NCBI GenBank assembly: GCA_016938695.1
Contig: JAFGUC010000043.1
Coordinates: forward strand, 119,213 to 183,212
Length of the DNA: 64,000 nt
DNA from: Candidatus Woesearchaeota archaeon
Lineage (GTDB): Archaea > Nanobdellota > Nanobdellia > Woesearchaeales > JAFGUC01
Direction of reading: 5' to 3'
A program made the translations under genes and the position numbers. The notes under the pieces were generated by a model. The model searched no databases. It saw only the letters and a program-made list of their open reading frames with translations, and was not told the DNA's origin. This document shows positions 1 to 64,000 of the stretch, piece after piece (positions within the stretch are counted from its first letter, which is position 1; each line of letters opens with the position of its first letter).

Positions 1-1705
1 CCGAAGCAATTCCAAAAAGTTTTTTTGAAACAACACTTTGAATACCATTTTTCATTCCTGAAAAAGCAGCTTTTCCAAAAGAAAAAACATCAAATGCAGA
101 ATTAAGAAGACCACCAATCATCATATTTTTTAGAATATTAGTTGATACATCATAACCCCATGCATTTTCTTCACCATCAGGCATTGACTCATAAAAGAAA
201 ACATATTTTGGACTTTTGTATGCTGTTGCAATATCTTTTAAAAAACTTTTAACAGCATCCCCTTTCAAATCTTCATTAACATCATTCTCAGGAAGTTCAA
301 AATTTGATACAAAACAATATCGTCTCATATTTGCATCTAAATATTGAGTACAACCAATTGAATCATAACCAACAACATTTGCATCATACAGATTATAAGG
401 CATTTTTATAAAATTCCAGTCAAAAATAGATGTGTAGCGTGGAATTCTTTCAGAATTAAATAACGCATCAATTTGATCTTGTTGTATCTTTCTACCAATG
501 TAATATGTTCTTCCTTCTTCAATCTTAGAAGGTTGTAAACTTCTTGCATCAGTAAGTGGAAGAAGAATTGTACTACCCGGAGAATCAAAAGAATCAGATA
601 CAGTTCCATCCTGATTACAACCAAACATAGATTTATCAGGAGTAAAATCTTCAGTAAAATAAACATATGCACTCAAGACTTGATCGGATGCATTTACCAT
701 ATATCTACACAAGTAACTCTTAAATTGTTCAGGATGCAAACGAGTTCCAAACAAATTATCAGCACGTATAATATTTCCATTATAAAAAAACATTTTTACG
801 GTGTTTCTTAACCCAGCAATAAAATTAGCAGAACTCGCTTTTTCTCTAATATCAGTTTCTAATTTACTTTGTAGTAAACTCCACTGGTCATCTGTAATAT
901 AACTAAAATGACTTCCAATATCACTCTTAAGATTATCAACAATATACTTTGCATAATATGAACTAGAACCAGGATTACGAGTTAAAGAATACCCTGAACT
1001 AATATAATTTAACAATTCTCCATTACTCAAAGAAGATGCTTTAGTTAAAATTGGAATTAAATTACTAACAACAGACTCTTGCTGAGCTTCAGATAAATAA
1101 TAGGAATCAATATTTTCATAAAACAAATCATGATTCTCCAAATATTCGTTTGCATCATAATAACCATAGATAAATGGTCGACCATTCATCACACAAACAG
1201 AATAATCTAAAATACTTGAACTACACGATGTAAAATCCATAATATGTTTTTTAACATTAATATCTAAAGAATACATATAATCAGACTTTTGAACCATACT
1301 CAAAAAAGCTTCAGTCATTAAATCATTTTTAAAATTATAAGTTCCCTTATACTTAGAAGGGTCAGAATAATATTGAGTATTTACCTCCTCAAACATATTC
1401 CAAATGATTCCATCAATTGATGTTAAAACTGTGTTTTCTAATTCAGAATTCAAAGGGTTTGTTGTCAAAACTTTAACACTATTAATTAGACCCATAATAC
1501 TATATCCTGCACGACCAAAATCGTCTTCTGGATTATACGCCATGAATTCATCTTCACTTGAATTTACATAAGTTTCGACTTGATCTTGAATACCAAAAAT
1601 TGGTCCTAATGCATCCTTTGCAATTGGAGTAATTGCAACATTTAATACTGCAAGAAGTACAAAAAGTCCAACAATAATATCAACAACCTTTGAAAACATA
1701 ACCAT
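1..1705 (-). CDS. Membrane-anchored surface protein, partial (C-terminus lies beyond the left window edge)
   Basis: This ORF is missing from the ORF track because it has no stop codon inside the window. I translated the minus strand by hand from the ATG at 1705 (MVMFSKVVDIIVGLFVLLAVLNVAITPIAKDALGPIFGIQDQ...). The frame stays open for 568 codons down to position 2. It has one N-terminal hydrophobic helix, and the rest is S/N/Y/D-rich like the other surface proteins of the operon. The start lies 1 nt after the stop of the upstream micro-ORF. Confidence 0.7.
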   Translation of the reverse strand, partial: MVMFSKVVDIIVGLFVLLAVLNVAITPIAKDALGPIFGIQDQVETYVNSSEDEFMAYNPEDDFGRAGYSIMGLINSVKVLTTNPLNSELENTVLTSIDGIIWNMFEEVNTQYYSDPSKYKGTYNFKNDLMTEAFLSMVQKSDYMYSLDINVKKHIMDFTSCSSSILDYSVCVMNGRPFIYGYYDANEYLENHDLFYENIDSYYLSEAQQESVVSNLIPILTKASSLSNGELLNYISSGYSLTRNPGSSSYYAKYIVDNLKSDIGSHFSYITDDQWSLLQSKLETDIREKASSANFIAGLRNTVKMFFYNGNIIRADNLFGTRLHPEQFKSYLCRYMVNASDQVLSAYVYFTEDFTPDKSMFGCNQDGTVSDSFDSPGSTILLPLTDARSLQPSKIEEGRTYYIGRKIQQDQIDALFNSERIPRYTSIFDWNFIKMPYNLYDANVVGYDSIGCTQYLDANMRRYCFVSNFELPENDVNEDLKGDAVKSFLKDIATAYKSPKYVFFYESMPDGEENAWGYDVSTNILKNMMIGGLLNSAFDVFSFGKAAFSGMKNGIQSVVSKKLFGIAS

Positions 1706-1706
1706 T

Positions 1707-1835
1707 TTAACTCAAAGCTCCTTTCAAGGTATCAAAAGCGCCAAACATACTTCCACCACCTTTAGCACTAATATAAACACCAATTAAAATTAAAACCAAC
1801 GCAATAATAATTCCAATAATATATTTCATCTCCAT
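1707..1835 (-). CDS. Small membrane protein, 42 aa (below the ORF-track size cutoff)
   Basis: Hand translation gives MEMKYIIGIIIALVLILIGVYISAKGGGSMFGAFDTLKGALS, with one clear TM helix. A TAGGTG Shine-Dalgarno-like motif sits 7 nt upstream of the ATG. The ORF exactly fills the gap between two operon genes. Confidence 0.4.
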   Translation of the reverse strand: MEMKYIIGIIIALVLILIGVYISAKGGGSMFGAFDTLKGALS

Positions 1836-1845
1836 TCTAAAACAC

Positions 1846-2838
1846 CTAATTTGCTAAAACATCACAATAATCTGATAACGCGTCTTGAGTATATGGAATA
1901 ACAACTAATGATGAAACTCCATCTTTATACTCTTCAACTTCGCTCGTAGGAATACCTAATTTATTTGAAATTAATGATCCTATTTGATCAAATCCATGTA
2001 CCTTTGTTCTCGTAAAAACAACAGCAAACGAACCATCTTTGTAATCATAATTACGACTTTCTATTCCAAATATATCTGAGCTATAATCATCTTGTAGATA
2101 TTCATAATAAGACATTGCAGTATTTGAAACAGGAATATGGGTCAACCAATAAATCAAAGAGTTTGGGTCATCTTTATATGGTGTCAAACTACTAGAACTC
2201 ATAACATTATTTGAACTCATATCTAAATATAATTCATGATCAAAATCAATCTTTGAACAAATAACACAGACAGTTGGAGGTTGTAATCTATGAGGAACCC
2301 ATGAATTAATCCAACCTTTTCCTTCCTCAGTCCCTATATATTGAAACCAAGAACTAAATAAATCTAATTTTCCTTCGCCCAATTCAGACCAACAAGATTT
2401 CATCTCACCTGCAACCAATTGATTCAAACGATATTTGTAAACTTGCCATTTAAGATTAGAATCGGTATTAAATCCCAAAATTTCTTTTTCATTTAAACTA
2501 TTACCAGAATCATCTTGAAAAAATTTCCATTTTACTAATTTTTTTGCTTCACCAGATGTAAAAGGCTGATCTACATTATACACAATTAAATCATCATCAG
2601 ATTTTCCTTTTTTTTCTTGGACTTTTATATAGTTAATAGGACAATTTAAGTCAATTGGATTTGAACCCGCTGTTGCAGTATTTGCTAAAGAACTTGCAAT
2701 CGCTGATGCACGGCAAGTTGAATCATCAGCAGTACTAATCATAAAATCAAACATACCAGTGCTAAAACCCAATAAAACTAACGTCGCAACAAGAAACAAA
2801 ATAATTCCAACTAAAAAACCAAATTGTGCCTTTTTCAT
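1846..2838 (-). CDS. Class III signal peptide (type IV pilin-like) protein, 330 aa
   Basis: The N-terminus is MKKAQ-FGFLVGIILFLVATLVLLGF. This is the [KR][KR][AGS]Q motif followed by about 20 hydrophobic residues, shared by nine proteins in this operon. The start overlaps the stop of the upstream micro-ORF (ATGA). Confidence 0.75.
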   Translation of the reverse strand: MKKAQFGFLVGIILFLVATLVLLGFSTGMFDFMISTADDSTCRASAIASSLANTATAGSNPIDLNCPINYIKVQEKKGKSDDDLIVYNVDQPFTSGEAKKLVKWKFFQDDSGNSLNEKEILGFNTDSNLKWQVYKYRLNQLVAGEMKSCWSELGEGKLDLFSSWFQYIGTEEGKGWINSWVPHRLQPPTVCVICSKIDFDHELYLDMSSNNVMSSSSLTPYKDDPNSLIYWLTHIPVSNTAMSYYEYLQDDYSSDIFGIESRNYDYKDGSFAVVFTRTKVHGFDQIGSLISNKLGIPTSEVEEYKDGVSSLVVIPYTQDALSDYCDVLAN

Positions 2839-2960
2839 TGGAAACCTCGATCAACTGCATTCTTCATTATCAACAAAACAACAACCATAAATAAGAAAAG
2901 CAAAACAGCAATAATAGCCATCTTAAGACCACTACTCTCAATCTCCCCTTTTTTTTCCAT
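2835..2960 (-). CDS. Small membrane protein, 41 aa (below the ORF-track size cutoff)
   Basis: Hand translation gives MEKKGEIESSGLKMAIIAVLLFLFMVVVLLIMKNAVDRGFQ, with one TM helix. Its stop overlaps the start of the 330-aa gene (ATGA). No convincing RBS is visible, so confidence is low. Confidence 0.25.
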   Translation of the reverse strand: MEKKGEIESSGLKMAIIAVLLFLFMVVVLLIMKNAVDRGFQ

Positions 2961-3014
2961 AACGACTGTAAAAGAAATATGATTTATAAATATTACTTAA
3001 AAAGAAAACAAAAA

Positions 3015-3293
3015 TTATCTACAACAACCAGAGCCTTTTGGACAATCAATATATCCTTGGCTAGCATCAGCGTCAGATTTTGAACAGCCAGTTTCACCAA
3101 CTGATAAACACTTAGCACCTTCTCTTGTTTGCGAACATAAATTAGTATTAAATTCTTTAACTGCGGTCTCTTGACCTTGAGTTCCTTGTCGCATTTTACT
3201 AGCAAAAACAGACAAAAGAACAACCAAGACAACTAGAGCAATAGCTGCGACAACAACCAAATTCAAACTCATGCCATCTCCTTTTTTATTCAT
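3015..3293 (-). CDS. Small 6-Cys pilin-like protein, tandem paralog 3 (92 aa)
   Basis: I trimmed the track ORF 3015..3335 to the internal ATG at 3293 (MNKKGDGMSLNLVVVAAIALVVLVVLL...). This removes the overlap with the upstream paralog and aligns the N-terminus with the other two copies. The C-terminal half has 6 Cys and ends in GCCR. Confidence 0.75.
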   Translation of the reverse strand: MNKKGDGMSLNLVVVAAIALVVLVVLLSVFASKMRQGTQGQETAVKEFNTNLCSQTREGAKCLSVGETGCSKSDADASQGYIDCPKGSGCCR

Positions 3294-3294
3294 T

Positions 3295-3585
3295 TTAGCT
3301 ATTTGACACAGGACAACAATATTGTGTTGAACCACAATCTACAAAAGATCCTGGTTTAGTCGCTCCTCCTTTTTGAACACAACCGGAATTAGAACTACAT
3401 CTATACTCATTATCTGTTTCACAAGCTTGATTGAGAATATTATTAGTTGATTTCTCCCCCTCTTGTGTAGAAGTACGAATCTTACTTGCAAAAATTGCAG
3501 TAAGAACAACTAAAACAATTAAAGCAATGGCCGCAACAACGACCATATTAAGGCTCATACCTTGTGCTTTTTTTGAAAAATTCAT
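3295..3585 (-). CDS. Small 6-Cys pilin-like protein, tandem paralog 2 (96 aa)
   Basis: The N-terminus is MNFSKKAQG-MSLNMVVVAAIALIVLVVLTAIFASK (class III-type). It has the same 6-Cys pattern ending in a CC pair (QYCCPVSNS). Confidence 0.8.
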   Translation of the reverse strand: MNFSKKAQGMSLNMVVVAAIALIVLVVLTAIFASKIRTSTQEGEKSTNNILNQACETDNEYRCSSNSGCVQKGGATKPGSFVDCGSTQYCCPVSNS

Positions 3586-3590
3586 TTTAA

Positions 3591-3929
3591 TTAATTAGAT
3601 GGTAATCTGCAACAAACCTTAGGGTCTGCTGTGTTTGAACCTGCTTGACAATCCAACCAGTTTCCTGCACCAGTTGCAGTTCCTCCATCAGGTCGTGAAA
3701 CTTCCCACGGAGTGTTACATTGGCTTGCAGCAACACATTTTGATTGTGAATATCCATCCACAGGTTTCATACATATATTGTTAAATGCATTATCATCATT
3801 TTGACCTACTTTTTCCGAAGAAGTATTCATTCTGCTAATAAAAATTGCAGTTAGAACAACTAAAACAATCAGAGCTAAAGCAGCAACGATTACAACATTA
3901 AGACTCATAGATTGTGCTTTTTTTGACAT
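3591..3929 (-). CDS. Small 6-Cys pilin-like protein, tandem paralog 1 (112 aa); candidate major subunit
   Basis: The N-terminus is MSKKAQS-MSLNVVIVAALALIVLVVLTAIFISR. It has 6 Cys ending in CC (KVCCRLPSN). A GAGGTG RBS lies 8 nt upstream. It is the only gene of this operon preceded by a 75-nt AT-rich spacer with TATA-like boxes. Confidence 0.8.
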   Translation of the reverse strand: MSKKAQSMSLNVVIVAALALIVLVVLTAIFISRMNTSSEKVGQNDDNAFNNICMKPVDGYSQSKCVAASQCNTPWEVSRPDGGTATGAGNWLDCQAGSNTADPKVCCRLPSN

Positions 3930-4004
3930 ATCTCAAACACCTCAAATAATATTATTGTATTTAAATAGTATAAAGACATTTAAAAATTTATCTATAATTT
4001 TAAC
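3930..4004 (-). promoter_or_regulatory. Putative internal promoter plus RBS for the tandem mini-pilin genes
   Basis: The minus strand reads ...aaatttttaaatgtctttatactatttaaatacaataatattatttGAGGTGtttgagatATG. Two TATA-like boxes (tttttaaa, tttaaata) and a GAGGTG Shine-Dalgarno motif are present. This is the largest non-coding gap inside the otherwise overlapping operon. Confidence 0.4.
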
Positions 4005-4574
4005 TTAATCACATACAAATAATTCTATCCAAAGAGTTCCAGGATACAAAGGAACTGGGAACATTTTTGACGTTCCACCATATTTTCTTTGACAACCAGG
4101 AGCAGTAGTTCCACGATATGGAATTGTTAAAGGATTAACAAAACTAATAGTATACTCATCAAATTCATTAGTAAATTCTGTTTCATCTTTTGTCAAAGTT
4201 AAAAAATAACGAACACTCCACTTATTCAATGTTTCATTAAGGACATGACCAATGACAATCTCTGAAAATTGACATGCAGACATCATTTCATTAACGCCAT
4301 AATAAGTCAAGTTCGATTGATCACAATAAATATCATTTTCAGTTGCACAATCTTGCAACAATTCAGTTAAAGTAAGATTATAATCCAAAGTACAAACAAC
4401 TTTAGTTGCCAATAATGAATTCAAAACATTTGCAGCAACTTGATGAGCAACATAACTATTTTTTGCATCAGATTTCTTTGTTGCACCTGTTGTCATCATA
4501 AAAAGCATTCCCATAAAAAGCAGCATAACAACAATTATTAAACCAAATATTTCCATCTGTGCACGTCGATTCAT
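4005..4574 (-). CDS. Class III signal peptide (pilin-like) protein, 189 aa
   Basis: The N-terminus is MNRRAQ-MEIFGLIIVVMLLFMGMLFMM. A GGGTGA RBS lies 6 nt upstream. The start overlaps the upstream gene by 4 nt. Confidence 0.75.
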   Translation of the reverse strand: MNRRAQMEIFGLIIVVMLLFMGMLFMMTTGATKKSDAKNSYVAHQVAANVLNSLLATKVVCTLDYNLTLTELLQDCATENDIYCDQSNLTYYGVNEMMSACQFSEIVIGHVLNETLNKWSVRYFLTLTKDETEFTNEFDEYTISFVNPLTIPYRGTTAPGCQRKYGGTSKMFPVPLYPGTLWIELFVCD

Positions 4575-5128
4575 CGTTCAGTCACCCTGAAATAACTTGT
4601 AACAGTCAATAATCCAAAATAATACGCACCAACAGAAGTATCTGACGCATTGTATAAAACAACTGGAATCTGAATGGAACGTTGAGAATATCTAAATAAC
4701 GGTTTATACAAAGAATTTGAAGGAAAAACATCATATACTGCGTTTCCTCCAGTAAAATTAATACCATTTTCTATAGGATATATTTCTTGAACTTCAACTT
4801 TTAAATCCCCAAGCATTTTTCGATAATACAAATAATCCTCAGAGTCAAGCATTTTACGTTTAAAAGAAATTAATTTCAAAATATCTAAACAATCATATTT
4901 CAAAACATTATCATATGAACAACTAAACTCACCTAGCGAATAAACTTGTTGAGCTTTTTCAACCATCTCTTGCTCATTAAGTTCTTGTTGTTTAACTGCT
5001 TGATCAGAAGATTGAAAACGAATAAAAAAAATCAAAGCAAATATAATAAGAATAAAAAAAACTATCAAAATCATCATAGTCTGTCCAGTTTCCAACTGAC
5101 CCTTTTTATTCAATATAACACTGGACAA
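4571..5128 (-). CDS. Class III signal peptide (pilin-like) protein, about 180-185 aa
   Basis: It contains NKKGQ-LETGQTMMILIVFFILIIFALIFFI. The track start at 5128 is a TTG. A second TTG at 5113 overlaps the upstream TGA (TTGA) and would give MNKKGQ..., matching the other N-termini. Either start is possible. Confidence 0.7.
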   Translation of the reverse strand: MSSVILNKKGQLETGQTMMILIVFFILIIFALIFFIRFQSSDQAVKQQELNEQEMVEKAQQVYSLGEFSCSYDNVLKYDCLDILKLISFKRKMLDSEDYLYYRKMLGDLKVEVQEIYPIENGINFTGGNAVYDVFPSNSLYKPLFRYSQRSIQIPVVLYNASDTSVGAYYFGLLTVTSYFRVTER

Positions 5129-6195
5129 CTGTAATCCCTCGCTCGCATATTCATTGCTTCAAGACCTTTAAAAGAATTCTCAATTGTTTTAGCATCATCT
5201 TCAGATATTGATTGTTTACTAACAATCTCAAAAGCCACATTCTTCATAGTCCTTGCTAAATTAGAATCATAAAGAACAGAACCACATGTTAAAAAATCAT
5301 TGCAATACAAATTACATAAATTATTAATTTTCTGTTCATATACACCAGCCAATCTACCAAGTCGATTAAATGCTTTTATCAAATTACAATCATATATTTC
5401 AGAGTCATCTGAAAATATTGCAGCAACCATAGTTGCATTATCTATAAAATAACTTTCACCCGTTTTAACTTTTACGCCAGAAAGATGAGAATAATAACTA
5501 ATTTTCCCAAATCCAATTGAACCAGATTCAAATTCTAAATTTACAGCAGAAACATTTTTAGAATTTTTACCACCAACAGAATCAATTAAATCTGCAGATT
5601 GTAAAGTTGAATCATCATTTAAAAAAATATATCTAACATTATAAAAACCTTCATCTATTAAAGAATCTAAACTAGAAGAATTAACGACATCTAAAGTAAT
5701 ATTGTCTGGAAAATGTTTCATCACTGTTTTATAATCTTCTAAACTATCTCTAACCAAAATATACCTAACATCATCAGATGTGACAAATAAAAAATTTAAT
5801 GTTTTAAATGGAAGATTCCAATCTAAACTATATGTAATCATTTTTTTTCCAGATATCTTTCTAGGTGAAAAAATCGACATCAAATCAGAACTTACATCAA
5901 CAGAAGAACCTTCTACACGATACCCCGAATAACACCCATGCGTAGTACAAGTATCCAACTCACAATAAAACTCCAAAGTTTGCTTTGGCATTGAAATTGC
6001 TTGAGTTGAACGCTCTTTAACTAAACTAGATTGTAAAATTGTTTTAAAACTCATAACAACATTAATTGATATCTTTGTCTCAGCTTGATCCTTTTGCTTA
6101 GAAACTATAGAAATAAAAAAAGTTAAAATTACTGCACCTATTATCAAAATAAAAATCCAATTAAATTGAGATGAAATCTGGGATTTTTTCATCAT
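5110..6195 (-). CDS. Class III signal peptide (pilin-like) protein, 361 aa
   Basis: The N-terminus is MMKKSQ-ISSQFNWIFILIIGAVILTFFISI. The rest is a Cys-containing extracellular domain. Confidence 0.75.
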   Translation of the reverse strand: MMKKSQISSQFNWIFILIIGAVILTFFISIVSKQKDQAETKISINVVMSFKTILQSSLVKERSTQAISMPKQTLEFYCELDTCTTHGCYSGYRVEGSSVDVSSDLMSIFSPRKISGKKMITYSLDWNLPFKTLNFLFVTSDDVRYILVRDSLEDYKTVMKHFPDNITLDVVNSSSLDSLIDEGFYNVRYIFLNDDSTLQSADLIDSVGGKNSKNVSAVNLEFESGSIGFGKISYYSHLSGVKVKTGESYFIDNATMVAAIFSDDSEIYDCNLIKAFNRLGRLAGVYEQKINNLCNLYCNDFLTCGSVLYDSNLARTMKNVAFEIVSKQSISEDDAKTIENSFKGLEAMNMRARDYSCPVLY

Positions 6196-6199
6196 AAAC

Positions 6200-6682
6200 C
6201 TAATCTAAACTAATTTTAGCAGCGTCGCCTAAACCAGTTAGGACAAATTCATATTTATTTGATTTTGATTTAACACACAAAAATCCAGAATCAATCTCTA
6301 TTTTTCCAATATTGAATGCTTCTTCTAAACCTTTATCAGATAACAAAAATGTGTTTTCTTCTGCACCCGATGAAACTGAATCATATATTAAAAAATATTT
6401 TTCATCATCTGGAATTAAATCCGCAGTACCCGATCCACCAATGAAACAAATCTCATTAATACCTGGAACTCCAACAACAGTAACTGGTTCAACTGAATTA
6501 TATTCTGTTGAAATTGTACTTACCGAATCAAGAAGTGTTCCTTTGAACTTAACCATTTGAACACTATCTGCTTGTTTCTTAAAACTTCCAATTGACTTAA
6601 CTCCAAAAATTAAAATAGCAGCTACAATAATCATACCAAGAACATACATAATTGCTTGACTTTGAACCATTCCCTTTTTCAT
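6200..6682 (-). CDS. Class III signal peptide (pilin-like) protein, 160 aa
   Basis: The N-terminus is MKKGMVQ-SQAIMYVLGMIIVAAILIFGV. A GAGGTG RBS lies 6 nt upstream of the ATG and overlaps the stop of the 1185-aa gene. Confidence 0.75.
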   Translation of the reverse strand: MKKGMVQSQAIMYVLGMIIVAAILIFGVKSIGSFKKQADSVQMVKFKGTLLDSVSTISTEYNSVEPVTVVGVPGINEICFIGGSGTADLIPDDEKYFLIYDSVSSGAEENTFLLSDKGLEEAFNIGKIEIDSGFLCVKSKSNKYEFVLTGLGDAAKISLD

Positions 6683-6692
6683 TCAATACACC

Positions 6693-9600
6693 TCACATAT
6701 TCAGGTCATCTTTTAATTTGATATAATCAACATTACTTAATTTCCCTGACGAATATAACTCTAATAATAACTGTTCCAAATCTCTTTTATTAATTTTTCC
6801 ATCTTCTAAAAGCTTTTTAAGAAGAGTTGACATTATTCCAATATTCATTCCTTGGGAAATTCCTTCTGCAAAAGTATTCATCAAATTTGAATTTTGTTTC
6901 CGTTTACCAGATATTAAATTATCTAAATCTGAAACATCATTTTTTTTCTTTTGTGATAATTCATCTAAACGATTTTGCTTCCTATTCAATATTCTATCTA
7001 ATGCATCGCCTTTTATTTTTCTTGATGCCAATCTAGATAAACTATCAGTATTCTTACCAATTGAGTCTAGTTTACTAAAATCAGATTTATCGGACTTTTT
7101 AACTGAAGTCTTTTGCAAAAATTCATCTAATTCAGAACTCTTATTAATAATAGACGATAAATCTTTTTGAGATTCAACATTAACTTGTTTCTCAAATTTT
7201 TCTAGCTCAGATATATCTTGCTTCTTAGCAGGTAAACTTGATGAAACATCTTTTTTTGTACTAGAAATTCCTGATTTTTTTAATTTCTTAAGCTTCAATT
7301 TTTTTGCAAGAACTTTTTTGAATTCTTCGCTAGTCAATGAAGATTTTGGCACAACGCCATCAAAAACATTAAACAATTTACTTCGTTCTTTCTCACGAGA
7401 TAAATCTACTGAATGCTTTGCTTTAAGATTATGTAATTTTGAATTTGGTTTAGGTCCTGCGACAATAGGTTTTGATACTTCTACCTTTGTCTGAACTTTA
7501 TGTTGTGAAACAGTATTAACATTAGTCTCGACATTTACCTTCTCTTGTGGATGTTGCTGTTGTTGTCGTAACTTTTGTTGTTTTTCAAGTAATTCTTTTT
7601 GTCGTAATTTAATTAACTCAACATCCCTTATAGGTTTAAAATAGTCAAAAGTATAACTACTTGCTAAATAAGAGGCAATAATCAAAAATATAAAAACAAG
7701 AAATACTATAACCCAATTAATTGGATGATCTTTTGGATCCAACGGATTATAACTTAAATCTAGTTCAATTTTATCAGTATAACCATCACCATCAGTATCT
7801 TTTCTTGTTGGGTCAGTTCCTTTTTTCAATTCTTCAATGTTAAGAAGTCTATCGCCATCAGGATCATCATTTGGATCAGCACAATCAATACAACCATTTT
7901 CTAGAGGTGTACATTTAAAGTATTTCTCTTCCCACCAATCAAAAAGACCATCACCATCACAATCTTTTTTCTTGTAATCTTCACAAATTCCACCTTTACA
8001 ATAATTACTTGCACAATCAGAATCTAAACTACAAACTGAACCAATTCCACAACCTAAACAAAATGAACCACCACAATCAATATCAGTTTCTTCACCATTT
8101 CTAACAGAATCATCACAAGAGGAAGGTTGACAAGTATAATTATCACAAAAACCACTGATACAATCAGAATGAACACCACAATTTTTTCCTAACTCACATC
8201 TATAACCTTGTTGTGCACAATTTTTTCCACAATCTAAATCAGTTTCAATTGTTCTTTGAAATCTATTATCAGTACAAGTTGGAGCAATGCAAACATTATC
8301 TAAACAAAACTGATCAAAGCAATCAGAATCAACTAAACAGCTTTTACCAACACCACATCCTTGACAAGGACCACCACAATCAACATCAGTCTCAGATTCG
8401 TTTGAATCAAAAATATCATTATTACAAAAAATATCAGCACCAGGTTTAGTATAAAAACTAATGTTAAATGTTCCATTAACTTTATTTCCAGCAGCATCTC
8501 TTGCAGAATAGCATAAACGATAATTCTTATCAACTGTTTGAGGATTCATATACAATTGTGATGGAAAACAAGAACCAAAATCAACCATATTAAAACGTAA
8601 ATCAATACACTGACCAGAATCATCAACACATATTAATGATACAAAAGTCATCCCAAAACTAGTTGACATATTGTAAGAAACAACAGGAGGTTGTGAATCA
8701 CAAGAAATACCTGTTTCATCAAAATTAATACTTTTTGATGCATACATACTTTTTAATCCTGCCTTGTTGTATGCTTCAACAGTAATAAAGAAGATATCCT
8801 TGTCTGTTGTATTAAGATTTTCATCTTTTATAACAATTTTAGAACCTGATTGAGTCCAATTCACTAACTGTTTTCCGCCTTTTTCAACCATATACATATA
8901 ATAATCTATTCCACTCTCATTATCGAAAGATTCAGCTGTTAATTCTAAAGTATTCTTTACACAAGAAACATCAGAACCATTTAGAACTGGTTGACTTGGT
9001 GGAGTTTTATCTACAATAAAATTATAATCCAATTCTCTAAACTGAGTAATTTCAGCAGAATCACTAACACATTCAAAATGTATCACGTGTGGTCCTTCTT
9101 CAGCATATATTTCATTTAAAGATTTATGATGCGATAGTGGAACTGCAGGAGTGCTGTCAGTTTTTAGTAATTCAGAATCATCAAAACTATACTCACAATA
9201 AGATGGTTTATTTGTAAAAAAATCTAAAGTAAAAAGATCCTTAGAAGTATATTCTGCAGGAACCTCAACCAAAATTTGAAGAGCAGCACTTAAATCAACT
9301 TCATATTCCACTAATTGTTCAGTTCGCCATAAAGCTCTGTCCTGACAAATCAAATTAATATCATAAATACCATTTTCCTCTGGCAAAATATTATTCAAAG
9401 AAACAGTATGTTCCTTTACATAAGAGTCAACACTATTTTGACTGTCTTTAGTATCATTTCCAAAATAACGTCTAGTTCCTAGCAAATCAAAAAAACAAAA
9501 AGTATCTTCATTTGTAACAACAGTAAAATTAAATTTATTTTCTAAAGTAATCATCTTTGGAGGATTAAATGTTGTACTAACTATCGTTGGAGGAATAACA

Positions 9601-10250
9601 TCATAGTCTAATTTAAAGAATTTGTAATTCATACGACCATCAAAATCTTGACAAATTACATAGAAATTTTTGTTATACGACAAAGAAAAATCATAATTTT
9701 CCAAAATATGAGTACTCGAATTAGATACATCAAATTCAGAACCAACTTCAAATTTTTTCAATAAAGAATAACCCAATAAATGTGCATATTTACAATACGC
9801 CTTCTTATCAATTAAAGTATCTGGCTCCCTAGTTTTAATAATAATGTCACCAACCGAAGCATTCATTACAAAAAGCTTCGGTTGGAGCATTACAATATCT
9901 GTTATAGGTACATCAACAAGAATTTTTTTCCCATATGTTCCGATATTGTGAACTAAATCTTCAACAAGAACAACAAAATCATATGGACCATTATCTAAAG
10001 GAATATTTGGCGTTAATGTTGCATTTAATCTCTCATAACCATAAATAATATCAAAATCAGATAATCCATATTCAACCTCAAGATTATCCATATTAGTCAT
10101 CGTAATATCAACAACATTAATAGGTTCGTCGAATTCCATAAAAATTTGAGGCTTTGACTTATGAGTCACATAAGTTTCTTCATCTTCAGCATATACAGAA
10201 AAAACTAGAAGAAACAGAAATAAAACTACAAATACCTCTTTTTTTATCAT
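6693..10250 (-). CDS. Type I membrane surface protein, 1185 aa: Ig-like region, 3 Cys-rich repeats, thrombospondin-type-3-like Ca-binding repeats, TM helix, long Lys-rich cytoplasmic tail
   Basis: It has a Sec-type signal (MIKKEVFVVLFLFLLVFSVYA-EDEE). Three repeats of about 50 aa have the form TD.DCGG.C.GCG.G..C...SDC.S.FC....C. D-x-D-x-D-G motifs are present (DCDGDGLFD, DPNDDPDGD, DTDGDGYTD). The TM helix is INWVIVFLVFIFLIIASYLASSY, followed by about 340 aa of K/S/Q-rich sequence. Confidence 0.85.
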   Translation of the reverse strand: MIKKEVFVVLFLFLLVFSVYAEDEETYVTHKSKPQIFMEFDEPINVVDITMTNMDNLEVEYGLSDFDIIYGYERLNATLTPNIPLDNGPYDFVVLVEDLVHNIGTYGKKILVDVPITDIVMLQPKLFVMNASVGDIIIKTREPDTLIDKKAYCKYAHLLGYSLLKKFEVGSEFDVSNSSTHILENYDFSLSYNKNFYVICQDFDGRMNYKFFKLDYDVIPPTIVSTTFNPPKMITLENKFNFTVVTNEDTFCFFDLLGTRRYFGNDTKDSQNSVDSYVKEHTVSLNNILPEENGIYDINLICQDRALWRTEQLVEYEVDLSAALQILVEVPAEYTSKDLFTLDFFTNKPSYCEYSFDDSELLKTDSTPAVPLSHHKSLNEIYAEEGPHVIHFECVSDSAEITQFRELDYNFIVDKTPPSQPVLNGSDVSCVKNTLELTAESFDNESGIDYYMYMVEKGGKQLVNWTQSGSKIVIKDENLNTTDKDIFFITVEAYNKAGLKSMYASKSINFDETGISCDSQPPVVSYNMSTSFGMTFVSLICVDDSGQCIDLRFNMVDFGSCFPSQLYMNPQTVDKNYRLCYSARDAAGNKVNGTFNISFYTKPGADIFCNNDIFDSNESETDVDCGGPCQGCGVGKSCLVDSDCFDQFCLDNVCIAPTCTDNRFQRTIETDLDCGKNCAQQGYRCELGKNCGVHSDCISGFCDNYTCQPSSCDDSVRNGEETDIDCGGSFCLGCGIGSVCSLDSDCASNYCKGGICEDYKKKDCDGDGLFDWWEEKYFKCTPLENGCIDCADPNDDPDGDRLLNIEELKKGTDPTRKDTDGDGYTDKIELDLSYNPLDPKDHPINWVIVFLVFIFLIIASYLASSYTFDYFKPIRDVELIKLRQKELLEKQQKLRQQQQHPQEKVNVETNVNTVSQHKVQTKVEVSKPIVAGPKPNSKLHNLKAKHSVDLSREKERSKLFNVFDGVVPKSSLTSEEFKKVLAKKLKLKKLKKSGISSTKKDVSSSLPAKKQDISELEKFEKQVNVESQKDLSSIINKSSELDEFLQKTSVKKSDKSDFSKLDSIGKNTDSLSRLASRKIKGDALDRILNRKQNRLDELSQKKKNDVSDLDNLISGKRKQNSNLMNTFAEGISQGMNIGIMSTLLKKLLEDGKINKRDLEQLLLELYSSGKLSNVDYIKLKDDLNM

Positions 10251-10290
10251 ACAACGTACCTATTAACAGATAAAAATAAAATTAAAAAAA

Positions 10291-13200
10291 TTATCGATAT
10301 TCAACTTCAATGTTTTCCAATGTTGGAGCAAGTAAATCTCGTTCAACAAATAGACCTGAAACATCACTATATGGTTTTGGTTCAGTACCATCTGAAACAT
10401 TCAATTCAATACTGTTTAACTGTGGCTTTTTATTTAATTCGCCTTTTAGTCGTATATCAACATAAAACAAATTATTTCTTAAATCAACCACACCAGTATA
10501 ATACTCATCCAAAACTTGGTTGTGTGCTTTAACAGTTTTAATATCAGGCGTTAACATTTTTGCAACAATTCTTACTGCTTCATCACTAGTCCAAGATGCA
10601 TTAACTAAATCTGTACCGCCACTGTTATCAAGCTCATCATACACTCTCTTACTTAATGCTCTTGTTTCATTTGTTGAAGGATTAATTAAAGTAACATTGA
10701 CAACTTCATATTGAGGAGGTTGTGTATCAACAACCATATTCAATTCTTTAATCACATAATTTCCAGCAACATCTGAAATATTAACTATCAATGGAAGTAT
10801 TCTATTTTGTAACAATTCTGATGGAAGTTTATACAATCCTAAATAAACCTCGTATCCATCGGAAAGTTTAACTCCTTGAGACCAAGACCAAAACTTAGTT
10901 GCAACCGTTTCATTTGCCGTTGGTGTTTTAACTTTAATTTTAATTGCACCTTGACCTTCATAATCTTTGGATAAGAATAAATCCTCAACCTCAACATCAT
11001 AACCATCAAGTGTATAATTACCTAAACCAACAGTATGTTGTTTTCCATTCAAAACAATCAAAGCCAAATCTTCAGATGATACACCGCTTCCAAATACCTC
11101 ACTATAGGAATATGAAAGTCCTATTTCCTCAAGATTAATCATCTTCGCAAAGACATTATCTATCAATCCTGAGAAGATTGATGACCAATCTGAAACTTGG
11201 CTTAAACTTTCAAGTTTTGCAACATCAAACCCAATAAATTCAAAATTAACAAGACTCTCATTAATTTCAATTTGTCTACGTTCTGCAGATGGAATTATAA
11301 AAGTTCCAGTACTATCGGCAAGTCCGGTTGGCGCATCTATTGTTATTCTCAAACCATAGTTTTCACCACGGACATCCATTCCCACTGGATAAGTCGCATT
11401 AGGACTAAAATGTCTTACTAGACCTTCATCATGCAATCTCACATCTGGAGGCATTAAATCATAGTAAACTCTGAATTCATACCATCCAACTGGAGAAACT
11501 TCTCCATCGACAAAAGTTCTAAATGCTTTAACTCTATAAACAAATTCATATACATAGTCGTTTGAAAGACTATCCAATGAAATATTGAACTTATATCTAT
11601 TACGGCCTGCTTCCCAGAAATCAGAACTTGATGAGAACTGCATATCAAATCCTGTTTGAGGAACAACATCAAGTAAAGTTACATTAAGATCATCATCAAA
11701 GAATACATCTACTTGCAACTCTCTATCTTTAACCCAAATCATTCCTCGTCCAGTATTGTACACTTCTTTATCAATTGTAATCATTGGGAATTCTGGAGCT
11801 CCACTAGCCATTGTAAAATTATAACCATATTCATCTTTATTACCAGATCTATCTCTAACAACAATATAAACCTCATAATCCCCGTCTGCAATTTGCTCAA
11901 CAGGATCATAAATTACATTGTAATTAGGATTTTGACCTTCAACAAAAATTCTTGAGTTATCAACTAAAACATCATTTAGATATAATTCTACATCAGATGA
12001 TTCAATTCCAGATATTGTTTCTGTAACATTAAATTCAATATTTGCTTCCTCTTTGTTAAAAGTACCAATTGGAGGATAAACAGATTCTTCAATAATTACT
12101 GGTGCAACATTATCATTGATAATCTTGTACACAGGCATCATATATGTCTCAGTTTGCAAATCATTTAATGAAACAATATAGAATAAAGTTTCACCATTCT
12201 CTGTAAGATTTAAATCCAATCTAAATAATTGAGATATTGTTTCAAGATTATACAACTTGTATTCATCACCAACTGATAAATCATAATCTAATGGAGGTTC
12301 AATTAAAACCCGTGTTTCACCGTATAATCTTTCACCATCTGTTGAATTTGGATTAATACTGGTAATTTTGTAATATTTACCATAGTTTGGATAATCCCTC
12401 AAGAATAATTTTTCATTATCGTTTCTAATAAACTCAACATAAATATATCCACCGTTAAGATTCTTCAACGAATTTAACATTAATGACCATTCACCACCAA
12501 AATAAAGTTCAGATGAACCTTTCTCTACAGGCCGACTAATATTAAATCTAACATCCTTAACAACAACAGCATCATTACCTATGCTATAATCATGCAAGTC
12601 ATGAATTCCTGCTGCATCATTATATTTAAGATAAGTATCTTTTGGAGCTATTCCTGTAACAATCATTTTTGTTTCATTAGTATATATATACGTAAAATCA
12701 GTATCACGTTCACCATATCTAATTTTATTCACAGGATATCCCGGATAATCATACTGACCATCAATCATGCCAGATTTATATTCTTCAAATGGAGGAACTA
12801 ATCTTGCAAGTGCTGGTTGTGTTGTATCAATATTCAACTTAACAGTCAAACCACCTTGAGTACCTTGGAAATCATAGACTACAACTTCAAAAGGTAATGG
12901 TAGTTGGTCACGCGTATATTTTGTTCCACCAACAACTGCAAAAGTACCACACATCGAATCAGAATCAAAATCAACTAATGCAACATATGGTAAACTTGGG
13001 AAAATCATGAAAGTATCTTTATTCACATCGTCTGCATTAGTAAACAAACAGAAGTCATAAAGACCAGCACCTAATACTGGTGATACCTCGTCATGAGACA
13101 ACTCAACAATATCATACTTTCTAGTGATATTCATCTTAAAACGTGGACCCATTGTATCATTAACATATACAGAATAATAATATTCTTTGTAATTACCCAC

Positions 13201-16200
13201 CATATCACTTACATTAAGCATAACAAATTTAGTTCCTAACGTCTTAGTAAGTTTAGTTAAATCTAAAACAAGCATTCCAGATGTTTCGTTATATTCATGT
13301 GAAATTATTTTTCTATCCCAATATTCAGTTCCATTCTCAGACTGAGTTAAAACTGCAGACACAACAGAATCAGGATTTACTCCCGAACCTGCACATCCTT
13401 CTGGATCAATATAAGCAACTTCTGCATATGTAGTTAAATCATACTCTACATACATATCGTATTCATCAATTCCTTTTTTACCAACTTGATAATATGGTTC
13501 TCCTAAACCTTCTGTACTTGTTTTAGTATACAAAGAATTTACATTCAATTCAGGAACCTTTGAATCTAAAACAACCTGGAAACCCTTCTGATCAAAAACA
13601 CTTTCTTTCCACATAGTCGCTTGATCCATTACCTTAAAATAAACATTATTTACAACATCATTAGTCAATTCATCGCTGGATAAAAGAAGAACTAATTTAC
13701 TATTGTCCTCTTTGATTAATCCCGATTTCAAAACTCCAGATGAACCGATTTTATATCTAGATTTATCAGCATCTAATGGCGCAGCAAAATCCTCAGAAAT
13801 AATTCCAAAACTTTCTGAATCAAGAACATATCCTCCTTCTTGAACAAAAGAGATTGAACCAGAAGTAAATGAACTATCGGTTTCATCAATAATCAACGAC
13901 TCATCAAAATAAATTTGAATTTTTGAATCTTGTACAAAAAGTCTAAAGTTATGCCAGCCATCAGATAAATTTACTACAGTATTTGGTACTACTGCTTTTG
14001 CACTTCCATCAACTAATAATCTAACATCATTACCAATTGAAACAGTATAAGCACCTAAACCATTTTCTCTAAAATTAACTTCTAAATTACTGCCAGGCAA
14101 TCTTTCTAGATAAACTTTTGATTTCAAATCAAAGTTTCCAAAAGAAATATCTGAAGTTAATTCATCTAATGATGAAATCGCAAAATTATTTACATTTACA
14201 CCAACAGCTAAGTAACCCACATCGTTTCCAACTGGAGATCTTAATACAGGCAAATCACAAGTATTCTTGAAAACATTACCACCTAAATTTTCAGCAACTA
14301 AACTAAAAGAATCTATTGTTGGCTGTAAGTTATCAATTTTTATTGTTTGTTCAGTATCAATTAATACATTCTTTGGTCCCAGTTCATAGTAATCAGTACA
14401 TGAGTATGTCATATCAAAAGGTCTTAAACTATAAAATTCTTGAGACATATCAAATTCATTTTTACCGTCAACACAAATTCCATCATAACAAATTGTCATG
14501 TTTTCTCTTGTATTAGAACGACCAAATTCATATCCACTATTTCCTGGATCAGCACAATGGATATTCAACTTATCATAAGAACTTGAACTCATCCATTTAT
14601 CAACATCAACAGACTGACCATAATCATCCTCAAAGAAAACATATGGTTCTTGTGAATCAACATATACAACAAATTTATTCAATTCATTTATTGCACTGTA
14701 AATAGTTTCTCCATTCGTCATGAAATGCTTACACCATATATAATAATTATAAGGAACATTTTCATCTAAATCATCAGTATTAACATCGAAGGAATACAAG
14801 TGTTTCATTGGAAGTAATAAACTTCCTTCTTTGAAGATCATTGGATTCGATGATAAATCACTTACTCTATCAGCTTCCATTCCCCAAGAATTAAATCTGT
14901 CAACATCTAAGAAATCACCATATTTTAATGGAATTACTTCTTCTGAACTTCCAGCTTGTAAAACCCTGCATTCTGAAGGAATTGCAGTATACACACCAAC
15001 TGAACGAAGTCCCACACCATCTTTTACTGTTAAAACTTTTGGATTAAATCTCATATTTCTATCAGAATTAATTACAAGCTCAATTTCAGCATAACCTGAA
15101 GCATCAGCTTGAGTTTGATTACCCGTTTCATCATAATTAACTCTGTAAGAATTTGTAAATAATCCCAAATCATTTTTACATTTAATTCTATAAGTATAAA
15201 CTCCATCTGCAAGTCTTGGAACCAGAACAGTCCAATCACTACCAGACTCACCTAATGGTTCAGGAGTCGGATTAATTGCATCATAACCTGGAACAGAAAC
15301 ACTAGATGAATCAACTAAAGTTGTATAACATTTAAGTTCAGCTCCACCAACTGTATGTGTATGAATTTCTAAATCACTTTGGTACTTCTTAGTGTAAGGA
15401 TCTTTAGTATCAATTTCAGTAGATGTAAAATTCCAATCAACATAAACTCCAGGAGCACCTGAAACAACCTCAACATTATCCTTTTTCAAAATTTCTAAAT
15501 TGTTAGAATTATCTCTCATAAAGAAATAAAGTGAATAATCTCCACTTGGAACATAACCAAAGTCAAGAACCATCTTATTCTTTACTGAAAAATCAGATTG
15601 AACTGATGAAGAACCTTTTCCATACTCCTGAACTTCTCCCCATTCATTCTCTAATGGAGTTTCATTAACAATAAAAGCTCGCAAGACATAATTGCCAATT
15701 AATTCAGAATTATCATTCACAGCGAAAGGCAATTTTAAAGGATCTCCCCTAACCTTTGGAGCAAAAGGAATAAACTCTGTTTCAGCTGCTTCATTATCTA
15801 ACGAACAATTGTGGAAAGATAAATCACTTTCATAAGGATATAACCAATCCCAAACTCTAATCCAATTTCCACAATCAACTGAACCAACTTGTTTATTTGA
15901 ATATATTTCAGAATCTTTAGGTTGATTTGTATAATCTGCATCTTTAATACAGACACCAGAAGAACCATCAAAATAAGGAAGATCAGGTCTTTTTGAACTA
16001 ACCCATCTACAAGTTCCTAATTCAAATTTATCATTACTTGTTGAAAGCTTGCTGTTATCTTGACCAACTGAACTAAATGAACCTAATTCAATACCAGATT
16101 TATCATAAGTTGGCTGGATAACAGTATAACTTCCATCTTCACAATCAAGTTGATTATTATAATCTTCACAAGCAACATCTCTTGCATTTATACATTGATA

Positions 16201-19200
16201 ATTAATCTCTCTAGTTCTTTCCTTTCCTAAATAGTCACCATCAACTTGATTAACATCAGGAGTATATTTGTAATAACAGTTTCCAAATAAATCACATCTG
16301 TCTTCATCACACAAACCAAAAAATCTATTCGTTGGATCATGACATTTTGTACAATCTTGCCATTCTTCTTCAACAGGAGTACATACACCATCTCCAAAAA
16401 CAGAAAAATCAGAAGGATTCCAAGAACAATCTATTCCTCTATTAAAAAGACATTTATTCTCAACACAAGATTCTGCGGATTTGTAATCGTAACAACTATT
16501 AACCATATTACATGATTTATATACATCAACTGCAGAAATAAAATCGTTTTCTCCAACCCTTGAAGAACCTTTTGTACTCAAATAATTTCTATCAGTAAAA
16601 CATACATCTTTGTATCCTGGCTCAGTATTACAATTCACAGGTTCTGTTTTATCTAAATCATAAATTTCTGCATTAAAAGTAAAAACACCCAAAGTACTAG
16701 AACAATTTAAACACATATTTTCATAAACACAAGATGCTTTTCCCATGGAATCTACATAACACTTTTTACCAGGTTCACATTCTGTAAAAGTATAAGTAGA
16801 CATATTCTCTTCACAGACTCCAGTAAAAAATGAATCTGCCATTGAGTAAGAATATTTCTCTCCTGGAGCAACATCATCACTAAAACAAAATTCTGGTTTT
16901 CCTTGAAGACATGGCTTTATACCTGAATAAGTACATACGATGTCAGACAATCTAGGAACTATTGCACCATTATCTGCTTCATAAAAATGAGCAACCATAA
17001 AACAATAATTTTTTTCTTCAACAGCACCAAATTCAAATGTTGAACTTTCATCATATGAATTTGCATTAAAGAATAATTCTGAACGAGTTTCAAAATCAGT
17101 TTTTGAGAATTCTTCAGCTGACTCGAAAATAGAAGGACTACTTAAAGAATTAATTTCTAAATCTTCAGTCAAAACATTTCCATCATCGTCATAAACACAA
17201 TCATTACAATAGTAAACTCGTGATTCCATTAAATTACAATTCTCTGGATTTTCAGCAGAAGTAATTGTTAAATCAAGTTCTGGCGGCATTCCAACATTAT
17301 GACCAACTTCGCTTCCTAAGTCTGGCTTAAATTGACTAGCAGTTCTAATTAAACCTTCAGAACAAGTTATTCTTTCAACACAAATATCAACAACACAATC
17401 TCCGCCAGCACAATTTTCAGAATTTACATTAAATGCATTTGAATACTTAACGTACGAAACTGGTCGAGATTCAGGATTCTTATCAGATGCTTCAATAGTA
17501 AAAGAACCCGCTGGAACATTTGTCACAACATACTCGCCATTCGCTAAAGTAACTGCATTTGCTGCAATTCCTGCATCAGGAAGATATACCAAAAAGTCTT
17601 GCAAAGGAACATCGGAGTCTCCTGAACAATCTTTAACAACGCCAGTAACCCTATAAACTGGTTGACGTAAAAGATATAAAGTTTTATCAGAAGAACTTGA
17701 ACTTCCAATCGTAATTGATCTTAAACCATTGAATGCAATATTTTGTTTAACATTTGAAGTTCCATCTGGACCAAAGTATAATCTCTTTGCTTCAATTTCA
17801 TAGGATTGATCTATTGCAATATTTTCAAAGACAGCTCGTCCTTGAGAATCAGTTTTAACTGGAATATTATATCCAAATCTTACTTTTTCTCCACCTGCTG
17901 TTTGAACTACAACATACAAAAATACATCAGCACCTTCTAATGCATAAGGATCACTACCCTTAGTACATCCAGCCAAATCACAACCTTTAACATAAACCGT
18001 TAAATTACCACGATTATTTGCATCAACAGTTTCTTTCATAGTTTTTACTAATGTAAAATGTAAAGAACTATCTTCATATAAATAAAATACTGGAGAAGTT
18101 TTTGAAACATATCCATCTGCACTAGCATACATATAGTAATTTCCAGAAGGAACATTTGAAATTACATAATCACCAGATGAATCAGTTACTGCTTGCATAC
18201 CATTAACCGGAAGTCCAGTTTCTTTATACAAAAGCATAACATTTGAACCAACAACTGGTTCACCATCACTAGTATTAACGTGACCAGATAATGTAAATTC
18301 ACCCACCGAAACAGATGAACCAACACCAGTACCAATAACAAAATCTTGTTCAATTATTTTTGTATTTTCTGAAAATTCAGGAACAACAAAAGGCGATGGT
18401 TCTGCAGGATACGAATCAGTTCCATTGTAATAAACATAAACGCTATCATACGTACCTGATTCAATATCAGCATACTCAAAATAACCTTTGCTATCAGTCA
18501 CAAAAAAATAACTGTTTCTTGAATTTGCAACCTTTAATGTAACGCCAGGTAAAGCAGCACTACCACTTTTAACATAACCTTGAATAACAACAACATTCTT
18601 AGAATCTAATTCAGCATTAACTGTTAAATCATCAACTACATCCAAATTTTCAGATGCATATTCGTAATATCCTAACTTATTAGCATATACTTTGTATGAA
18701 CCCGAAGGAACATTTGACAAAATAAAATTACCTCTAGCATCAGTAAAATTAGTTATACCACTAGAAACATACACAACTGCGTGATTAATTGGAAGTCCTG
18801 ATTCAGAATCAACAACAGTTCCAGAAATTGAATATCTTGTTGCAAATTTTGGAATTTCACTCACACACTCAAAACCATCTTTAGTATTATCAATTAAACA
18901 CTGATCAAAATTATTTTGTTGAGGGAATCTTACATCTACACAATAATTACTCGTACCATAACAAGGGATTAAGTTGTAACAACCATCATTGGAAAAATAA
19001 TAACATGTTGGGCGACAGTATTCTACTTCATCACAAGAATCAACGGAAGGATCAAAATCTGAAGGGCATTCATAAGCAAATGTTTCTGAACAGGAATCTT
19101 TACAACAACCAATCTGACAACTATTAACTTGAGAACAGTCAGAACTTGACTTAAAAAACTCCGGTAAACATGCCGAAGCTGGATAATTATTTAAACATTT

Positions 19201-19317
19201 ATCACCAGTCTTTGAAACAATACAACATCCTAATTCCTCAGATAACACTGAAGCCGATAGTATAAAAACTAAGCAAACTACCAGAAATAGGCTTAATACG
19301 AGTTTTTCCTTCCCCAC
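10291..19317 (-). CDS. Giant secreted surface protein, 3008 aa (CarboxypepD_reg-like beta-sandwich repeats, Cys-rich modules, LamG/concanavalin-like segment); no C-terminal anchor seen
   Basis: The reading frame is 9 kb and uninterrupted. It has a GTG start with a GGGTGA RBS and the signal MGKEKLVLSLFLVVCLVFILSASVLS-EE. Repeated motifs of the type SISGTVVDSESGLPINHAVVYV...ARGNFILSNVPSGSYKVYANKLGY resemble the carboxypeptidase regulatory-like domain. DGWHNFRLFVQDSKIQIYFDESLI resembles LamG. Confidence 0.85.
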   Translation of the reverse strand: MGKEKLVLSLFLVVCLVFILSASVLSEELGCCIVSKTGDKCLNNYPASACLPEFFKSSSDCSQVNSCQIGCCKDSCSETFAYECPSDFDPSVDSCDEVEYCRPTCYYFSNDGCYNLIPCYGTSNYCVDVRFPQQNNFDQCLIDNTKDGFECVSEIPKFATRYSISGTVVDSESGLPINHAVVYVSSGITNFTDARGNFILSNVPSGSYKVYANKLGYYEYASENLDVVDDLTVNAELDSKNVVVIQGYVKSGSAALPGVTLKVANSRNSYFFVTDSKGYFEYADIESGTYDSVYVYYNGTDSYPAEPSPFVVPEFSENTKIIEQDFVIGTGVGSSVSVGEFTLSGHVNTSDGEPVVGSNVMLLYKETGLPVNGMQAVTDSSGDYVISNVPSGNYYMYASADGYVSKTSPVFYLYEDSSLHFTLVKTMKETVDANNRGNLTVYVKGCDLAGCTKGSDPYALEGADVFLYVVVQTAGGEKVRFGYNIPVKTDSQGRAVFENIAIDQSYEIEAKRLYFGPDGTSNVKQNIAFNGLRSITIGSSSSSDKTLYLLRQPVYRVTGVVKDCSGDSDVPLQDFLVYLPDAGIAANAVTLANGEYVVTNVPAGSFTIEASDKNPESRPVSYVKYSNAFNVNSENCAGGDCVVDICVERITCSEGLIRTASQFKPDLGSEVGHNVGMPPELDLTITSAENPENCNLMESRVYYCNDCVYDDDGNVLTEDLEINSLSSPSIFESAEEFSKTDFETRSELFFNANSYDESSTFEFGAVEEKNYCFMVAHFYEADNGAIVPRLSDIVCTYSGIKPCLQGKPEFCFSDDVAPGEKYSYSMADSFFTGVCEENMSTYTFTECEPGKKCYVDSMGKASCVYENMCLNCSSTLGVFTFNAEIYDLDKTEPVNCNTEPGYKDVCFTDRNYLSTKGSSRVGENDFISAVDVYKSCNMVNSCYDYKSAESCVENKCLFNRGIDCSWNPSDFSVFGDGVCTPVEEEWQDCTKCHDPTNRFFGLCDEDRCDLFGNCYYKYTPDVNQVDGDYLGKERTREINYQCINARDVACEDYNNQLDCEDGSYTVIQPTYDKSGIELGSFSSVGQDNSKLSTSNDKFELGTCRWVSSKRPDLPYFDGSSGVCIKDADYTNQPKDSEIYSNKQVGSVDCGNWIRVWDWLYPYESDLSFHNCSLDNEAAETEFIPFAPKVRGDPLKLPFAVNDNSELIGNYVLRAFIVNETPLENEWGEVQEYGKGSSSVQSDFSVKNKMVLDFGYVPSGDYSLYFFMRDNSNNLEILKKDNVEVVSGAPGVYVDWNFTSTEIDTKDPYTKKYQSDLEIHTHTVGGAELKCYTTLVDSSSVSVPGYDAINPTPEPLGESGSDWTVLVPRLADGVYTYRIKCKNDLGLFTNSYRVNYDETGNQTQADASGYAEIELVINSDRNMRFNPKVLTVKDGVGLRSVGVYTAIPSECRVLQAGSSEEVIPLKYGDFLDVDRFNSWGMEADRVSDLSSNPMIFKEGSLLLPMKHLYSFDVNTDDLDENVPYNYYIWCKHFMTNGETIYSAINELNKFVVYVDSQEPYVFFEDDYGQSVDVDKWMSSSSYDKLNIHCADPGNSGYEFGRSNTRENMTICYDGICVDGKNEFDMSQEFYSLRPFDMTYSCTDYYELGPKNVLIDTEQTIKIDNLQPTIDSFSLVAENLGGNVFKNTCDLPVLRSPVGNDVGYLAVGVNVNNFAISSLDELTSDISFGNFDLKSKVYLERLPGSNLEVNFRENGLGAYTVSIGNDVRLLVDGSAKAVVPNTVVNLSDGWHNFRLFVQDSKIQIYFDESLIIDETDSSFTSGSISFVQEGGYVLDSESFGIISEDFAAPLDADKSRYKIGSSGVLKSGLIKEDNSKLVLLLSSDELTNDVVNNVYFKVMDQATMWKESVFDQKGFQVVLDSKVPELNVNSLYTKTSTEGLGEPYYQVGKKGIDEYDMYVEYDLTTYAEVAYIDPEGCAGSGVNPDSVVSAVLTQSENGTEYWDRKIISHEYNETSGMLVLDLTKLTKTLGTKFVMLNVSDMVGNYKEYYYSVYVNDTMGPRFKMNITRKYDIVELSHDEVSPVLGAGLYDFCLFTNADDVNKDTFMIFPSLPYVALVDFDSDSMCGTFAVVGGTKYTRDQLPLPFEVVVYDFQGTQGGLTVKLNIDTTQPALARLVPPFEEYKSGMIDGQYDYPGYPVNKIRYGERDTDFTYIYTNETKMIVTGIAPKDTYLKYNDAAGIHDLHDYSIGNDAVVVKDVRFNISRPVEKGSSELYFGGEWSLMLNSLKNLNGGYIYVEFIRNDNEKLFLRDYPNYGKYYKITSINPNSTDGERLYGETRVLIEPPLDYDLSVGDEYKLYNLETISQLFRLDLNLTENGETLFYIVSLNDLQTETYMMPVYKIINDNVAPVIIEESVYPPIGTFNKEEANIEFNVTETISGIESSDVELYLNDVLVDNSRIFVEGQNPNYNVIYDPVEQIADGDYEVYIVVRDRSGNKDEYGYNFTMASGAPEFPMITIDKEVYNTGRGMIWVKDRELQVDVFFDDDLNVTLLDVVPQTGFDMQFSSSSDFWEAGRNRYKFNISLDSLSNDYVYEFVYRVKAFRTFVDGEVSPVGWYEFRVYYDLMPPDVRLHDEGLVRHFSPNATYPVGMDVRGENYGLRITIDAPTGLADSTGTFIIPSAERRQIEINESLVNFEFIGFDVAKLESLSQVSDWSSIFSGLIDNVFAKMINLEEIGLSYSYSEVFGSGVSSEDLALIVLNGKQHTVGLGNYTLDGYDVEVEDLFLSKDYEGQGAIKIKVKTPTANETVATKFWSWSQGVKLSDGYEVYLGLYKLPSELLQNRILPLIVNISDVAGNYVIKELNMVVDTQPPQYEVVNVTLINPSTNETRALSKRVYDELDNSGGTDLVNASWTSDEAVRIVAKMLTPDIKTVKAHNQVLDEYYTGVVDLRNNLFYVDIRLKGELNKKPQLNSIELNVSDGTEPKPYSDVSGLFVERDLLAPTLENIEVEYR

Positions 19318-19377
19318 TCAATCACCCTTTTTTTATAAATAAATATAAACTACTTTAAAAAGTTTATGATTTAAAAC
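19318..19377 (-). promoter_or_regulatory. AT-rich spacer with T-run and TATA-like box upstream of the 3008-aa gene (possible internal terminator/promoter)
   Basis: The minus strand reads taagttttaaatcataaactttttaaagtagtttatatttatttataaaaaaaGGGTGAttgaGTG. Confidence 0.25.
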
Positions 19378-22300
19378 TTAATCTTCTGTTAAAACAACCC
19401 ATGACCCATGATTACAAATCATATATTGATTTTCTATTTTTTTACCATATTGTGAATTAAACGAATTTGCATTAATTGTAGCAATTCCATTTGAAAAATC
19501 ATCTGTTGAATCATAACAATATCGAACAATACCACCAGCATCATACGAACAAGAATCTGGATTTTTACAACAAGCATTTCCCCCATTAACGTTTAGATTA
19601 TTAAAAGAACCTTGATCAACGGAATTATATCCTGAAGGAATTCCACTTGTTATTTTTTTCCATCTAAATGGTGTAACATATTCAAAATCATCATCGCCAC
19701 AAACAGGTTTTTGAGATTCTTCTAAATCTTTCCAAGTTACATCCCAAGAATAAGACTGTATTCCTTGAATGGATGCTAAGTTTTTTGCAACAACATCAAA
19801 ACCAGGAGTCTGCTGAAGTTCATAAATTAGTTCAGGATAATTATCTAAATCATACTCACGATCTTTATAACATTTTGATTGTCCAGAATCATCGCCACAA
19901 GAATATGTATAAATAAACCAAGAACCTTTACTTCCCTTTAACTGCAAAGATTTTCCTGCCAAAATAGTATCCTCAGAAAGTAAAGCAGTAATACTAGTAA
20001 TAAATCCATTGTCTACATTAGTAATATCATAACCATTCAATTTAGTACAATCAAAAGAGTTTGAATCACCAGCATACCCACAAACACCATTACTACATCG
20101 TAAATCTACTAAAAATTTTCCAGATGTTTTTAATGATAAAGAAGATAAAGAAGAACCAATCGAATCAACACACCAAGTTCTACTTGAACAAGAACCATCT
20201 GCAGATTTTGTTGAAGGGTTGTATGTTCCAGGAAGAAGTTTATTCAAACCATTACTTTGCTCAAAAGATTTTCCAGAAACATATTTCGAACATTTTGCAA
20301 CTCCTGCAATTTCTTCAGCACCCACACAAGTTTCAACTTGATATGTTTTTTGCCAATCATCATACATATCAATATCACCACAAGCTTCAATTATATCAGC
20401 TTCAACCTTTAAATCTCCCAAACAAACATTTCCTCGATCTCCATCACAATATCGCCTAACTAAAACTCTTGCGACATCATTCTTCAATTTATAATCCGAC
20501 ACATCAACTTCACTCATAGATGATAAAGAGCAATCTGAATCAGAACCACAAAATCTATCTAAGATATCATCACGATCAATTGGATCACCTGCTTTGACGT
20601 TCAATTTTCGCTCATAACAAACAGAATTAATATCTTTGACTCTTCCCCAAAACTCATTAATATTCTTATCATCTAATGAACCATAACAACAAGAATGATT
20701 TGCAAAAAAAGGATTTTCTTCTCCATTATACGGATAAGGTTCAATATCACTTTGATATGGAATACAACTATAAACTTCAAGAGGAACTTTACTAATAGAT
20801 TCAGATGAAATTCCAGTCATTCCTTCGCTTTTAGCAGTCAACGTTAAAAAATGCAAATTATGATTTCCAAATGGTCGCGCAGTATCAGAAAATCTAACAT
20901 CACTCATATTTGTTATATCTAAATCATCGTAATCTGCAGGAAAATACATTGTTAAATTCTCAGTAATCAACAAAATTGATGGCGTTTCATTAGAATCAGA
21001 CCATTCGTAGACAATCCCACCGGCATTAATTTCATCACTTGTTGCAGATGCATCAAGTATAAATGGATCTTCAATAGAAGTAAACCTATCGTCAGGATAA
21101 TAATCATTAAATTCAGTAAAAATTGAACGTGACAAAGATGCATCTGCTTCTAACGCATCATCTACCAAAATTCGAACTGTTTGATAATCAATTAAACTCT
21201 GATTATCGAAAATAAACACAGTAACATTATGAGGACCAATAGATAAACCATTCAAATAATAATTTGCCCAAGATTCAGTTTCCTTATAGAATGAAGAATC
21301 CTCCCAAACATTAACATCGTCAGGAAGTTTTGCAGATTCTGAACTAATTATATTTTGGGAAACCATCAAATCCTCAATTTTTCCTAAATAAATACCATCA
21401 TGATAAACATTTGGATAATCATATTTCCCAGACGGATTAACATAAGTAATATTATAATCAGCCATCCAACCTCGATAATGATATTCTATTTTATCACTAT
21501 CTGGATCATAACCTTTAGCTTTAATTACCAAAGTGTTATTTTCCATGACGACAATATCATATTGCTTTGGAACAGGAAGTTTTCCAGGAATATAATCTAA
21601 CACAGGGTTTCTATTTTCAATTGCAAACTGAAATAATTCGTTTTCTCCTTTCAAGAATCCTTTGGGATTAATTATTCTAAAAACATCATTACCCATATAA
21701 TAATCTTTTAGCAAAACGTATTGATACGGATACAAATCATAATCAAACACAGTATATGCCGCCATAGGCGTAAAAGTAACATTGGTAATCTCTCGACGGA
21801 TAATTTCATAAGCTAAAATATACAACGTCATGAATTTAGATTGCTTATTAGAAGTAAAAGTAACTTTCTTACTAACAGAATCTTTTTGAAAAGTAATATT
21901 CAACGGATAATCCATTCTAATTTCAACAGAACCAGACTTAAATTGAACATGAACATCAGGGCTATCAGCAACAGTAACATTATGACTTAATTTTTTTGCA
22001 AACGACGAAAAATTAACACAATTAGGAATATTAACTTCAATAAAGTGTTCCATCTGTTCTTGAATTGAATTAAAACCAGATTTTGTTCCATACATATACA
22101 AACAATCTGCAGCAGTTCTACAAAGAGGGTTTAAAGTATCTGCTCCAAATCGTATTTTATTGTATCTTATCATATCTTCAGTAAATACTGATAAATTATT
22201 CAAATAACCACAAAATGCAGGAGGTTTCCCACTCTTGCCACAAGGATACTGAGGAGCATCAACAGAAGTATAAGATCTATCAAGTGAAACACCATAAGTA

Positions 22301-22617
22301 ACATTTGCAGAATAATTGTGTCCTATATTAAATGGAAGAAAACGAGGATTACTCTGGTATATACTTGCACCTTGATGAGGAAATATTACTCCACCTTGTT
22401 GTTCTAACAAATACAAAGCATCACTAGAAATAGTATCAAGACAAAGTCCAACATAATTTTCAATTGTTGTAGTTTGCAATAAATCTTGAACAATACTGTC
22501 TGCAGCACTATCTAGTTGTCTTTGAATTGCTTGCTCTCTAATATTTTGAATAAAAGAAAAAGAAGCAAAAATCAAAATTCCTAAAACTATAAAAATAGTT
22601 ACTTGAGCACGTTTCAT
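19378..22617 (-). CDS. Giant class III signal peptide (pilin-like) protein, 1079 aa; candidate tip or adhesin subunit
   Basis: The N-terminus is MKRAQ-VTIFIVLGILIFASFSFIQNI, the same motif as the small pilins. The C-terminal half is Cys-rich with CGDD and C..GSW motifs. The start overlaps the upstream gene (ATGA). Confidence 0.8.
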   Translation of the reverse strand: MKRAQVTIFIVLGILIFASFSFIQNIREQAIQRQLDSAADSIVQDLLQTTTIENYVGLCLDTISSDALYLLEQQGGVIFPHQGASIYQSNPRFLPFNIGHNYSANVTYGVSLDRSYTSVDAPQYPCGKSGKPPAFCGYLNNLSVFTEDMIRYNKIRFGADTLNPLCRTAADCLYMYGTKSGFNSIQEQMEHFIEVNIPNCVNFSSFAKKLSHNVTVADSPDVHVQFKSGSVEIRMDYPLNITFQKDSVSKKVTFTSNKQSKFMTLYILAYEIIRREITNVTFTPMAAYTVFDYDLYPYQYVLLKDYYMGNDVFRIINPKGFLKGENELFQFAIENRNPVLDYIPGKLPVPKQYDIVVMENNTLVIKAKGYDPDSDKIEYHYRGWMADYNITYVNPSGKYDYPNVYHDGIYLGKIEDLMVSQNIISSESAKLPDDVNVWEDSSFYKETESWANYYLNGLSIGPHNVTVFIFDNQSLIDYQTVRILVDDALEADASLSRSIFTEFNDYYPDDRFTSIEDPFILDASATSDEINAGGIVYEWSDSNETPSILLITENLTMYFPADYDDLDITNMSDVRFSDTARPFGNHNLHFLTLTAKSEGMTGISSESISKVPLEVYSCIPYQSDIEPYPYNGEENPFFANHSCCYGSLDDKNINEFWGRVKDINSVCYERKLNVKAGDPIDRDDILDRFCGSDSDCSLSSMSEVDVSDYKLKNDVARVLVRRYCDGDRGNVCLGDLKVEADIIEACGDIDMYDDWQKTYQVETCVGAEEIAGVAKCSKYVSGKSFEQSNGLNKLLPGTYNPSTKSADGSCSSRTWCVDSIGSSLSSLSLKTSGKFLVDLRCSNGVCGYAGDSNSFDCTKLNGYDITNVDNGFITSITALLSEDTILAGKSLQLKGSKGSWFIYTYSCGDDSGQSKCYKDREYDLDNYPELIYELQQTPGFDVVAKNLASIQGIQSYSWDVTWKDLEESQKPVCGDDDFEYVTPFRWKKITSGIPSGYNSVDQGSFNNLNVNGGNACCKNPDSCSYDAGGIVRYCYDSTDDFSNGIATINANSFNSQYGKKIENQYMICNHGSWVVLTED

Positions 22618-25600
22618 CGTATTAAACGAGTTTGTAATGCAAAGTCATCTACTAAAGTCTCCCACAAAACCTTGTCGAAACTCGAATCGGAATTAACAAA
22701 ATCATCGTAAAATTTACTTTGAGACGGATCAAATGCATCGTTCACAGTATAATAAATTGTAAAACTAGAGTCATCATGACTACTAAAATCATTCCACGAA
22801 CCTTGATTTGATCTAAACAATTTTATTGAATAATCACTGACTCTATCTTCCTCATATTGTTTAAATTGATCAAATTTAGATGAAATATTTGAAATAACAT
22901 TATCACTAAACTCATCATAAACAACTTTAGTTATTATCTGTTGACCTGAATTAAATCCTGAAACAGCAAAAATGTTTCCAGAATCTGATTTTGATAAATA
23001 CAATTTGTCATAAACACTAAATTCTGCCAAATTCTCATCAACATCAAATGAATTAGAACTAAATACGGATTTGAAAAAATCCAACAATCTAGTCAATACT
23101 CCTCTAGATGATTGAACAAGAGGCATACTAGGTAAACTTCCAGATTTACTGAAAAATAAAATACCTTTTCCAGAATCATAATATGAATATGGTTGCATTT
23201 TATAATCGCCACTTGAAAATAAATCTGACCTACCAATACGGTTAATATCTGTTGAATCAATTACGCCATTACTAAAAGGATCATTATTAAATTCAAGTGC
23301 CATAATAGTCCTATTACCATTTGGATTTTCAGTAGTAACTTCATCAGATGAAACATATCTTAAAACACAACCTTTCCAATTGTATTCTTCAGGATGTTGA
23401 ACAGAAGGAATTGAACCCTTTGTATTAAATACAAAATCAAATCGTCCACAATGCAGAGTATATTCATTGATATCTAAAACATCTGTGAAATTTAATAACT
23501 GTTCAGACATTAAAGCAACTCTTGATTTCCATGAACCAGAATCACAATAATAATCACCTACGTAATAACCATTTGGAATACATTGAACTTCATTGAATCT
23601 ATAAAAATTATACAAAGTAGGAAGATTAGACATAAATCCAGAAACGTATCCATTCAAGAAATTTTGCTGTTCCAAATTATCAAAAGAACTATTATAATTT
23701 GCAGTTGGATTAACTAAACAATCATTTACACGTGGACAATAACCATGAGTTAATCCAGCACCAGTATTAAAATTTCTAATCAAACTTTCTGCCCCAGTTC
23801 CAGAAGGATCTGAATTAGAAGCAGTTTCTTGCCAAGTTTCAACTTTTTCTGATAAAGTCCAAGTTCCATCAATACAACGATAAGAATTATCACCGCTTAC
23901 TAATCGCAACCAATTAGTTGGTTCATCACGTTGATTCTCTACACAAGAATAACCATTCCAACACCAATCATCAGGACAACAACCATCTAAATAAGGTTTA
24001 ACATGATTTTCAATTCCACGTTCGCCAATAGTACTATCTTTTGAATTTAAAGTTCCATCATATAAATATACAGAATTTAAATTATCTACATCTAAGTCTT
24101 CTGCAATAGAAGATAATGTAGTTCTTTTAGAAGAATAAACCTTATCCATTAAATCAACAGCATAATCATTCTTCCAACCTTCGTGTGATGAACAATAATA
24201 AGTTCCTGCAATATCACAACTTGATTTTTGATTTGAACTTGAAATTAAATTGAGTATATTTCCCACTTGAACAGAATTTTCAATTGTAAGACTTAAATCA
24301 CTTGGTAAATCATTAGAACCTAAATTGCAGGAATAAAACTCTCCATTAAGAGCAAGAAGTTTCGAATAACCAACATTAGAACTATCATCATGAACATCAA
24401 CATCAGACATTCTATATGAATCTAAAACTCTCTTACCATTATAAACGAAATTTGAGCTATAACACGCACCAACACCATTAGAAAATTCCCAAGTTTCTTT
24501 AGAATCATCACCACAACATTGCGTATTATTATCTTTTATTAAATCAGAATCTTCAGTAGATTCTAAACCGCCAGCCCAAAATAAACCAGCAGTATTCTCA
24601 CAAGCCCAACCATCATAATCAAAATCTTTATGCCAGGTTCTATCTGAACCACAGAAATAAGACTCTTGAGAATTTCTACCTAAAAATACTCTATCAAATG
24701 CAAAAACATTATAAAAATATGAACCATCAGGTGCTAAAACAACTGGACCCGTCGTATCAACAGTGACATAAATGTTATTTATAGTATAGTCATTATTACA
24801 ACCCTCAAAGGATTCTTTTGATAACTTAAAATTTTGAAATACTCTTGAAAATATATCAGATTGAGGAACATTTGCACAACAAGCATCATCTCTAATACAA
24901 ACTTTTAAATCAGTATTTGGAGAATTCCATGTGAAAAAATCCAAAGCCAAATAATCAAAATCTCCAAAAGTTCGCTTAAACAAAAATTTGTTAGCTAAAG
25001 AATTAGCTATTAACTTTTTGTTATTCAATGAACTACTTGAAGTTCTATACAACAAAGTATTATCAAAACTAGTTTCAGAAAATTTCTCATAATCTGGATC
25101 ATAAACCAAATCTACAACTTGACTTGTTCTTCTAAGTCTACTAAAATAATAATCAGTATCAGACCATTTCTTAGAAGTATCTAAAAAAGTAGGATTCATA
25201 GAATAATAAGTTGGACCAGTACATTCGTATATTTTTGAATCACTACAAAAATACGATTCAATTAAATTAGTATCTCTCCATTCAGCCACTTGTGAAACAG
25301 ATAAAACATTTTTGAATTGATAATAATCGCAACTTGAAACTGAAGAGAAATCATCAGTCGGACAAGCATAAACAACAACATCATAATTTGAACCAACATT
25401 TTGAGGCTTTGAAAATTCAGCATAACCAACATAAATTGGTTTAATCAATCCTGATTCATCAACAGGCGTTGAATAATCATCCAACTGAACTTTAAAAACA
25501 TCATTAACAAAACTTAAATCAGTTTGAACAGTAGAACTACCTGGTTTTCTGAAAACAAAACCAGCATTAGAATTATCAAAAAATGCAATAGAACTTTCAC

Positions 25601-27035
25601 CATTCTTTCTAATACCTATTCTCAAATATCTTTTTGCAGTATCAAATTTAATACCAGATAACAAAAATTCAGATTGCTCATCTATATTAAATAAAACACC
25701 ATCCAAGTAAAGTTCTCCAGACAAACTCTCAGAATCGGAAGGTATATAATTGTCACCATCATCAAATAAAACTAAAACATCATCAGGATTTAAATAATTC
25801 TCATCCATATAATAGCCTACAGAACTTTCACTTGAAACAACATCACCAGATGCGGAACCAATTCTAACAGAATCAATCAAATTAGTCAAATCAGCCAAAG
25901 AAATAGTACTAAAATCAGATACAGAAGAACCTGGCGAATCAGAATCATAAATATCATAAAAATCACTATATGTAGATTGACCATTCAAAGAAGAACTTAC
26001 AACAGAATCAACAACAGTATCACTAATAACATTAACTCCAACATTAGTTGTAAAATCAGAAGCCATAAAATTTTCGCCGTTACAGACTAACCAACCATAA
26101 GAACTAGCCCCCACATAATTAGTTGCAAGTACATCACGATTACCAGTTCCTGAAAACACAGAAGCTAAACCCGATATTTTATCTATCTTAAAAGGATAAT
26201 CTATATTTCTTCTATAAAACACATTTCCAACAGTAGAAGGAATTGATTCTCCTGTAAAAGTTGAAAAAGGAAATCTAGAATCTGCACATAGATATGCATA
26301 GTTAGAATCCTGAGCGATATCATTAACATTAATTGAAATAGTAGTTGAAGATTTACAACAAGAACCTAAACCGGCCGGACAATCAAAATAACCCAAATTT
26401 TGTGTAGCAGGACTTGCTCCATGAAAAGAAACTAAATCACAATTCGAATTAAAATTCAATGGTAAAAATTTTATTTCAGAAAATCTTGAATCAGATACCA
26501 AAGACAAAGTATTTCCTGAAGTATACTCTTGAGAATAAGACGTTCCACGTGAAAACACCCCTTGCGCCAAACCAGTTCCTAGAAGACTAGTAGTTAAGGT
26601 TTGATCAATACAATTTGAGCGATAAACAGAATTTGGATTAACTGTTGCAAATAAATAACGACTAGTTATTATAAAAACCGAAGGTGCAGAACAATCCTTA
26701 CTTCTAACATTTGAAGTAAAAGTTTCACCATTCATGCAAGTACCTAACGTACAAGCTCCAAAATTACAACTAGTAACAGCACTAGAACATGCACTAGTTC
26801 CACAATATTCATAAATACAATCTGAATGACCAGAAATACTTCCAAATGAGCCATAATCAGTACCAGTCTCATCAGCAATACCACAAGATGAATAACTTAC
26901 AGCAGCACAATTAACATCACAAGCTTTACCATACATCCTTGCAGTAGGATCATAAGCAATAACTGAAGAAAGTAAAGAAATAGAAAGTACGACAAAAGCT
27001 AAAAATAGCATATTCCTCTTTTTTGTATTTAGCAA
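22614..27035 (-). CDS. Giant secreted surface protein, 1473 aa; first gene of the operon
   Basis: The track start is a TTG at 27035 with GAGGGG 9 nt upstream, giving MLNTKKRNMLFLAFVVLSISLLSSVIA-YDP, a Sec-type signal. An ATG at 27011 is the alternative start. The protein is S/N/D/Y/C-rich with CCGDD and C.DG.W motifs. Confidence 0.8.
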   Translation of the reverse strand: MLNTKKRNMLFLAFVVLSISLLSSVIAYDPTARMYGKACDVNCAAVSYSSCGIADETGTDYGSFGSISGHSDCIYEYCGTSACSSAVTSCNFGACTLGTCMNGETFTSNVRSKDCSAPSVFIITSRYLFATVNPNSVYRSNCIDQTLTTSLLGTGLAQGVFSRGTSYSQEYTSGNTLSLVSDSRFSEIKFLPLNFNSNCDLVSFHGASPATQNLGYFDCPAGLGSCCKSSTTISINVNDIAQDSNYAYLCADSRFPFSTFTGESIPSTVGNVFYRRNIDYPFKIDKISGLASVFSGTGNRDVLATNYVGASSYGWLVCNGENFMASDFTTNVGVNVISDTVVDSVVSSSLNGQSTYSDFYDIYDSDSPGSSVSDFSTISLADLTNLIDSVRIGSASGDVVSSESSVGYYMDENYLNPDDVLVLFDDGDNYIPSDSESLSGELYLDGVLFNIDEQSEFLLSGIKFDTAKRYLRIGIRKNGESSIAFFDNSNAGFVFRKPGSSTVQTDLSFVNDVFKVQLDDYSTPVDESGLIKPIYVGYAEFSKPQNVGSNYDVVVYACPTDDFSSVSSCDYYQFKNVLSVSQVAEWRDTNLIESYFCSDSKIYECTGPTYYSMNPTFLDTSKKWSDTDYYFSRLRRTSQVVDLVYDPDYEKFSETSFDNTLLYRTSSSSLNNKKLIANSLANKFLFKRTFGDFDYLALDFFTWNSPNTDLKVCIRDDACCANVPQSDIFSRVFQNFKLSKESFEGCNNDYTINNIYVTVDTTGPVVLAPDGSYFYNVFAFDRVFLGRNSQESYFCGSDRTWHKDFDYDGWACENTAGLFWAGGLESTEDSDLIKDNNTQCCGDDSKETWEFSNGVGACYSSNFVYNGKRVLDSYRMSDVDVHDDSSNVGYSKLLALNGEFYSCNLGSNDLPSDLSLTIENSVQVGNILNLISSSNQKSSCDIAGTYYCSSHEGWKNDYAVDLMDKVYSSKRTTLSSIAEDLDVDNLNSVYLYDGTLNSKDSTIGERGIENHVKPYLDGCCPDDWCWNGYSCVENQRDEPTNWLRLVSGDNSYRCIDGTWTLSEKVETWQETASNSDPSGTGAESLIRNFNTGAGLTHGYCPRVNDCLVNPTANYNSSFDNLEQQNFLNGYVSGFMSNLPTLYNFYRFNEVQCIPNGYYVGDYYCDSGSWKSRVALMSEQLLNFTDVLDINEYTLHCGRFDFVFNTKGSIPSVQHPEEYNWKGCVLRYVSSDEVTTENPNGNRTIMALEFNNDPFSNGVIDSTDINRIGRSDLFSSGDYKMQPYSYYDSGKGILFFSKSGSLPSMPLVQSSRGVLTRLLDFFKSVFSSNSFDVDENLAEFSVYDKLYLSKSDSGNIFAVSGFNSGQQIITKVVYDEFSDNVISNISSKFDQFKQYEEDRVSDYSIKLFRSNQGSWNDFSSHDDSSFTIYYTVNDAFDPSQSKFYDDFVNSDSSFDKVLWETLVDDFALQTRLIR

Positions 27036-27171
27036 ATTCCCAATCCCCTCACAAAATAAATATAAACAAAATGAATATTTCTTAATATAGTAAAATATTG
27101 TCCTTTTTAAATATTTCCTTTAAATACCCTTTAAAAAAGTTTAAAAAGTTAAAAATGAAAACTTAAATCGG
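27036..27171. promoter_or_regulatory. Divergent promoter region between the pilin/giant-protein operon and the membrane-protein/peptidase pair
   Basis: The spacer is 136 nt and AT-rich. On the plus strand, tttaaaaag (27140-27148) lies about 28 nt before the ATG at 27172, which has no RBS and is probably leaderless. TATA-like boxes on the minus strand (tttatattta, tatattaag) lie upstream of the GAGGGG RBS. Confidence 0.35.
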
Positions 27172-28953
27172 ATGCACGCAACAACAATTTTATTCAGTTT
27201 TCTACTTGCAATAATTCCTGGATACTTAATTAGTTCTAAAAAAAACATAAGTATTTTTGAAAGACTAATAATAGGAATAAGCATAAATATCATATTTGGC
27301 ATTATTATTACAATAATATACAAACTTAACAAAATTAGTATAATTACATATATAATAACAATTACTATCATTGTTTTAATCAAAAATTTTAATCTAATAA
27401 AAAAATTCAACATTAAAAAAATATTAAAACAAAAAACATACACACTAGCGATATTACTAATTATAGTAATAAGCTCACTGCCAGTAATTCTAATTCACAC
27501 CAATTACACTAAAGAAATCAATAGTTTATATCCTAGTCCACACATTATCAACTCAACAGAATATCGTTTACCCTTCCATGGAGATGAATGGACTCATATT
27601 GCCCAAACACAATACATCAAAGACAATGGAAAAATAGCACTACAGAATCCATACTTTAATACAAACAACACAAGAAAAAAATTAACAGGCATTTTCCAAT
27701 CAGGATTTCATATAATGCTTGCAGAATTTTTTATATTATCAAATTCAAAGATATTAGAAAACTACTGGATCCTTCCATTCCTAGCAAACATTATTTTTGG
27801 AATTATCGCACATTTAATAATAATAAACATATTAAAAAACAAAGAAAAAAAATTCAAAAAATCTATTCTATTAGCAACAGCCATTTGTACATTAACATAC
27901 TCAATACAAGCAAATTCAATTAATTTAATCGCAAATTGGTTCTTGACACCAGTTAATATAGGCATTCTCATTGCTCTTGCAAACATCTTGTTCTACTTAA
28001 AAAACAACAAAACACCAGTTATAATCACTTTAATAGCATTATTAACTATATACGCTCCAATTGCAATAGTAATAACAACAGGATATATAATCAACTGGTT
28101 GATAACAACAAAATTAACAAAACGAAATATAATAATCATAGCAACATCAACAATAATCATTGCAAGTATAGTTTTTTCTAAACTATACCCGGAAATATTT
28201 CAAACAATAATTAAATATCTAATATATCGATCTGAAGAATACATCAACACAGAAATAAAATACAACATCATAAAATTAATTGGATTAAATATAATTGCAA
28301 TTATTTTTGGAATAAAATTAATAACAGATTGTAAAAATAAAAAATACAAAATTTTTTTAATAATACCAATTATTACAATAATAAACATATTACTATTTCA
28401 ATTTACAAACACAACAATTCTACTAAGATATCAAAGAAATATATTTTTATTAAATTCAATATGTTCAATATTGATTGGATTAGGAATATTCAAAATAATA
28501 ACCAAAATAAATAATAATCACAATATTCGAAAAATAATCTCAATAACACTAGGAATAATAATATTAATCAACATCACATATTCAACAATAAATTATCAAA
28601 AAATAAAAACTAAAGACATATTATACCACATCATAGAAATAGAAGATTATAGTTTTTTATTAAATACAAAAAAAGTAATTGGAGAAAAAAACACAATATT
28701 AACAGGAACAATCCCCGCAATGACCATATATCCTACAATTAATAATTATGTTTTAACAATTGCAGGGGGCAATCTTGATCACGGGGACAAAACAATCCCA
28801 AATACATTTATCAAATTAAACTGTACTGAAAAAATGAAATTCATAACAAAACGAAAAATTGATTACATCTGGACATCATTTACATTTGACTGCCCACAAG
28901 CAAAGATAATATACAACGAAAATAATAATTATATCTATAAATTTACAAAATGA
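27172..28953 (+). CDS. Polytopic membrane protein, 593 aa; possible GT-C-fold glycosyltransferase
   Basis: It has more than 10 predicted TM helices, an early extracytoplasmic loop with an acidic motif (FHGDEWTHIAQTQYIKD) and a soluble C-terminal domain of about 110 aa. This architecture resembles ArnT/PMT/AglB-type enzymes. No WWDYG motif is present, so it is not a canonical AglB. The gene is translationally coupled (ATGA) to the prepilin peptidase gene. Confidence 0.6.
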   Translation: MHATTILFSFLLAIIPGYLISSKKNISIFERLIIGISINIIFGIIITIIYKLNKISIITYIITITIIVLIKNFNLIKKFNIKKILKQKTYTLAILLIIVISSLPVILIHTNYTKEINSLYPSPHIINSTEYRLPFHGDEWTHIAQTQYIKDNGKIALQNPYFNTNNTRKKLTGIFQSGFHIMLAEFFILSNSKILENYWILPFLANIIFGIIAHLIIINILKNKEKKFKKSILLATAICTLTYSIQANSINLIANWFLTPVNIGILIALANILFYLKNNKTPVIITLIALLTIYAPIAIVITTGYIINWLITTKLTKRNIIIIATSTIIIASIVFSKLYPEIFQTIIKYLIYRSEEYINTEIKYNIIKLIGLNIIAIIFGIKLITDCKNKKYKIFLIIPIITIINILLFQFTNTTILLRYQRNIFLLNSICSILIGLGIFKIITKINNNHNIRKIISITLGIIILINITYSTINYQKIKTKDILYHIIEIEDYSFLLNTKKVIGEKNTILTGTIPAMTIYPTINNYVLTIAGGNLDHGDKTIPNTFIKLNCTEKMKFITKRKIDYIWTSFTFDCPQAKIIYNENNNYIYKFTK

Positions 28954-30068
28954 ACATCGATTTTTTTTACATAGGATGCTTGGTAATATTTGGAATAATA
29001 TCATCATTTACAGATATAAGATCAAAAAAAATAAGAAATTCAACAATTGTTCTTGCATTAATAAGTAAAATAATTCTAGATACAATCGCAATACTCGCAA
29101 ATCAGTACTCGAGTGAAAACATATTATCAAGTTACAAAAATATGCTCTTTTTTTTTGGAATTACAATAGTACTATATATTTTCAATTTAATGAATGCTGG
29201 CGATGTTAAATACACAACAATAATTACAGGCCTAATACCTATTAGATTTCACATACAATCAATGTTTGGTGAAAGAGTTTTAACGTTCATATTTTTTTCA
29301 ATGGGAATTATTTTTATAGGAGACATCATAACTCAAATAAGAAAAAAACAATTTTTGAAAAGTATCAAAAAAACACTAAATCTTAAAAAAATAATTTTAC
29401 AAATCATAACAATATTTCCAGCATATTTAATTTTAATTTTCATTGCACAAAAATTCGGAACAAACATAAACACAGTTCTCAGAATAATGATAACTTATAT
29501 TGCAATGGATTTCATAAGAAAATTAAAACCTAATTATCAAAAAATTGTTCTTGTAATCACAACTATTATTGGAATACTATTAAATTTTAATATAATATCT
29601 GATATTACATTCTGGAAAGATTACATAATATTCACAACAATATATATGACGTTCAGAATACTAATGAGTAATTTAGTCGAAAATAGCAATTATAAAATAA
29701 AAAATATAATCCATCTAAAACCAACCGATACACCTTATGAGAATATAAAATATGAAATAGAATTAATACATTCTAAAAAAATAAAACTTGAAAAAATAAA
29801 TTACAAAATATTTACAAATCCAACATACACTTTTGAAAATCATATATATCACTTCTTCAGAATCAAATCATTCAAAAAAGTAAGAGAATTTCCAATATCA
29901 ACAAATCATGAATTTGTTTTTGATAATAAAAAAATAATCGACTCTAACACAAGATTTAAATTAGAAAAACTAGAAATACATAAATTAAAAATACATAAAA
30001 AAATTGCAATCTGCCCATTTATCAATTTAGGAATAATATTATTTATTATAAAAAATCTATTTTTTTAA
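28950..30068 (+). CDS. A24-family prepilin/preflagellin peptidase (PibD/FlaK/EppA-like) with a C-terminal extension of about 130 aa
   Basis: The two catalytic Asp motifs have the expected spacing: SSFTD(22)IRSKKIRN and NAGD(85)VKYT (the GxGD-like motif). The core has multiple TM helices. The C-terminal part is K-rich and soluble. Confidence 0.75.
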   Translation: MNIDFFYIGCLVIFGIISSFTDIRSKKIRNSTIVLALISKIILDTIAILANQYSSENILSSYKNMLFFFGITIVLYIFNLMNAGDVKYTTIITGLIPIRFHIQSMFGERVLTFIFFSMGIIFIGDIITQIRKKQFLKSIKKTLNLKKIILQIITIFPAYLILIFIAQKFGTNINTVLRIMITYIAMDFIRKLKPNYQKIVLVITTIIGILLNFNIISDITFWKDYIIFTTIYMTFRILMSNLVENSNYKIKNIIHLKPTDTPYENIKYEIELIHSKKIKLEKINYKIFTNPTYTFENHIYHFFRIKSFKKVREFPISTNHEFVFDNKKIIDSNTRFKLEKLEIHKLKIHKKIAICPFINLGIILFIIKNLFF

Positions 30069-30989
30069 AATTGGACTAAACTCAGAATAACCATATAAAT
30101 CAACATATTCTTCCCAAGGACCTTCACATGCTTGATTCATAATGCAAGAATTACAAAAATCAAATTTCTTTTTTATTTGAATCCTAACACTATTCCAATC
30201 AAATTCTGATGATTCAACATTCTTGACATAATACTTTTCACCTTGAGAAAAAACTTGATTAAACATATAGTCTTGTTCTCGTAAAAAGCAAAAAGGAAAC
30301 GTTTCAATAGATAAAGAAACACCATTAAGTTTAGCATAATCAAAAACAGAATATAAAACATCTTTCAAATCAGAATAACGTGGAATAACAACATCACGAT
30401 ATTTCCAGGCATTTCCTAAACCATGTGGAAACGATAGTACTGTTCTTGAAACCCCAATATCAGATAGAATTTTAATAATATCTAGTAAATCAGACATATT
30501 TTTCTTAGATATTACAACCTTCCCAACAACATATTTATTTAATGATACAAGATTTTGTATTCCTTTAATAGTTTGATTAAATGAACCATTTTTTTGAGTT
30601 ATTGAATCATGAATTTGAGAATTAGAACCATGTACCGCAATTACAAAACCAGAAACATTCAAATCCTTAAATTTATCACTAAACTCAGGATAATAAAATG
30701 CTCGCCCATTAGTCTGAATAAAAACAGTCATACCTAGAGAATTTATTAATTTAATCAAATCAACTATATCTCGTCTAAAAGTTGGCTCTCCACCAGTTAA
30801 AGTAACTGCGTCAAATCCTTGAGAAGGCAAACCTATTATTTGATTTTTTAATTCATCATAAGTTAAATCAACAGGGATATTTTTATTTTTACATTCTAAA
30901 TAATGATCTTTAATAACACAATGAACACAATTATTATTACAACTATAACCAACCTTTAAATCATAACAATTCATCTTTGACGCATCCAA
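30057..30989 (-). CDS. hxsC: Radical SAM enzyme, HxsC-like
   Basis: It carries a CX3CX2C motif (GYSCNNNCVHC) and GGEPT. It is the last gene of an operon with an HxsB-like rSAM/SPASM enzyme, HxsD-like proteins and a His-x-Ser-containing protein. The track start at 30989 is a TTG. The ATG at 30974 forms an ATGA overlap with the hxsB-like stop and is the likelier start. Confidence 0.65.
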   Translation of the reverse strand: MDASKMNCYDLKVGYSCNNNCVHCVIKDHYLECKNKNIPVDLTYDELKNQIIGLPSQGFDAVTLTGGEPTFRRDIVDLIKLINSLGMTVFIQTNGRAFYYPEFSDKFKDLNVSGFVIAVHGSNSQIHDSITQKNGSFNQTIKGIQNLVSLNKYVVGKVVISKKNMSDLLDIIKILSDIGVSRTVLSFPHGLGNAWKYRDVVIPRYSDLKDVLYSVFDYAKLNGVSLSIETFPFCFLREQDYMFNQVFSQGEKYYVKNVESSEFDWNSVRIQIKKKFDFCNSCIMNQACEGPWEEYVDLYGYSEFSPILKK

Positions 30990-32446
30990 TTCATAAAAAT
31001 ATTAGAAATTTCAGTATCGTTTAACAATTTATCAAAAACATAATCAAAAACATACTTAAAAAATTTACATTTTGAATTCTTAGATAGTTTTGGAATAATA
31101 TTACCATCCTCTGCATAATTAATAACTGGACAAGTTCCACAATAAGGTTTATACACACAAGCACTACAAGCATAATTGTCAAGTATTGATGAATTAGACA
31201 AATTTATTGCTTTCTCAGAAGTTACAATATCATTATACGTATGCGTCTTAACATTACCTAACTTGAATTCTTCAAAAGCCCTACCTTCGTCACAAGAATA
31301 GATATCACCATTATAATTATAAGCTAACTGACCAAAAACAATGCCACAAGGACTTCTAAAATCCAAAAATCCAGGATCTCTACCACTCAAAATTTTAAAC
31401 AAAACCAATTTAATATAACGTTCTTCAAAATAAATTCCACTTTTATTTAATTCAATGATATAATCAACAGATTTTTTCCAGAATTCTAAAAACTCATCAA
31501 TAGTATAACCAATTTCACCCCAAGTTTTCTCTGCAAATCCAAGTTTATTTATATATTTTAATTGAATTGAATTTTGACCCATTCTAAGATATTCATCAAT
31601 AATTTCTCTTGGTTTAGATAAACTTTTACGTGTTGTAACCATCAAATAATTTGCTGTAAGACCATACTCTTTTTTCAAAATTTCAGACGTTGCTAAAACA
31701 GAATCATATGTAGAATCATATTTAACATTATTTAACATATTCAATCCATTGAAATGCCCATCAAAACATCTATTATTATCATGTAATTCTTTAAATCCAT
31801 CCAAAGAAGAATTAATTGAAATTTTATGCTCATCAATAAACTCAACAATATCTCTATCTAATAAAGTTAAATTTGTAACCAAACAAAAACGTATTTCTTT
31901 TTTTATTTCTCTATTTTTTGCTTCAGAATACAAAACAATATTTTTGAATAATTTCTTATTCAACATAGAATCTCCACCTTGAAATTCAATTGTCAATGTT
32001 TTTGAAGGAGATTGAAAAATGAAATCAACTGTTGATTTATAGACTTCATCATTCATATCGAAATCAGAAGAGTCATCTACACGCCTAACAGAACTATGAC
32101 AATAAACACATTTGAAATTACATCGTAACGTTGGAACAATAATATGTAAAGAAGTAGGGTTAAACAGACTTTGAAATTTATTCAAATACAAATTTTTAAC
32201 AGAATTAAAATTGCGATTAAGTAAAATAAATCCATATTTTTCCAAATCACTAAATAATGAGGATGATTGGTCTATTGTTCCACTACGTAATTGTGTAAAT
32301 TCCGAATCATCTAAAAAAATCCATGAACCAGAATCATTAGTTAATAGATATTTCTCACCAAATTTTTTAAACAAAAAGTAGTTAAGAATATAATCCATTT
32401 TCTCAAAATTTAAAAAAAAACTTTTTACCATTTTTCTATAAAACAT
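30971..32446 (-). CDS. hxsB: Radical SAM/SPASM-domain maturase, HxsB-like
   Basis: It carries CX3CX2C (LRCNFKCVYCHSS) and a C-terminal Cys cluster (CSACVYKPYCGTCPV...CKFF) typical of SPASM domains. The size is 475-491 aa. The internal ATG at 32398 (MDYILNYFLFKKFGEKYLL) is an alternative start. Confidence 0.7.
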   Translation of the reverse strand: MFYRKMVKSFFLNFEKMDYILNYFLFKKFGEKYLLTNDSGSWIFLDDSEFTQLRSGTIDQSSSLFSDLEKYGFILLNRNFNSVKNLYLNKFQSLFNPTSLHIIVPTLRCNFKCVYCHSSVRRVDDSSDFDMNDEVYKSTVDFIFQSPSKTLTIEFQGGDSMLNKKLFKNIVLYSEAKNREIKKEIRFCLVTNLTLLDRDIVEFIDEHKISINSSLDGFKELHDNNRCFDGHFNGLNMLNNVKYDSTYDSVLATSEILKKEYGLTANYLMVTTRKSLSKPREIIDEYLRMGQNSIQLKYINKLGFAEKTWGEIGYTIDEFLEFWKKSVDYIIELNKSGIYFEERYIKLVLFKILSGRDPGFLDFRSPCGIVFGQLAYNYNGDIYSCDEGRAFEEFKLGNVKTHTYNDIVTSEKAINLSNSSILDNYACSACVYKPYCGTCPVINYAEDGNIIPKLSKNSKCKFFKYVFDYVFDKLLNDTEISNIFMNWMRQR

Positions 32447-32652
32447 TCATTTAATGCAAGATTACAAAAATTGAGTACATCTATTTTGAAATCCAAATCA
32501 GAACCATTAAATCTAACAATAACAGATTCTAAATCCTCATCAACAGTAATAAAATCAAACTGAGCAGCAAGATTAATCAATTTTAAAGACGAATAATAAT
32601 ACTTAGAAAATCTAACTAATGCACCATCACCTTGAAAATTAACTAAAGACAT
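32425..32652 (-). CDS. Small protein (75 aa), possible second HxsD-like protein
   Basis: I trimmed the track ORF 32425..32766 to the ATG at 32652 to remove the overlap with the upstream gene. The sequence is MSLVNFQGDGALVRFSKYYY...DFKIDVLNFCNLALNECFIEKW. It shows weak resemblance to the HxsD motif region. Confidence 0.4.
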   Translation of the reverse strand: MSLVNFQGDGALVRFSKYYYSSLKLINLAAQFDFITVDEDLESVIVRFNGSDLDFKIDVLNFCNLALNECFIEKW

Positions 32653-32665
32653 CGTATTTAAGATT

Positions 32666-33085
32666 CTAAGAATCGTCCTCCCATTCTTCAAAAATTTTTT
32701 CAACATCATCAATATCTGAGTGTGAATCATTATTTGGAGAAGGAATTTTTGATTCTGAAGTTGCATTCGCTAATAGATTAGTCATCAAAAAATCTCGAAA
32801 CTTCTTAGAATCCTCTGAAAAAACAAAATAACTCGCATAAGTTAAAAGTTCATCGTTAAACAATCTTATCAACTCACCAAGCCCTACTGAATCATCTAAA
32901 GGTCTTATTTCAACCTTAATAACTTCATCAGGATTACCACCCAAGATAACCGATGCTTTATCCATAAGAATATATGCTGCTTGATAAACTACCTTCAAAG
33001 GATATATCTTTGGATTAATATCGAATAAAACATAATCGTTGCTAGAATCATAAAAGATATTTCTAAGACCGTTATAACTTTCCAT
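32666..33085 (-). CDS. hxsD: HxsD-like protein, 139 aa
   Basis: The segment IRLFNDELLTYASY resembles the LLNDYxLRE signature after which the HxsD family (TIGR03976) was originally named. The gene sits between the HxS-containing gene and the paired rSAM genes. Confidence 0.5.
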   Translation of the reverse strand: MESYNGLRNIFYDSSNDYVLFDINPKIYPLKVVYQAAYILMDKASVILGGNPDEVIKVEIRPLDDSVGLGELIRLFNDELLTYASYFVFSEDSKKFRDFLMTNLLANATSESKIPSPNNDSHSDIDDVEKIFEEWEDDS

Positions 33086-33138
33086 AACAGAAAAAATAAA
33101 ACAGCAATTTATATATTTTTCTTAAGAAAAAGAAAACT

Positions 33139-33642
33139 TTACCAACCTAGACCTGAATCTCCACCAGTACTAACTGAACCACTATTACGCACCCTATTAA
33201 GGCCTTCAGAATAAGAATGACTGTGTGATACAGATAAAGAGTTACTAGCTTCAGAATAAGCATAAGAATCATTATGAGTATAACAAGCCACATTAAAGTC
33301 AACTGTAATAGACTGAGACTCAGAACAACTCGCATGACCAAACCATCCACCAGAACCATGACAACTCGCATGAGTATCCCCACTATAAGGATAATAAGTT
33401 CCATCTTTACAAAACGCCAAGTTTGAAGAAGTACTCATTTTTGCTTTAATAGCCTCAGTTGAAACAGTAATAGCATCTACAGAATTACTACCGTGACCAG
33501 CATAAACAGAATTATCAGAAAATATAAATTTCATAAAACCTACAGACAAAAGAAATCCTTTCAAAACATCTTCTTTCTTAAGAAAACCATCCTCATTTCT
33601 CAAAAAATCAACAACTTTTTTTTTAACTGAAGGAATTCTCAT
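33139..33642 (-). CDS. hxsA: His/Ser/Cys-rich protein with His-Xaa-Ser motifs, HxsA-like putative substrate (167 aa)
   Basis: The central and C-terminal parts contain HGS, HAS, HGS and HAS triplets (AGHGSNS; THASCHGSGGWFGHASCSES) plus SVSHSHSYS. An N-terminal hydrophobic stretch is present. The start overlaps the upstream Cys-rich protein gene (ATGA). Confidence 0.6.
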   Translation of the reverse strand: MRIPSVKKKVVDFLRNEDGFLKKEDVLKGFLLSVGFMKFIFSDNSVYAGHGSNSVDAITVSTEAIKAKMSTSSNLAFCKDGTYYPYSGDTHASCHGSGGWFGHASCSESQSITVDFNVACYTHNDSYAYSEASNSLSVSHSHSYSEGLNRVRNSGSVSTGGDSGLGW

Positions 33643-34670
33643 TTTTGAAACATCTCCACCAAAGTAAGACAGTCTGTTGAAGTCATGACACCATTATCTT
33701 CAAAATCAGCACAAATATCATTCAACGTACCTTGATTTAAATATTTTGCGTTACACAAATAATCATAAGTTTTAGTAGATGAAACATCAAACGAAGAATC
33801 GTCACAAGGATCCTTTACATATTGAGTAGCATAACAAATTTCTTTTGCGGAACTTTCGAGCATACTAGCACATACAGCATTCTTATTAAAAACAGATGCA
33901 ACACTAAGAAACATAACAAATTTAGAAGAATCATCCAAACCATAAGAATCTTTAGCAACAGTATCTTTAATGAAGGACTCACATTTATCGGAATCTACTG
34001 AATCTTCACAAGTTAAATTGTTATCTTTAAAGCAATTAAGAACTCTTAAAGAATCATCAATCAACATACAATCATCACCAGACGATATCAAACCATCAAT
34101 ACAATTAAACCTCACTTCAGAATCCGCAATATCAGAACAATAACTTATACCGCCAACGGTTTGAGCATAAACCAAAAGACAGTAATCATTTGTACAAAAT
34201 GAAGAATCCTTTGATGCATTAGCAAGTGTCATCTCACAAAAAAAGTCACCAGAACAACTAAAAGAATCCATTTCATTGTACAAAACTTTAATACAATACG
34301 AATTACTTAAACCGATACACAAACTAGAATCTTTTCTCGACATAGAATAATTAACAAGACACTGAGAAAAAACAGCATCAGAATATCCACCAAGAGATAA
34401 AAGTTCACAAGGATTTACTTCAAGCAAATTACCAGTACATAAACCTCTTAAATCTTCATCGGAAATCTGCGAACATACAGATTTGTCTTTCAAAAAATAA
34501 AGACTCCTAAACGCACAAGCAGTAGAGTCAACTCCAGTACAATCAACATTTACAGTTATATCAACAACTGGTTGATTTCTAAACAGAAAAAAAACTGCAA
34601 CTATAATTACAACAAAAGCCAAAAGGTAAAATTTATATTCAAAAACCTTCTTTTGTTTAGTACGCCGCAT
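33639..34670 (-). CDS. Membrane-anchored Cys-rich protein, 343 aa; first gene of the Hxs-like operon
   Basis: The N-terminal TM helix is FYLLAFVVIIVAVFFLF. It is followed by many Cys residues in loosely repeating D/S-x-x-x-C contexts. Confidence 0.7.
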   Translation of the reverse strand: MRRTKQKKVFEYKFYLLAFVVIIVAVFFLFRNQPVVDITVNVDCTGVDSTACAFRSLYFLKDKSVCSQISDEDLRGLCTGNLLEVNPCELLSLGGYSDAVFSQCLVNYSMSRKDSSLCIGLSNSYCIKVLYNEMDSFSCSGDFFCEMTLANASKDSSFCTNDYCLLVYAQTVGGISYCSDIADSEVRFNCIDGLISSGDDCMLIDDSLRVLNCFKDNNLTCEDSVDSDKCESFIKDTVAKDSYGLDDSSKFVMFLSVASVFNKNAVCASMLESSAKEICYATQYVKDPCDDSSFDVSSTKTYDYLCNAKYLNQGTLNDICADFEDNGVMTSTDCLTLVEMFQK

Positions 34671-34724
34671 AGAATGATAAAAGAATAATTTATTTATAAA
34701 ACTTAGTTACTATTTATAAGGGAC

Positions 34725-35696
34725 ATGGGACTTAACCAAATATTTCTAACCAGAGAATGTAAACGAAATTGTAATTTTTGCTTTGCTAAAGAAGTTAATA
34801 AATTCAAAGACTACACCAGTTATGAAGACTACACAAAATATCTTGAGATTCTGAAAAAACACACAAAATACAAAAGAATTCATCTTCTAGGGGGAGAACC
34901 ACTTCTTAATCCAAATTTTGACAAAATATTAAAAACAACATTAGAAAACGAATTTAAAATTACAATATCGACAAGCGGAATTGAAAACTTTGGAAAAATC
35001 AAACACATTCTAAATGAAAAAACAGAATTTTCATTTACATATCCTTTAAACTCAGAAAAAAAAGAAAAAATTATGAACAACATAAAAGAATTATCCAATC
35101 AAGGAATTAAAATAACACCAAGCATAGTAATAGAAAATTATCAATTCAATAAAGAATTAATTGAAGAATTAAAAAATTTAAAAGTAGACACAGTAATAAT
35201 AACACCACCACTACCAAATTTTGAACATTCAAATACATACAAAAAAGAATTTGATAAAGAATATTCTCAAAACCTGCTAAAAATTATAAACGAAATATTA
35301 AATAATAATATTAAGATAAGGCAAGATTGTTCAATGCCAATATGCGTCTTTAACAAACAAGATGCATTAAAATTAATCAAAAAAGGTTTTAATTTTGGGA
35401 AATGCACAATCAAAATTGGAAACGAAAATGGAATTTTTGTTGGACCTAACCTAGACATATTCTTATGTCCTATATTTTCAAACCCTATTGGAAATCTTAA
35501 AAAAAATTCAATCGAAACAATTCTAAAAAGAAAAAAAGAATTAGAAAAAATACTCTGCTTTGGATTCAATGAAAAATGCAAATCATGCATTTTATTCAAA
35601 AACCAAATTTGTATTCCTTGTGCATCCTATACATCATATAAAAATAAAACAAAAATAAATGAATATCTAAAAATCATAAAAAATGAACAAAATTAA
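34725..35696 (+). CDS. Radical SAM enzyme with C-terminal Cys cluster (SPASM/twitch-like), 323 aa
   Basis: It carries CX3CX2C (ECKRNCNFCFA), GGEPLL, and the C-terminal cluster CPIF...CFGFNEKCKSCILFKNQICIPC. Confidence 0.75.
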   Translation: MGLNQIFLTRECKRNCNFCFAKEVNKFKDYTSYEDYTKYLEILKKHTKYKRIHLLGGEPLLNPNFDKILKTTLENEFKITISTSGIENFGKIKHILNEKTEFSFTYPLNSEKKEKIMNNIKELSNQGIKITPSIVIENYQFNKELIEELKNLKVDTVIITPPLPNFEHSNTYKKEFDKEYSQNLLKIINEILNNNIKIRQDCSMPICVFNKQDALKLIKKGFNFGKCTIKIGNENGIFVGPNLDIFLCPIFSNPIGNLKKNSIETILKRKKELEKILCFGFNEKCKSCILFKNQICIPCASYTSYKNKTKINEYLKIIKNEQN

Positions 35697-36534
35697 AGAA
35701 GAATTACAAAAAGCATTGAATGCTAATACCATTTTGATAAAGCAAAAACTTATTGGTAGTTGTAAAAACTACATCATACAAACAGATCAAAAAAACTTAT
35801 TTCTAAAAGCATATTACAATAGTCACAATAGAAAATTCACAGAAATAATAAAAACCAAGGCCCATGAAGAAATAAGAGAGAAATGGATTAAAAATAAAGT
35901 AAACATTCCAACACCTCTAAAAAGCATAATAATCAACAAAGTACTCTTTGAAGTATATGAGATTACAAATAACAAAAGAATAGAACTAACTGAAATCAAT
36001 ATCAAAAAAATAATTGAAAACATAAAAAAAATTCAAACAACAAGAACAGAATACATAAACGACAAATTCAAAAACGATATTTTAACATTCCCAAAAGTCC
36101 AAAACATAAAAAATGAATCGAAAATCAATACCATAATTAATGAACTTAAAAAAAATATCGACAATATAGAATTTTGCGTATGCCACGGCGATCTAACATT
36201 AAAAAATATTTACTCTGAAAGAAATAAAATATTATTTCGAGATTTTGAAAATATTGATTATCTACCAAAAATATACGATTTATCAAAATTGATAATTTCT
36301 GCTAAATTAGCGAATTATTCTGAAGAAATAATCCAGAAAATAATAGATGAGTATACAACAGAAATTAATCCTAACAACATAGAAATAGAAAATATTGAAA
36401 ACTTGAACATATTTATTTTAATAACACAAATATTGGCATATCAACAACAGCAAAAAAATAAAGAAGCAGATGAATTAATCAGAAATTTAAATAAAATAAT
36501 TGAAAAAATCAATTGCAAGAGTAATCAACACTAA
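35683..36534 (+). CDS. APH/choline-kinase-fold small-molecule or peptide kinase, 283 aa
   Basis: The catalytic loop is CHGDLTLKNIY, followed by FRDFENIDY (the D-[FW]-E metal-binding motif). It overlaps the upstream rSAM gene by 14 nt. Confidence 0.65.
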   Translation: MNKIKEELQKALNANTILIKQKLIGSCKNYIIQTDQKNLFLKAYYNSHNRKFTEIIKTKAHEEIREKWIKNKVNIPTPLKSIIINKVLFEVYEITNNKRIELTEINIKKIIENIKKIQTTRTEYINDKFKNDILTFPKVQNIKNESKINTIINELKKNIDNIEFCVCHGDLTLKNIYSERNKILFRDFENIDYLPKIYDLSKLIISAKLANYSEEIIQKIIDEYTTEINPNNIEIENIENLNIFILITQILAYQQQQKNKEADELIRNLNKIIEKINCKSNQH

Positions 36535-36796
36535 AAGAAGATAAACCATCACTTAGATTAATACTAAAAAAGACATTATTAAAACCCCGTATCAAATCTA
36601 CTGAATACGATAAACCATAATCAGCAATATAAAAAACACAAGCTTGATTTTTTGGAGAATAAACATTCAAACCAATAGTATCATTCGTAGAATTAATTGC
36701 GGGAGTTAAAGTTAAATTTTTAATATCTAAAAGAGGTTCAACAGTACATGCAACAATAAAAATCAACAATCCAATCAACAAAAACAACAATTTCAT
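36509..36796 (-). CDS. Small secreted protein or lipoprotein, 95 aa
   Basis: The signal peptide MKLLFLLIGLLIFIVAC has a lipobox-like VAC. Confidence 0.5.
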   Translation of the reverse strand: MKLLFLLIGLLIFIVACTVEPLLDIKNLTLTPAINSTNDTIGLNVYSPKNQACVFYIADYGLSYSVDLIRGFNNVFFSINLSDGLSSFSVDYSCN

Positions 36797-36801
36797 ATAG
36801 T

Positions 36802-37620
36802 TTACCTCTTATAACGTATTAAAACAAAAAAATATTTCAAAAGTTCAATAAATACTCTTCTAATCTTCATCAGTATTTTAAATTTACTACAATAAAGATT
36901 ATAAAATTTAAACCAATACTTCAAATTTTTTAATCGATTATCTGAAAAATTGTTATTATGAACTCTAAATTTAGATATAAACTTAGAAAAATGCAGGATA
37001 ACAAAATTAGAATTTAGAAATCTAAAAAAAAGTTCAATATCAACCAATCGTAAAAAATCAACATTATATCCCCCTAATTTTCGAAATGCATCTACACTAT
37101 ATACAAAAGCTGAATGTTTAAAAGGTATAAAAAAAGAAGAAAATATTTTTTTCTTAAAAACATCTCTAGAAAAATATTTATATCTTCTAAAACCAATTTT
37201 TTCAGAATTATAATTAATTAACAAAATATTACCAAAAATAAAATCAGGGTAATTCTTCTTAACTAGAAAATCAAAAACCAACTCTAAAGAATTTTCTACT
37301 AACTCATCATCAGAATCTAAAACATATATATATCGACCTGTAGATTTTAAAACACCAAAATTTCTTGTCGAACTAATACCATCATGATTCCTAAAAAAAA
37401 CCTTAATATTAAAGCCCACTGAAGTAAATTTAGAACACAAACTAACTAAATAATTTTTAAAATTTAAACTAGAACCATCATCAACAACAATAATCTCAAA
37501 ATTCTTGAAACTTTGTAATATCGCACTTTGAAGAGATTTCTCGATGAAATCAAAACTATTATAAGTTGCAATTACTATCGAAAAAAAAGGACTATGACTA
37601 ACACCAATACTAGTATTCAT
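36802..37620 (-). CDS. Family 2 glycosyltransferase
   Basis: FSIVIATYNSFDFIEKSLQSAILQSFKNFEIIVVDDGSS and YVLDSDDE (DxD) are GT2 hallmarks. Confidence 0.85.
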   Translation of the reverse strand: MNTSIGVSHSPFFSIVIATYNSFDFIEKSLQSAILQSFKNFEIIVVDDGSSLNFKNYLVSLCSKFTSVGFNIKVFFRNHDGISSTRNFGVLKSTGRYIYVLDSDDELVENSLELVFDFLVKKNYPDFIFGNILLINYNSEKIGFRRYKYFSRDVFKKKIFSSFFIPFKHSAFVYSVDAFRKLGGYNVDFLRLVDIELFFRFLNSNFVILHFSKFISKFRVHNNNFSDNRLKNLKYWFKFYNLYCSKFKILMKIRRVFIELLKYFFVLIRYKR

Positions 37621-38391
37621 ACATATCTAAATAAAATCGGAGAATATAAAGATTTCACTAAATTTCTAATAATATCTAAAATAAAAGAATATAAAGCAGG
37701 TTTTTTTTTGGGAAACTTCTGGTTTCTCTTTGAAACAATAATATGGATTACAATATACGTATTTTTAATTCAAATAATTCTTAGAAAAAATGAAAGTAAT
37801 TTCATATTCTACATAACCCCAGGAGTATTATCTTGGATTTGGTTCAGAAGAACAGTATCTTCAACAACAACAATATTTAAAAGAAATAAAGAAATGATTA
37901 GAAACTGTTACTTTCCCAAATACATCTTAATTCTATCCGAAAACATCTTACAGCTCATAAATTTTATAGTTACATTAATTATTGCAACCATTGTATTAAA
38001 CATCTTTGGGAAAATATCGACACAATATACCCTAATGATAATTCCAATAATTGTAATTCAATTTTTATTTACATTAGGAATAACTGGAATTATTTCAAAT
38101 ATAACTGTATTTTTCAAAGATTTTGAAAAAATAGTCAATTACGCATTACAAATATTATTTTATATCTCGCCCGGACTTTATTCTGTACATGACGTTCCAG
38201 AAAAACTAAGAACTATATTTTCATTAAATCCATTTACAACCATCTTCTCATCATATAGAGATGTACTTATTTTTGCTCAAATGCCAGGATTAACAAGACT
38301 TACAATAATTCTAACAATATCAATAACGATAATTATAATTTCGATAAAATTAATTGCAAAATTTGAGGGGAACTATGCAAAAGAAATCTAG
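37594..38391 (+). CDS. ABC-2 type polysaccharide/teichoic-acid exporter permease (Wzm/TagG-like)
   Basis: The N-terminal region is YKDFTKFLIISKIKEYKAGFFLGNFWFLFETIIW, followed by 6 TM helices. I trimmed the track ORF (37528) to the ATG at 37594. That start still overlaps the divergent GT2 start by 27 nt. Confidence 0.75.
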   Translation: MTNTNTSIHTYLNKIGEYKDFTKFLIISKIKEYKAGFFLGNFWFLFETIIWITIYVFLIQIILRKNESNFIFYITPGVLSWIWFRRTVSSTTTIFKRNKEMIRNCYFPKYILILSENILQLINFIVTLIIATIVLNIFGKISTQYTLMIIPIIVIQFLFTLGITGIISNITVFFKDFEKIVNYALQILFYISPGLYSVHDVPEKLRTIFSLNPFTTIFSSYRDVLIFAQMPGLTRLTIILTISITIIIISIKLIAKFEGNYAKEI

Positions 38392-39007
38392 CAAAGTAGA
38401 AATAAAAAATCTAGGAATAAAATTCAAATTCCATAATAAAACTTCTACAAAAAAATCCACATTTTTTGCATTAAGAAATATAAATATTACTGCAAACTCT
38501 GGAGACGTTATAGGAATTATTGGAAAAAATGGTGCAGGAAAAACAACACTCTTACGAGCTATTGCAGGAATATACATTCCAGATGAAGGAAGTATTAACG
38601 TAGAAGGACATCCTTTTTTAATGGACCTAAAAAGCGGATTCAATAGAGAAATTGACGGAATTTCAAACATATTTCTTGTTTGTGCTATGAATAAACAAAC
38701 AACAAATCAAACCAAAAAAAAACTGACTAGTATAGTAAATTTTTCAGGAATTAAAAAATTCATTCACGAACCAATAAATAACTATTCATCTGGAATGATT
38801 GCAAGATTAGCATTTGCAATAGGAATAAACATAGATTATGATATTTTATTAATCGATGAAACACTATCTGTAGGCGATAATGAGTTCAAAAATAAGTGTT
38901 TAGAAGAAATTAAAAAAATTACAAAAAATAAAGAGAAGATAGTATTTATCGCAAGTCATGATGAAAAAATAATCAACACATTCTGCACTAAAAAGATAGA
39001 AATATGA
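38354..39007 (+). CDS. ABC transporter ATP-binding protein (Wzt/TagH-like, short form)
   Basis: It has Walker A (GKNGAGKTTL), the signature motif (SSGM) and Walker B (ILLIDE). The ATG at 38375 is the alternative start. Confidence 0.85.
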   Translation: MQNLRGTMQKKSSKVEIKNLGIKFKFHNKTSTKKSTFFALRNINITANSGDVIGIIGKNGAGKTTLLRAIAGIYIPDEGSINVEGHPFLMDLKSGFNREIDGISNIFLVCAMNKQTTNQTKKKLTSIVNFSGIKKFIHEPINNYSSGMIARLAFAIGINIDYDILLIDETLSVGDNEFKNKCLEEIKKITKNKEKIVFIASHDEKIINTFCTKKIEI

Positions 39008-40164
39008 TACAAAAAATTGCATTCATCAGGGACGGACAATTTCCTAAAATCAGTGAATCATTCATCGTTAATAAATTAATATTTCTAAAAAAACTAGGAA
39101 AAACGATTGAACCAATTATTATTTGCAAAAAAATAAACAAAAGTAAAGATGTAAAATTTTACTTACACAAATTAAAAGAAAATAAAATAAAAATATATGA
39201 ATTCAAAAATTCCAAATCAAATTTAAAAATTACACCTAAAGAAATCATCAAAAAAATAATTAACAAAATATATCATACAAATCTAAATAAAATCAGAAAT
39301 ATAATTAAAAAAGAAAAAATTAATACTATTAATTTTGTATATGGAAAAGATATTAAAAAATACTATAAACTTAGAAAATTAAATCTAAAGATAATAACAT
39401 CATTTCATGGTTTTGATGTAATAGAACTAGAAAATGATTCTAAACTCCGAAAAATTTGTAATCAAAATTCAGACCTATTCTTAGTCAGATCAAAATATAT
39501 GAAAGCAAGATTAATTAAAAATAAACTTCCAAAGGCAAAAATAAAAATACAACATGCTGGATATGAACTTGAAAAAAAATATAACAATAAAAACATCAAA
39601 AATAAAATTCCCAAAATAATTAGTGTTGGACGATTGGTTGAAAAAAAAGGATTTGACATCCTAATTAAAAGTGCAAAAAAACTAAAAGAAAAGAAAATAA
39701 AATTCACACTTGAAATATATGGCGAAGGTCCTCTAAAACAAAAATTAAGTAAACTAATTGAAGAATATAAATTAACAGAAGAAATAAAATTAAAAGGAAA
39801 CATCGAAAACAATCTAATAAAAAATAAAATTGTTAATTCAGACATATTTGTTCTTGCATCAAAAACAGCACACAATGGAGATGAAGAAGGTATTCCGGTA
39901 GTATTAATGGAAGCCATGGCATTAGGAACAATATGCGTATCAACACATCATGCAGGAATACCTGAATTAATAAAAAATAATATAACTGGATTTTTAGTTC
40001 CACAAAATAATTCACAAAAACTCACCAATAAAATTATAACAGTATTAAACACAGATAAAAAAGAACTCAAAAAAATAAGTCAAAACGCTCAAAAAGAAAT
40101 TAAAAAAGAGTTTAGTTACAAGAGCATTATAAATAAATATAAAGAAAACATCAAAACAATATGA
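39004..40164 (+). CDS. GT4 (GT1-fold) glycosyltransferase, WcaL-like
   Basis: It has the N-terminal motif DGQFPKISESFI and the E-x7-E region (EEGIPVVLMEAMALG). It is a paralog of 41246..42502. Confidence 0.8.
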   Translation: MIQKIAFIRDGQFPKISESFIVNKLIFLKKLGKTIEPIIICKKINKSKDVKFYLHKLKENKIKIYEFKNSKSNLKITPKEIIKKIINKIYHTNLNKIRNIIKKEKINTINFVYGKDIKKYYKLRKLNLKIITSFHGFDVIELENDSKLRKICNQNSDLFLVRSKYMKARLIKNKLPKAKIKIQHAGYELEKKYNNKNIKNKIPKIISVGRLVEKKGFDILIKSAKKLKEKKIKFTLEIYGEGPLKQKLSKLIEEYKLTEEIKLKGNIENNLIKNKIVNSDIFVLASKTAHNGDEEGIPVVLMEAMALGTICVSTHHAGIPELIKNNITGFLVPQNNSQKLTNKIITVLNTDKKELKKISQNAQKEIKKEFSYKSIINKYKENIKTI

Positions 40165-41249
40165 TAAAAATAATTTTCTGGTACCAAGGAATCGCTGACC
40201 TAGTACTTAATAAGAAAAGTCACGGAGGAGCAGAAGTTCAATTACTAGAACTATCTAAGAAACTAGCCGAAGATAAAAAGTATAAAATAATTGTACTTTG
40301 TAATGAAAACTTCAAAAAATTTAATATTGAATTCGTATCTGAAAATAAAATAATTAATAAAATTAAATTTAAACCAATTAGTATAATAATTAAAAAAATT
40401 AAATTGCTAAAATACATATATATATTTAAAAAAATCAAACCAGAAATAGTAATCACAAGAACCGCATCACAAAAAGTATGGTATTCTGCAATAATATCAA
40501 AAATATTAAAATTTAAATCAATATTTATGTGTGCTCATGAAAATGATACCAACACAATTTTCCAAAAAGAACAAAAACTAGGAATAAAATACAAAATAGG
40601 ACTAAAACTTAGTTCTATTGTAATAACACAAACAAAAGAACAAAGAAAATTATTATTGAAGTATTATCATAAAAATTCAACAATAATCGACAGTGCTCAA
40701 AAAATTCCAAAAGAATTTATTAAAAAAAAAGGCGAGTACATACTTTGGGTCGGACGATCAATTGAATGGAAAAGACCAGAAATATTTTTAGATATTGCAA
40801 AAACAATGCCAAATCAAAATTTTAAAATGGTATGTAATCCTGCAAAAGGAAAAGAAAAATATCACCAAGAATTAAAAATTAAAAGTCTTAAAATAAAAAA
40901 TCTAGAATTTATAGAATTCATACCACACGAAAAAATTAACAAAATATTCAAAAAAGCAGCAATTTTCATAAATACTTCAACCAAAGAAGGATTTCCAAAT
41001 ACGTTCATAGAAGCTGGCAAAAACAAAACACCAATAATATCATTAAATGTTAATCCAAACAACATCTTTAAAACACAAAACATTGGATTATACTGTAACA
41101 ATAATCAAAATATAATTCCACAACACATTAAGACAATTTTAAAAAATTGGCAAAAATATGCAACAAGTATCTTTATATATACTTCAAAAAATCACAACAT
41201 AGAAAATACATCTAAAATATATAAAAATCTAATAGAAACCAGAAAATGA
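40161..41249 (+). CDS. GT4 glycosyltransferase
   Basis: It has GGAEVQLLELSKKLAED at the N-terminus and STKEGFPNTFIEAG (E-x7-E). Confidence 0.75.
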   Translation: MIKIIFWYQGIADLVLNKKSHGGAEVQLLELSKKLAEDKKYKIIVLCNENFKKFNIEFVSENKIINKIKFKPISIIIKKIKLLKYIYIFKKIKPEIVITRTASQKVWYSAIISKILKFKSIFMCAHENDTNTIFQKEQKLGIKYKIGLKLSSIVITQTKEQRKLLLKYYHKNSTIIDSAQKIPKEFIKKKGEYILWVGRSIEWKRPEIFLDIAKTMPNQNFKMVCNPAKGKEKYHQELKIKSLKIKNLEFIEFIPHEKINKIFKKAAIFINTSTKEGFPNTFIEAGKNKTPIISLNVNPNNIFKTQNIGLYCNNNQNIIPQHIKTILKNWQKYATSIFIYTSKNHNIENTSKIYKNLIETRK

Positions 41250-42502
41250 CTAAAAAAAATATTATCTTTTTCAAGGATGGACAATTTCCAAACATATCTG
41301 AATCACACATAACAAACAAAATAAAAAATATAAAAAAATTTGAAAAAACAATAGTCTGTAAAAGAATAAATCCACAAAATACAGAATATCTTGATAAATT
41401 AAAGGATGCCAAAATATACTATTTTAAAGGAATTCTTAGAGAAGATCAATTAAAAACATTTAGTCCTAGAAATATAATTAAAAAGATATTAGTCTCGATT
41501 TTTAATTATAAAGAATCAAAACCAAATAATACCACGCTTAAAATATATTATAATATTGAAAAAATTATATTTCTCATCTCTAAAATATTTAAACTAAATT
41601 CAAGATTAAGATTTTACCAAAATAAAATAAAAGAATTAAATCCAACAGTAATAAACGGATGTTATGGTTGGGAAATAGTTCCACTCTCAATAATAAAAGA
41701 TAAAAACCAGAAAATAATATTAGACATAAGAGGAAAAGATCTAACAGTATTAAAAAAATATAAATTCATACGACAATTAACAAAAAAAAATGCAACCCTC
41801 CTACTAACCAGATCAGAATCTATGAAAAAAGAACTCATTAATTTAGGATTCAAACAAAATAAAATAAATGTCAATCATTCCGGTTGCGATCTAACACTAT
41901 TTGAATATCAAGAAATCAAAAATTTAGACACATTAAAAATAGTTACAATTGGACGATTAGTCGAAAAAAAAGGACATTTAACCATAATAAAAGCATGTAA
42001 AAAACTTAAAAAAAAAGGAATAAAATTCAACGCAATATTCATTGGAACAGGACCAATGGAAGAAAAGATAATAAAAGAAATAAAAAAATTAAATCTTAAA
42101 AAAGAAATAAAATTAGTCGGAAATGTACAAAACAATCAAATAAAAAAATTTATTAAAAAATCAAATATTTTTATTTTACCCTCAGAAATAAGTAAACTTG
42201 GTGATCAAGAAGGAATTCCTGTTGCATTAATGGAAGCCATGGCATCTGGACTAATTTGTATATCAACCAAACACAGCGGAATACCTGAACTTATTGAAAA
42301 TAATATAAATGGGATATTAATCTCAGAAAAAGATCATAACGAACTATTTAAAAAATTAGAAGAAATAAAACAATTATCTAAAAGAAAACTTAACAATATA
42401 ACAAAAAATGCAAGACAAAAAATTGAAACCCAATTTAATGATAAAAAACAAACACAAGAATTTGAAAATATAATCAATAAATTAAATCATCAAAAAAAGT
42501 AA
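41246..42502 (+). CDS. GT4 glycosyltransferase, WcaL-like paralog
   Basis: It has DGQFPNISESHI and QEGIPVALMEAMASG. Confidence 0.8.
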   Translation: MTKKNIIFFKDGQFPNISESHITNKIKNIKKFEKTIVCKRINPQNTEYLDKLKDAKIYYFKGILREDQLKTFSPRNIIKKILVSIFNYKESKPNNTTLKIYYNIEKIIFLISKIFKLNSRLRFYQNKIKELNPTVINGCYGWEIVPLSIIKDKNQKIILDIRGKDLTVLKKYKFIRQLTKKNATLLLTRSESMKKELINLGFKQNKINVNHSGCDLTLFEYQEIKNLDTLKIVTIGRLVEKKGHLTIIKACKKLKKKGIKFNAIFIGTGPMEEKIIKEIKKLNLKKEIKLVGNVQNNQIKKFIKKSNIFILPSEISKLGDQEGIPVALMEAMASGLICISTKHSGIPELIENNINGILISEKDHNELFKKLEEIKQLSKRKLNNITKNARQKIETQFNDKKQTQEFENIINKLNHQKK

Positions 42503-44021
42503 TCGAATTAGCCACTAATTTTTTTAAATGTTCAATCAGTTTAAAACAATAAGTTTTATTTTTTAAATGAACACTACGAATATTTTTTATTAGAAATGAA
42601 ATGAAACAAAACGTGAAATATTTCTTTGATAAAAACAAAGGTTCATTATTTAACTTATACGAATTCAAATAAGAATCAAAATTAAAAGTGTTTTTCTCTG
42701 AACTTAACATTAAATTAAAAAAAGTAAATCCCATTACTGAAAATCGTATCGAATTTTCATCAATAAGATAACAAGTATTATCATGAACTAAAAAATTACT
42801 TAAGGAAGAATCAACCAAAGTAACACAAGAAACATTTTTTGATAAATAATAATTCTCTGAATACATTTTTATTATCTTATCATACATTCTAAAAGAAATT
42901 AATTTTTTATTCAAAAGATAACGTAAATCATCAAAAAACTTTATATATAAAGAATTTTTTGAATATTTTAAAGAATCAAATTTACCCGTTACTAATCCCA
43001 TTGCAGCCACAAAATCAGTATCAGAATTATCTGAAGATAACCAATCTGAACAAACAGAATAAGAATTTTTTGATACATAATGAGGAAACACATTATCAAA
43101 CTTAGAAGATAAATATACAAAATTATCGTAATAAGACCTATTTTTAAAAAATCGTATTTTGTATTTTTTTCCTAATTTACTCAAAAAAAAACAATCTCTA
43201 GATAATTTTATTTTTCCCATTTTTTTCTTTATCGAAACAGTATGATTAAAAATAGATATAATGAAATACTTTACAAAAAATGATAGTTTCCTAAACCAAA
43301 ACAAGAATTCACCAAAAAAAGAAACTCGAAAACATTTTTTCAATAAAAGCCACATAAATTCAAGCAAAATAGCAAAATCCAAAAAGAAACTAATATTTTT
43401 ATTATAATTCAAATCTAAATCAACCCAAGAATCAAAAGATAAATTATGTCCTCCTTTAACAACCCACAAAGAAATAATTCCGGGCGTTCCTAAAAATCTC
43501 GTTTTTTGCACAGAATTATAATGCAAGACTTCATCCTCAGTAGGAGGTCTAAAACCTATAAAAGACATATCTCCTTTTAAAATATTGAATAACTGCGGCA
43601 ATTCGTCAAAACCAGAACGACTCAACTTATATCCAAAATTAGTCAATCTAGGATCATTCTTTATCTTAAAAGTTGGAAATGAAGCCTCATTAAAAGGTGC
43701 TAAATCTAACTTAGTTAATACAGAATCAACATACATCGTTCGAAATTTAATTATATAAAAAATTCTCCCATTTTTACCGACTCTTCGTTGAGTAAAAAAA
43801 ATAGGACCCTTTGAATCGAAAAAAACAAACAAAGATATTAAAATAAAAATAGGAAATAAAAATACAATCAGAAGAAAAGAAACAACAATGTCCAGAAATC
43901 TTTTAAAATATAAATAAATCATAACTGGAAAAAAATGAGCATATTTAAAAAGTTTACCACAATTTAGAGATAATAAAGAATATAAAAAGAGACCCAACAA
44001 ATGAATAAATACGAATTTCAT
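42474..44021 (-). CDS. Phosphoglycosyl transferase (bacterial sugar transferase family, PglC/WbaP-type) fused to a C-terminal domain of about 300 aa with unknown, possibly kinase-like, function
   Basis: KRFLDIVVSFLLIVFLFPIFIL...GPIFFTQRRVGKNGRIFYIIKFRTM...DELPQLFNILKGDMSFIGFRPP are Bac_transf hallmarks. The C-terminal part contains SLSNFLVHDNTCYLIDENS. The ATG at 43922 is the alternative start. Confidence 0.8.
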   Translation of the reverse strand: MKFVFIHLLGLFLYSLLSLNCGKLFKYAHFFPVMIYLYFKRFLDIVVSFLLIVFLFPIFILISLFVFFDSKGPIFFTQRRVGKNGRIFYIIKFRTMYVDSVLTKLDLAPFNEASFPTFKIKNDPRLTNFGYKLSRSGFDELPQLFNILKGDMSFIGFRPPTEDEVLHYNSVQKTRFLGTPGIISLWVVKGGHNLSFDSWVDLDLNYNKNISFFLDFAILLEFMWLLLKKCFRVSFFGEFLFWFRKLSFFVKYFIISIFNHTVSIKKKMGKIKLSRDCFFLSKLGKKYKIRFFKNRSYYDNFVYLSSKFDNVFPHYVSKNSYSVCSDWLSSDNSDTDFVAAMGLVTGKFDSLKYSKNSLYIKFFDDLRYLLNKKLISFRMYDKIIKMYSENYYLSKNVSCVTLVDSSLSNFLVHDNTCYLIDENSIRFSVMGFTFFNLMLSSEKNTFNFDSYLNSYKLNNEPLFLSKKYFTFCFISFLIKNIRSVHLKNKTYCFKLIEHLKKLVANSITFFDDLIY

Positions 44022-44792
44022 GAAACCAAATTTAATATTAAAAATAGTTCGGAAACTGAAATTTTAAAAAAATATATTGAAAAATATAATCCTGAAGTAA
44101 TAGAATGTTCAGTAAAAATTAATGAAAAAACAACAGAATATTCACGAACAAATTTCTGGTTTAATACTTCCGAAAATTCAATTAGAAAAATAATAGGTTT
44201 CTTTAAAGAATTTCAAACAATCTTTAACATTGATAAAAATAACATTAAAAAAATATTTATTGAAACTAACAAAGATTGCAAAATAGAACAAATTTGTGTG
44301 GGAATTGATTCAAGAAATAACGAAAAAAGCAGATTAAAACTATGGTTCACATGCAAAAATTACGCTGAAATTCTTAAAAAAATACTTGACAAATATCCTT
44401 CTGAAAATTTCAAAAGCATAATAATTAGCAACAAACTTCTATTTGGATACGACTTCTATAAAAATGAAAAAACAGAATATAAAATATATCCTAAATATTT
44501 CCCTGAAGATATAGAATTTCTTGAAAACAACAACATCATAACAAAAAAAACTAAAATATTTCTTCAAAATGCTCAAAGATTTTATACAACACACAGAACA
44601 GATACAAATAAAAAAATTTTACATATAAGACCAATTGATGAAGAAAGTTTAATTAAGAAAATTAATAATAATAAACTAAAAGAAATATATACTTCCATAA
44701 AAGAATACCCTGGGAAAAAAAGAATTTTGATATCAATAAATCAACAAGAAATAGAAGAAAATAAATTTAGCAATATCAATATATATTATTAA
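44001..44792 (+). CDS. Hypothetical cytoplasmic protein, 263 aa
   Basis: This is a long K/I/N-rich ORF with no recognisable catalytic motif. Its 5' end overlaps the divergent PGT ORF by 21 nt if the longest PGT start is used. Confidence 0.5.
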   Translation: MNKYEFHETKFNIKNSSETEILKKYIEKYNPEVIECSVKINEKTTEYSRTNFWFNTSENSIRKIIGFFKEFQTIFNIDKNNIKKIFIETNKDCKIEQICVGIDSRNNEKSRLKLWFTCKNYAEILKKILDKYPSENFKSIIISNKLLFGYDFYKNEKTEYKIYPKYFPEDIEFLENNNIITKKTKIFLQNAQRFYTTHRTDTNKKILHIRPIDEESLIKKINNNKLKEIYTSIKEYPGKKRILISINQQEIEENKFSNINIYY

Positions 44793-45034
44793 TTAAAATT
44801 TATAATTCCATAATATAAAAATACAATCAAAGCGGCACAGACAAAAATCCAAATTAAGACAATCTTAACTTGAGAAGACTTAATAACCGGATAGTCCATT
44901 TCTAAAGCATCATCAATTATATCTTGAGGAAAACCTTTAGCTAACAATTTGTCACGAATATGAGAATTATTATTACCTCTCTTTTTCTCACGCTCCAACT
45001 GTTTAATAAATTTTTTCATATTCATTTCAAACAC
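44789..45034 (-). CDS. Tail-anchored mini-protein, 81 aa; last gene of the giant-ATPase operon
   Basis: The N-terminus is basic, followed by the short helical motif IRDKLLAKGFPQDIIDDALEM and the C-terminal TM helix IVLIWIFVCAALIVFLYYGII. Confidence 0.6.
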   Translation of the reverse strand: MFEMNMKKFIKQLEREKKRGNNNSHIRDKLLAKGFPQDIIDDALEMDYPVIKSSQVKIVLIWIFVCAALIVFLYYGIINFN

Positions 45035-45862
45035 CTATTTAACAACCCTTGAAACAACCATTTTAACCAAATCGGTTTGAACACCATACTTAGACAAGTA
45101 AGAAATTATGTACTCAGAATCAAAACCCAATTCATACATTCTTGAAACATAATTATGAAGAGATTGACCAATAAATAAAAAATTAGGATCTTCTAATCTA
45201 GCAATATCAACCAATTTTTTAGATAACTGTTCAATTTTTGAATTCAATGCTAAAAATCTTGAAAAAATATCTTTTTTTCTTTCAGAAAGTTCTTTCATTG
45301 TAACCATCAAACTACTTTGTGACTCCAACGTCGCAGCACCTTTACTAATAGTCATAAAACTATTATTCAAATAATCAATCTTATCTTTTATCTTGTCAAC
45401 AGAACCCAACAAATTAAAAAAATCATTCCACAATTTTGGAAAATCATTTTTCCTAAAAGTTTTGACTTGTAAAGTGATTTTCAAATATAATCCTTGAGCT
45501 TCATCTAACATTGATTTAGTATCGCCAAACATATCAAGAAATCGCATTTCTTTCATGAAATTTTGCAACACAGGCATCAATGATTGAGCTAAAGGTTCTC
45601 TATCATCCAAAGAATCATATAATCGTTCAATTCGAGAATGTAACCCATTAATACTTCCAAAAAAACCATGCTTATCAAAATTTATTTTGGAAATATTATC
45701 AAAAACCAAATCAGAATATTCTAATTTGCTATGACCTTCTTCATACATTCCACCTAGTTCACCTAAAGATTCTAATAAAGCCTCAGCTCGCTCATAGTCC
45801 GCTGCAATAATTTCATCAAATGAATTTATTCTAGCCTTAATAACCTCTAGTTTTGCATCCAT
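45035..45862 (-). CDS. Alpha-helical cytoplasmic protein, 275 aa
   Basis: The sequence is helix-rich, and the gene overlaps the upstream gene by 1 nt. The C-terminus ELGFDSEYIISYLSKYGVQTDLVKMVV resembles the motif found in the 81-aa protein and at the C-terminus of the giant. Confidence 0.7.
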   Translation of the reverse strand: MDAKLEVIKARINSFDEIIAADYERAEALLESLGELGGMYEEGHSKLEYSDLVFDNISKINFDKHGFFGSINGLHSRIERLYDSLDDREPLAQSLMPVLQNFMKEMRFLDMFGDTKSMLDEAQGLYLKITLQVKTFRKNDFPKLWNDFFNLLGSVDKIKDKIDYLNNSFMTISKGAATLESQSSLMVTMKELSERKKDIFSRFLALNSKIEQLSKKLVDIARLEDPNFLFIGQSLHNYVSRMYELGFDSEYIISYLSKYGVQTDLVKMVVSRVVK

Positions 45863-46800
45863 TAATAAGACCTCATGAATATTAAATCATCATCAACTGG
45901 TTTTTTACTAACTTCTTCCTTCTTAATTTCTGGTTTTTCAACCTTTTTTATTGTTGTATCGACTTCTTCAGTAACTGAAATATTTTTTATCGTATCTTTA
46001 ATAGAGATATCACTTGATAAAGAACTTTCTCGAATTCCAGATTGCTCTAAAACTAATTTAGATTTTTTATCAATCATCTCAGTAAATTTAGTCAATTCTT
46101 CCATACGCCGATTAAGTAATTCTCGTGGAACATAATTCTTCATCTGAAAACCAATCATCTGCTGTTGGGTCGACAATTTCTTAAGAGACGAATCAATCAT
46201 AGATAAACTATTAAAATACTTCAAAGATTGAGTATAATTCTTTTGCATCTCTGTAAAAAAACTTTGCGAACGTTCCAACTCTAAAGATAATTTTGATTCG
46301 ACCTGTAAAACATTTTTCAAAAGATTTTGAACATTTTTATTCAAATCTTGAAGATCATTTACTGAACCAAGACCTAATACTTTTTCGCGAACATCAGAAA
46401 TCTCAGATTTAACTGAATCAACTAAAGAAATAAAAGAATCTATCTTTGCTTCTACAGCATCAATGTGCATGCTTTCTTCTTCAAATTTTTTACTTAAGCC
46501 CATTGGATCAAGAATATTTACTAATTCTTCTGATTTTAATGCACGTGACTCCAATTTCTCAATATATTTTTCCTGTTGCATCAGTTTTCCACGAAGCTCA
46601 CCAATCAAAATATTCATCTTTGAGAACATTTGATTTACTTCATTTCGTTTTTGCTGTTGCGATTCAAACTTCTGTTGCAAGTCAGATATAGCATCAGAGA
46701 TACCTAATGCTTTTGCTTCAAGTTCGGCCCGTATTTGAGACGTCTGCGAAGAAGAATTCTCTTCTGTTGAATTATTATTTTCCTCATCCACCATTCTCAT
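45862..46800 (-). CDS. Coiled-coil protein, 312 aa, with acidic N-terminus and K/E-rich C-terminus
   Basis: Long heptad-like stretches are present (ELEAKALGISDAISDLQQKFESQQQKRNEVNQMF...). The start overlaps the 726-aa gene by 17 nt. Confidence 0.7.
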   Translation of the reverse strand: MRMVDEENNNSTEENSSSQTSQIRAELEAKALGISDAISDLQQKFESQQQKRNEVNQMFSKMNILIGELRGKLMQQEKYIEKLESRALKSEELVNILDPMGLSKKFEEESMHIDAVEAKIDSFISLVDSVKSEISDVREKVLGLGSVNDLQDLNKNVQNLLKNVLQVESKLSLELERSQSFFTEMQKNYTQSLKYFNSLSMIDSSLKKLSTQQQMIGFQMKNYVPRELLNRRMEELTKFTEMIDKKSKLVLEQSGIRESSLSSDISIKDTIKNISVTEEVDTTIKKVEKPEIKKEEVSKKPVDDDLIFMRSY

Positions 46801-48964
46801 GTACCTCTCTTGCCCGCTCTATATCATCACGTAATTCATCCATATCAATTTTTTCAATTGGAACTTTTGAACGTGACATTCCATTTGAAGATAAAACATC
46901 ATCAAGCCTTGTGTTTAATCCTTCAAAATACATATCAACCATTGTAAATGAACCTGAGCATAATTTTTCTTTTGCTAATTTTATTTCAAGATTAAAATCA
47001 AAAACATCCACTCCTTTTTCTTCTAATAGCTCAACATTGTAAATTATTTCTTCTAGTCTATCACTATAACCAATATATTTTTCCAAATCTGCTTCTTTTA
47101 ATCTTCTTGGACTATGAAGTAAAGGTCTAAAATTAACCATAAAAGGCTTACCTTTATTGTACGATGGATTGTTCATCATACCGTTTCCAGTTTCTGCCTT
47201 AACAACACTACGAAGTACTTCTTCACCATATTTTGTTCTAAGACGTTCTAAATCTCCTTCATCTTTAGTTCTCATCTGAACTTCTGTGTTGATGTTTGCC
47301 TTAATCTCTCCTACGAAATCTGACAAAACCTGCGAAATTAATACTAATCCAATTCCCCACTTCCTAAATTCCCTACATGCACGTTCAATTTGAACAAAAC
47401 CTGCACCACTTCCTCCAAACTTAGGAAGAAGCCTGTGAACCTCATCGTAAACCATCAAACTCTTTAAATGAGGATTTTCATCTAGTCCTTGACTGAAAAC
47501 TTGTTTAACCGTACTTGCTACAAAAATATCAATCTCACGAGGTTCTAATTTATGCAATGAAAATACAGTTATTTCTCCTGGATTCATGTGTTTTTTCAAA
47601 TCAATTTTTTGTAAAGCATCTTTAATAACAATAATAGTTCCAGGATAAGATTTTGCATCCTTCTTGTGTAAACCAAACTTAGGATAATAATTATACATTC
47701 CGTTATCATCATTCTTTCTAAAAAATCCAGTCCACTGAGCAGTTGGATCAAAAACAACAACACCTATTTTTTTATCTAATGCGTGTTCAACAACTCCTTG
47801 TGCAGCAACAGTTTTACCACCACCAGTACTTCCTGCAATAATTGTGTGAGTCATCAAATTATCAACATCAAAATAAATATTCTTATCAGTCTCACTAAGA
47901 AGACCTAAATGTACTCGTGAATCTTTTTTCTCTAAAGGTAAAGATTTCAAATATAATGGAAGATGATAACGTTTCTTTCTTTCCTTAGACCAACGATATA
48001 CAAAAATTCCTCCTGCAACTAATCCAAAAGATAACAAAATATAAACATAGTACCAAAGTTTCAATCCAAATAATCGTCTATTCAAAACAAAGATATTCAA
48101 TTTTAATGGAACAACTGAAAAAGTAGATATTGTAGAACCTTGATAAGGATATACTAATTCTCCTGATAAAATATATGTTCCCATATCAAAAGATTCTGGT
48201 ATTTCAAAAACAACAACATCAGAAAAAAATTCTTCAACATGTAAAGAATACTCTTGTGATAATAAATTTTCTCTTGTTTGAGTATCCAATAAAGATATAA
48301 TTAATCGCGAATCAACTGAAACAGGCAAGGGATTATTAACTTGCAATTGAATCTTTAAATCCTCAGTAATAGAACCTTCATTAATTGGATCTAAAATTAA
48401 CTCAATTTGATTAGCCCGACTATGTAACACATCAATTATAACAGGCATTTTATACTTTTTCTCTTGAAAGAAAAAATCAATAAAACCAATATATAAGTTA
48501 GGTATTACAGAATAGTTAGCTTTTATGCTTATTGGAAGGATAACTGTTTCTTGTGGCTTTATAGTGAACATTCCTATCTTTGTTTCTATATTGTTTAAAT
48601 CAAAAGAAATAAATTTTGAAACATTTTTAGATACATTAAAACTAACTTCAATTGATGTATCTAAGGTATTAGTTAACTGTAAATTTTCTGCAAAATATTC
48701 TCCTGGAAATATAACTTTCTTAATTTTACCTGGATAAAATTTAACATGACTATAAGTATCATTAATTTCATCTAAACTGTCTTCTAGAGGTTTTAATAAT
48801 TCACTAGTCTCTTTTCTTAAAATTTCTTGAGACTTAGAAAATTCTTCATCCAGTATCCTTCTAACTAAAGCTTCATTTGCTAAAACAGCTGAAGCTAAAC
48901 TAAGTATTAGTATCAAGAATAATACTAAATTCACCTCTTTTTTATAACAATTTAAAGATTTCAT
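46784..48964 (-). CDS. Bitopic membrane protein, 726 aa: ectodomain of about 290 aa (two Ig/CARDB-like modules), TM helix, cytoplasmic HerA/FtsK-like (DUF87) P-loop ATPase
   Basis: The signal/anchor is LVLFLILILSLASAVLA and the TM helix is LWYYVYILLSFGLVAGGIFVY. Walker A is IIAGSTGGGKTV, followed by VVVFDPTAQW, Walker B (LMVYDEVHRLLP) and FRKWGIGLVLISQVLSDF...NTEVQMRT, matching the HerA/DUF87 pattern. Confidence 0.85.
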   Translation of the reverse strand: MKSLNCYKKEVNLVLFLILILSLASAVLANEALVRRILDEEFSKSQEILRKETSELLKPLEDSLDEINDTYSHVKFYPGKIKKVIFPGEYFAENLQLTNTLDTSIEVSFNVSKNVSKFISFDLNNIETKIGMFTIKPQETVILPISIKANYSVIPNLYIGFIDFFFQEKKYKMPVIIDVLHSRANQIELILDPINEGSITEDLKIQLQVNNPLPVSVDSRLIISLLDTQTRENLLSQEYSLHVEEFFSDVVVFEIPESFDMGTYILSGELVYPYQGSTISTFSVVPLKLNIFVLNRRLFGLKLWYYVYILLSFGLVAGGIFVYRWSKERKKRYHLPLYLKSLPLEKKDSRVHLGLLSETDKNIYFDVDNLMTHTIIAGSTGGGKTVAAQGVVEHALDKKIGVVVFDPTAQWTGFFRKNDDNGMYNYYPKFGLHKKDAKSYPGTIIVIKDALQKIDLKKHMNPGEITVFSLHKLEPREIDIFVASTVKQVFSQGLDENPHLKSLMVYDEVHRLLPKFGGSGAGFVQIERACREFRKWGIGLVLISQVLSDFVGEIKANINTEVQMRTKDEGDLERLRTKYGEEVLRSVVKAETGNGMMNNPSYNKGKPFMVNFRPLLHSPRRLKEADLEKYIGYSDRLEEIIYNVELLEEKGVDVFDFNLEIKLAKEKLCSGSFTMVDMYFEGLNTRLDDVLSSNGMSRSKVPIEKIDMDELRDDIERAREVHENGG
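46810..47971 (-). repeat. Copy A of a duplicated ATPase-domain coding segment of about 1.16 kb (partner at 49515..50683)
   Basis: Long runs are identical at the nucleotide level, e.g. ctatatcatcacgtaattcatccatatcaattttttcaattggaac in both copies. The encoded proteins differ at about 35 of about 370 aligned residues by hand count. Confidence 0.85.
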
Positions 48965-51900
48965 CTATTGAATCCTCAGGCCATTTCTGGCTTTTAAGCT
49001 TTTGTCGTATTTGAGATTCACTTATTCCTTTTTTAATATAACCTTTAACAGTATCACGCATATTTAAAATGTGTTCTGCTGCAATAATATCTGTTTCAAT
49101 ATTCTTTAATTTCTCTTGTGCGTTAGTATAATACCTATCTATATAATTTTTTTGCAAGGCATTAATATCAGAACTGATGTATTTCATATTCAATTCCAAC
49201 ATTTTAGTATTTACACCCGAACGTTTTAGATTATCTACTCGTGATTGAAAATTAGAGTATTGAGTATTAACATCATCCTCTTTAGTTTTTGAAGGAGTTT
49301 CTTTAATTACAGGAATATCAATACTTGATTTTCTAGAGCTAGACTTTGGTTTAGAAACTTCAATATCTGAAAATTCAGAAATCTTAGATAAATTCACAGA
49401 AGACGTTTCCTTAGTACCCTCCAATTTATCTAAAAATTTATTATAGTAATTAGAGCTTCCAGAAGATTCTACCTTCTCAACTTTCTTAACGCCAATAGAA
49501 CCGCCGTGTGCTTTTCTCGCTCGCTCTATATCATCACGTAATTCATCCATATCAATTTTTTCAATTGGAACTTTTTCTCTAGTCAATCCATGTGCTTGAA
49601 GTGATTCATCTAAACGAGATGTCAATCCTTCTAAATACATATCAACCATTGTAAATGAACCTGAAGCTAATTTCTCTTTTGCTAATTTTATTTCAAGATT
49701 AAAATCAAAAACATCAACCTCGTGTTTTTCTAGCAAACCAACATTGTGAATTATTTCTTCTAACTTATTACTATAACCAATATATTTTTCTAAATCTGCT
49801 TCTTTTAATCTTCTTGGACTATGAAGTAAAGGTCTAAAATTAACCATAAATGGTTTACCTTTGTTATATGCTGGATTGTTCATCATACCGTTTCCAGTTT
49901 CTGCCTTAACAACACTACGTAAAACATCTTCACCATACTTCGTTTTCAAACGCTGTAAGTCAGCTTCATCCTTAGTTCTCATTTGAACTTCGGTGTTAAT
50001 GTTTGCCTTAATTTCCCCAACGAAATCTGACAAAACCTGTGAAATTAATACTAATCCAATTCCCCACTTCCTAAATTCCCTACATGCACGTTCAATCTGA
50101 ACAAAACCTGCACCACTTCCACCAAACTTAGGAAGAAGCCTATGAACCTCATCATAAACCATCAGATTCTTTAAATGAGAATCCTCATCCAAACCCTGAC
50201 TGAAAACTTGTTTAACAGTACTTGCTACAAAAATATCAATTTCCCGAGGTTCTAATTTATGCAACGAAAATACAGTTATTTCGCCAGGATTCATGTGTTT
50301 TTTTAAATCAATTTTTTGCAAAGCATCTTCAATAACAACAATAGTTCCAGGATACGACCGAGCATCTTTTCTCCGTAGACCAAATTTAGAATAATAATTA
50401 AACATTCCATTATCATCATTCTTTCTAAAAAATCCAGTCCACTGTGCAGTTGGATCAAAAACAACAACACCAATATTTTTATCTAATGCGTGTTCTACAA
50501 CTCCTTGTGCCGCAACAGTTTTACCACCACCAGTACTTCCTGCAATAATTGTGTGAGTCATTAAATTATCAACATCAAAGAAAACTTCTTTTTCATACTC
50601 ACTAAGTTTTCCTAATGGAACTCTACTTTCTGTTTTAACCAAAGGAAGTTCTTTAAAAAACACAGGTAAATGATATCTTCGAGATTTCTCAACAACAACT
50701 TGTTGAACTTTTACTCCACCTAAAACAACAGTAATCAACAAAATAAATGATAAAATCACCCAAATTGGAACACCATAAATTTCTCTATATAGCAAAGGAT
50801 TTACAATTTCAAATCTATTAACACGTGAAAATTCTTTCACAAATCCATTTAATGCATAAGAAATTTTAGTCTTGACATAATATTCTCCTTCTGAAAGATT
50901 TTGGGGAATTGACAACAAAGAAACATTATTATAATAAGTATTCAAATCAATTAAATTTGAGATCTCATATAATAAATTATTATTCATATCATATACTTCA
51001 AAACCTAAACTAACATTCTTCATCTCATCAGACGGATTATAAAGTTCAATATCTAGACCTAAATTCTTTCCAAGAACAACATAATCTCCAAGAAGTTTAA
51101 CAAACATTTGCAACTGCAAAGAATCTTGTTCAATTACTCTTAGACTAACAGGTAATCGTATTGCATCTGAACCAACAACAATCTCAAAATTACCATTATA
51201 TACGCCCGTTGGATAATCTTTTGGAATATGTAATTTCAATAATAACTGAGATTCTCTCATTGCTTTCAATGTAAACTCAGAAGTATTTATTGTAAAAAAA
51301 TCACTTAAACTATCACTATAACCTAATTTTACTTGTAAATCAACTCCTTGAGAATTTTTCAAAAATAAGGGAATAGAAAGATTCTCACCTTGATATAACA
51401 TCCTAGTAATATCTTCAAAATTTAATCCATATTTTTTATTAAATTCTTCAAATGTCGATAAACTATCCAAATAAGGATCAATTATAGAATGAGTCTCATT
51501 TAAAATTTCCTGCCGACTCTCATTTAATTTTTCTTCTAAAACTTTCTTAAGTACTGACGGATTAATTTGACCACTACTTGTTTGAGTATTCATAGAAATA
51601 AAATTATTTTGATCTATTGGTGGAACATCATGAACTAAAGCAATTGCACTCTGACTAGTAAAATTAAATGGAGAATAAAAATAAGTATTTCCATCAATAT
51701 TGACATATGATCGTTGATCAATTTTTGTCCAAGTTCCCAAACAAGATTCATTATTAAAATCCCACAAATTACATTGATATAAAAACATTTTATTTATATC
51801 ATCAACTACAACATCAGAATAATCAATATAGATTCCTGCTAATGAATTAAAAGGAGAATCAAACCCATAAACTTTGTAAACTTTCCTATCATCAATAGTA

Positions 51901-54900
51901 TAACCATTTACGTCATCTTTCATATCAACATCAATAAAATCAAATACATTACTAACATTATATAAATCAACATTTCTAAGCATCAAATAAATCTTCAAAT
52001 CAATACTTGAGTTTAACGTCAATGAATAATTTCTTCTATGAACTATTTCATCATAAGAACCAAAATCATCCATAGGTACTTCAAACAATGTTTCATCAAC
52101 ATGATAAGGATTTGATAAAATCATATTTCCTTTATATCCATGACCAACTCTATCATTTACCTTACCAAAAATTCTTGTTTTATTATAGACTCCAAACCAC
52201 CAATTATATGTACCCATATGTCTAATATCAGAACCATTTAATACAGACTCATTTGTCGAATAATTATCATATGCAATAAATTTAACACGGTAGTCACCAC
52301 TCACCATATTAAATAACTGAACGGAATAAGTATCATCACCCTGATATGTCAAATTATATCTTTCAGTTACATTAGCACCGGACGCATTTAAATGTGTCAA
52401 ATTAATATATGTTTCATTTACTTGAACGTTATCAAATATTTTAACCCGTAAATTCATATTCTCTCCTGGCTCAATAAAATCAGCATATGGATCTTCAAAC
52501 CAAGGAGGAATTACATCTACATAAATTAAAGAATTATTTTCAAAAGCAAACGCTTCAACATTATTATAAATTGCAGTAAATTTCAAATAATTACTTATTG
52601 GGTTATGCTCTATTTCTGGTGCGGCAAATTGGAAATACCAAATTTCATCAGATGCATTATATGAACTTAAAATAATTTCAGAAGGTTCACCTGAAACATT
52701 TAATACAAAATAAACATTATCACTCAAAGGAAGTCCGTTATAATAAACTCTAGCTTTTGCATTCAAGAGATCTCCCGCATATAAATCTCTATAAGGAGAG
52801 ATTTCAGTTGGATAATCCAAAAATACTCCAAACGGTACAACTTCTAAATCGACAGAAATATTCAATTGATTAGGAGTTATTGTATCGGATACTGCATCAA
52901 AAACAATATATCCTGTAAAATTACCCACTGTTTCATTAGTTGCATAATAAACAGGAATTCTAGTTTCTGACGATTTTAATGCTATTGCAGAAGTATTTTG
53001 GAAAAACAAAAAGTCACTAGTATTAATCGTTGAATTAGTGTTTGGCAAATTTAATATAGTAAAAGGAATGTTTCCGGTTGATTGTGTTTGATAGTTGTAA
53101 ACCGGAATATAACCTAAAAATGCCGTTTGGTTATATGCTATCTTCCTACTTATATGTTCTTCAGTAACAATTCCACCATCAACAATAGACCATTTTGATG
53201 CTCCAACAACAACAGTGATTGGAATTTCAATTGAACAAGCAGAAGAATATCTACAATAGTTTGAATTATTTGAAACATTAACTAACAAAGTAAATTCATA
53301 ATCCCAACTAGTTGCAGGATAATGATAATTTAAAAATTCATATGTGTAATTTGATGAAGGAATATTCATTGTTAAATTAACAATCATATCAGATAATTTT
53401 CCTAAATGAGACAAATTACCAAATGCAGTAATATTAAACCAATCTAAACTCATCAAAGTTGGCGGTGATGTTTGAGGAATAATTGTTAAAGTTATATTTT
53501 CTAAAGGTGTTGTACCAAATGCTTCAATCGTAAAATTTGATATAACCTCATCATGACCTGGAGTTATCAAAGCGTTAATCTCATCAGTATCCGAATGAAC
53601 AACGGTATTATTCAATACATCAATTAAAAATTCTTGTGAAACAACAACATATTCATTACTTGGATTCATCCATCTAAAATAAATTTTTATAGTGTTGTTG
53701 CCAATTGTTGCATTAGGATAAATTTTATAGTTTGATAATCCAAAACAATTACCAGATGCCAAAATATCTCCACAAGAAATACTATAATTTGTATAAGTAA
53801 TGTTAAAAGTTTCAAAATCTGCAGGAACAGTTGTAGATATTGCATTCAAAAATTCTGCCTTACTATTTGTTACATTTATTTGAACTCCTTTCGGTATTGA
53901 AAAAATAAAACTAGTGTTGAACATTGGCGTTAAACCAATATTTGTTGCATTGAATGCAATTGGGAATTCATAGCGATTAGAACGTGTTAAATTATTCAAA
54001 GTCATATTTTGAAATGGATCTATTGTCAAATTTACATATGTAGAATTCAAGATATTAACTATTCCCACTAATTGATGTCCAGTATTTCCAGAACTATCAT
54101 TCGAATAAACATACACATCAAAGACTCCACCAAAAGATGGAACAAATAGTGCAGAAAAATCATAAGTCGTTGCATTGACTGTAACCCTAGTTACTAAAGT
54201 CACATTCTGATCATGATAAGAATTATTAAACCTAAACCAAACTTGTGAAACATTAGATAAATCAGATACTCTTGCATCTAAATCAAACGTAAAATAATTC
54301 ACATATCCTTGAAGCGGCGTAACATTTGCTGAAATAATTACTGGAGGATCTATATCTGTTACATTTGCCACTTTTAATACTGAAGCCAAAGATGGAGTAT
54401 ATGGCTTTGATGTTGAAATTTCACAAAATAAACTTCTAAGACCAGGTACTGATGGTGTCCAAATAAACCGTGCAACTCCAGAACCATTTGTAAGAGATGA
54501 ACCAACAACTGCTGCTTCTTCTTTCAAAGTCACAAGATAATTAGAAATCACTTGATTAGTATCAGAAGTATTCACACCACATAATATTTCAACAGGATAA
54601 CCTAATCCAAAATTATTCGTTGCAGGTCCCACAAAATAAACCTTTGAATAAGTCCAAATTGAATAGTTAATTGTATCATTATAACTTACATAATTTGGAC
54701 CTGAAACTTGTAAAGTCAAATTATGATCACCTAGTGGTTCAGCAGATGAATCAAAATAAAAATTATTTCCTACATTCAACAAAACATAATCATCATACCA
54801 AGTAAACGTAGAACCAATAACAGGACCACAACTATCAACAGCAGTCGCATTCATTAAAATATTTCCAGTACGATAATTAATTGAATCATCCAAAGGACTC

Positions 54901-57900
54901 AAAAAAGTTATAGTAATATTGCTATCCTTTACAGTTATATTCTGCGTTACATTATAATATGATGAATTCCAATAAGGACTACTACCAGTAATAAAAGTTT
55001 TTAATTCTAATTCACCTAAATTAAAAGAACAATTTCCACGAACATCATTAGATATCAAACAATCGCCTGTTGCATTAGTTATATTCCAACCTAAATATTT
55101 ATCATCTAAATAAAAAGTACAATTATAACCTGCAAAATCTAAACTATTATTTTTCCAATCAATTAAATTTGCAACAATTGGTGAAATTTCATTTCGTAAA
55201 ATATAAGAGGTATTAGCTTCTAATTTTACCAAACCCATCAAATCAATTGTTCTATTTTCTGAAAGAACACCTACCTTACCAAATGCTTCAGCATATACTG
55301 ACCAATTATAAGTTCCTGGCACAAGAACCAAACTTGGTTGATATAAACAACTATATGTTCCATTAGAGTGATTAATTTCTGTCAAACATGAGCCTGCTGG
55401 AATATTCCAAGTTATATCAGCATTTAGTATTGGATTTAAGCCATCAAAAACATCAGCAGTTAAATTAATAACAGTCGGATAATAATATGAATCATTATAT
55501 GTTGAAACCATAGTATTATTTTCAGGACTAGTTAAATTGACGTCCATAGGATCAAGCATATCAACATAAACAATAACACTAGAGTTCTGTTCTGATAAAA
55601 CATTTGATCTATTGTAAAATAAACCTGAATTAAAATTCAAACCACAAGTTAAATTATAATTCGCATCTGCAGAAATATTTCCAGAAGTATTCCAATTATA
55701 ATACGCTACGCCATTTTGTGAGACATTAGTAAACATATGTATTCCATCTACATAGAAATTAACATTATATCCTGTTAAATTATAACCTAATTCAGAAATT
55801 GAAACATTTGCATCAGTAACATTACATCGTAAAGTAACAATATCTCCTTCCATATAAGTTCCTAATGCAGGAATATCTGTCGCACCAAATATTTTTCCCC
55901 AACCCCATACTGAAACTGAAACATTATCAACAATTGATGTAATAGAAGGAACAGTTACATTTGCATAAATCATTGATGGTCCTAGCAAAATACTATCATT
56001 TATATTCCAAAAATAAGAATCTTGATTTGACAATGAAACAATAGAATGATTCATCATATCAGAAGAACTATAATAATACCAATCTACATCAAATACAACT
56101 ATATCGTTAAAACAACTATCTTGAACACTAACATTTAACCAAACATCGTCTGTCCTATATTTTCTAACATTTTGCAATGGCGAAACAATATTAAGATTAA
56201 ATGAACTATCTTCTAAAGTAATGTTACCAGTATCATTATTTTTTAAAACATAAAAATCGGAATCTGCCCAAGCCAAAAAAACAGTTACATTATAATCACC
56301 TGATGGAAGTTCTGAATAACAACTAGTATCAGTCATCCAAGTATAATTACAATATCCTGTTGAATTCATACCAGTTGTACCATTATATATTCCATCAATA
56401 TACCAATCACAACCAAAACTAGATAAAATCGGTTGTGAAGAATAATCTAGTAATCTTGCAAAAAGATCAGCATTTGCACTTCGTGCAAAAACTAAATCTT
56501 TAGATACAAAATCTAAACTACCGAATGCTTTAATATTCAATGTATGATTTTCTGACCAAGATGAATTTAATTTGAATTCTTTTACTGCTTTTGCAGACCA
56601 ATTATAAACTCCAGGAACTAAATCATCTTTAGGATCATATAAACAATAGTAAGTTCCATTTCCTACTTCAACAACACCAGTTATACAATCGTCATCACTA
56701 TCACCAAATACATCAAAATAAATTGTTGCATTAGTAATATTACTTCCATCTGAATCTGTAACATGAACTGATAAATTTGCAAATTCAGGATATCCTGAAA
56801 CATTAACTCTACCAACAGATGTTCCATTAGGTAAAAGACTTTCAATAAAAAGTTGTTCAAATAAATCAACACGAACTTCGTGTGTTATTGACGAAATTCC
56901 ACCAAAAACAGTATTAAATTTTAAAGGTTCAGTAGTAGTATTACAAGTGATATTAATTAGTTGATCTGCAGTTATTGATGATATATCCCAAATAATATGC
57001 GCAATACCTGATGCATTAGTATTAGAAGAACCAATCAAATCCGTATCATTATAAAAATAAACAGTTTTATTATATATTGGTGATTGTGCTGAAATTTTTG
57101 GAAGATCATAATCAGTAACATTACAATATAAATCTGCAGAAAGACCATATACTGAACCACTATCTTCTGGATCCATTTCTGAAATATTAACAATACTATG
57201 AATTAAAAAAGTTCCATTAATTTGAGCACGTTCAATATTTCCCCCACCATTATCAATTTCTGCCCACCAACTATAATTACCAGGAATTGAAGTATCTGCA
57301 GGATTATATGTACAATTATAAATTCCACCCGTATAATTTATTACTGGAGTACACTGACCTAAATCTGTTTGAATCAATAAATTCTGCCCTTCAACATCTC
57401 CAGAATCCATCGTTAAATGAACTGAAAATGTAATTTGATTTGGAAGTAAAGATGCTGTTCTATAAACAATAGTATTGTTTGGGGGATAATCATACGTAAA
57501 ATTAATACTATCATGAACAATATAATCTGCAGACGTATAATGATAAGAATTATACCAAGTTCTATTAATCCAAAATGAAAGATAATCATCATCCATAAAC
57601 ATTGGAGTTGCCGGAGGAATAGTAAATCCTCCTATAAAATCATTACAATTAGGAGTATCATTTACAATAACGTCTCTCCAATAAACTGTAAAATTTACAG
57701 AACCACCTAAATTAAAACCATAATCATCTATTACTTGTAAAAAAGTCCAATTTATTTCATTAGGATATTCTGAACTGATTTGTCGACCAACATCTCCACC
57801 AGAAACTGGACTTAGAGTCGGATTTGATGGTATTGTAAAAATTGTACCCCACACATTAACATTAAAAAGACTACTTTGATTTGCAAAATAAGAAGAATCT

Positions 57901-60900
57901 TGCAATGCAAAATACCAACTTGTCGGACCTGGAGTAAAACTAAATCCTGGATCAAAATCTAAAGATAAATAACCAGTCAAATTAGTTGCAGTTAAAGAAA
58001 AGGAACTTGCTCCAACATAAGGTCGTCCTAAAACACCTTCAGAAACATAACTAGATGTATCTAAATCAAAAATTCTAACACTCAATTTTGTTTTTGCTGT
58101 TCCAGATCTATTAACATTAGAATTATTTCCATAAAAATATTCAACACTTGCATAATGTTTTCTAACAATAAAATCATTATAATTTGAACTAATTATTCGT
58201 GGATGATATCCATCAGTATAATTAAAATAATACTCAACCATTCCTATCCAAGATGATTGAACAATTACATCAAATGAAGCATTAGCTCCCGCAGCAATTT
58301 GTTTCCAATCATATCTTGAAAAAGTTGAACTTCCAGGAGTACGTAAATATAAACTAACATTTATCAAATCACTCTCAGCGTCAGCAATTGTAACATTAAA
58401 AGTAATATTTTCTCCCCAAGGTGGATTATAATCCTCTAAATAAACATTTGTTAAATATGGAAAATAATTATTAAACCTATGAACATAATATTGTATACTT
58501 GATGCAGCTGCTAAAGAATTTAATCTAATTTTTACAAAATCAACAATAGTATTATCATCAGTATCTTCAAAACAAGTTCCAAATGTCCTACCATCATGAT
58601 TGAATACATCAAAATCAGGAGAAGGAGAATTACAACTTTCACGATCAATTATCAAAGGAGTAATATCATAAAGTGTCAAACCAGATTTATAATACAAAGT
58701 ATCATTATTAATATTTCCAAGATTAGTTAAATTAAATTCTAAAATAGTATTTGTTAATGCAGATGAAACATTGCTTGTCAAAGTGTAAGTAATATTTGTT
58801 TCAGATGCACTTGAACTACTGCTAGTAGTATAATAAGATTGATAACAACTCTTATAATCACTAGTCCAATAATATGCATTTGGAGGAGTTGTTCCATTTC
58901 CAAGTACAACATAGGGATTTGTTGTAATATCACACATATTCAAAGTATCAGTATAATTTGAATAAAATCTTCCATTAAAAAAACAACTTGACGCCGTCCA
59001 ATCCATAGCCAAATAATTGAATAAAAGATTATCATAAATTTGATCATTATAAAATATCCGTGCATGTTCATAAGGGTAACTCACATTTGCAGTTATATTA
59101 TCAAAACTATAAAACGAACTTTCAATTGCATAATCTAAAACTCCAGTTAAATTATAAACATAGTCTACTGAAAACCCAACAGATATCTGACCATAATTAC
59201 TTGCAGTAACACGAATAGGCACAGAACATAAATTTGAACAAGTTGACAAATATTCAGATAAATTACCTGAAAAGAAAAAACTTTCATTACTGGAAAAAAT
59301 ACCTGGATTTTCAAAAATTAAATCTGCACCAACATAAACACTAACATCTTGAGGATAATTATTTCCATTTTGAATATACCATGCTTTTGCATCGTCTGCA
59401 ACAATTAGTTCATTTCCAGATTGACTATTTACATCATAACTAAGCATATCCATTACTGCTCCAGCACCAGTGTCATAATCCCAAAGTATACCTAGACCAG
59501 TAGAATATATAACAAAATGACCTGCTAAACCACCACCTCCAGAAAAACCAGCAACTAATTCATTTCCTGCAGATGTAGACATAACATCTGAAATTAAAAG
59601 TTTTGATGCACGACTAGTTATATCGTAACTTACAGAATTTAACTTAATAAGATTATTACTCATTATTGAAATTGAAGAACCATTAACAACAGCAATTTCA
59701 TTTAAACTTGAACCGCCATTTAATTCTCCAACTGCTACAGAGTAAGGATTAGTTACAGGCACAGAACGCAAAAACCCAGCTTGATAATCATAGACTCTAG
59801 TAACATCATCACCAGTACTGACAACAATAATTTCATCATTTGCACTAGCATCAACATTTCCACAAGCAACATCTTTAATACCATTTGCAAAACCTAATGC
59901 AGAATTTAATAATGTTCCATCATCATCATAAATAAACAAAGAATTGTCAGTTACAACAGCCAATTCATTCAAAGCATCACCATCTGTTTGCATTAATTCA
60001 ACATCTATAATATCATTCATGGAAGGAGTATCATTCCATTCCGCATAAATTCCCGCATTTGTTGCACGCACAACATAAATAGAATTTTGTGATGTGTAAA
60101 CTACTTCATCTAAAGGAAAACTGGTATTAAATTCTCCAACCAAAACATTTGAAAAAATATCTGCTGATTCAATAGTGTGATTAATATACCACTCAGATGT
60201 TGAATCATTATAACCATAAATTTCTAAAACTCCATCTAAACCAGTAACAATGCTTGTTTGATTCGTGACATTTCCTGCAGAAATACTATAGATATTAGTA
60301 TTCTCTCCTTGTATTGATGTTGAAACAGTACCAGCAATATTAAATCCAGCAACAACACTATCAGATTCTTCAGGCATGTAAAAATTTACAGTTTGATCAA
60401 GTGTACCAGAAACTACAAAGATTTTCTGTGTTTCTGAATCTGTAAAATGATCCTGAATAAATGGAACAGTAAGATTATACAAATTTAATAGATCGCCATC
60501 TTGATTTGCCTCTGCTGCAGCATTGCTTGCAATGACGTAATCAGTACCGTATTGAATTCTTATATGATGCTTTCCGCTTGTTAATTCTTTAACAACCAAA
60601 AAAGTTGTTACATCACAATCCCAAGACGAAATAACATAATTTGAATTTACAAGATTCAATAAATCACTTCTCTCTTCAAGACCACAATACAAAGCATCAA
60701 CACGCAAATCCAAATCAAAAACAGTATCTATCCCTGAAAAAGTAAGATTGTCAATTCCAAGAGTATCAAATGCAATAATCCAATTATGACCTTTAACTGG
60801 ATATGACTGAGTATTATGTAAATAAATAGACGAACCATTAAAATCAACGTCAGAAGTGTAGAAACTAGTCTGCAAACTAGTTAAAAGCAGCAAGATAATT

Positions 60901-60929
60901 CCTGCAACAAGTCCCACCTCTTTTTTCAT
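48942..60929 (-). CDS. Giant fusion protein, 3995 aa: signal/anchor, FG-GAP/VCBS-like repeats, ectodomain of about 3300 aa with Ig-like modules, single TM helix, HerA/FtsK-like (DUF87) ATPase, tail of about 190 aa
   Basis: The frame is 11,988 nt and uninterrupted, with an ATG preceded by an AAGGTGAG RBS. The N-terminus is MKKEVGLVAGIILLLLTSLQTSF. Repeats of the type NE[IL].VV...G are present. The TM helix is IWVILSFILLITVVLGGV (about 50712-50775). After it come SRRYHLP...IIAGSTGGGKTVAAQGVVEHALDKNIGVVVFDPTAQW...MVYDEVHRLLP...GIGLVLISQ. The C-terminus ends KKGISESQIRQKLKSQKWPEDSIDEIFKLL. Confidence 0.9.
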   Translation of the reverse strand: MKKEVGLVAGIILLLLTSLQTSFYTSDVDFNGSSIYLHNTQSYPVKGHNWIIAFDTLGIDNLTFSGIDTVFDLDLRVDALYCGLEERSDLLNLVNSNYVISSWDCDVTTFLVVKELTSGKHHIRIQYGTDYVIASNAAAEANQDGDLLNLYNLTVPFIQDHFTDSETQKIFVVSGTLDQTVNFYMPEESDSVVAGFNIAGTVSTSIQGENTNIYSISAGNVTNQTSIVTGLDGVLEIYGYNDSTSEWYINHTIESADIFSNVLVGEFNTSFPLDEVVYTSQNSIYVVRATNAGIYAEWNDTPSMNDIIDVELMQTDGDALNELAVVTDNSLFIYDDDGTLLNSALGFANGIKDVACGNVDASANDEIIVVSTGDDVTRVYDYQAGFLRSVPVTNPYSVAVGELNGGSSLNEIAVVNGSSISIMSNNLIKLNSVSYDITSRASKLLISDVMSTSAGNELVAGFSGGGGLAGHFVIYSTGLGILWDYDTGAGAVMDMLSYDVNSQSGNELIVADDAKAWYIQNGNNYPQDVSVYVGADLIFENPGIFSSNESFFFSGNLSEYLSTCSNLCSVPIRVTASNYGQISVGFSVDYVYNLTGVLDYAIESSFYSFDNITANVSYPYEHARIFYNDQIYDNLLFNYLAMDWTASSCFFNGRFYSNYTDTLNMCDITTNPYVVLGNGTTPPNAYYWTSDYKSCYQSYYTTSSSSSASETNITYTLTSNVSSALTNTILEFNLTNLGNINNDTLYYKSGLTLYDITPLIIDRESCNSPSPDFDVFNHDGRTFGTCFEDTDDNTIVDFVKIRLNSLAAASSIQYYVHRFNNYFPYLTNVYLEDYNPPWGENITFNVTIADAESDLINVSLYLRTPGSSTFSRYDWKQIAAGANASFDVIVQSSWIGMVEYYFNYTDGYHPRIISSNYNDFIVRKHYASVEYFYGNNSNVNRSGTAKTKLSVRIFDLDTSSYVSEGVLGRPYVGASSFSLTATNLTGYLSLDFDPGFSFTPGPTSWYFALQDSSYFANQSSLFNVNVWGTIFTIPSNPTLSPVSGGDVGRQISSEYPNEINWTFLQVIDDYGFNLGGSVNFTVYWRDVIVNDTPNCNDFIGGFTIPPATPMFMDDDYLSFWINRTWYNSYHYTSADYIVHDSINFTYDYPPNNTIVYRTASLLPNQITFSVHLTMDSGDVEGQNLLIQTDLGQCTPVINYTGGIYNCTYNPADTSIPGNYSWWAEIDNGGGNIERAQINGTFLIHSIVNISEMDPEDSGSVYGLSADLYCNVTDYDLPKISAQSPIYNKTVYFYNDTDLIGSSNTNASGIAHIIWDISSITADQLINITCNTTTEPLKFNTVFGGISSITHEVRVDLFEQLFIESLLPNGTSVGRVNVSGYPEFANLSVHVTDSDGSNITNATIYFDVFGDSDDDCITGVVEVGNGTYYCLYDPKDDLVPGVYNWSAKAVKEFKLNSSWSENHTLNIKAFGSLDFVSKDLVFARSANADLFARLLDYSSQPILSSFGCDWYIDGIYNGTTGMNSTGYCNYTWMTDTSCYSELPSGDYNVTVFLAWADSDFYVLKNNDTGNITLEDSSFNLNIVSPLQNVRKYRTDDVWLNVSVQDSCFNDIVVFDVDWYYYSSSDMMNHSIVSLSNQDSYFWNINDSILLGPSMIYANVTVPSITSIVDNVSVSVWGWGKIFGATDIPALGTYMEGDIVTLRCNVTDANVSISELGYNLTGYNVNFYVDGIHMFTNVSQNGVAYYNWNTSGNISADANYNLTCGLNFNSGLFYNRSNVLSEQNSSVIVYVDMLDPMDVNLTSPENNTMVSTYNDSYYYPTVINLTADVFDGLNPILNADITWNIPAGSCLTEINHSNGTYSCLYQPSLVLVPGTYNWSVYAEAFGKVGVLSENRTIDLMGLVKLEANTSYILRNEISPIVANLIDWKNNSLDFAGYNCTFYLDDKYLGWNITNATGDCLISNDVRGNCSFNLGELELKTFITGSSPYWNSSYYNVTQNITVKDSNITITFLSPLDDSINYRTGNILMNATAVDSCGPVIGSTFTWYDDYVLLNVGNNFYFDSSAEPLGDHNLTLQVSGPNYVSYNDTINYSIWTYSKVYFVGPATNNFGLGYPVEILCGVNTSDTNQVISNYLVTLKEEAAVVGSSLTNGSGVARFIWTPSVPGLRSLFCEISTSKPYTPSLASVLKVANVTDIDPPVIISANVTPLQGYVNYFTFDLDARVSDLSNVSQVWFRFNNSYHDQNVTLVTRVTVNATTYDFSALFVPSFGGVFDVYVYSNDSSGNTGHQLVGIVNILNSTYVNLTIDPFQNMTLNNLTRSNRYEFPIAFNATNIGLTPMFNTSFIFSIPKGVQINVTNSKAEFLNAISTTVPADFETFNITYTNYSISCGDILASGNCFGLSNYKIYPNATIGNNTIKIYFRWMNPSNEYVVVSQEFLIDVLNNTVVHSDTDEINALITPGHDEVISNFTIEAFGTTPLENITLTIIPQTSPPTLMSLDWFNITAFGNLSHLGKLSDMIVNLTMNIPSSNYTYEFLNYHYPATSWDYEFTLLVNVSNNSNYCRYSSACSIEIPITVVVGASKWSIVDGGIVTEEHISRKIAYNQTAFLGYIPVYNYQTQSTGNIPFTILNLPNTNSTINTSDFLFFQNTSAIALKSSETRIPVYYATNETVGNFTGYIVFDAVSDTITPNQLNISVDLEVVPFGVFLDYPTEISPYRDLYAGDLLNAKARVYYNGLPLSDNVYFVLNVSGEPSEIILSSYNASDEIWYFQFAAPEIEHNPISNYLKFTAIYNNVEAFAFENNSLIYVDVIPPWFEDPYADFIEPGENMNLRVKIFDNVQVNETYINLTHLNASGANVTERYNLTYQGDDTYSVQLFNMVSGDYRVKFIAYDNYSTNESVLNGSDIRHMGTYNWWFGVYNKTRIFGKVNDRVGHGYKGNMILSNPYHVDETLFEVPMDDFGSYDEIVHRRNYSLTLNSSIDLKIYLMLRNVDLYNVSNVFDFIDVDMKDDVNGYTIDDRKVYKVYGFDSPFNSLAGIYIDYSDVVVDDINKMFLYQCNLWDFNNESCLGTWTKIDQRSYVNIDGNTYFYSPFNFTSQSAIALVHDVPPIDQNNFISMNTQTSSGQINPSVLKKVLEEKLNESRQEILNETHSIIDPYLDSLSTFEEFNKKYGLNFEDITRMLYQGENLSIPLFLKNSQGVDLQVKLGYSDSLSDFFTINTSEFTLKAMRESQLLLKLHIPKDYPTGVYNGNFEIVVGSDAIRLPVSLRVIEQDSLQLQMFVKLLGDYVVLGKNLGLDIELYNPSDEMKNVSLGFEVYDMNNNLLYEISNLIDLNTYYNNVSLLSIPQNLSEGEYYVKTKISYALNGFVKEFSRVNRFEIVNPLLYREIYGVPIWVILSFILLITVVLGGVKVQQVVVEKSRRYHLPVFFKELPLVKTESRVPLGKLSEYEKEVFFDVDNLMTHTIIAGSTGGGKTVAAQGVVEHALDKNIGVVVFDPTAQWTGFFRKNDDNGMFNYYSKFGLRRKDARSYPGTIVVIEDALQKIDLKKHMNPGEITVFSLHKLEPREIDIFVASTVKQVFSQGLDEDSHLKNLMVYDEVHRLLPKFGGSGAGFVQIERACREFRKWGIGLVLISQVLSDFVGEIKANINTEVQMRTKDEADLQRLKTKYGEDVLRSVVKAETGNGMMNNPAYNKGKPFMVNFRPLLHSPRRLKEADLEKYIGYSNKLEEIIHNVGLLEKHEVDVFDFNLEIKLAKEKLASGSFTMVDMYLEGLTSRLDESLQAHGLTREKVPIEKIDMDELRDDIERARKAHGGSIGVKKVEKVESSGSSNYYNKFLDKLEGTKETSSVNLSKISEFSDIEVSKPKSSSRKSSIDIPVIKETPSKTKEDDVNTQYSNFQSRVDNLKRSGVNTKMLELNMKYISSDINALQKNYIDRYYTNAQEKLKNIETDIIAAEHILNMRDTVKGYIKKGISESQIRQKLKSQKWPEDSIDEIFKLL
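49515..50683 (-). repeat. Copy B of the duplicated ATPase-domain coding segment (partner at 46810..47971)
   Basis: See copy A. Both copies are in frame and sit in the same position relative to the TM helix. Confidence 0.85.
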
Positions 60930-61507
60930 CTACTTCTCACCTTATTGTATGTCGTCCAAATAGTACTAAGACTTTTATCCAACAATACCGATACATCCTT
61001 TATTTTCATTCCTTGAGTATCGACCAAGAACATTACAACATTTTCCAAAACACTGTTTTTTAAAACATAACTAGAAAGGGGCATAACACAAGAAAAATCT
61101 AACTTTAAAGAAAGATTTCGTTTTTGAGAATTTCTATATGTAGTCCAAACACTACTTTCACTTTTTCCCAAATATTGAGAAATTTCCTTATGACGCAAAT
61201 TCAGATTTTCTTTTAAATATTTGACAATTGATTCATATGGACTAAATCCAGAAGCAAAAATAGAAATAGGAATTATTAATTCATTTTTTGAAACCAAAGA
61301 ATTGAACTGAGCGATTAAATCTTTGACATCACCACTCTTTTTTATACGCTCAACAAGAACCTCAAAAAGAAACTTGCCTTCTTCTTCAGAAAGCAAACTA
61401 CAAAACCTTTCAAATTCATGTAACAAGCGTTCATCATTAAACTTCTTAAAACTATCAAGAATTGAAACAGATTCTGTAAAATGACCTAACCCTTTCCCCA
61501 CTTCCAT
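60926..61507 (-). CDS. Double helix-turn-helix (sigma-70 region 4 / LuxR-like) putative transcription regulator, 193 aa
   Basis: Two similar segments are present: SPYESIVKYLKENLNLRHKEISQYLGKSESSVWTTYRNSQKR and VLENVVMFLVDTQGMKIKDVSVLLDKSLSTIWTTYNKVRSR. The stop overlaps the start of the giant gene by 4 nt. Confidence 0.6.
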   Translation of the reverse strand: MEVGKGLGHFTESVSILDSFKKFNDERLLHEFERFCSLLSEEEGKFLFEVLVERIKKSGDVKDLIAQFNSLVSKNELIIPISIFASGFSPYESIVKYLKENLNLRHKEISQYLGKSESSVWTTYRNSQKRNLSLKLDFSCVMPLSSYVLKNSVLENVVMFLVDTQGMKIKDVSVLLDKSLSTIWTTYNKVRSR

Positions 61508-61801
61508 AATATAGTAGTAAATAATATATAAATCATTTAAAAATATTTCGATTTAATAAAAATAAAATACAAAATAATGGTAAAAAAACATAAAAAAATA
61601 AAAAAATACAGCAAAAAATCAAAAAAAAACTATTTTTTAAACAAAAAATAATAAAATATACAAAATAATAACAAAAAAAATCAAAAAAACTAAAAGAAAA
61701 GAAAAAAATAATAGTAAAAATCAAAAATAAATTAAAATAAATTAAAATAATAACAAATTTAATAAAAAATAATAAAATAAATCAAAAATAACAATAATTA
61801 T
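61508..61801 (-). promoter_or_regulatory. Low-complexity spacer of about 290 nt, A-tract on the plus strand and T-tract on the minus strand; terminator/promoter zone upstream of the regulator-giant operon
   Basis: The spacer is almost entirely A and T, with repeated A5-A9 runs (e.g. caaaaaaaaac, acaaaaaaaatc) and a short direct repeat aaataaatta x2 around 61727-61746. It is the longest non-coding stretch in the window. It lies between the rnp3-like stop and the regulator start, both on the minus strand. Confidence 0.4.
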
Positions 61802-62392
61802 TTAAAAATAATCAAAAGAAACATTGTGAATATATTTGTTTTTAACAATTCCAAATAAACTAACCAAAGAACAAACATCTGCCGAAAAAGACATTTCTAA
61901 AGGAGATTTTGCAAAAGAAAAAACAGACATTCTAAAATCATATTTTTTAGATAAAGTAAAATTTTGATTTAGTCTACCAAGAAAATCTGAAAATAAATCA
62001 ACTACATCAAATTTAAGGCATTCTGCAACCAAAATGTTATTGTCATGCAAAGATTTAGCAACCACCTGATTCATTCCCGAATTTCTAATGTGAGTATATT
62101 TTTTCCTACCAGTACTTGTTAAATTCAACAAAATATCAATCTCTGAAAAATTAGACAAAGACTCAAAAGAAGAATTTAAAAGATCAAGTACAGATAAATA
62201 ACCCTTGGATTTAACAGACATTATTTTATTAGATTCACACAAGACTCCAATTCTAACAGGAAAATTAAATTTAATAGAAGGTACTTCACTTATAGAATCA
62301 TACACAAAAATAATAGAATCATAACCTAATTCTTGTGCTTTAACAATGAAATCAGACTCATTACTTGAAGGAAAAACAATATCAAAGACCAT
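61802..62392 (-). CDS. rnp3: RNase P protein component 3 (Rpp30-like), 196 aa
   Basis: The size and pattern fit archaeal Rpp30: N-terminal FDIVFP....F...A.ELGYDSIIF, central GMNQVVAKSLHDNNILVAECL, and C-terminal KKYDFRMSVFSFAKSPLEMSFSADVCSLVSLFGI, compared with the Rpp30 motif ..iSSgA......R.P.d...l...lG. Confidence 0.5.
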   Translation of the reverse strand: MVFDIVFPSSNESDFIVKAQELGYDSIIFVYDSISEVPSIKFNFPVRIGVLCESNKIMSVKSKGYLSVLDLLNSSFESLSNFSEIDILLNLTSTGRKKYTHIRNSGMNQVVAKSLHDNNILVAECLKFDVVDLFSDFLGRLNQNFTLSKKYDFRMSVFSFAKSPLEMSFSADVCSLVSLFGIVKNKYIHNVSFDYF

Positions 62393-62447
62393 CTTTAATC
62401 AAAACCTTAGCAAATTATATAAAGATTTTCCAACAATATAAAAAGAT
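62393..62447. promoter_or_regulatory. Bidirectional promoter with a single palindromic TATA box (TTATATAA, 62415-62422)
   Basis: The palindrome centre is about 26.5 nt from the rnp3-like ATG (62392) and about 29.5 nt from the cdd ATG (62448). Neither gene has an RBS-like motif, which is consistent with leaderless transcripts. Confidence 0.35.
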
Positions 62448-62906
62448 ATGCATACGGCACCAAAATACAAAATAACTAAAGAACAAATTGACAAGCTAAT
62501 TAAAAATGCAATTACTGTTCAAAAAAATGCATATGTTCCAGTAACAGAATATGGAGTTGGAGCATGCGTTCTAACAGAAGATGACAAATTTTTCAAAGGA
62601 TGTAATGTTCAAAGTGTAATCTCGGGACTTGGAACATGTGCAGAAAGAAATGCAATAGACAACGCAATAACCAACAAACAATACAAATTTAAGGCGATTG
62701 CAATTGCATCAAAAGACGGTGTTGCACCATGTGGAATGTGTCTGCAATATCTAAATGAATTTTCAGAAGTGTCAAAAAAAGACATAATTATAATCTGTAC
62801 GACATTAGATAAAAAAATAGTCAAAAAAACAACACTATTAAAAACAGTACAGGACCTATATGGACCAGAAGAAGGAAAAAAAGACCTAACGAAGTACAAA
62901 AAATGA
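62448..62906 (+). CDS. cdd: Cytidine deaminase (homotetrameric type)
   Basis: The zinc-binding motifs CAERNAI and PCGMCLQYL are present. The length is 152 aa. Confidence 0.85.
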   Translation: MHTAPKYKITKEQIDKLIKNAITVQKNAYVPVTEYGVGACVLTEDDKFFKGCNVQSVISGLGTCAERNAIDNAITNKQYKFKAIAIASKDGVAPCGMCLQYLNEFSEVSKKDIIIICTTLDKKIVKKTTLLKTVQDLYGPEEGKKDLTKYKK

Positions 62907-63598
62907 TGAAAAGAGTACAAAAAATAATTAGTGAATGTGGAATTACATCTAGAAGAAAAGCAGAAGAATTAATTGAAAAAGGAAAAGTAAAAGTTAACGA
63001 TAAAGTAATTACTATAGGTGACAAAGCAGACATTACAACAGACAAGATAGTTGTTGAAGGTAAATTGCTAAAACCACAAAAAAGAGTTTATCTTGCATTA
63101 AACAAACCAAAAGGATTAGTCACAAGTACAAAAGATCCACACGAAAAAACAATAATGGATTTAGTTCCTCAAAAATATAGAAAATTAAATGTTTTTCCTG
63201 TTGGAAGATTAGATAAACATACCGAAGGATTATTATTCTTAACTAATGACGGAGATTTTGCAAATCAAATAATGCATCCAAGTAACAAAACTGAAAAAAA
63301 ATATGAAGGAATTGTTGCAGGAAATCTTTCCAAAGAAAATGTTGACAAAATTAGAAGTGGAATTGTAATGGAAGAAGGAATTGCAAGATGCAAAATATTT
63401 ACAAAACCAATGGAAGGAAATACATTTTTCATCATTACAATAAAAACAGGATGGAACAGACAAGTTAGACGAATGTTTGAAGCAGTAGGACACAAAGTAA
63501 TAAACCTGAAAAGAACAGCAGTCGGAAATTTTACACTCGACCATCTTGGAAAAAAAAGAATTCAAGAATTAAGTTCATACGAAATGAAGAAAATTTAA
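62903..63598 (+). CDS. Pseudouridine synthase, RsuA/RluB family, with N-terminal S4 domain
   Basis: It has an S4-like N-terminus (RVQKIISECGITSRRKAEELIEKGKVKVND), the catalytic motif GRLDKHTEGLLFLTNDG, and GWNRQVRRMF. Confidence 0.85.
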   Translation: MMKRVQKIISECGITSRRKAEELIEKGKVKVNDKVITIGDKADITTDKIVVEGKLLKPQKRVYLALNKPKGLVTSTKDPHEKTIMDLVPQKYRKLNVFPVGRLDKHTEGLLFLTNDGDFANQIMHPSNKTEKKYEGIVAGNLSKENVDKIRSGIVMEEGIARCKIFTKPMEGNTFFIITIKTGWNRQVRRMFEAVGHKVINLKRTAVGNFTLDHLGKKRIQELSSYEMKKI

Positions 63599-64000
63599 TT
63601 TTTTTTATTCAATCTTTCTAATATCAAACATTTACTACATAATTCATTTGGAGAAGGGTCTCCACAACTTTTGCAATATCCTGCAGGAGCAGAAACTTTT
63701 TGTTTTAATTCTAGTAAAATTTTCAAAAAAGAATCTATTATTTTTCTCTTTGTTCCACGCTTTTTAGATTCTATTAAATTCAAATTTGTTCTAACTTGTG
63801 CTCGAAAAGATTCATTAGCATAAGGACATTCAATAAATCCAACCCTAAAACCCATAAGTACAGTATACAACATAACTTCCTTTTCTGTCACAAAATATAG
63901 TGGCTTATACCTCTTTGAAAATAAAGAATCTGTTGTAATTCCAGTCACAGGACCTAAACGTGACAATAAATCCAGTCTATTGGTTAAATAATTCATGATC
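63595..64000 (-). CDS. PP-loop tRNA 2-thiolation protein (TtuA/NcsA-like), C-terminal part only (N-terminus beyond the right edge)
   Basis: It has IECPYANESFRAQVRTNLNLIESKKRGTKRKII and a C-terminal zinc finger (CKSCGDPSPNELCSKC). The frame is open to the window end. Confidence 0.55.
   Translation of the reverse strand, partial: IMNYLTNRLDLLSRLGPVTGITTDSLFSKRYKPLYFVTEKEVMLYTVLMGFRVGFIECPYANESFRAQVRTNLNLIESKKRGTKRKIIDSFLKILLELKQKVSAPAGYCKSCGDPSPNELCSKCLILERLNKKN

Follow-up and report, generated by a model that had tools for sequence, protein, structure and literature searches.

A giant SPEARE-type surface protein with a HerA-like ATPase domain in a non-halophilic DPANN archaeon

We analysed a 64,000-nucleotide stretch of archaeal DNA (the window, in whose positions all coordinates are given) and found that a giant gene on its minus strand, at 48942..60929, almost certainly encodes a member of the SPEARE family from a non-halophilic DPANN archaeon. 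In SPEARE proteins of Nanohaloarchaeota, a transmembrane (TM) helix close to the C-terminus joins a long extracytoplasmic part to a conserved P-loop region in the cytoplasm (Hamm 2019, PMC6642349). A 2023 re-annotation read the cytoplasmic part as a VirB4/TraG-like ATPase with a coiled coil after it, and placed a second ATPase gene downstream (PMC10266531). [quoted passage not shown] S18, PMC6642349). BLASTP aligns the giant to it with 36% identity over 523 aa (E 1e-107), and the alignment runs from the last ectodomain module across the TM helix and the entire ATPase. The layout agrees as well, the bulk of the protein being extracytoplasmic, with one TM helix close to the C-terminus and a cytoplasmic C-terminal part; the helical segment after the ATPase and the further ATPase gene directly downstream, both described in 2023, are also present. 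The preliminary description of this DNA had presented the architecture as novel, which does not hold: it was published as SPEARE (PMC6642349) and re-read in 2023 (PMC10266531), and the giant, as a homolog of the type SPEARE protein, is not novel in kind by that description's own criterion.

The gene is a single open reading frame of 3,995 codons with an ATG start and no internal stop, as first described, and a frame of this length cannot have arisen by chance in DNA of 29% G+C. In the encoded protein, a Sec-type signal peptide precedes an ectodomain of ~3,360 aa, which a single TM helix connects to a P-loop ATPase in the cytoplasm. The N-terminal signal-like hydrophobic segment (residues 1–26; 60852..60929) has its Kyte-Doolittle peak at residues 5–23, and a signal-like N-terminus was seen in 105 of the 165 family members examined, many of the remaining ones being incomplete. 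The sole other strongly hydrophobic 19-mer window falls in the TM segment (residues 3383–3414; 50688..50783; hydrophobicity 2.5), in which IWVILSFILLITVVLGGV begins at residue 3389 and which is modelled as one long helix. Ahead of this helix we counted 158 N-x-S/T sequons, which are potential N-glycosylation sites, against 58 ± 6 expected from shuffles, and past it a single one, against 3.4 expected; across the family the density is 3.15 per 100 aa outside and 0.26 inside. This distribution supports an N-out, C-in topology, in agreement with the single-TM arrangement proposed earlier. The distance from the TM helix to Walker A, 57 aa in the giant, is constant at 50–65 aa throughout the family.

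With a near-duplicate of its ATPase sequence 2.7 kb away, and since duplicates can confuse assemblers, we considered an assembly chimera or an overlooked frameshift through which two genes, one for an adhesin and one for an ATPase, would appear as one. However, the longest exact run common to both ATPase copies is 59 nt, the junction of Ig modules, TM helix and ATPase is colinear with the paralog and the SPEARE protein, and the fusion recurs in many independent assemblies. Specifically, the family comprises 360 representative clusters at E ≤ 1e-30, and among the best 150 of them, 53 are at least 2,000 aa long (up to 6,253 aa), all of which carry the ATPase at the C-terminal end. This makes a chimera very unlikely, to the point of being negligible, and the same combination of giant ectodomain, TM helix and ATPase is indeed found in other genomes, where it had been suggested to look for it. 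Open reading frames in related loci reach 2,332, 2,688 and at least 3,979 aa. The close homologs all come from Woese-, Pace- and Nanoarchaeota-type MAGs, consistent with the DPANN setting assumed at first reading. SPEARE homologs had been noted in Woese-, Aenigm- and Micrarchaeota and in Altiarchaeales, and Table S3 of the same paper lists a protein of 'Euryarchaeota archaeon SM23-78' among the homologs of the SPEARE intracellular domain (PMC6642349); our locus L076 is from the SM23-78 MAG and has an ATPase 50% identical to that of the giant.

The distal ectodomain shows almost no detectable similarity to other SPEARE members. A distal domain of ~110 aa (residues 30–140; 60510..60842), without a Pfam match, is matched by phmmer in four other family giants, P0167, P0200, P0203 and P0237 (E 7e-15 to 2e-10). 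Seven repeats of ~45 aa follow (residues 208–536; 59322..60308; pattern h..G.h.....NEhhV), which may form an FG-GAP-like β-propeller; they too lack a Pfam match, and hhalign matches them weakly to the genuine FG-GAP blades of homolog P0181 (P 9e-4, probability 22%). Residues 150–620 had zero homologs in the word-indexed database. The variable, sequon-rich mid-ectodomain (residues 537–2399; 53733..59321) is almost without tblastn matches among the 81 related loci, its first 1,500 residues giving none and the remainder one weak match (L037, E 1.8e-4), and a search for DNA tandem repeats in it found none. Closer to the membrane, a family-conserved outer stalk (residues 2400–3123; 51561..53732) has tblastn matches in nine related loci, such as L075 (26% over 461 aa, E 1e-22), and its blocks recur, as judged by eye, in the fetched giant homologs. 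The membrane-proximal core (residues 3124–3376; 50802..51560) is kept in 18 loci and in the short paralog. Its AlphaFold2 model, built from a 40-sequence alignment, predicts a 45-aa helix and two Ig-like β-sandwich domains (mean pLDDT 87.5; sandwiches >90), and Foldseek matches in the PDB include the RbmA tandem FnIII, WxLIP, invasin and PECAM Ig structures. Across the whole ectodomain, no FG-GAP, Ig, laminin-G or other Pfam adhesion family exceeds its threshold, Filamin reaching 20 bits against 26.9. From the earlier picture of FG-GAP-like blades, many Ig-like modules and abundant sequons, the sequon richness therefore stands, Ig-like folds are predicted only in the two membrane-proximal modules, and the FG-GAP assignment is left with a weak resemblance.

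Pfam detects no peptidase family in the giant protein, and no protease, laminin-G or toxin-like domain was detected in its ectodomain. These results bear on the original interpretation of SPEARE, in which a serine protease is combined with adhesion domains and with a type III restriction endonuclease that would break down incoming DNA in the cytoplasm. Some members do carry a subtilase (homolog P0141, Peptidase_S8, E 1e-31), and Pfam ResIII matches the giant weakly (E 0.013) and its homologs more strongly. But ResIII is a helicase/P-loop module and not a nuclease, and its match here overlaps DUF87; no nuclease family was detected in the giant or its operon, and the giant has no protease domain. 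This interpretation is thus largely refuted and, for the giant, very improbable. The 2023 re-analysis concluded likewise, arguing that the serine protease domain is not a family feature (PMC10266531).

The P-loop ATPase core (residues 3436–3700; 49830..50624) is complete and, on sequence and modelled fold, of the HerA clade, in line with its first assignment. Walker A comprises G3464–T3471 within the motif IIAGSTGGGKTV, which begins at residue 3461, and Walker B comprises D3593–E3594 within MVYDEVHRLLP, which begins at 3590; VVVFDPTAQW, GIGLVLISQ and NTEVQMRT start at 3488, 3623 and 3645, respectively. The catalytic residues and the Walker A, Walker B, RK.G and SQ motifs are invariant in a 26-sequence alignment. 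The Pfam DUF87/HerA central domain (PF01935), the check proposed in the preliminary description, scores 31.8 bits in the giant and 35.9 in the paralog, above the gathering score of 23.2, and a PDB profile search with the core returned HerA-type chains only. The AlphaFold2 model of the ATPase (pLDDT 87.5) has its best Foldseek matches in HerA (8woc, 4d2i, 8xau, 9x1m); after these hexameric translocases come the coupling protein TcpA, at rank 16, and FtsK. The HAS-barrel of HerA is absent: the model places just two short strands in the 57 aa between the TM helix and Walker A. A family-specific C-terminal bundle of three to four long helices follows (residues 3710–3810; 49500..49802; model residues 331–430), whose motif DVFD..LE.KLAK.KL..G.F..VD.Y is kept in the family and in the SPEARE protein. 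The protein ends in a variable K/E/S-rich cytoplasmic tail that is missing in the paralog (residues 3811–3995; 48945..49499). This tail closes with a short RecX-HTH-like stretch, a weak Pfam RecX_HTH1 match at residues 3970–3990, and over its final 29 aa it shares 38% identity with the N-terminus of an 81-aa protein encoded in the same operon.

We next compared this assignment with the 2023 proposal for nanohaloarchaeal giants of a T4SS-like 'straw', in which a VirB4/TraG-type secretion ATPase within a T4SS would inject effectors into the host. The proposal gains some weight from Pfam TrwB_AAD_bind, at 20.4 and 21.1 bits against a cut-off of 20.5, from the TcpA fold match, from weak NCBIfam TraD and TraC matches, and from the CagE/TrbE/VirB domain reported on the gene after the giant in nanohaloarchaea (PMC10266531). 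However, all of these family matches are confined to ~50 aa around the P-loop. The T4SS models otherwise stay below threshold (AAA_10 13.9 bits against 27.5; T4SS-DNA_transf 14.4 against 20.1) or give no match (CagE), and the best sequence and fold matches are to HerA. Here, moreover, the next gene is a SPEARE paralog and not a VirB4 homolog, no VirB3/VirB8-like or pilin gene is found by Pfam in the operon, which also has no polytopic membrane protein, and no CedA- or VirB6-type polytopic partner is conserved among the neighbour clusters of the 81 loci. We therefore consider the T4SS reading unlikely, and sequence and model comparisons together indicate a motor that is HerA-like rather than VirB4-like.

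The giant belongs to a compact operon of six genes, all on the minus strand and overlapping or abutting, as had been noted. Its first gene encodes a 193-aa putative regulator (60926..61507) with two helix-turn-helix (HTH) motifs (Pfam Sigma70_r4_2, E 1.4e-7, two stretches; HTH_23), the stop of which shares 4 nt with the ATG of the giant. Homologs of this HTH protein occur near the ATPase gene in 3 of the 81 related loci, directly upstream in L041. Overlapping the stop codon of the giant is the gene of the 726-aa short paralog (46784..48964; BLASTP, Pfam DUF87), which has a signal peptide, a helix, two Ig-like modules, a TM helix (residues 303–323) and the ATPase. This layout is that of the 717-aa Lake Tyrrell SPEARE protein (PMC6642349 supplement), and the paralog is the minimal core of the family. 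BLASTP aligns it to the C-terminal part of the giant with 66% identity over 573 aa, and the ATPase regions are 86% identical in amino acids and 85% in nucleotides. Next comes a 312-aa cytoplasmic helical (coiled-coil) protein (45862..46800), in which neither a TM helix nor a Pfam family was found; a homolog lies downstream of the ATPase gene on the same strand in 49 of the 81 loci. The 275-aa helical protein that follows (45035..45862) is probably a distant paralog of it on sequence comparison: iterated profile searches with the two converge on the same 49 proteins, while direct BLASTP is weak (19% identity, E 0.002). The last gene encodes the 81-aa tail-anchored protein (44789..45034; TM helix at residues ~50–81 by hydrophobicity), which has zero homologs in the 81 loci and is therefore not a conserved part of the system.

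None of the six genes matches a nuclease, pilin or secretion-channel family, which agrees with the earlier account of the operon, and no Sir2, DUF4297, NurA, methyltransferase or other effector partner was detected in it (Pfam, PADLOC). This absence weighs on the possibility that the ATPase is a membrane-anchored HerA of an anti-virus defence system. That possibility is raised by PADLOC, in which mad8 is the best match over nearly the full profile length (E 4e-17) and several defence-type HerA models match too, and by PDB neighbours that include the Sir2-HerA and DUF4297-HerA complexes. But HerA is soluble in the matched solved complexes, we know of no defence-type HerA with a giant glycosylated ectodomain, and the conserved neighbours of the ATPase gene are surface proteins and coiled-coil proteins. 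A defence role is accordingly highly improbable.

How might such a protein work? Host contact coupled to translocation, as suggested for this gene, had already been proposed for the family (PMC6642349, PMC10266531). In the mechanism that we favour, the ectodomain would bind the host cell surface, and the ATPase would form a ring against the inner face of the membrane, by analogy with other FtsK-HerA enzymes and without a HAS-barrel in between. Subunits of the giant and of the 726-aa paralog, whose ATPases are 86% identical, would probably be mixed in this ring, and the conserved 312-aa coiled-coil protein is likely to be a partner in the cytoplasm. By hydrolysing ATP, the ring would move a polymer across the membrane, or along it, where the two cells touch. 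By analogy with the TM-anchored CedB/CedD of Sulfolobales, the favoured substrate would be host nucleic acid that is taken up, with protein export ranked second. We lean slightly towards this general adhesin-and-ring-translocase mechanism when it is taken jointly with the identity of the protein; the ring-translocase mechanism on its own is evenly balanced, and nucleic acid as the substrate is a tentative choice.

A hint of co-assembly comes from ATPases within one locus, which are more alike (98.7%, 87%, 69% and 68% identical) than those of different genomes (~50%). Two ATPase genes within 10 kb were found in just 4 of the 81 loci besides that of the giant, which means that mixed rings cannot be the rule. 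Expression of the SPEARE protein was detected in co-culture, and in gels its ectodomain peptides were found in fractions above 315 kDa and its TM and cytoplasmic peptides only below 315 kDa (PMC6642349). The mature protein may hence be cleaved, which would weaken direct mechanical coupling. Separately, six single TM helices are unlikely to make a conduit for DNA or protein unaided.

Alternatively, the ATPase may serve the adhesin itself, by assembling, inserting, extracting, tensioning or recycling the ectodomain or other surface proteins, or by relaying outside binding inward; VirB4, which dislocates pilins, offers a precedent. The covalent link and the strictly constant spacing between TM helix and Walker A despite very different ectodomains are consistent with this idea, as are the lack of a conserved channel partner and the large, C-terminally TM-anchored surface proteins whose genes directly precede that of the ATPase in many loci. 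Against it, the solved relatives matched here, HerA, FtsK and TcpA, either translocate DNA or act as coupling proteins in DNA transfer, no HerA-clade enzyme known to us acts on an ectodomain of its own, and short members with a ~300-aa ectodomain retain the same motor. We regard this alternative as improbable.

Extending the translocase mechanism, the SPEARE-like family could lie at the heart of a distinct archaeal machine, as yet undescribed, that spans the envelope. Such a machine would combine a HerA-clade ring motor, a conserved stalk of helix and Ig domains, exchangeable host-binding heads, and the coiled-coil protein and C-terminally anchored surface neighbours. In this rather doubtful scheme, DPANN cells would need neither T4SS nor Ced components to pull in host DNA or other polymers directly at contacts. 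SPEARE-type proteins rank among the leading candidates for the means by which DPANN archaea hold on to their hosts and obtain from them what they are unable to synthesize. Our data show that the giant form is not peculiar to Nanohaloarchaeota: DPANN lineages of freshwater, sediment and groundwater commonly have it, and representative clusters of 2,000–6,250 aa number in the dozens. To the picture of the family they add the HerA-like motor with no T4SS or Ced channel partner conserved nearby, a constant part made of stalk, TM helix, ATPase and coiled-coil neighbour, and the unusual similarity of ATPase modules within one genome. Their contribution is to refine and extend a known family, whose function we infer, rather than to reveal a new one.

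Among known systems, VirD4/TrwB/TcpA, FtsK/SpoIIIE and the T7SS EccC/EssC have an N-terminal TM segment followed by a ring ATPase with its pore facing the membrane, and TcpA and FtsK are structural neighbours of the giant's ATPase. These motors have at least two TM helices per subunit, short external loops and dedicated channel components, and to our knowledge none bears an adhesin-scale ectodomain. HerA, in the DNA-end resection translocase HerA-NurA and in the defence-type Sir2-HerA, DUF4297-HerA and MADS mad8 systems, is the nearest ATPase by Pfam, PDB profile and fold, and the giant has the Walker A and B, R-K-x-G and ..SQ motifs typical of DUF87. Unlike HerA, it has no HAS-barrel, is membrane-anchored, carries its own C-terminal helical bundle and has no NurA, Sir2 or other effector partner in its operon. 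CedB and CedD of the crenarchaeal Ced system are likewise paralogous TM-anchored HerA-clade ATPases, which cooperate at the membrane and are required for DNA import (PMC11868833), and CedD is the top NCBIfam match of the giant's ATPase (E 1e-10). However, the matches to the CedD model NF053655 score 40.5 and 36.4 bits, far under its cut-off of 600; in the Ced proteins the N-terminal domain is cytoplasmic and VirB4-like, and an ectodomain is lacking (PMC11868833). Nor do the giant's operon or the conserved neighbourhoods contain a counterpart of the CedA/CedE channel proteins or the CedA1 pilins. From nanohaloarchaeal SPEARE, the giant differs in its low-G+C, non-halophilic lineage (Woese-, Pace- or Nanoarchaeota-type), in its lack of a detected protease, laminin-G or toxin-like domain, and in its adjoining ATPase, a SPEARE paralog instead of a CagE/VirB4-domain protein. 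The published SPEARE and giant membrane-anchored proteins of Nanohaloarchaeota are NAR1_1133 (5,998 aa), four proteins of Nanopetramus SG9 (8,553, 4,057, 3,315 and 655 aa) and SVXNc_0300 (9,409 aa) (PMC6642349, PMC10266531). With nanohaloarchaeal SPEARE the giant shares, in the same order, the signal peptide, the huge adhesin-like ectodomain, the one TM helix, the P-loop ATPase and the helical C-terminus, together with an acidic, sequon-rich ectodomain, long and short versions in one genome and an adjacent second ATPase gene.

The gene at window 48942-60929 (minus strand), in surroundings of about 29% G+C, is a single ORF of 3,995 codons with an ATG start. Its product contains only two strongly hydrophobic segments, at aa 5-23 and aa 3383-3414, and the motifs quoted in the preliminary description are all located at aa 3389-3652. 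Upstream of the second hydrophobic segment lie 158 N-x-S/T sequons, against a shuffling expectation of 58 +/- 6, and beyond it lies 1. This sequon bias, together with the two hydrophobic segments and the signal-like N-terminus, fixes the predicted topology as N-out, C-in. Thus, the preliminary description of one ORF encoding a sequon-rich ectodomain, a TM helix and an ATPase is confirmed. Its claim that such an architecture had been unknown is wrong, because sequence comparison places the giant, which comes from a non-halophilic DPANN lineage, in the SPEARE family already published. Specifically, the last 569 residues of a SPEARE protein (supplement of PMC6642349) align with the giant at 36% identity over 523 aa (E 1e-107), and the alignment remains colinear from the last ectodomain module, across TM helix and ATPase, to the C-terminal helices.

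In the cytoplasmic part, 57 residues separate the membrane from a HerA-type catalytic core, which is complete. Pfam DUF87/HerA matches aa 3438-3535 with 31.8 bits (gathering score 23.2), and weaker matches at the level of the P-loop are given by TrwB_AAD_bind, HerA_C, ResIII and FtsK_SpoIIIE. T4SS family models stay under threshold or reach it over the P-loop only. A PDB-sequence search with a profile of 26 family members retrieved HerA-type chains only. The AlphaFold2 model of the TM helix and ATPase has a mean pLDDT of 87.5, and the ATPase model is structurally nearest to hexameric HerA translocases and HerA proteins of the defence type, and next to TcpA, a coupling protein, and to FtsK. CedD is the best NCBIfam match, with a score far under the CedD cut-off, and the best PADLOC matches are the mad8 and HerA models. 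Based on these profile, fold, NCBIfam and PADLOC matches and the failing T4SS models, we assign the predicted cytoplasmic domain to the HerA clade, as the preliminary description had done from motifs; the label 'VirB4/TraG-like' is too specific for it. The domain differs from HerA in lacking a HAS-barrel and a NurA-like partner.

The ectodomain includes a ~110-aa domain (aa 30-140) also present in four further giants of the family (E 7e-15 to 2e-10), seven ~45-aa repeats (aa 208-536) with a weak resemblance to FG-GAP blades (hhalign profile-profile P 9e-4, probability 22%), and a family-conserved chain (aa ~2400-3385). A 45-aa helix and two beta-sandwiches (aa 3124-3376) are modelled with high confidence, and the sandwiches match FnIII- and Ig-type structures. 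Nothing was recognised in the distal ~2,400 residues by Pfam (nine segments, E<=5), by phmmer with the whole ectodomain against PDB sequences, or by a homolog search with aa 150-620, and a tandem-repeat search found no recent tandem repeats in the gene. Other members carry alternative heads on an unchanged stalk, namely FG-GAP with CARDB and NPCBM_assoc, a subtilase with DUF835, or, as a third type, CarboxypepD_reg repeats. Since the heads differ while the stalk stays the same, the family has a constant core, to which the stalk, TM helix, ATPase and helical bundle belong, and distal parts that can be exchanged; the 726-aa paralog is essentially the membrane-proximal part of this core alone. 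A DUF835 domain is also added after the ATPase tail in some family proteins (P0141, P0186, P0027, P0100). Additionally, many members (P0139, P0141, P0150, P0161, P0181 and others) contain 6-10 consecutive Gly directly before the membrane-proximal helix, in place of which the window giant has a Ser/Gln-rich linker (aa ~3090-3125). The poly-Gly site may act as a hinge; alternatively, it may be where processing gives rise to the two SPEARE gel fragments of Hamm et al., in which ectodomain peptides were found at >315 kDa and TM and cytoplasmic peptides at <315 kDa only (PMC6642349).

The same fusion recurs widely. A scan with one genome per species returned 80 related loci, mostly from Woese-, Pace- and Nanoarchaeota-type MAGs, in which the ATPase-bearing ORFs form size classes of about 730-800 aa and, most commonly, about 1,200-1,400 aa. 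Larger ORFs measure 1,621, 2,332 and 2,688 aa, and others, of at least 2,309 and at least 3,979 aa, run off the fetched DNA. When 1.84 billion representative proteins were searched exhaustively, 1,025 relatives were obtained (360 at E<=1e-30). Of the best 150, 53 reach 2,000 aa or more and 33 reach 3,000 aa or more (longest 6,253 aa), and the ATPase occupies the C-terminal end in each of these 53. The locus ORFs and this exhaustive search, which returned the giant and dozens more giants, are the basis of our statements on architecture; a word-indexed search with the ATPase listed nothing above 754 aa and missed the giant, so its length distributions are misleading for the family. Across 165 members, the TM helix lies 50-65 aa ahead of Walker A, and sequons number 3.15 per 100 aa outside versus 0.26 inside. 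The occurrence of the architecture elsewhere in DPANN, for which the preliminary description had proposed a search, is thereby established. Given this recurrence, the constant spacing and the sequon densities, joining of unrelated sequences in an assembly chimera is therefore very unlikely, and the artefact reading is poorly supported.

The giant's operon is a compact run of six genes, all on the same strand, which was described correctly as including a paralog, two helical proteins and a tail-anchored protein. It was also said to contain no nuclease, pilin or canonical secretion component, and indeed none of its genes matches a nuclease, pilin or secretion-channel family in Pfam. The 193-aa protein carries two HTH motifs, and the stop of its gene overlaps the giant's start. 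In the 726-aa paralog, a signal peptide and a helix precede about 270 aa of ectodomain, after which come a TM helix and the ATPase; its alignment with the giant's last 573 residues shows 66% identity. The two ATPase parts are 86% identical in protein, 85% in DNA and 75% at third codon positions, with a longest common exact run of 59 nt. Two ATPase genes within 10 kb of each other occur in only 4 of the 81 loci, besides the window. Same-locus ATPase modules are 98.7%, 69% and 68% identical in L020, L039 and L041 and 87% in the window pair (46823-50681), and identity between genomes is about 50%. Because the ATPases are alike within a locus while the ectodomains differ, these sequences suggest either a recent duplication accompanied by swapping of the heads or gene conversion. 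As a separate observation, the giant's C-terminal 29 residues (window 48945-49031) share 38% identity with aa 18-46 of the 81-aa tail-anchored protein (44897-44983, minus strand), and both show weak RecX-HTH-like Pfam matches. A KG[FY]s...I...L...GW....I-like motif ends 4 of the 63 long family members examined, the window giant among them.

In 49 of 81 loci, a gene downstream of the ATPase gene and on its strand encodes a homolog of the 312-aa helical protein. When the 312-aa and 275-aa proteins were each used for iterated searches, both searches converged on one set, a result that may owe as much to coiled-coil composition as to homology. For loci of the 1,300-aa class, the usual order is a ~90-aa ORF, a ~1,000-aa C-terminally TM-anchored surface protein and the ATPase fusion, beyond which follow a 150-270-aa protein, a 312-aa-like protein and, farther off, a surface protein of >1,500 aa. 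No conserved polytopic membrane protein occurs among the neighbour clusters of the 81 loci; these single-linkage clusters, which merged some families and took in antisense ORFs, serve for qualitative use only.

Elsewhere in the window, four large secreted proteins of 1,185, 3,008, 1,079 and 1,473 aa are encoded at 6693-27035 (minus strand). Unlike the giant, they are not sequon-enriched (observed versus expected 15 vs 10, 34 vs 29, 15 vs 11 and 5 vs 23, respectively). The 3,008-aa protein contains CarboxypepD_reg and Big_13 domains. In the 1,185-aa protein (6693-10250, minus strand), a signal peptide is followed by a TM helix at aa ~840 and a cytoplasmic K/E-rich tail of ~330 aa, which is weakly similar to the 312-aa protein (E 0.017). 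Surface proteins of ~1,000 aa with this layout are encoded directly upstream of the ATPase gene in many related loci. Eight small-to-medium ORFs at 1846-6682 (minus strand) have N-termini resembling archaeal class III (type IV pilin-like) signal peptides, e.g. MSKKAQSMSLNVVIVAALALIVLVVL and MKKGMVQSQAIMYVLGMIIVAAIL. A gene for a Peptidase_A24 prepilin peptidase (28950-30068, plus strand) is overlapped at its start by the gene of a 593-aa protein (27172-28953, plus strand), for which about 12 TM segments are predicted and which has no match in Pfam. The window thus holds a pilus-like gene set adjoining other giant surface proteins, and the six-gene operon itself is without a pilin. Three radical SAM proteins, one with a SPASM domain, are encoded at 30057-35696. 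A cluster adjoining the operon (39004-44792) encodes three GT1/GT4 glycosyltransferases, a Bac_transf sugar-phosphate transferase and a DUF5838 protein, and could plausibly supply glycans to the 158-sequon ectodomain. Scans of the window for tRNA and Rfam families gave no match, so that it offers no RNA marker for taxonomy.

For the giant, the topology, a HerA-type catalytic core near the membrane, a conserved stalk and a conserved coiled-coil neighbour are demonstrated. By analogy with the FtsK-HerA superfamily, the ATPase would form a ring against the membrane and move a polymer. Nucleotide synthesis is missing in many DPANN archaea. For this reason we favour host nucleic acid, taken up at contact sites, as its candidate substrate, and also because the nearest solved relatives of the ATPase are DNA translocases and because CedB and CedD, the only characterised TM-anchored HerA-clade ATPases of archaea, import DNA (PMC11868833). 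Against such uptake, six TM helices, one per subunit, would be a poor conduit, the 81 loci and the operon show no evident channel partner, and the reported fragmentation of the mature SPEARE protein (PMC6642349) would break a direct outside-inside link. The ATPase may instead drive effector secretion by a T4SS-like route, or may service the adhesin. Readings as a restriction endonuclease or as a defence system are poorly supported.

Beyond the SPEARE papers, nothing was found in the literature on DPANN with DUF87/HerA; a cryo-ET paper on DPANN nanotubes names no ATPase and reports tubes of host origin. For cultivated nanohaloarchaea, PMC10266531 (2023) describes giant proteins of 8,880 and 9,409 aa, which have a Sec signal, beta-propellers and tens of Ig-like domains, then a TM helix, a cytosolic ATPase termed 'VirB4/TraG-like' and, at the end, a coiled coil. 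It finds a further ATPase gene directly downstream, and identifies its giants with what Hamm et al. 2019 had described as SPEARE proteins. The latter work (PMC6642349) reported that SPEARE protein is expressed, with versions of 655-8,553 aa within one genome, and that conservation is highest in the intracellular part, relatives of which occur in Woese-, Aenigm- and Micrarchaeota and Altiarchaeales. One of our loci, L076, comes from the MAG 'Euryarchaeota archaeon SM23-78', the same MAG as a protein in Table S3 of that paper. Our analysis adds refinements of the SPEARE family and its extension to a non-halophilic DPANN lineage. The 717-aa Lake Tyrrell SPEARE protein (TM helix 323-345, P-loop 374-616; PMC6642349) matches the window's 726-aa paralog in layout. 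Separate family loci of different size classes also occur at least twice per MAG, sometimes per contig (L004/L024, L040/L047, L008/L055, L021/L073), which resembles Ca. Nanopetramus SG9 with its four SPEARE genes.
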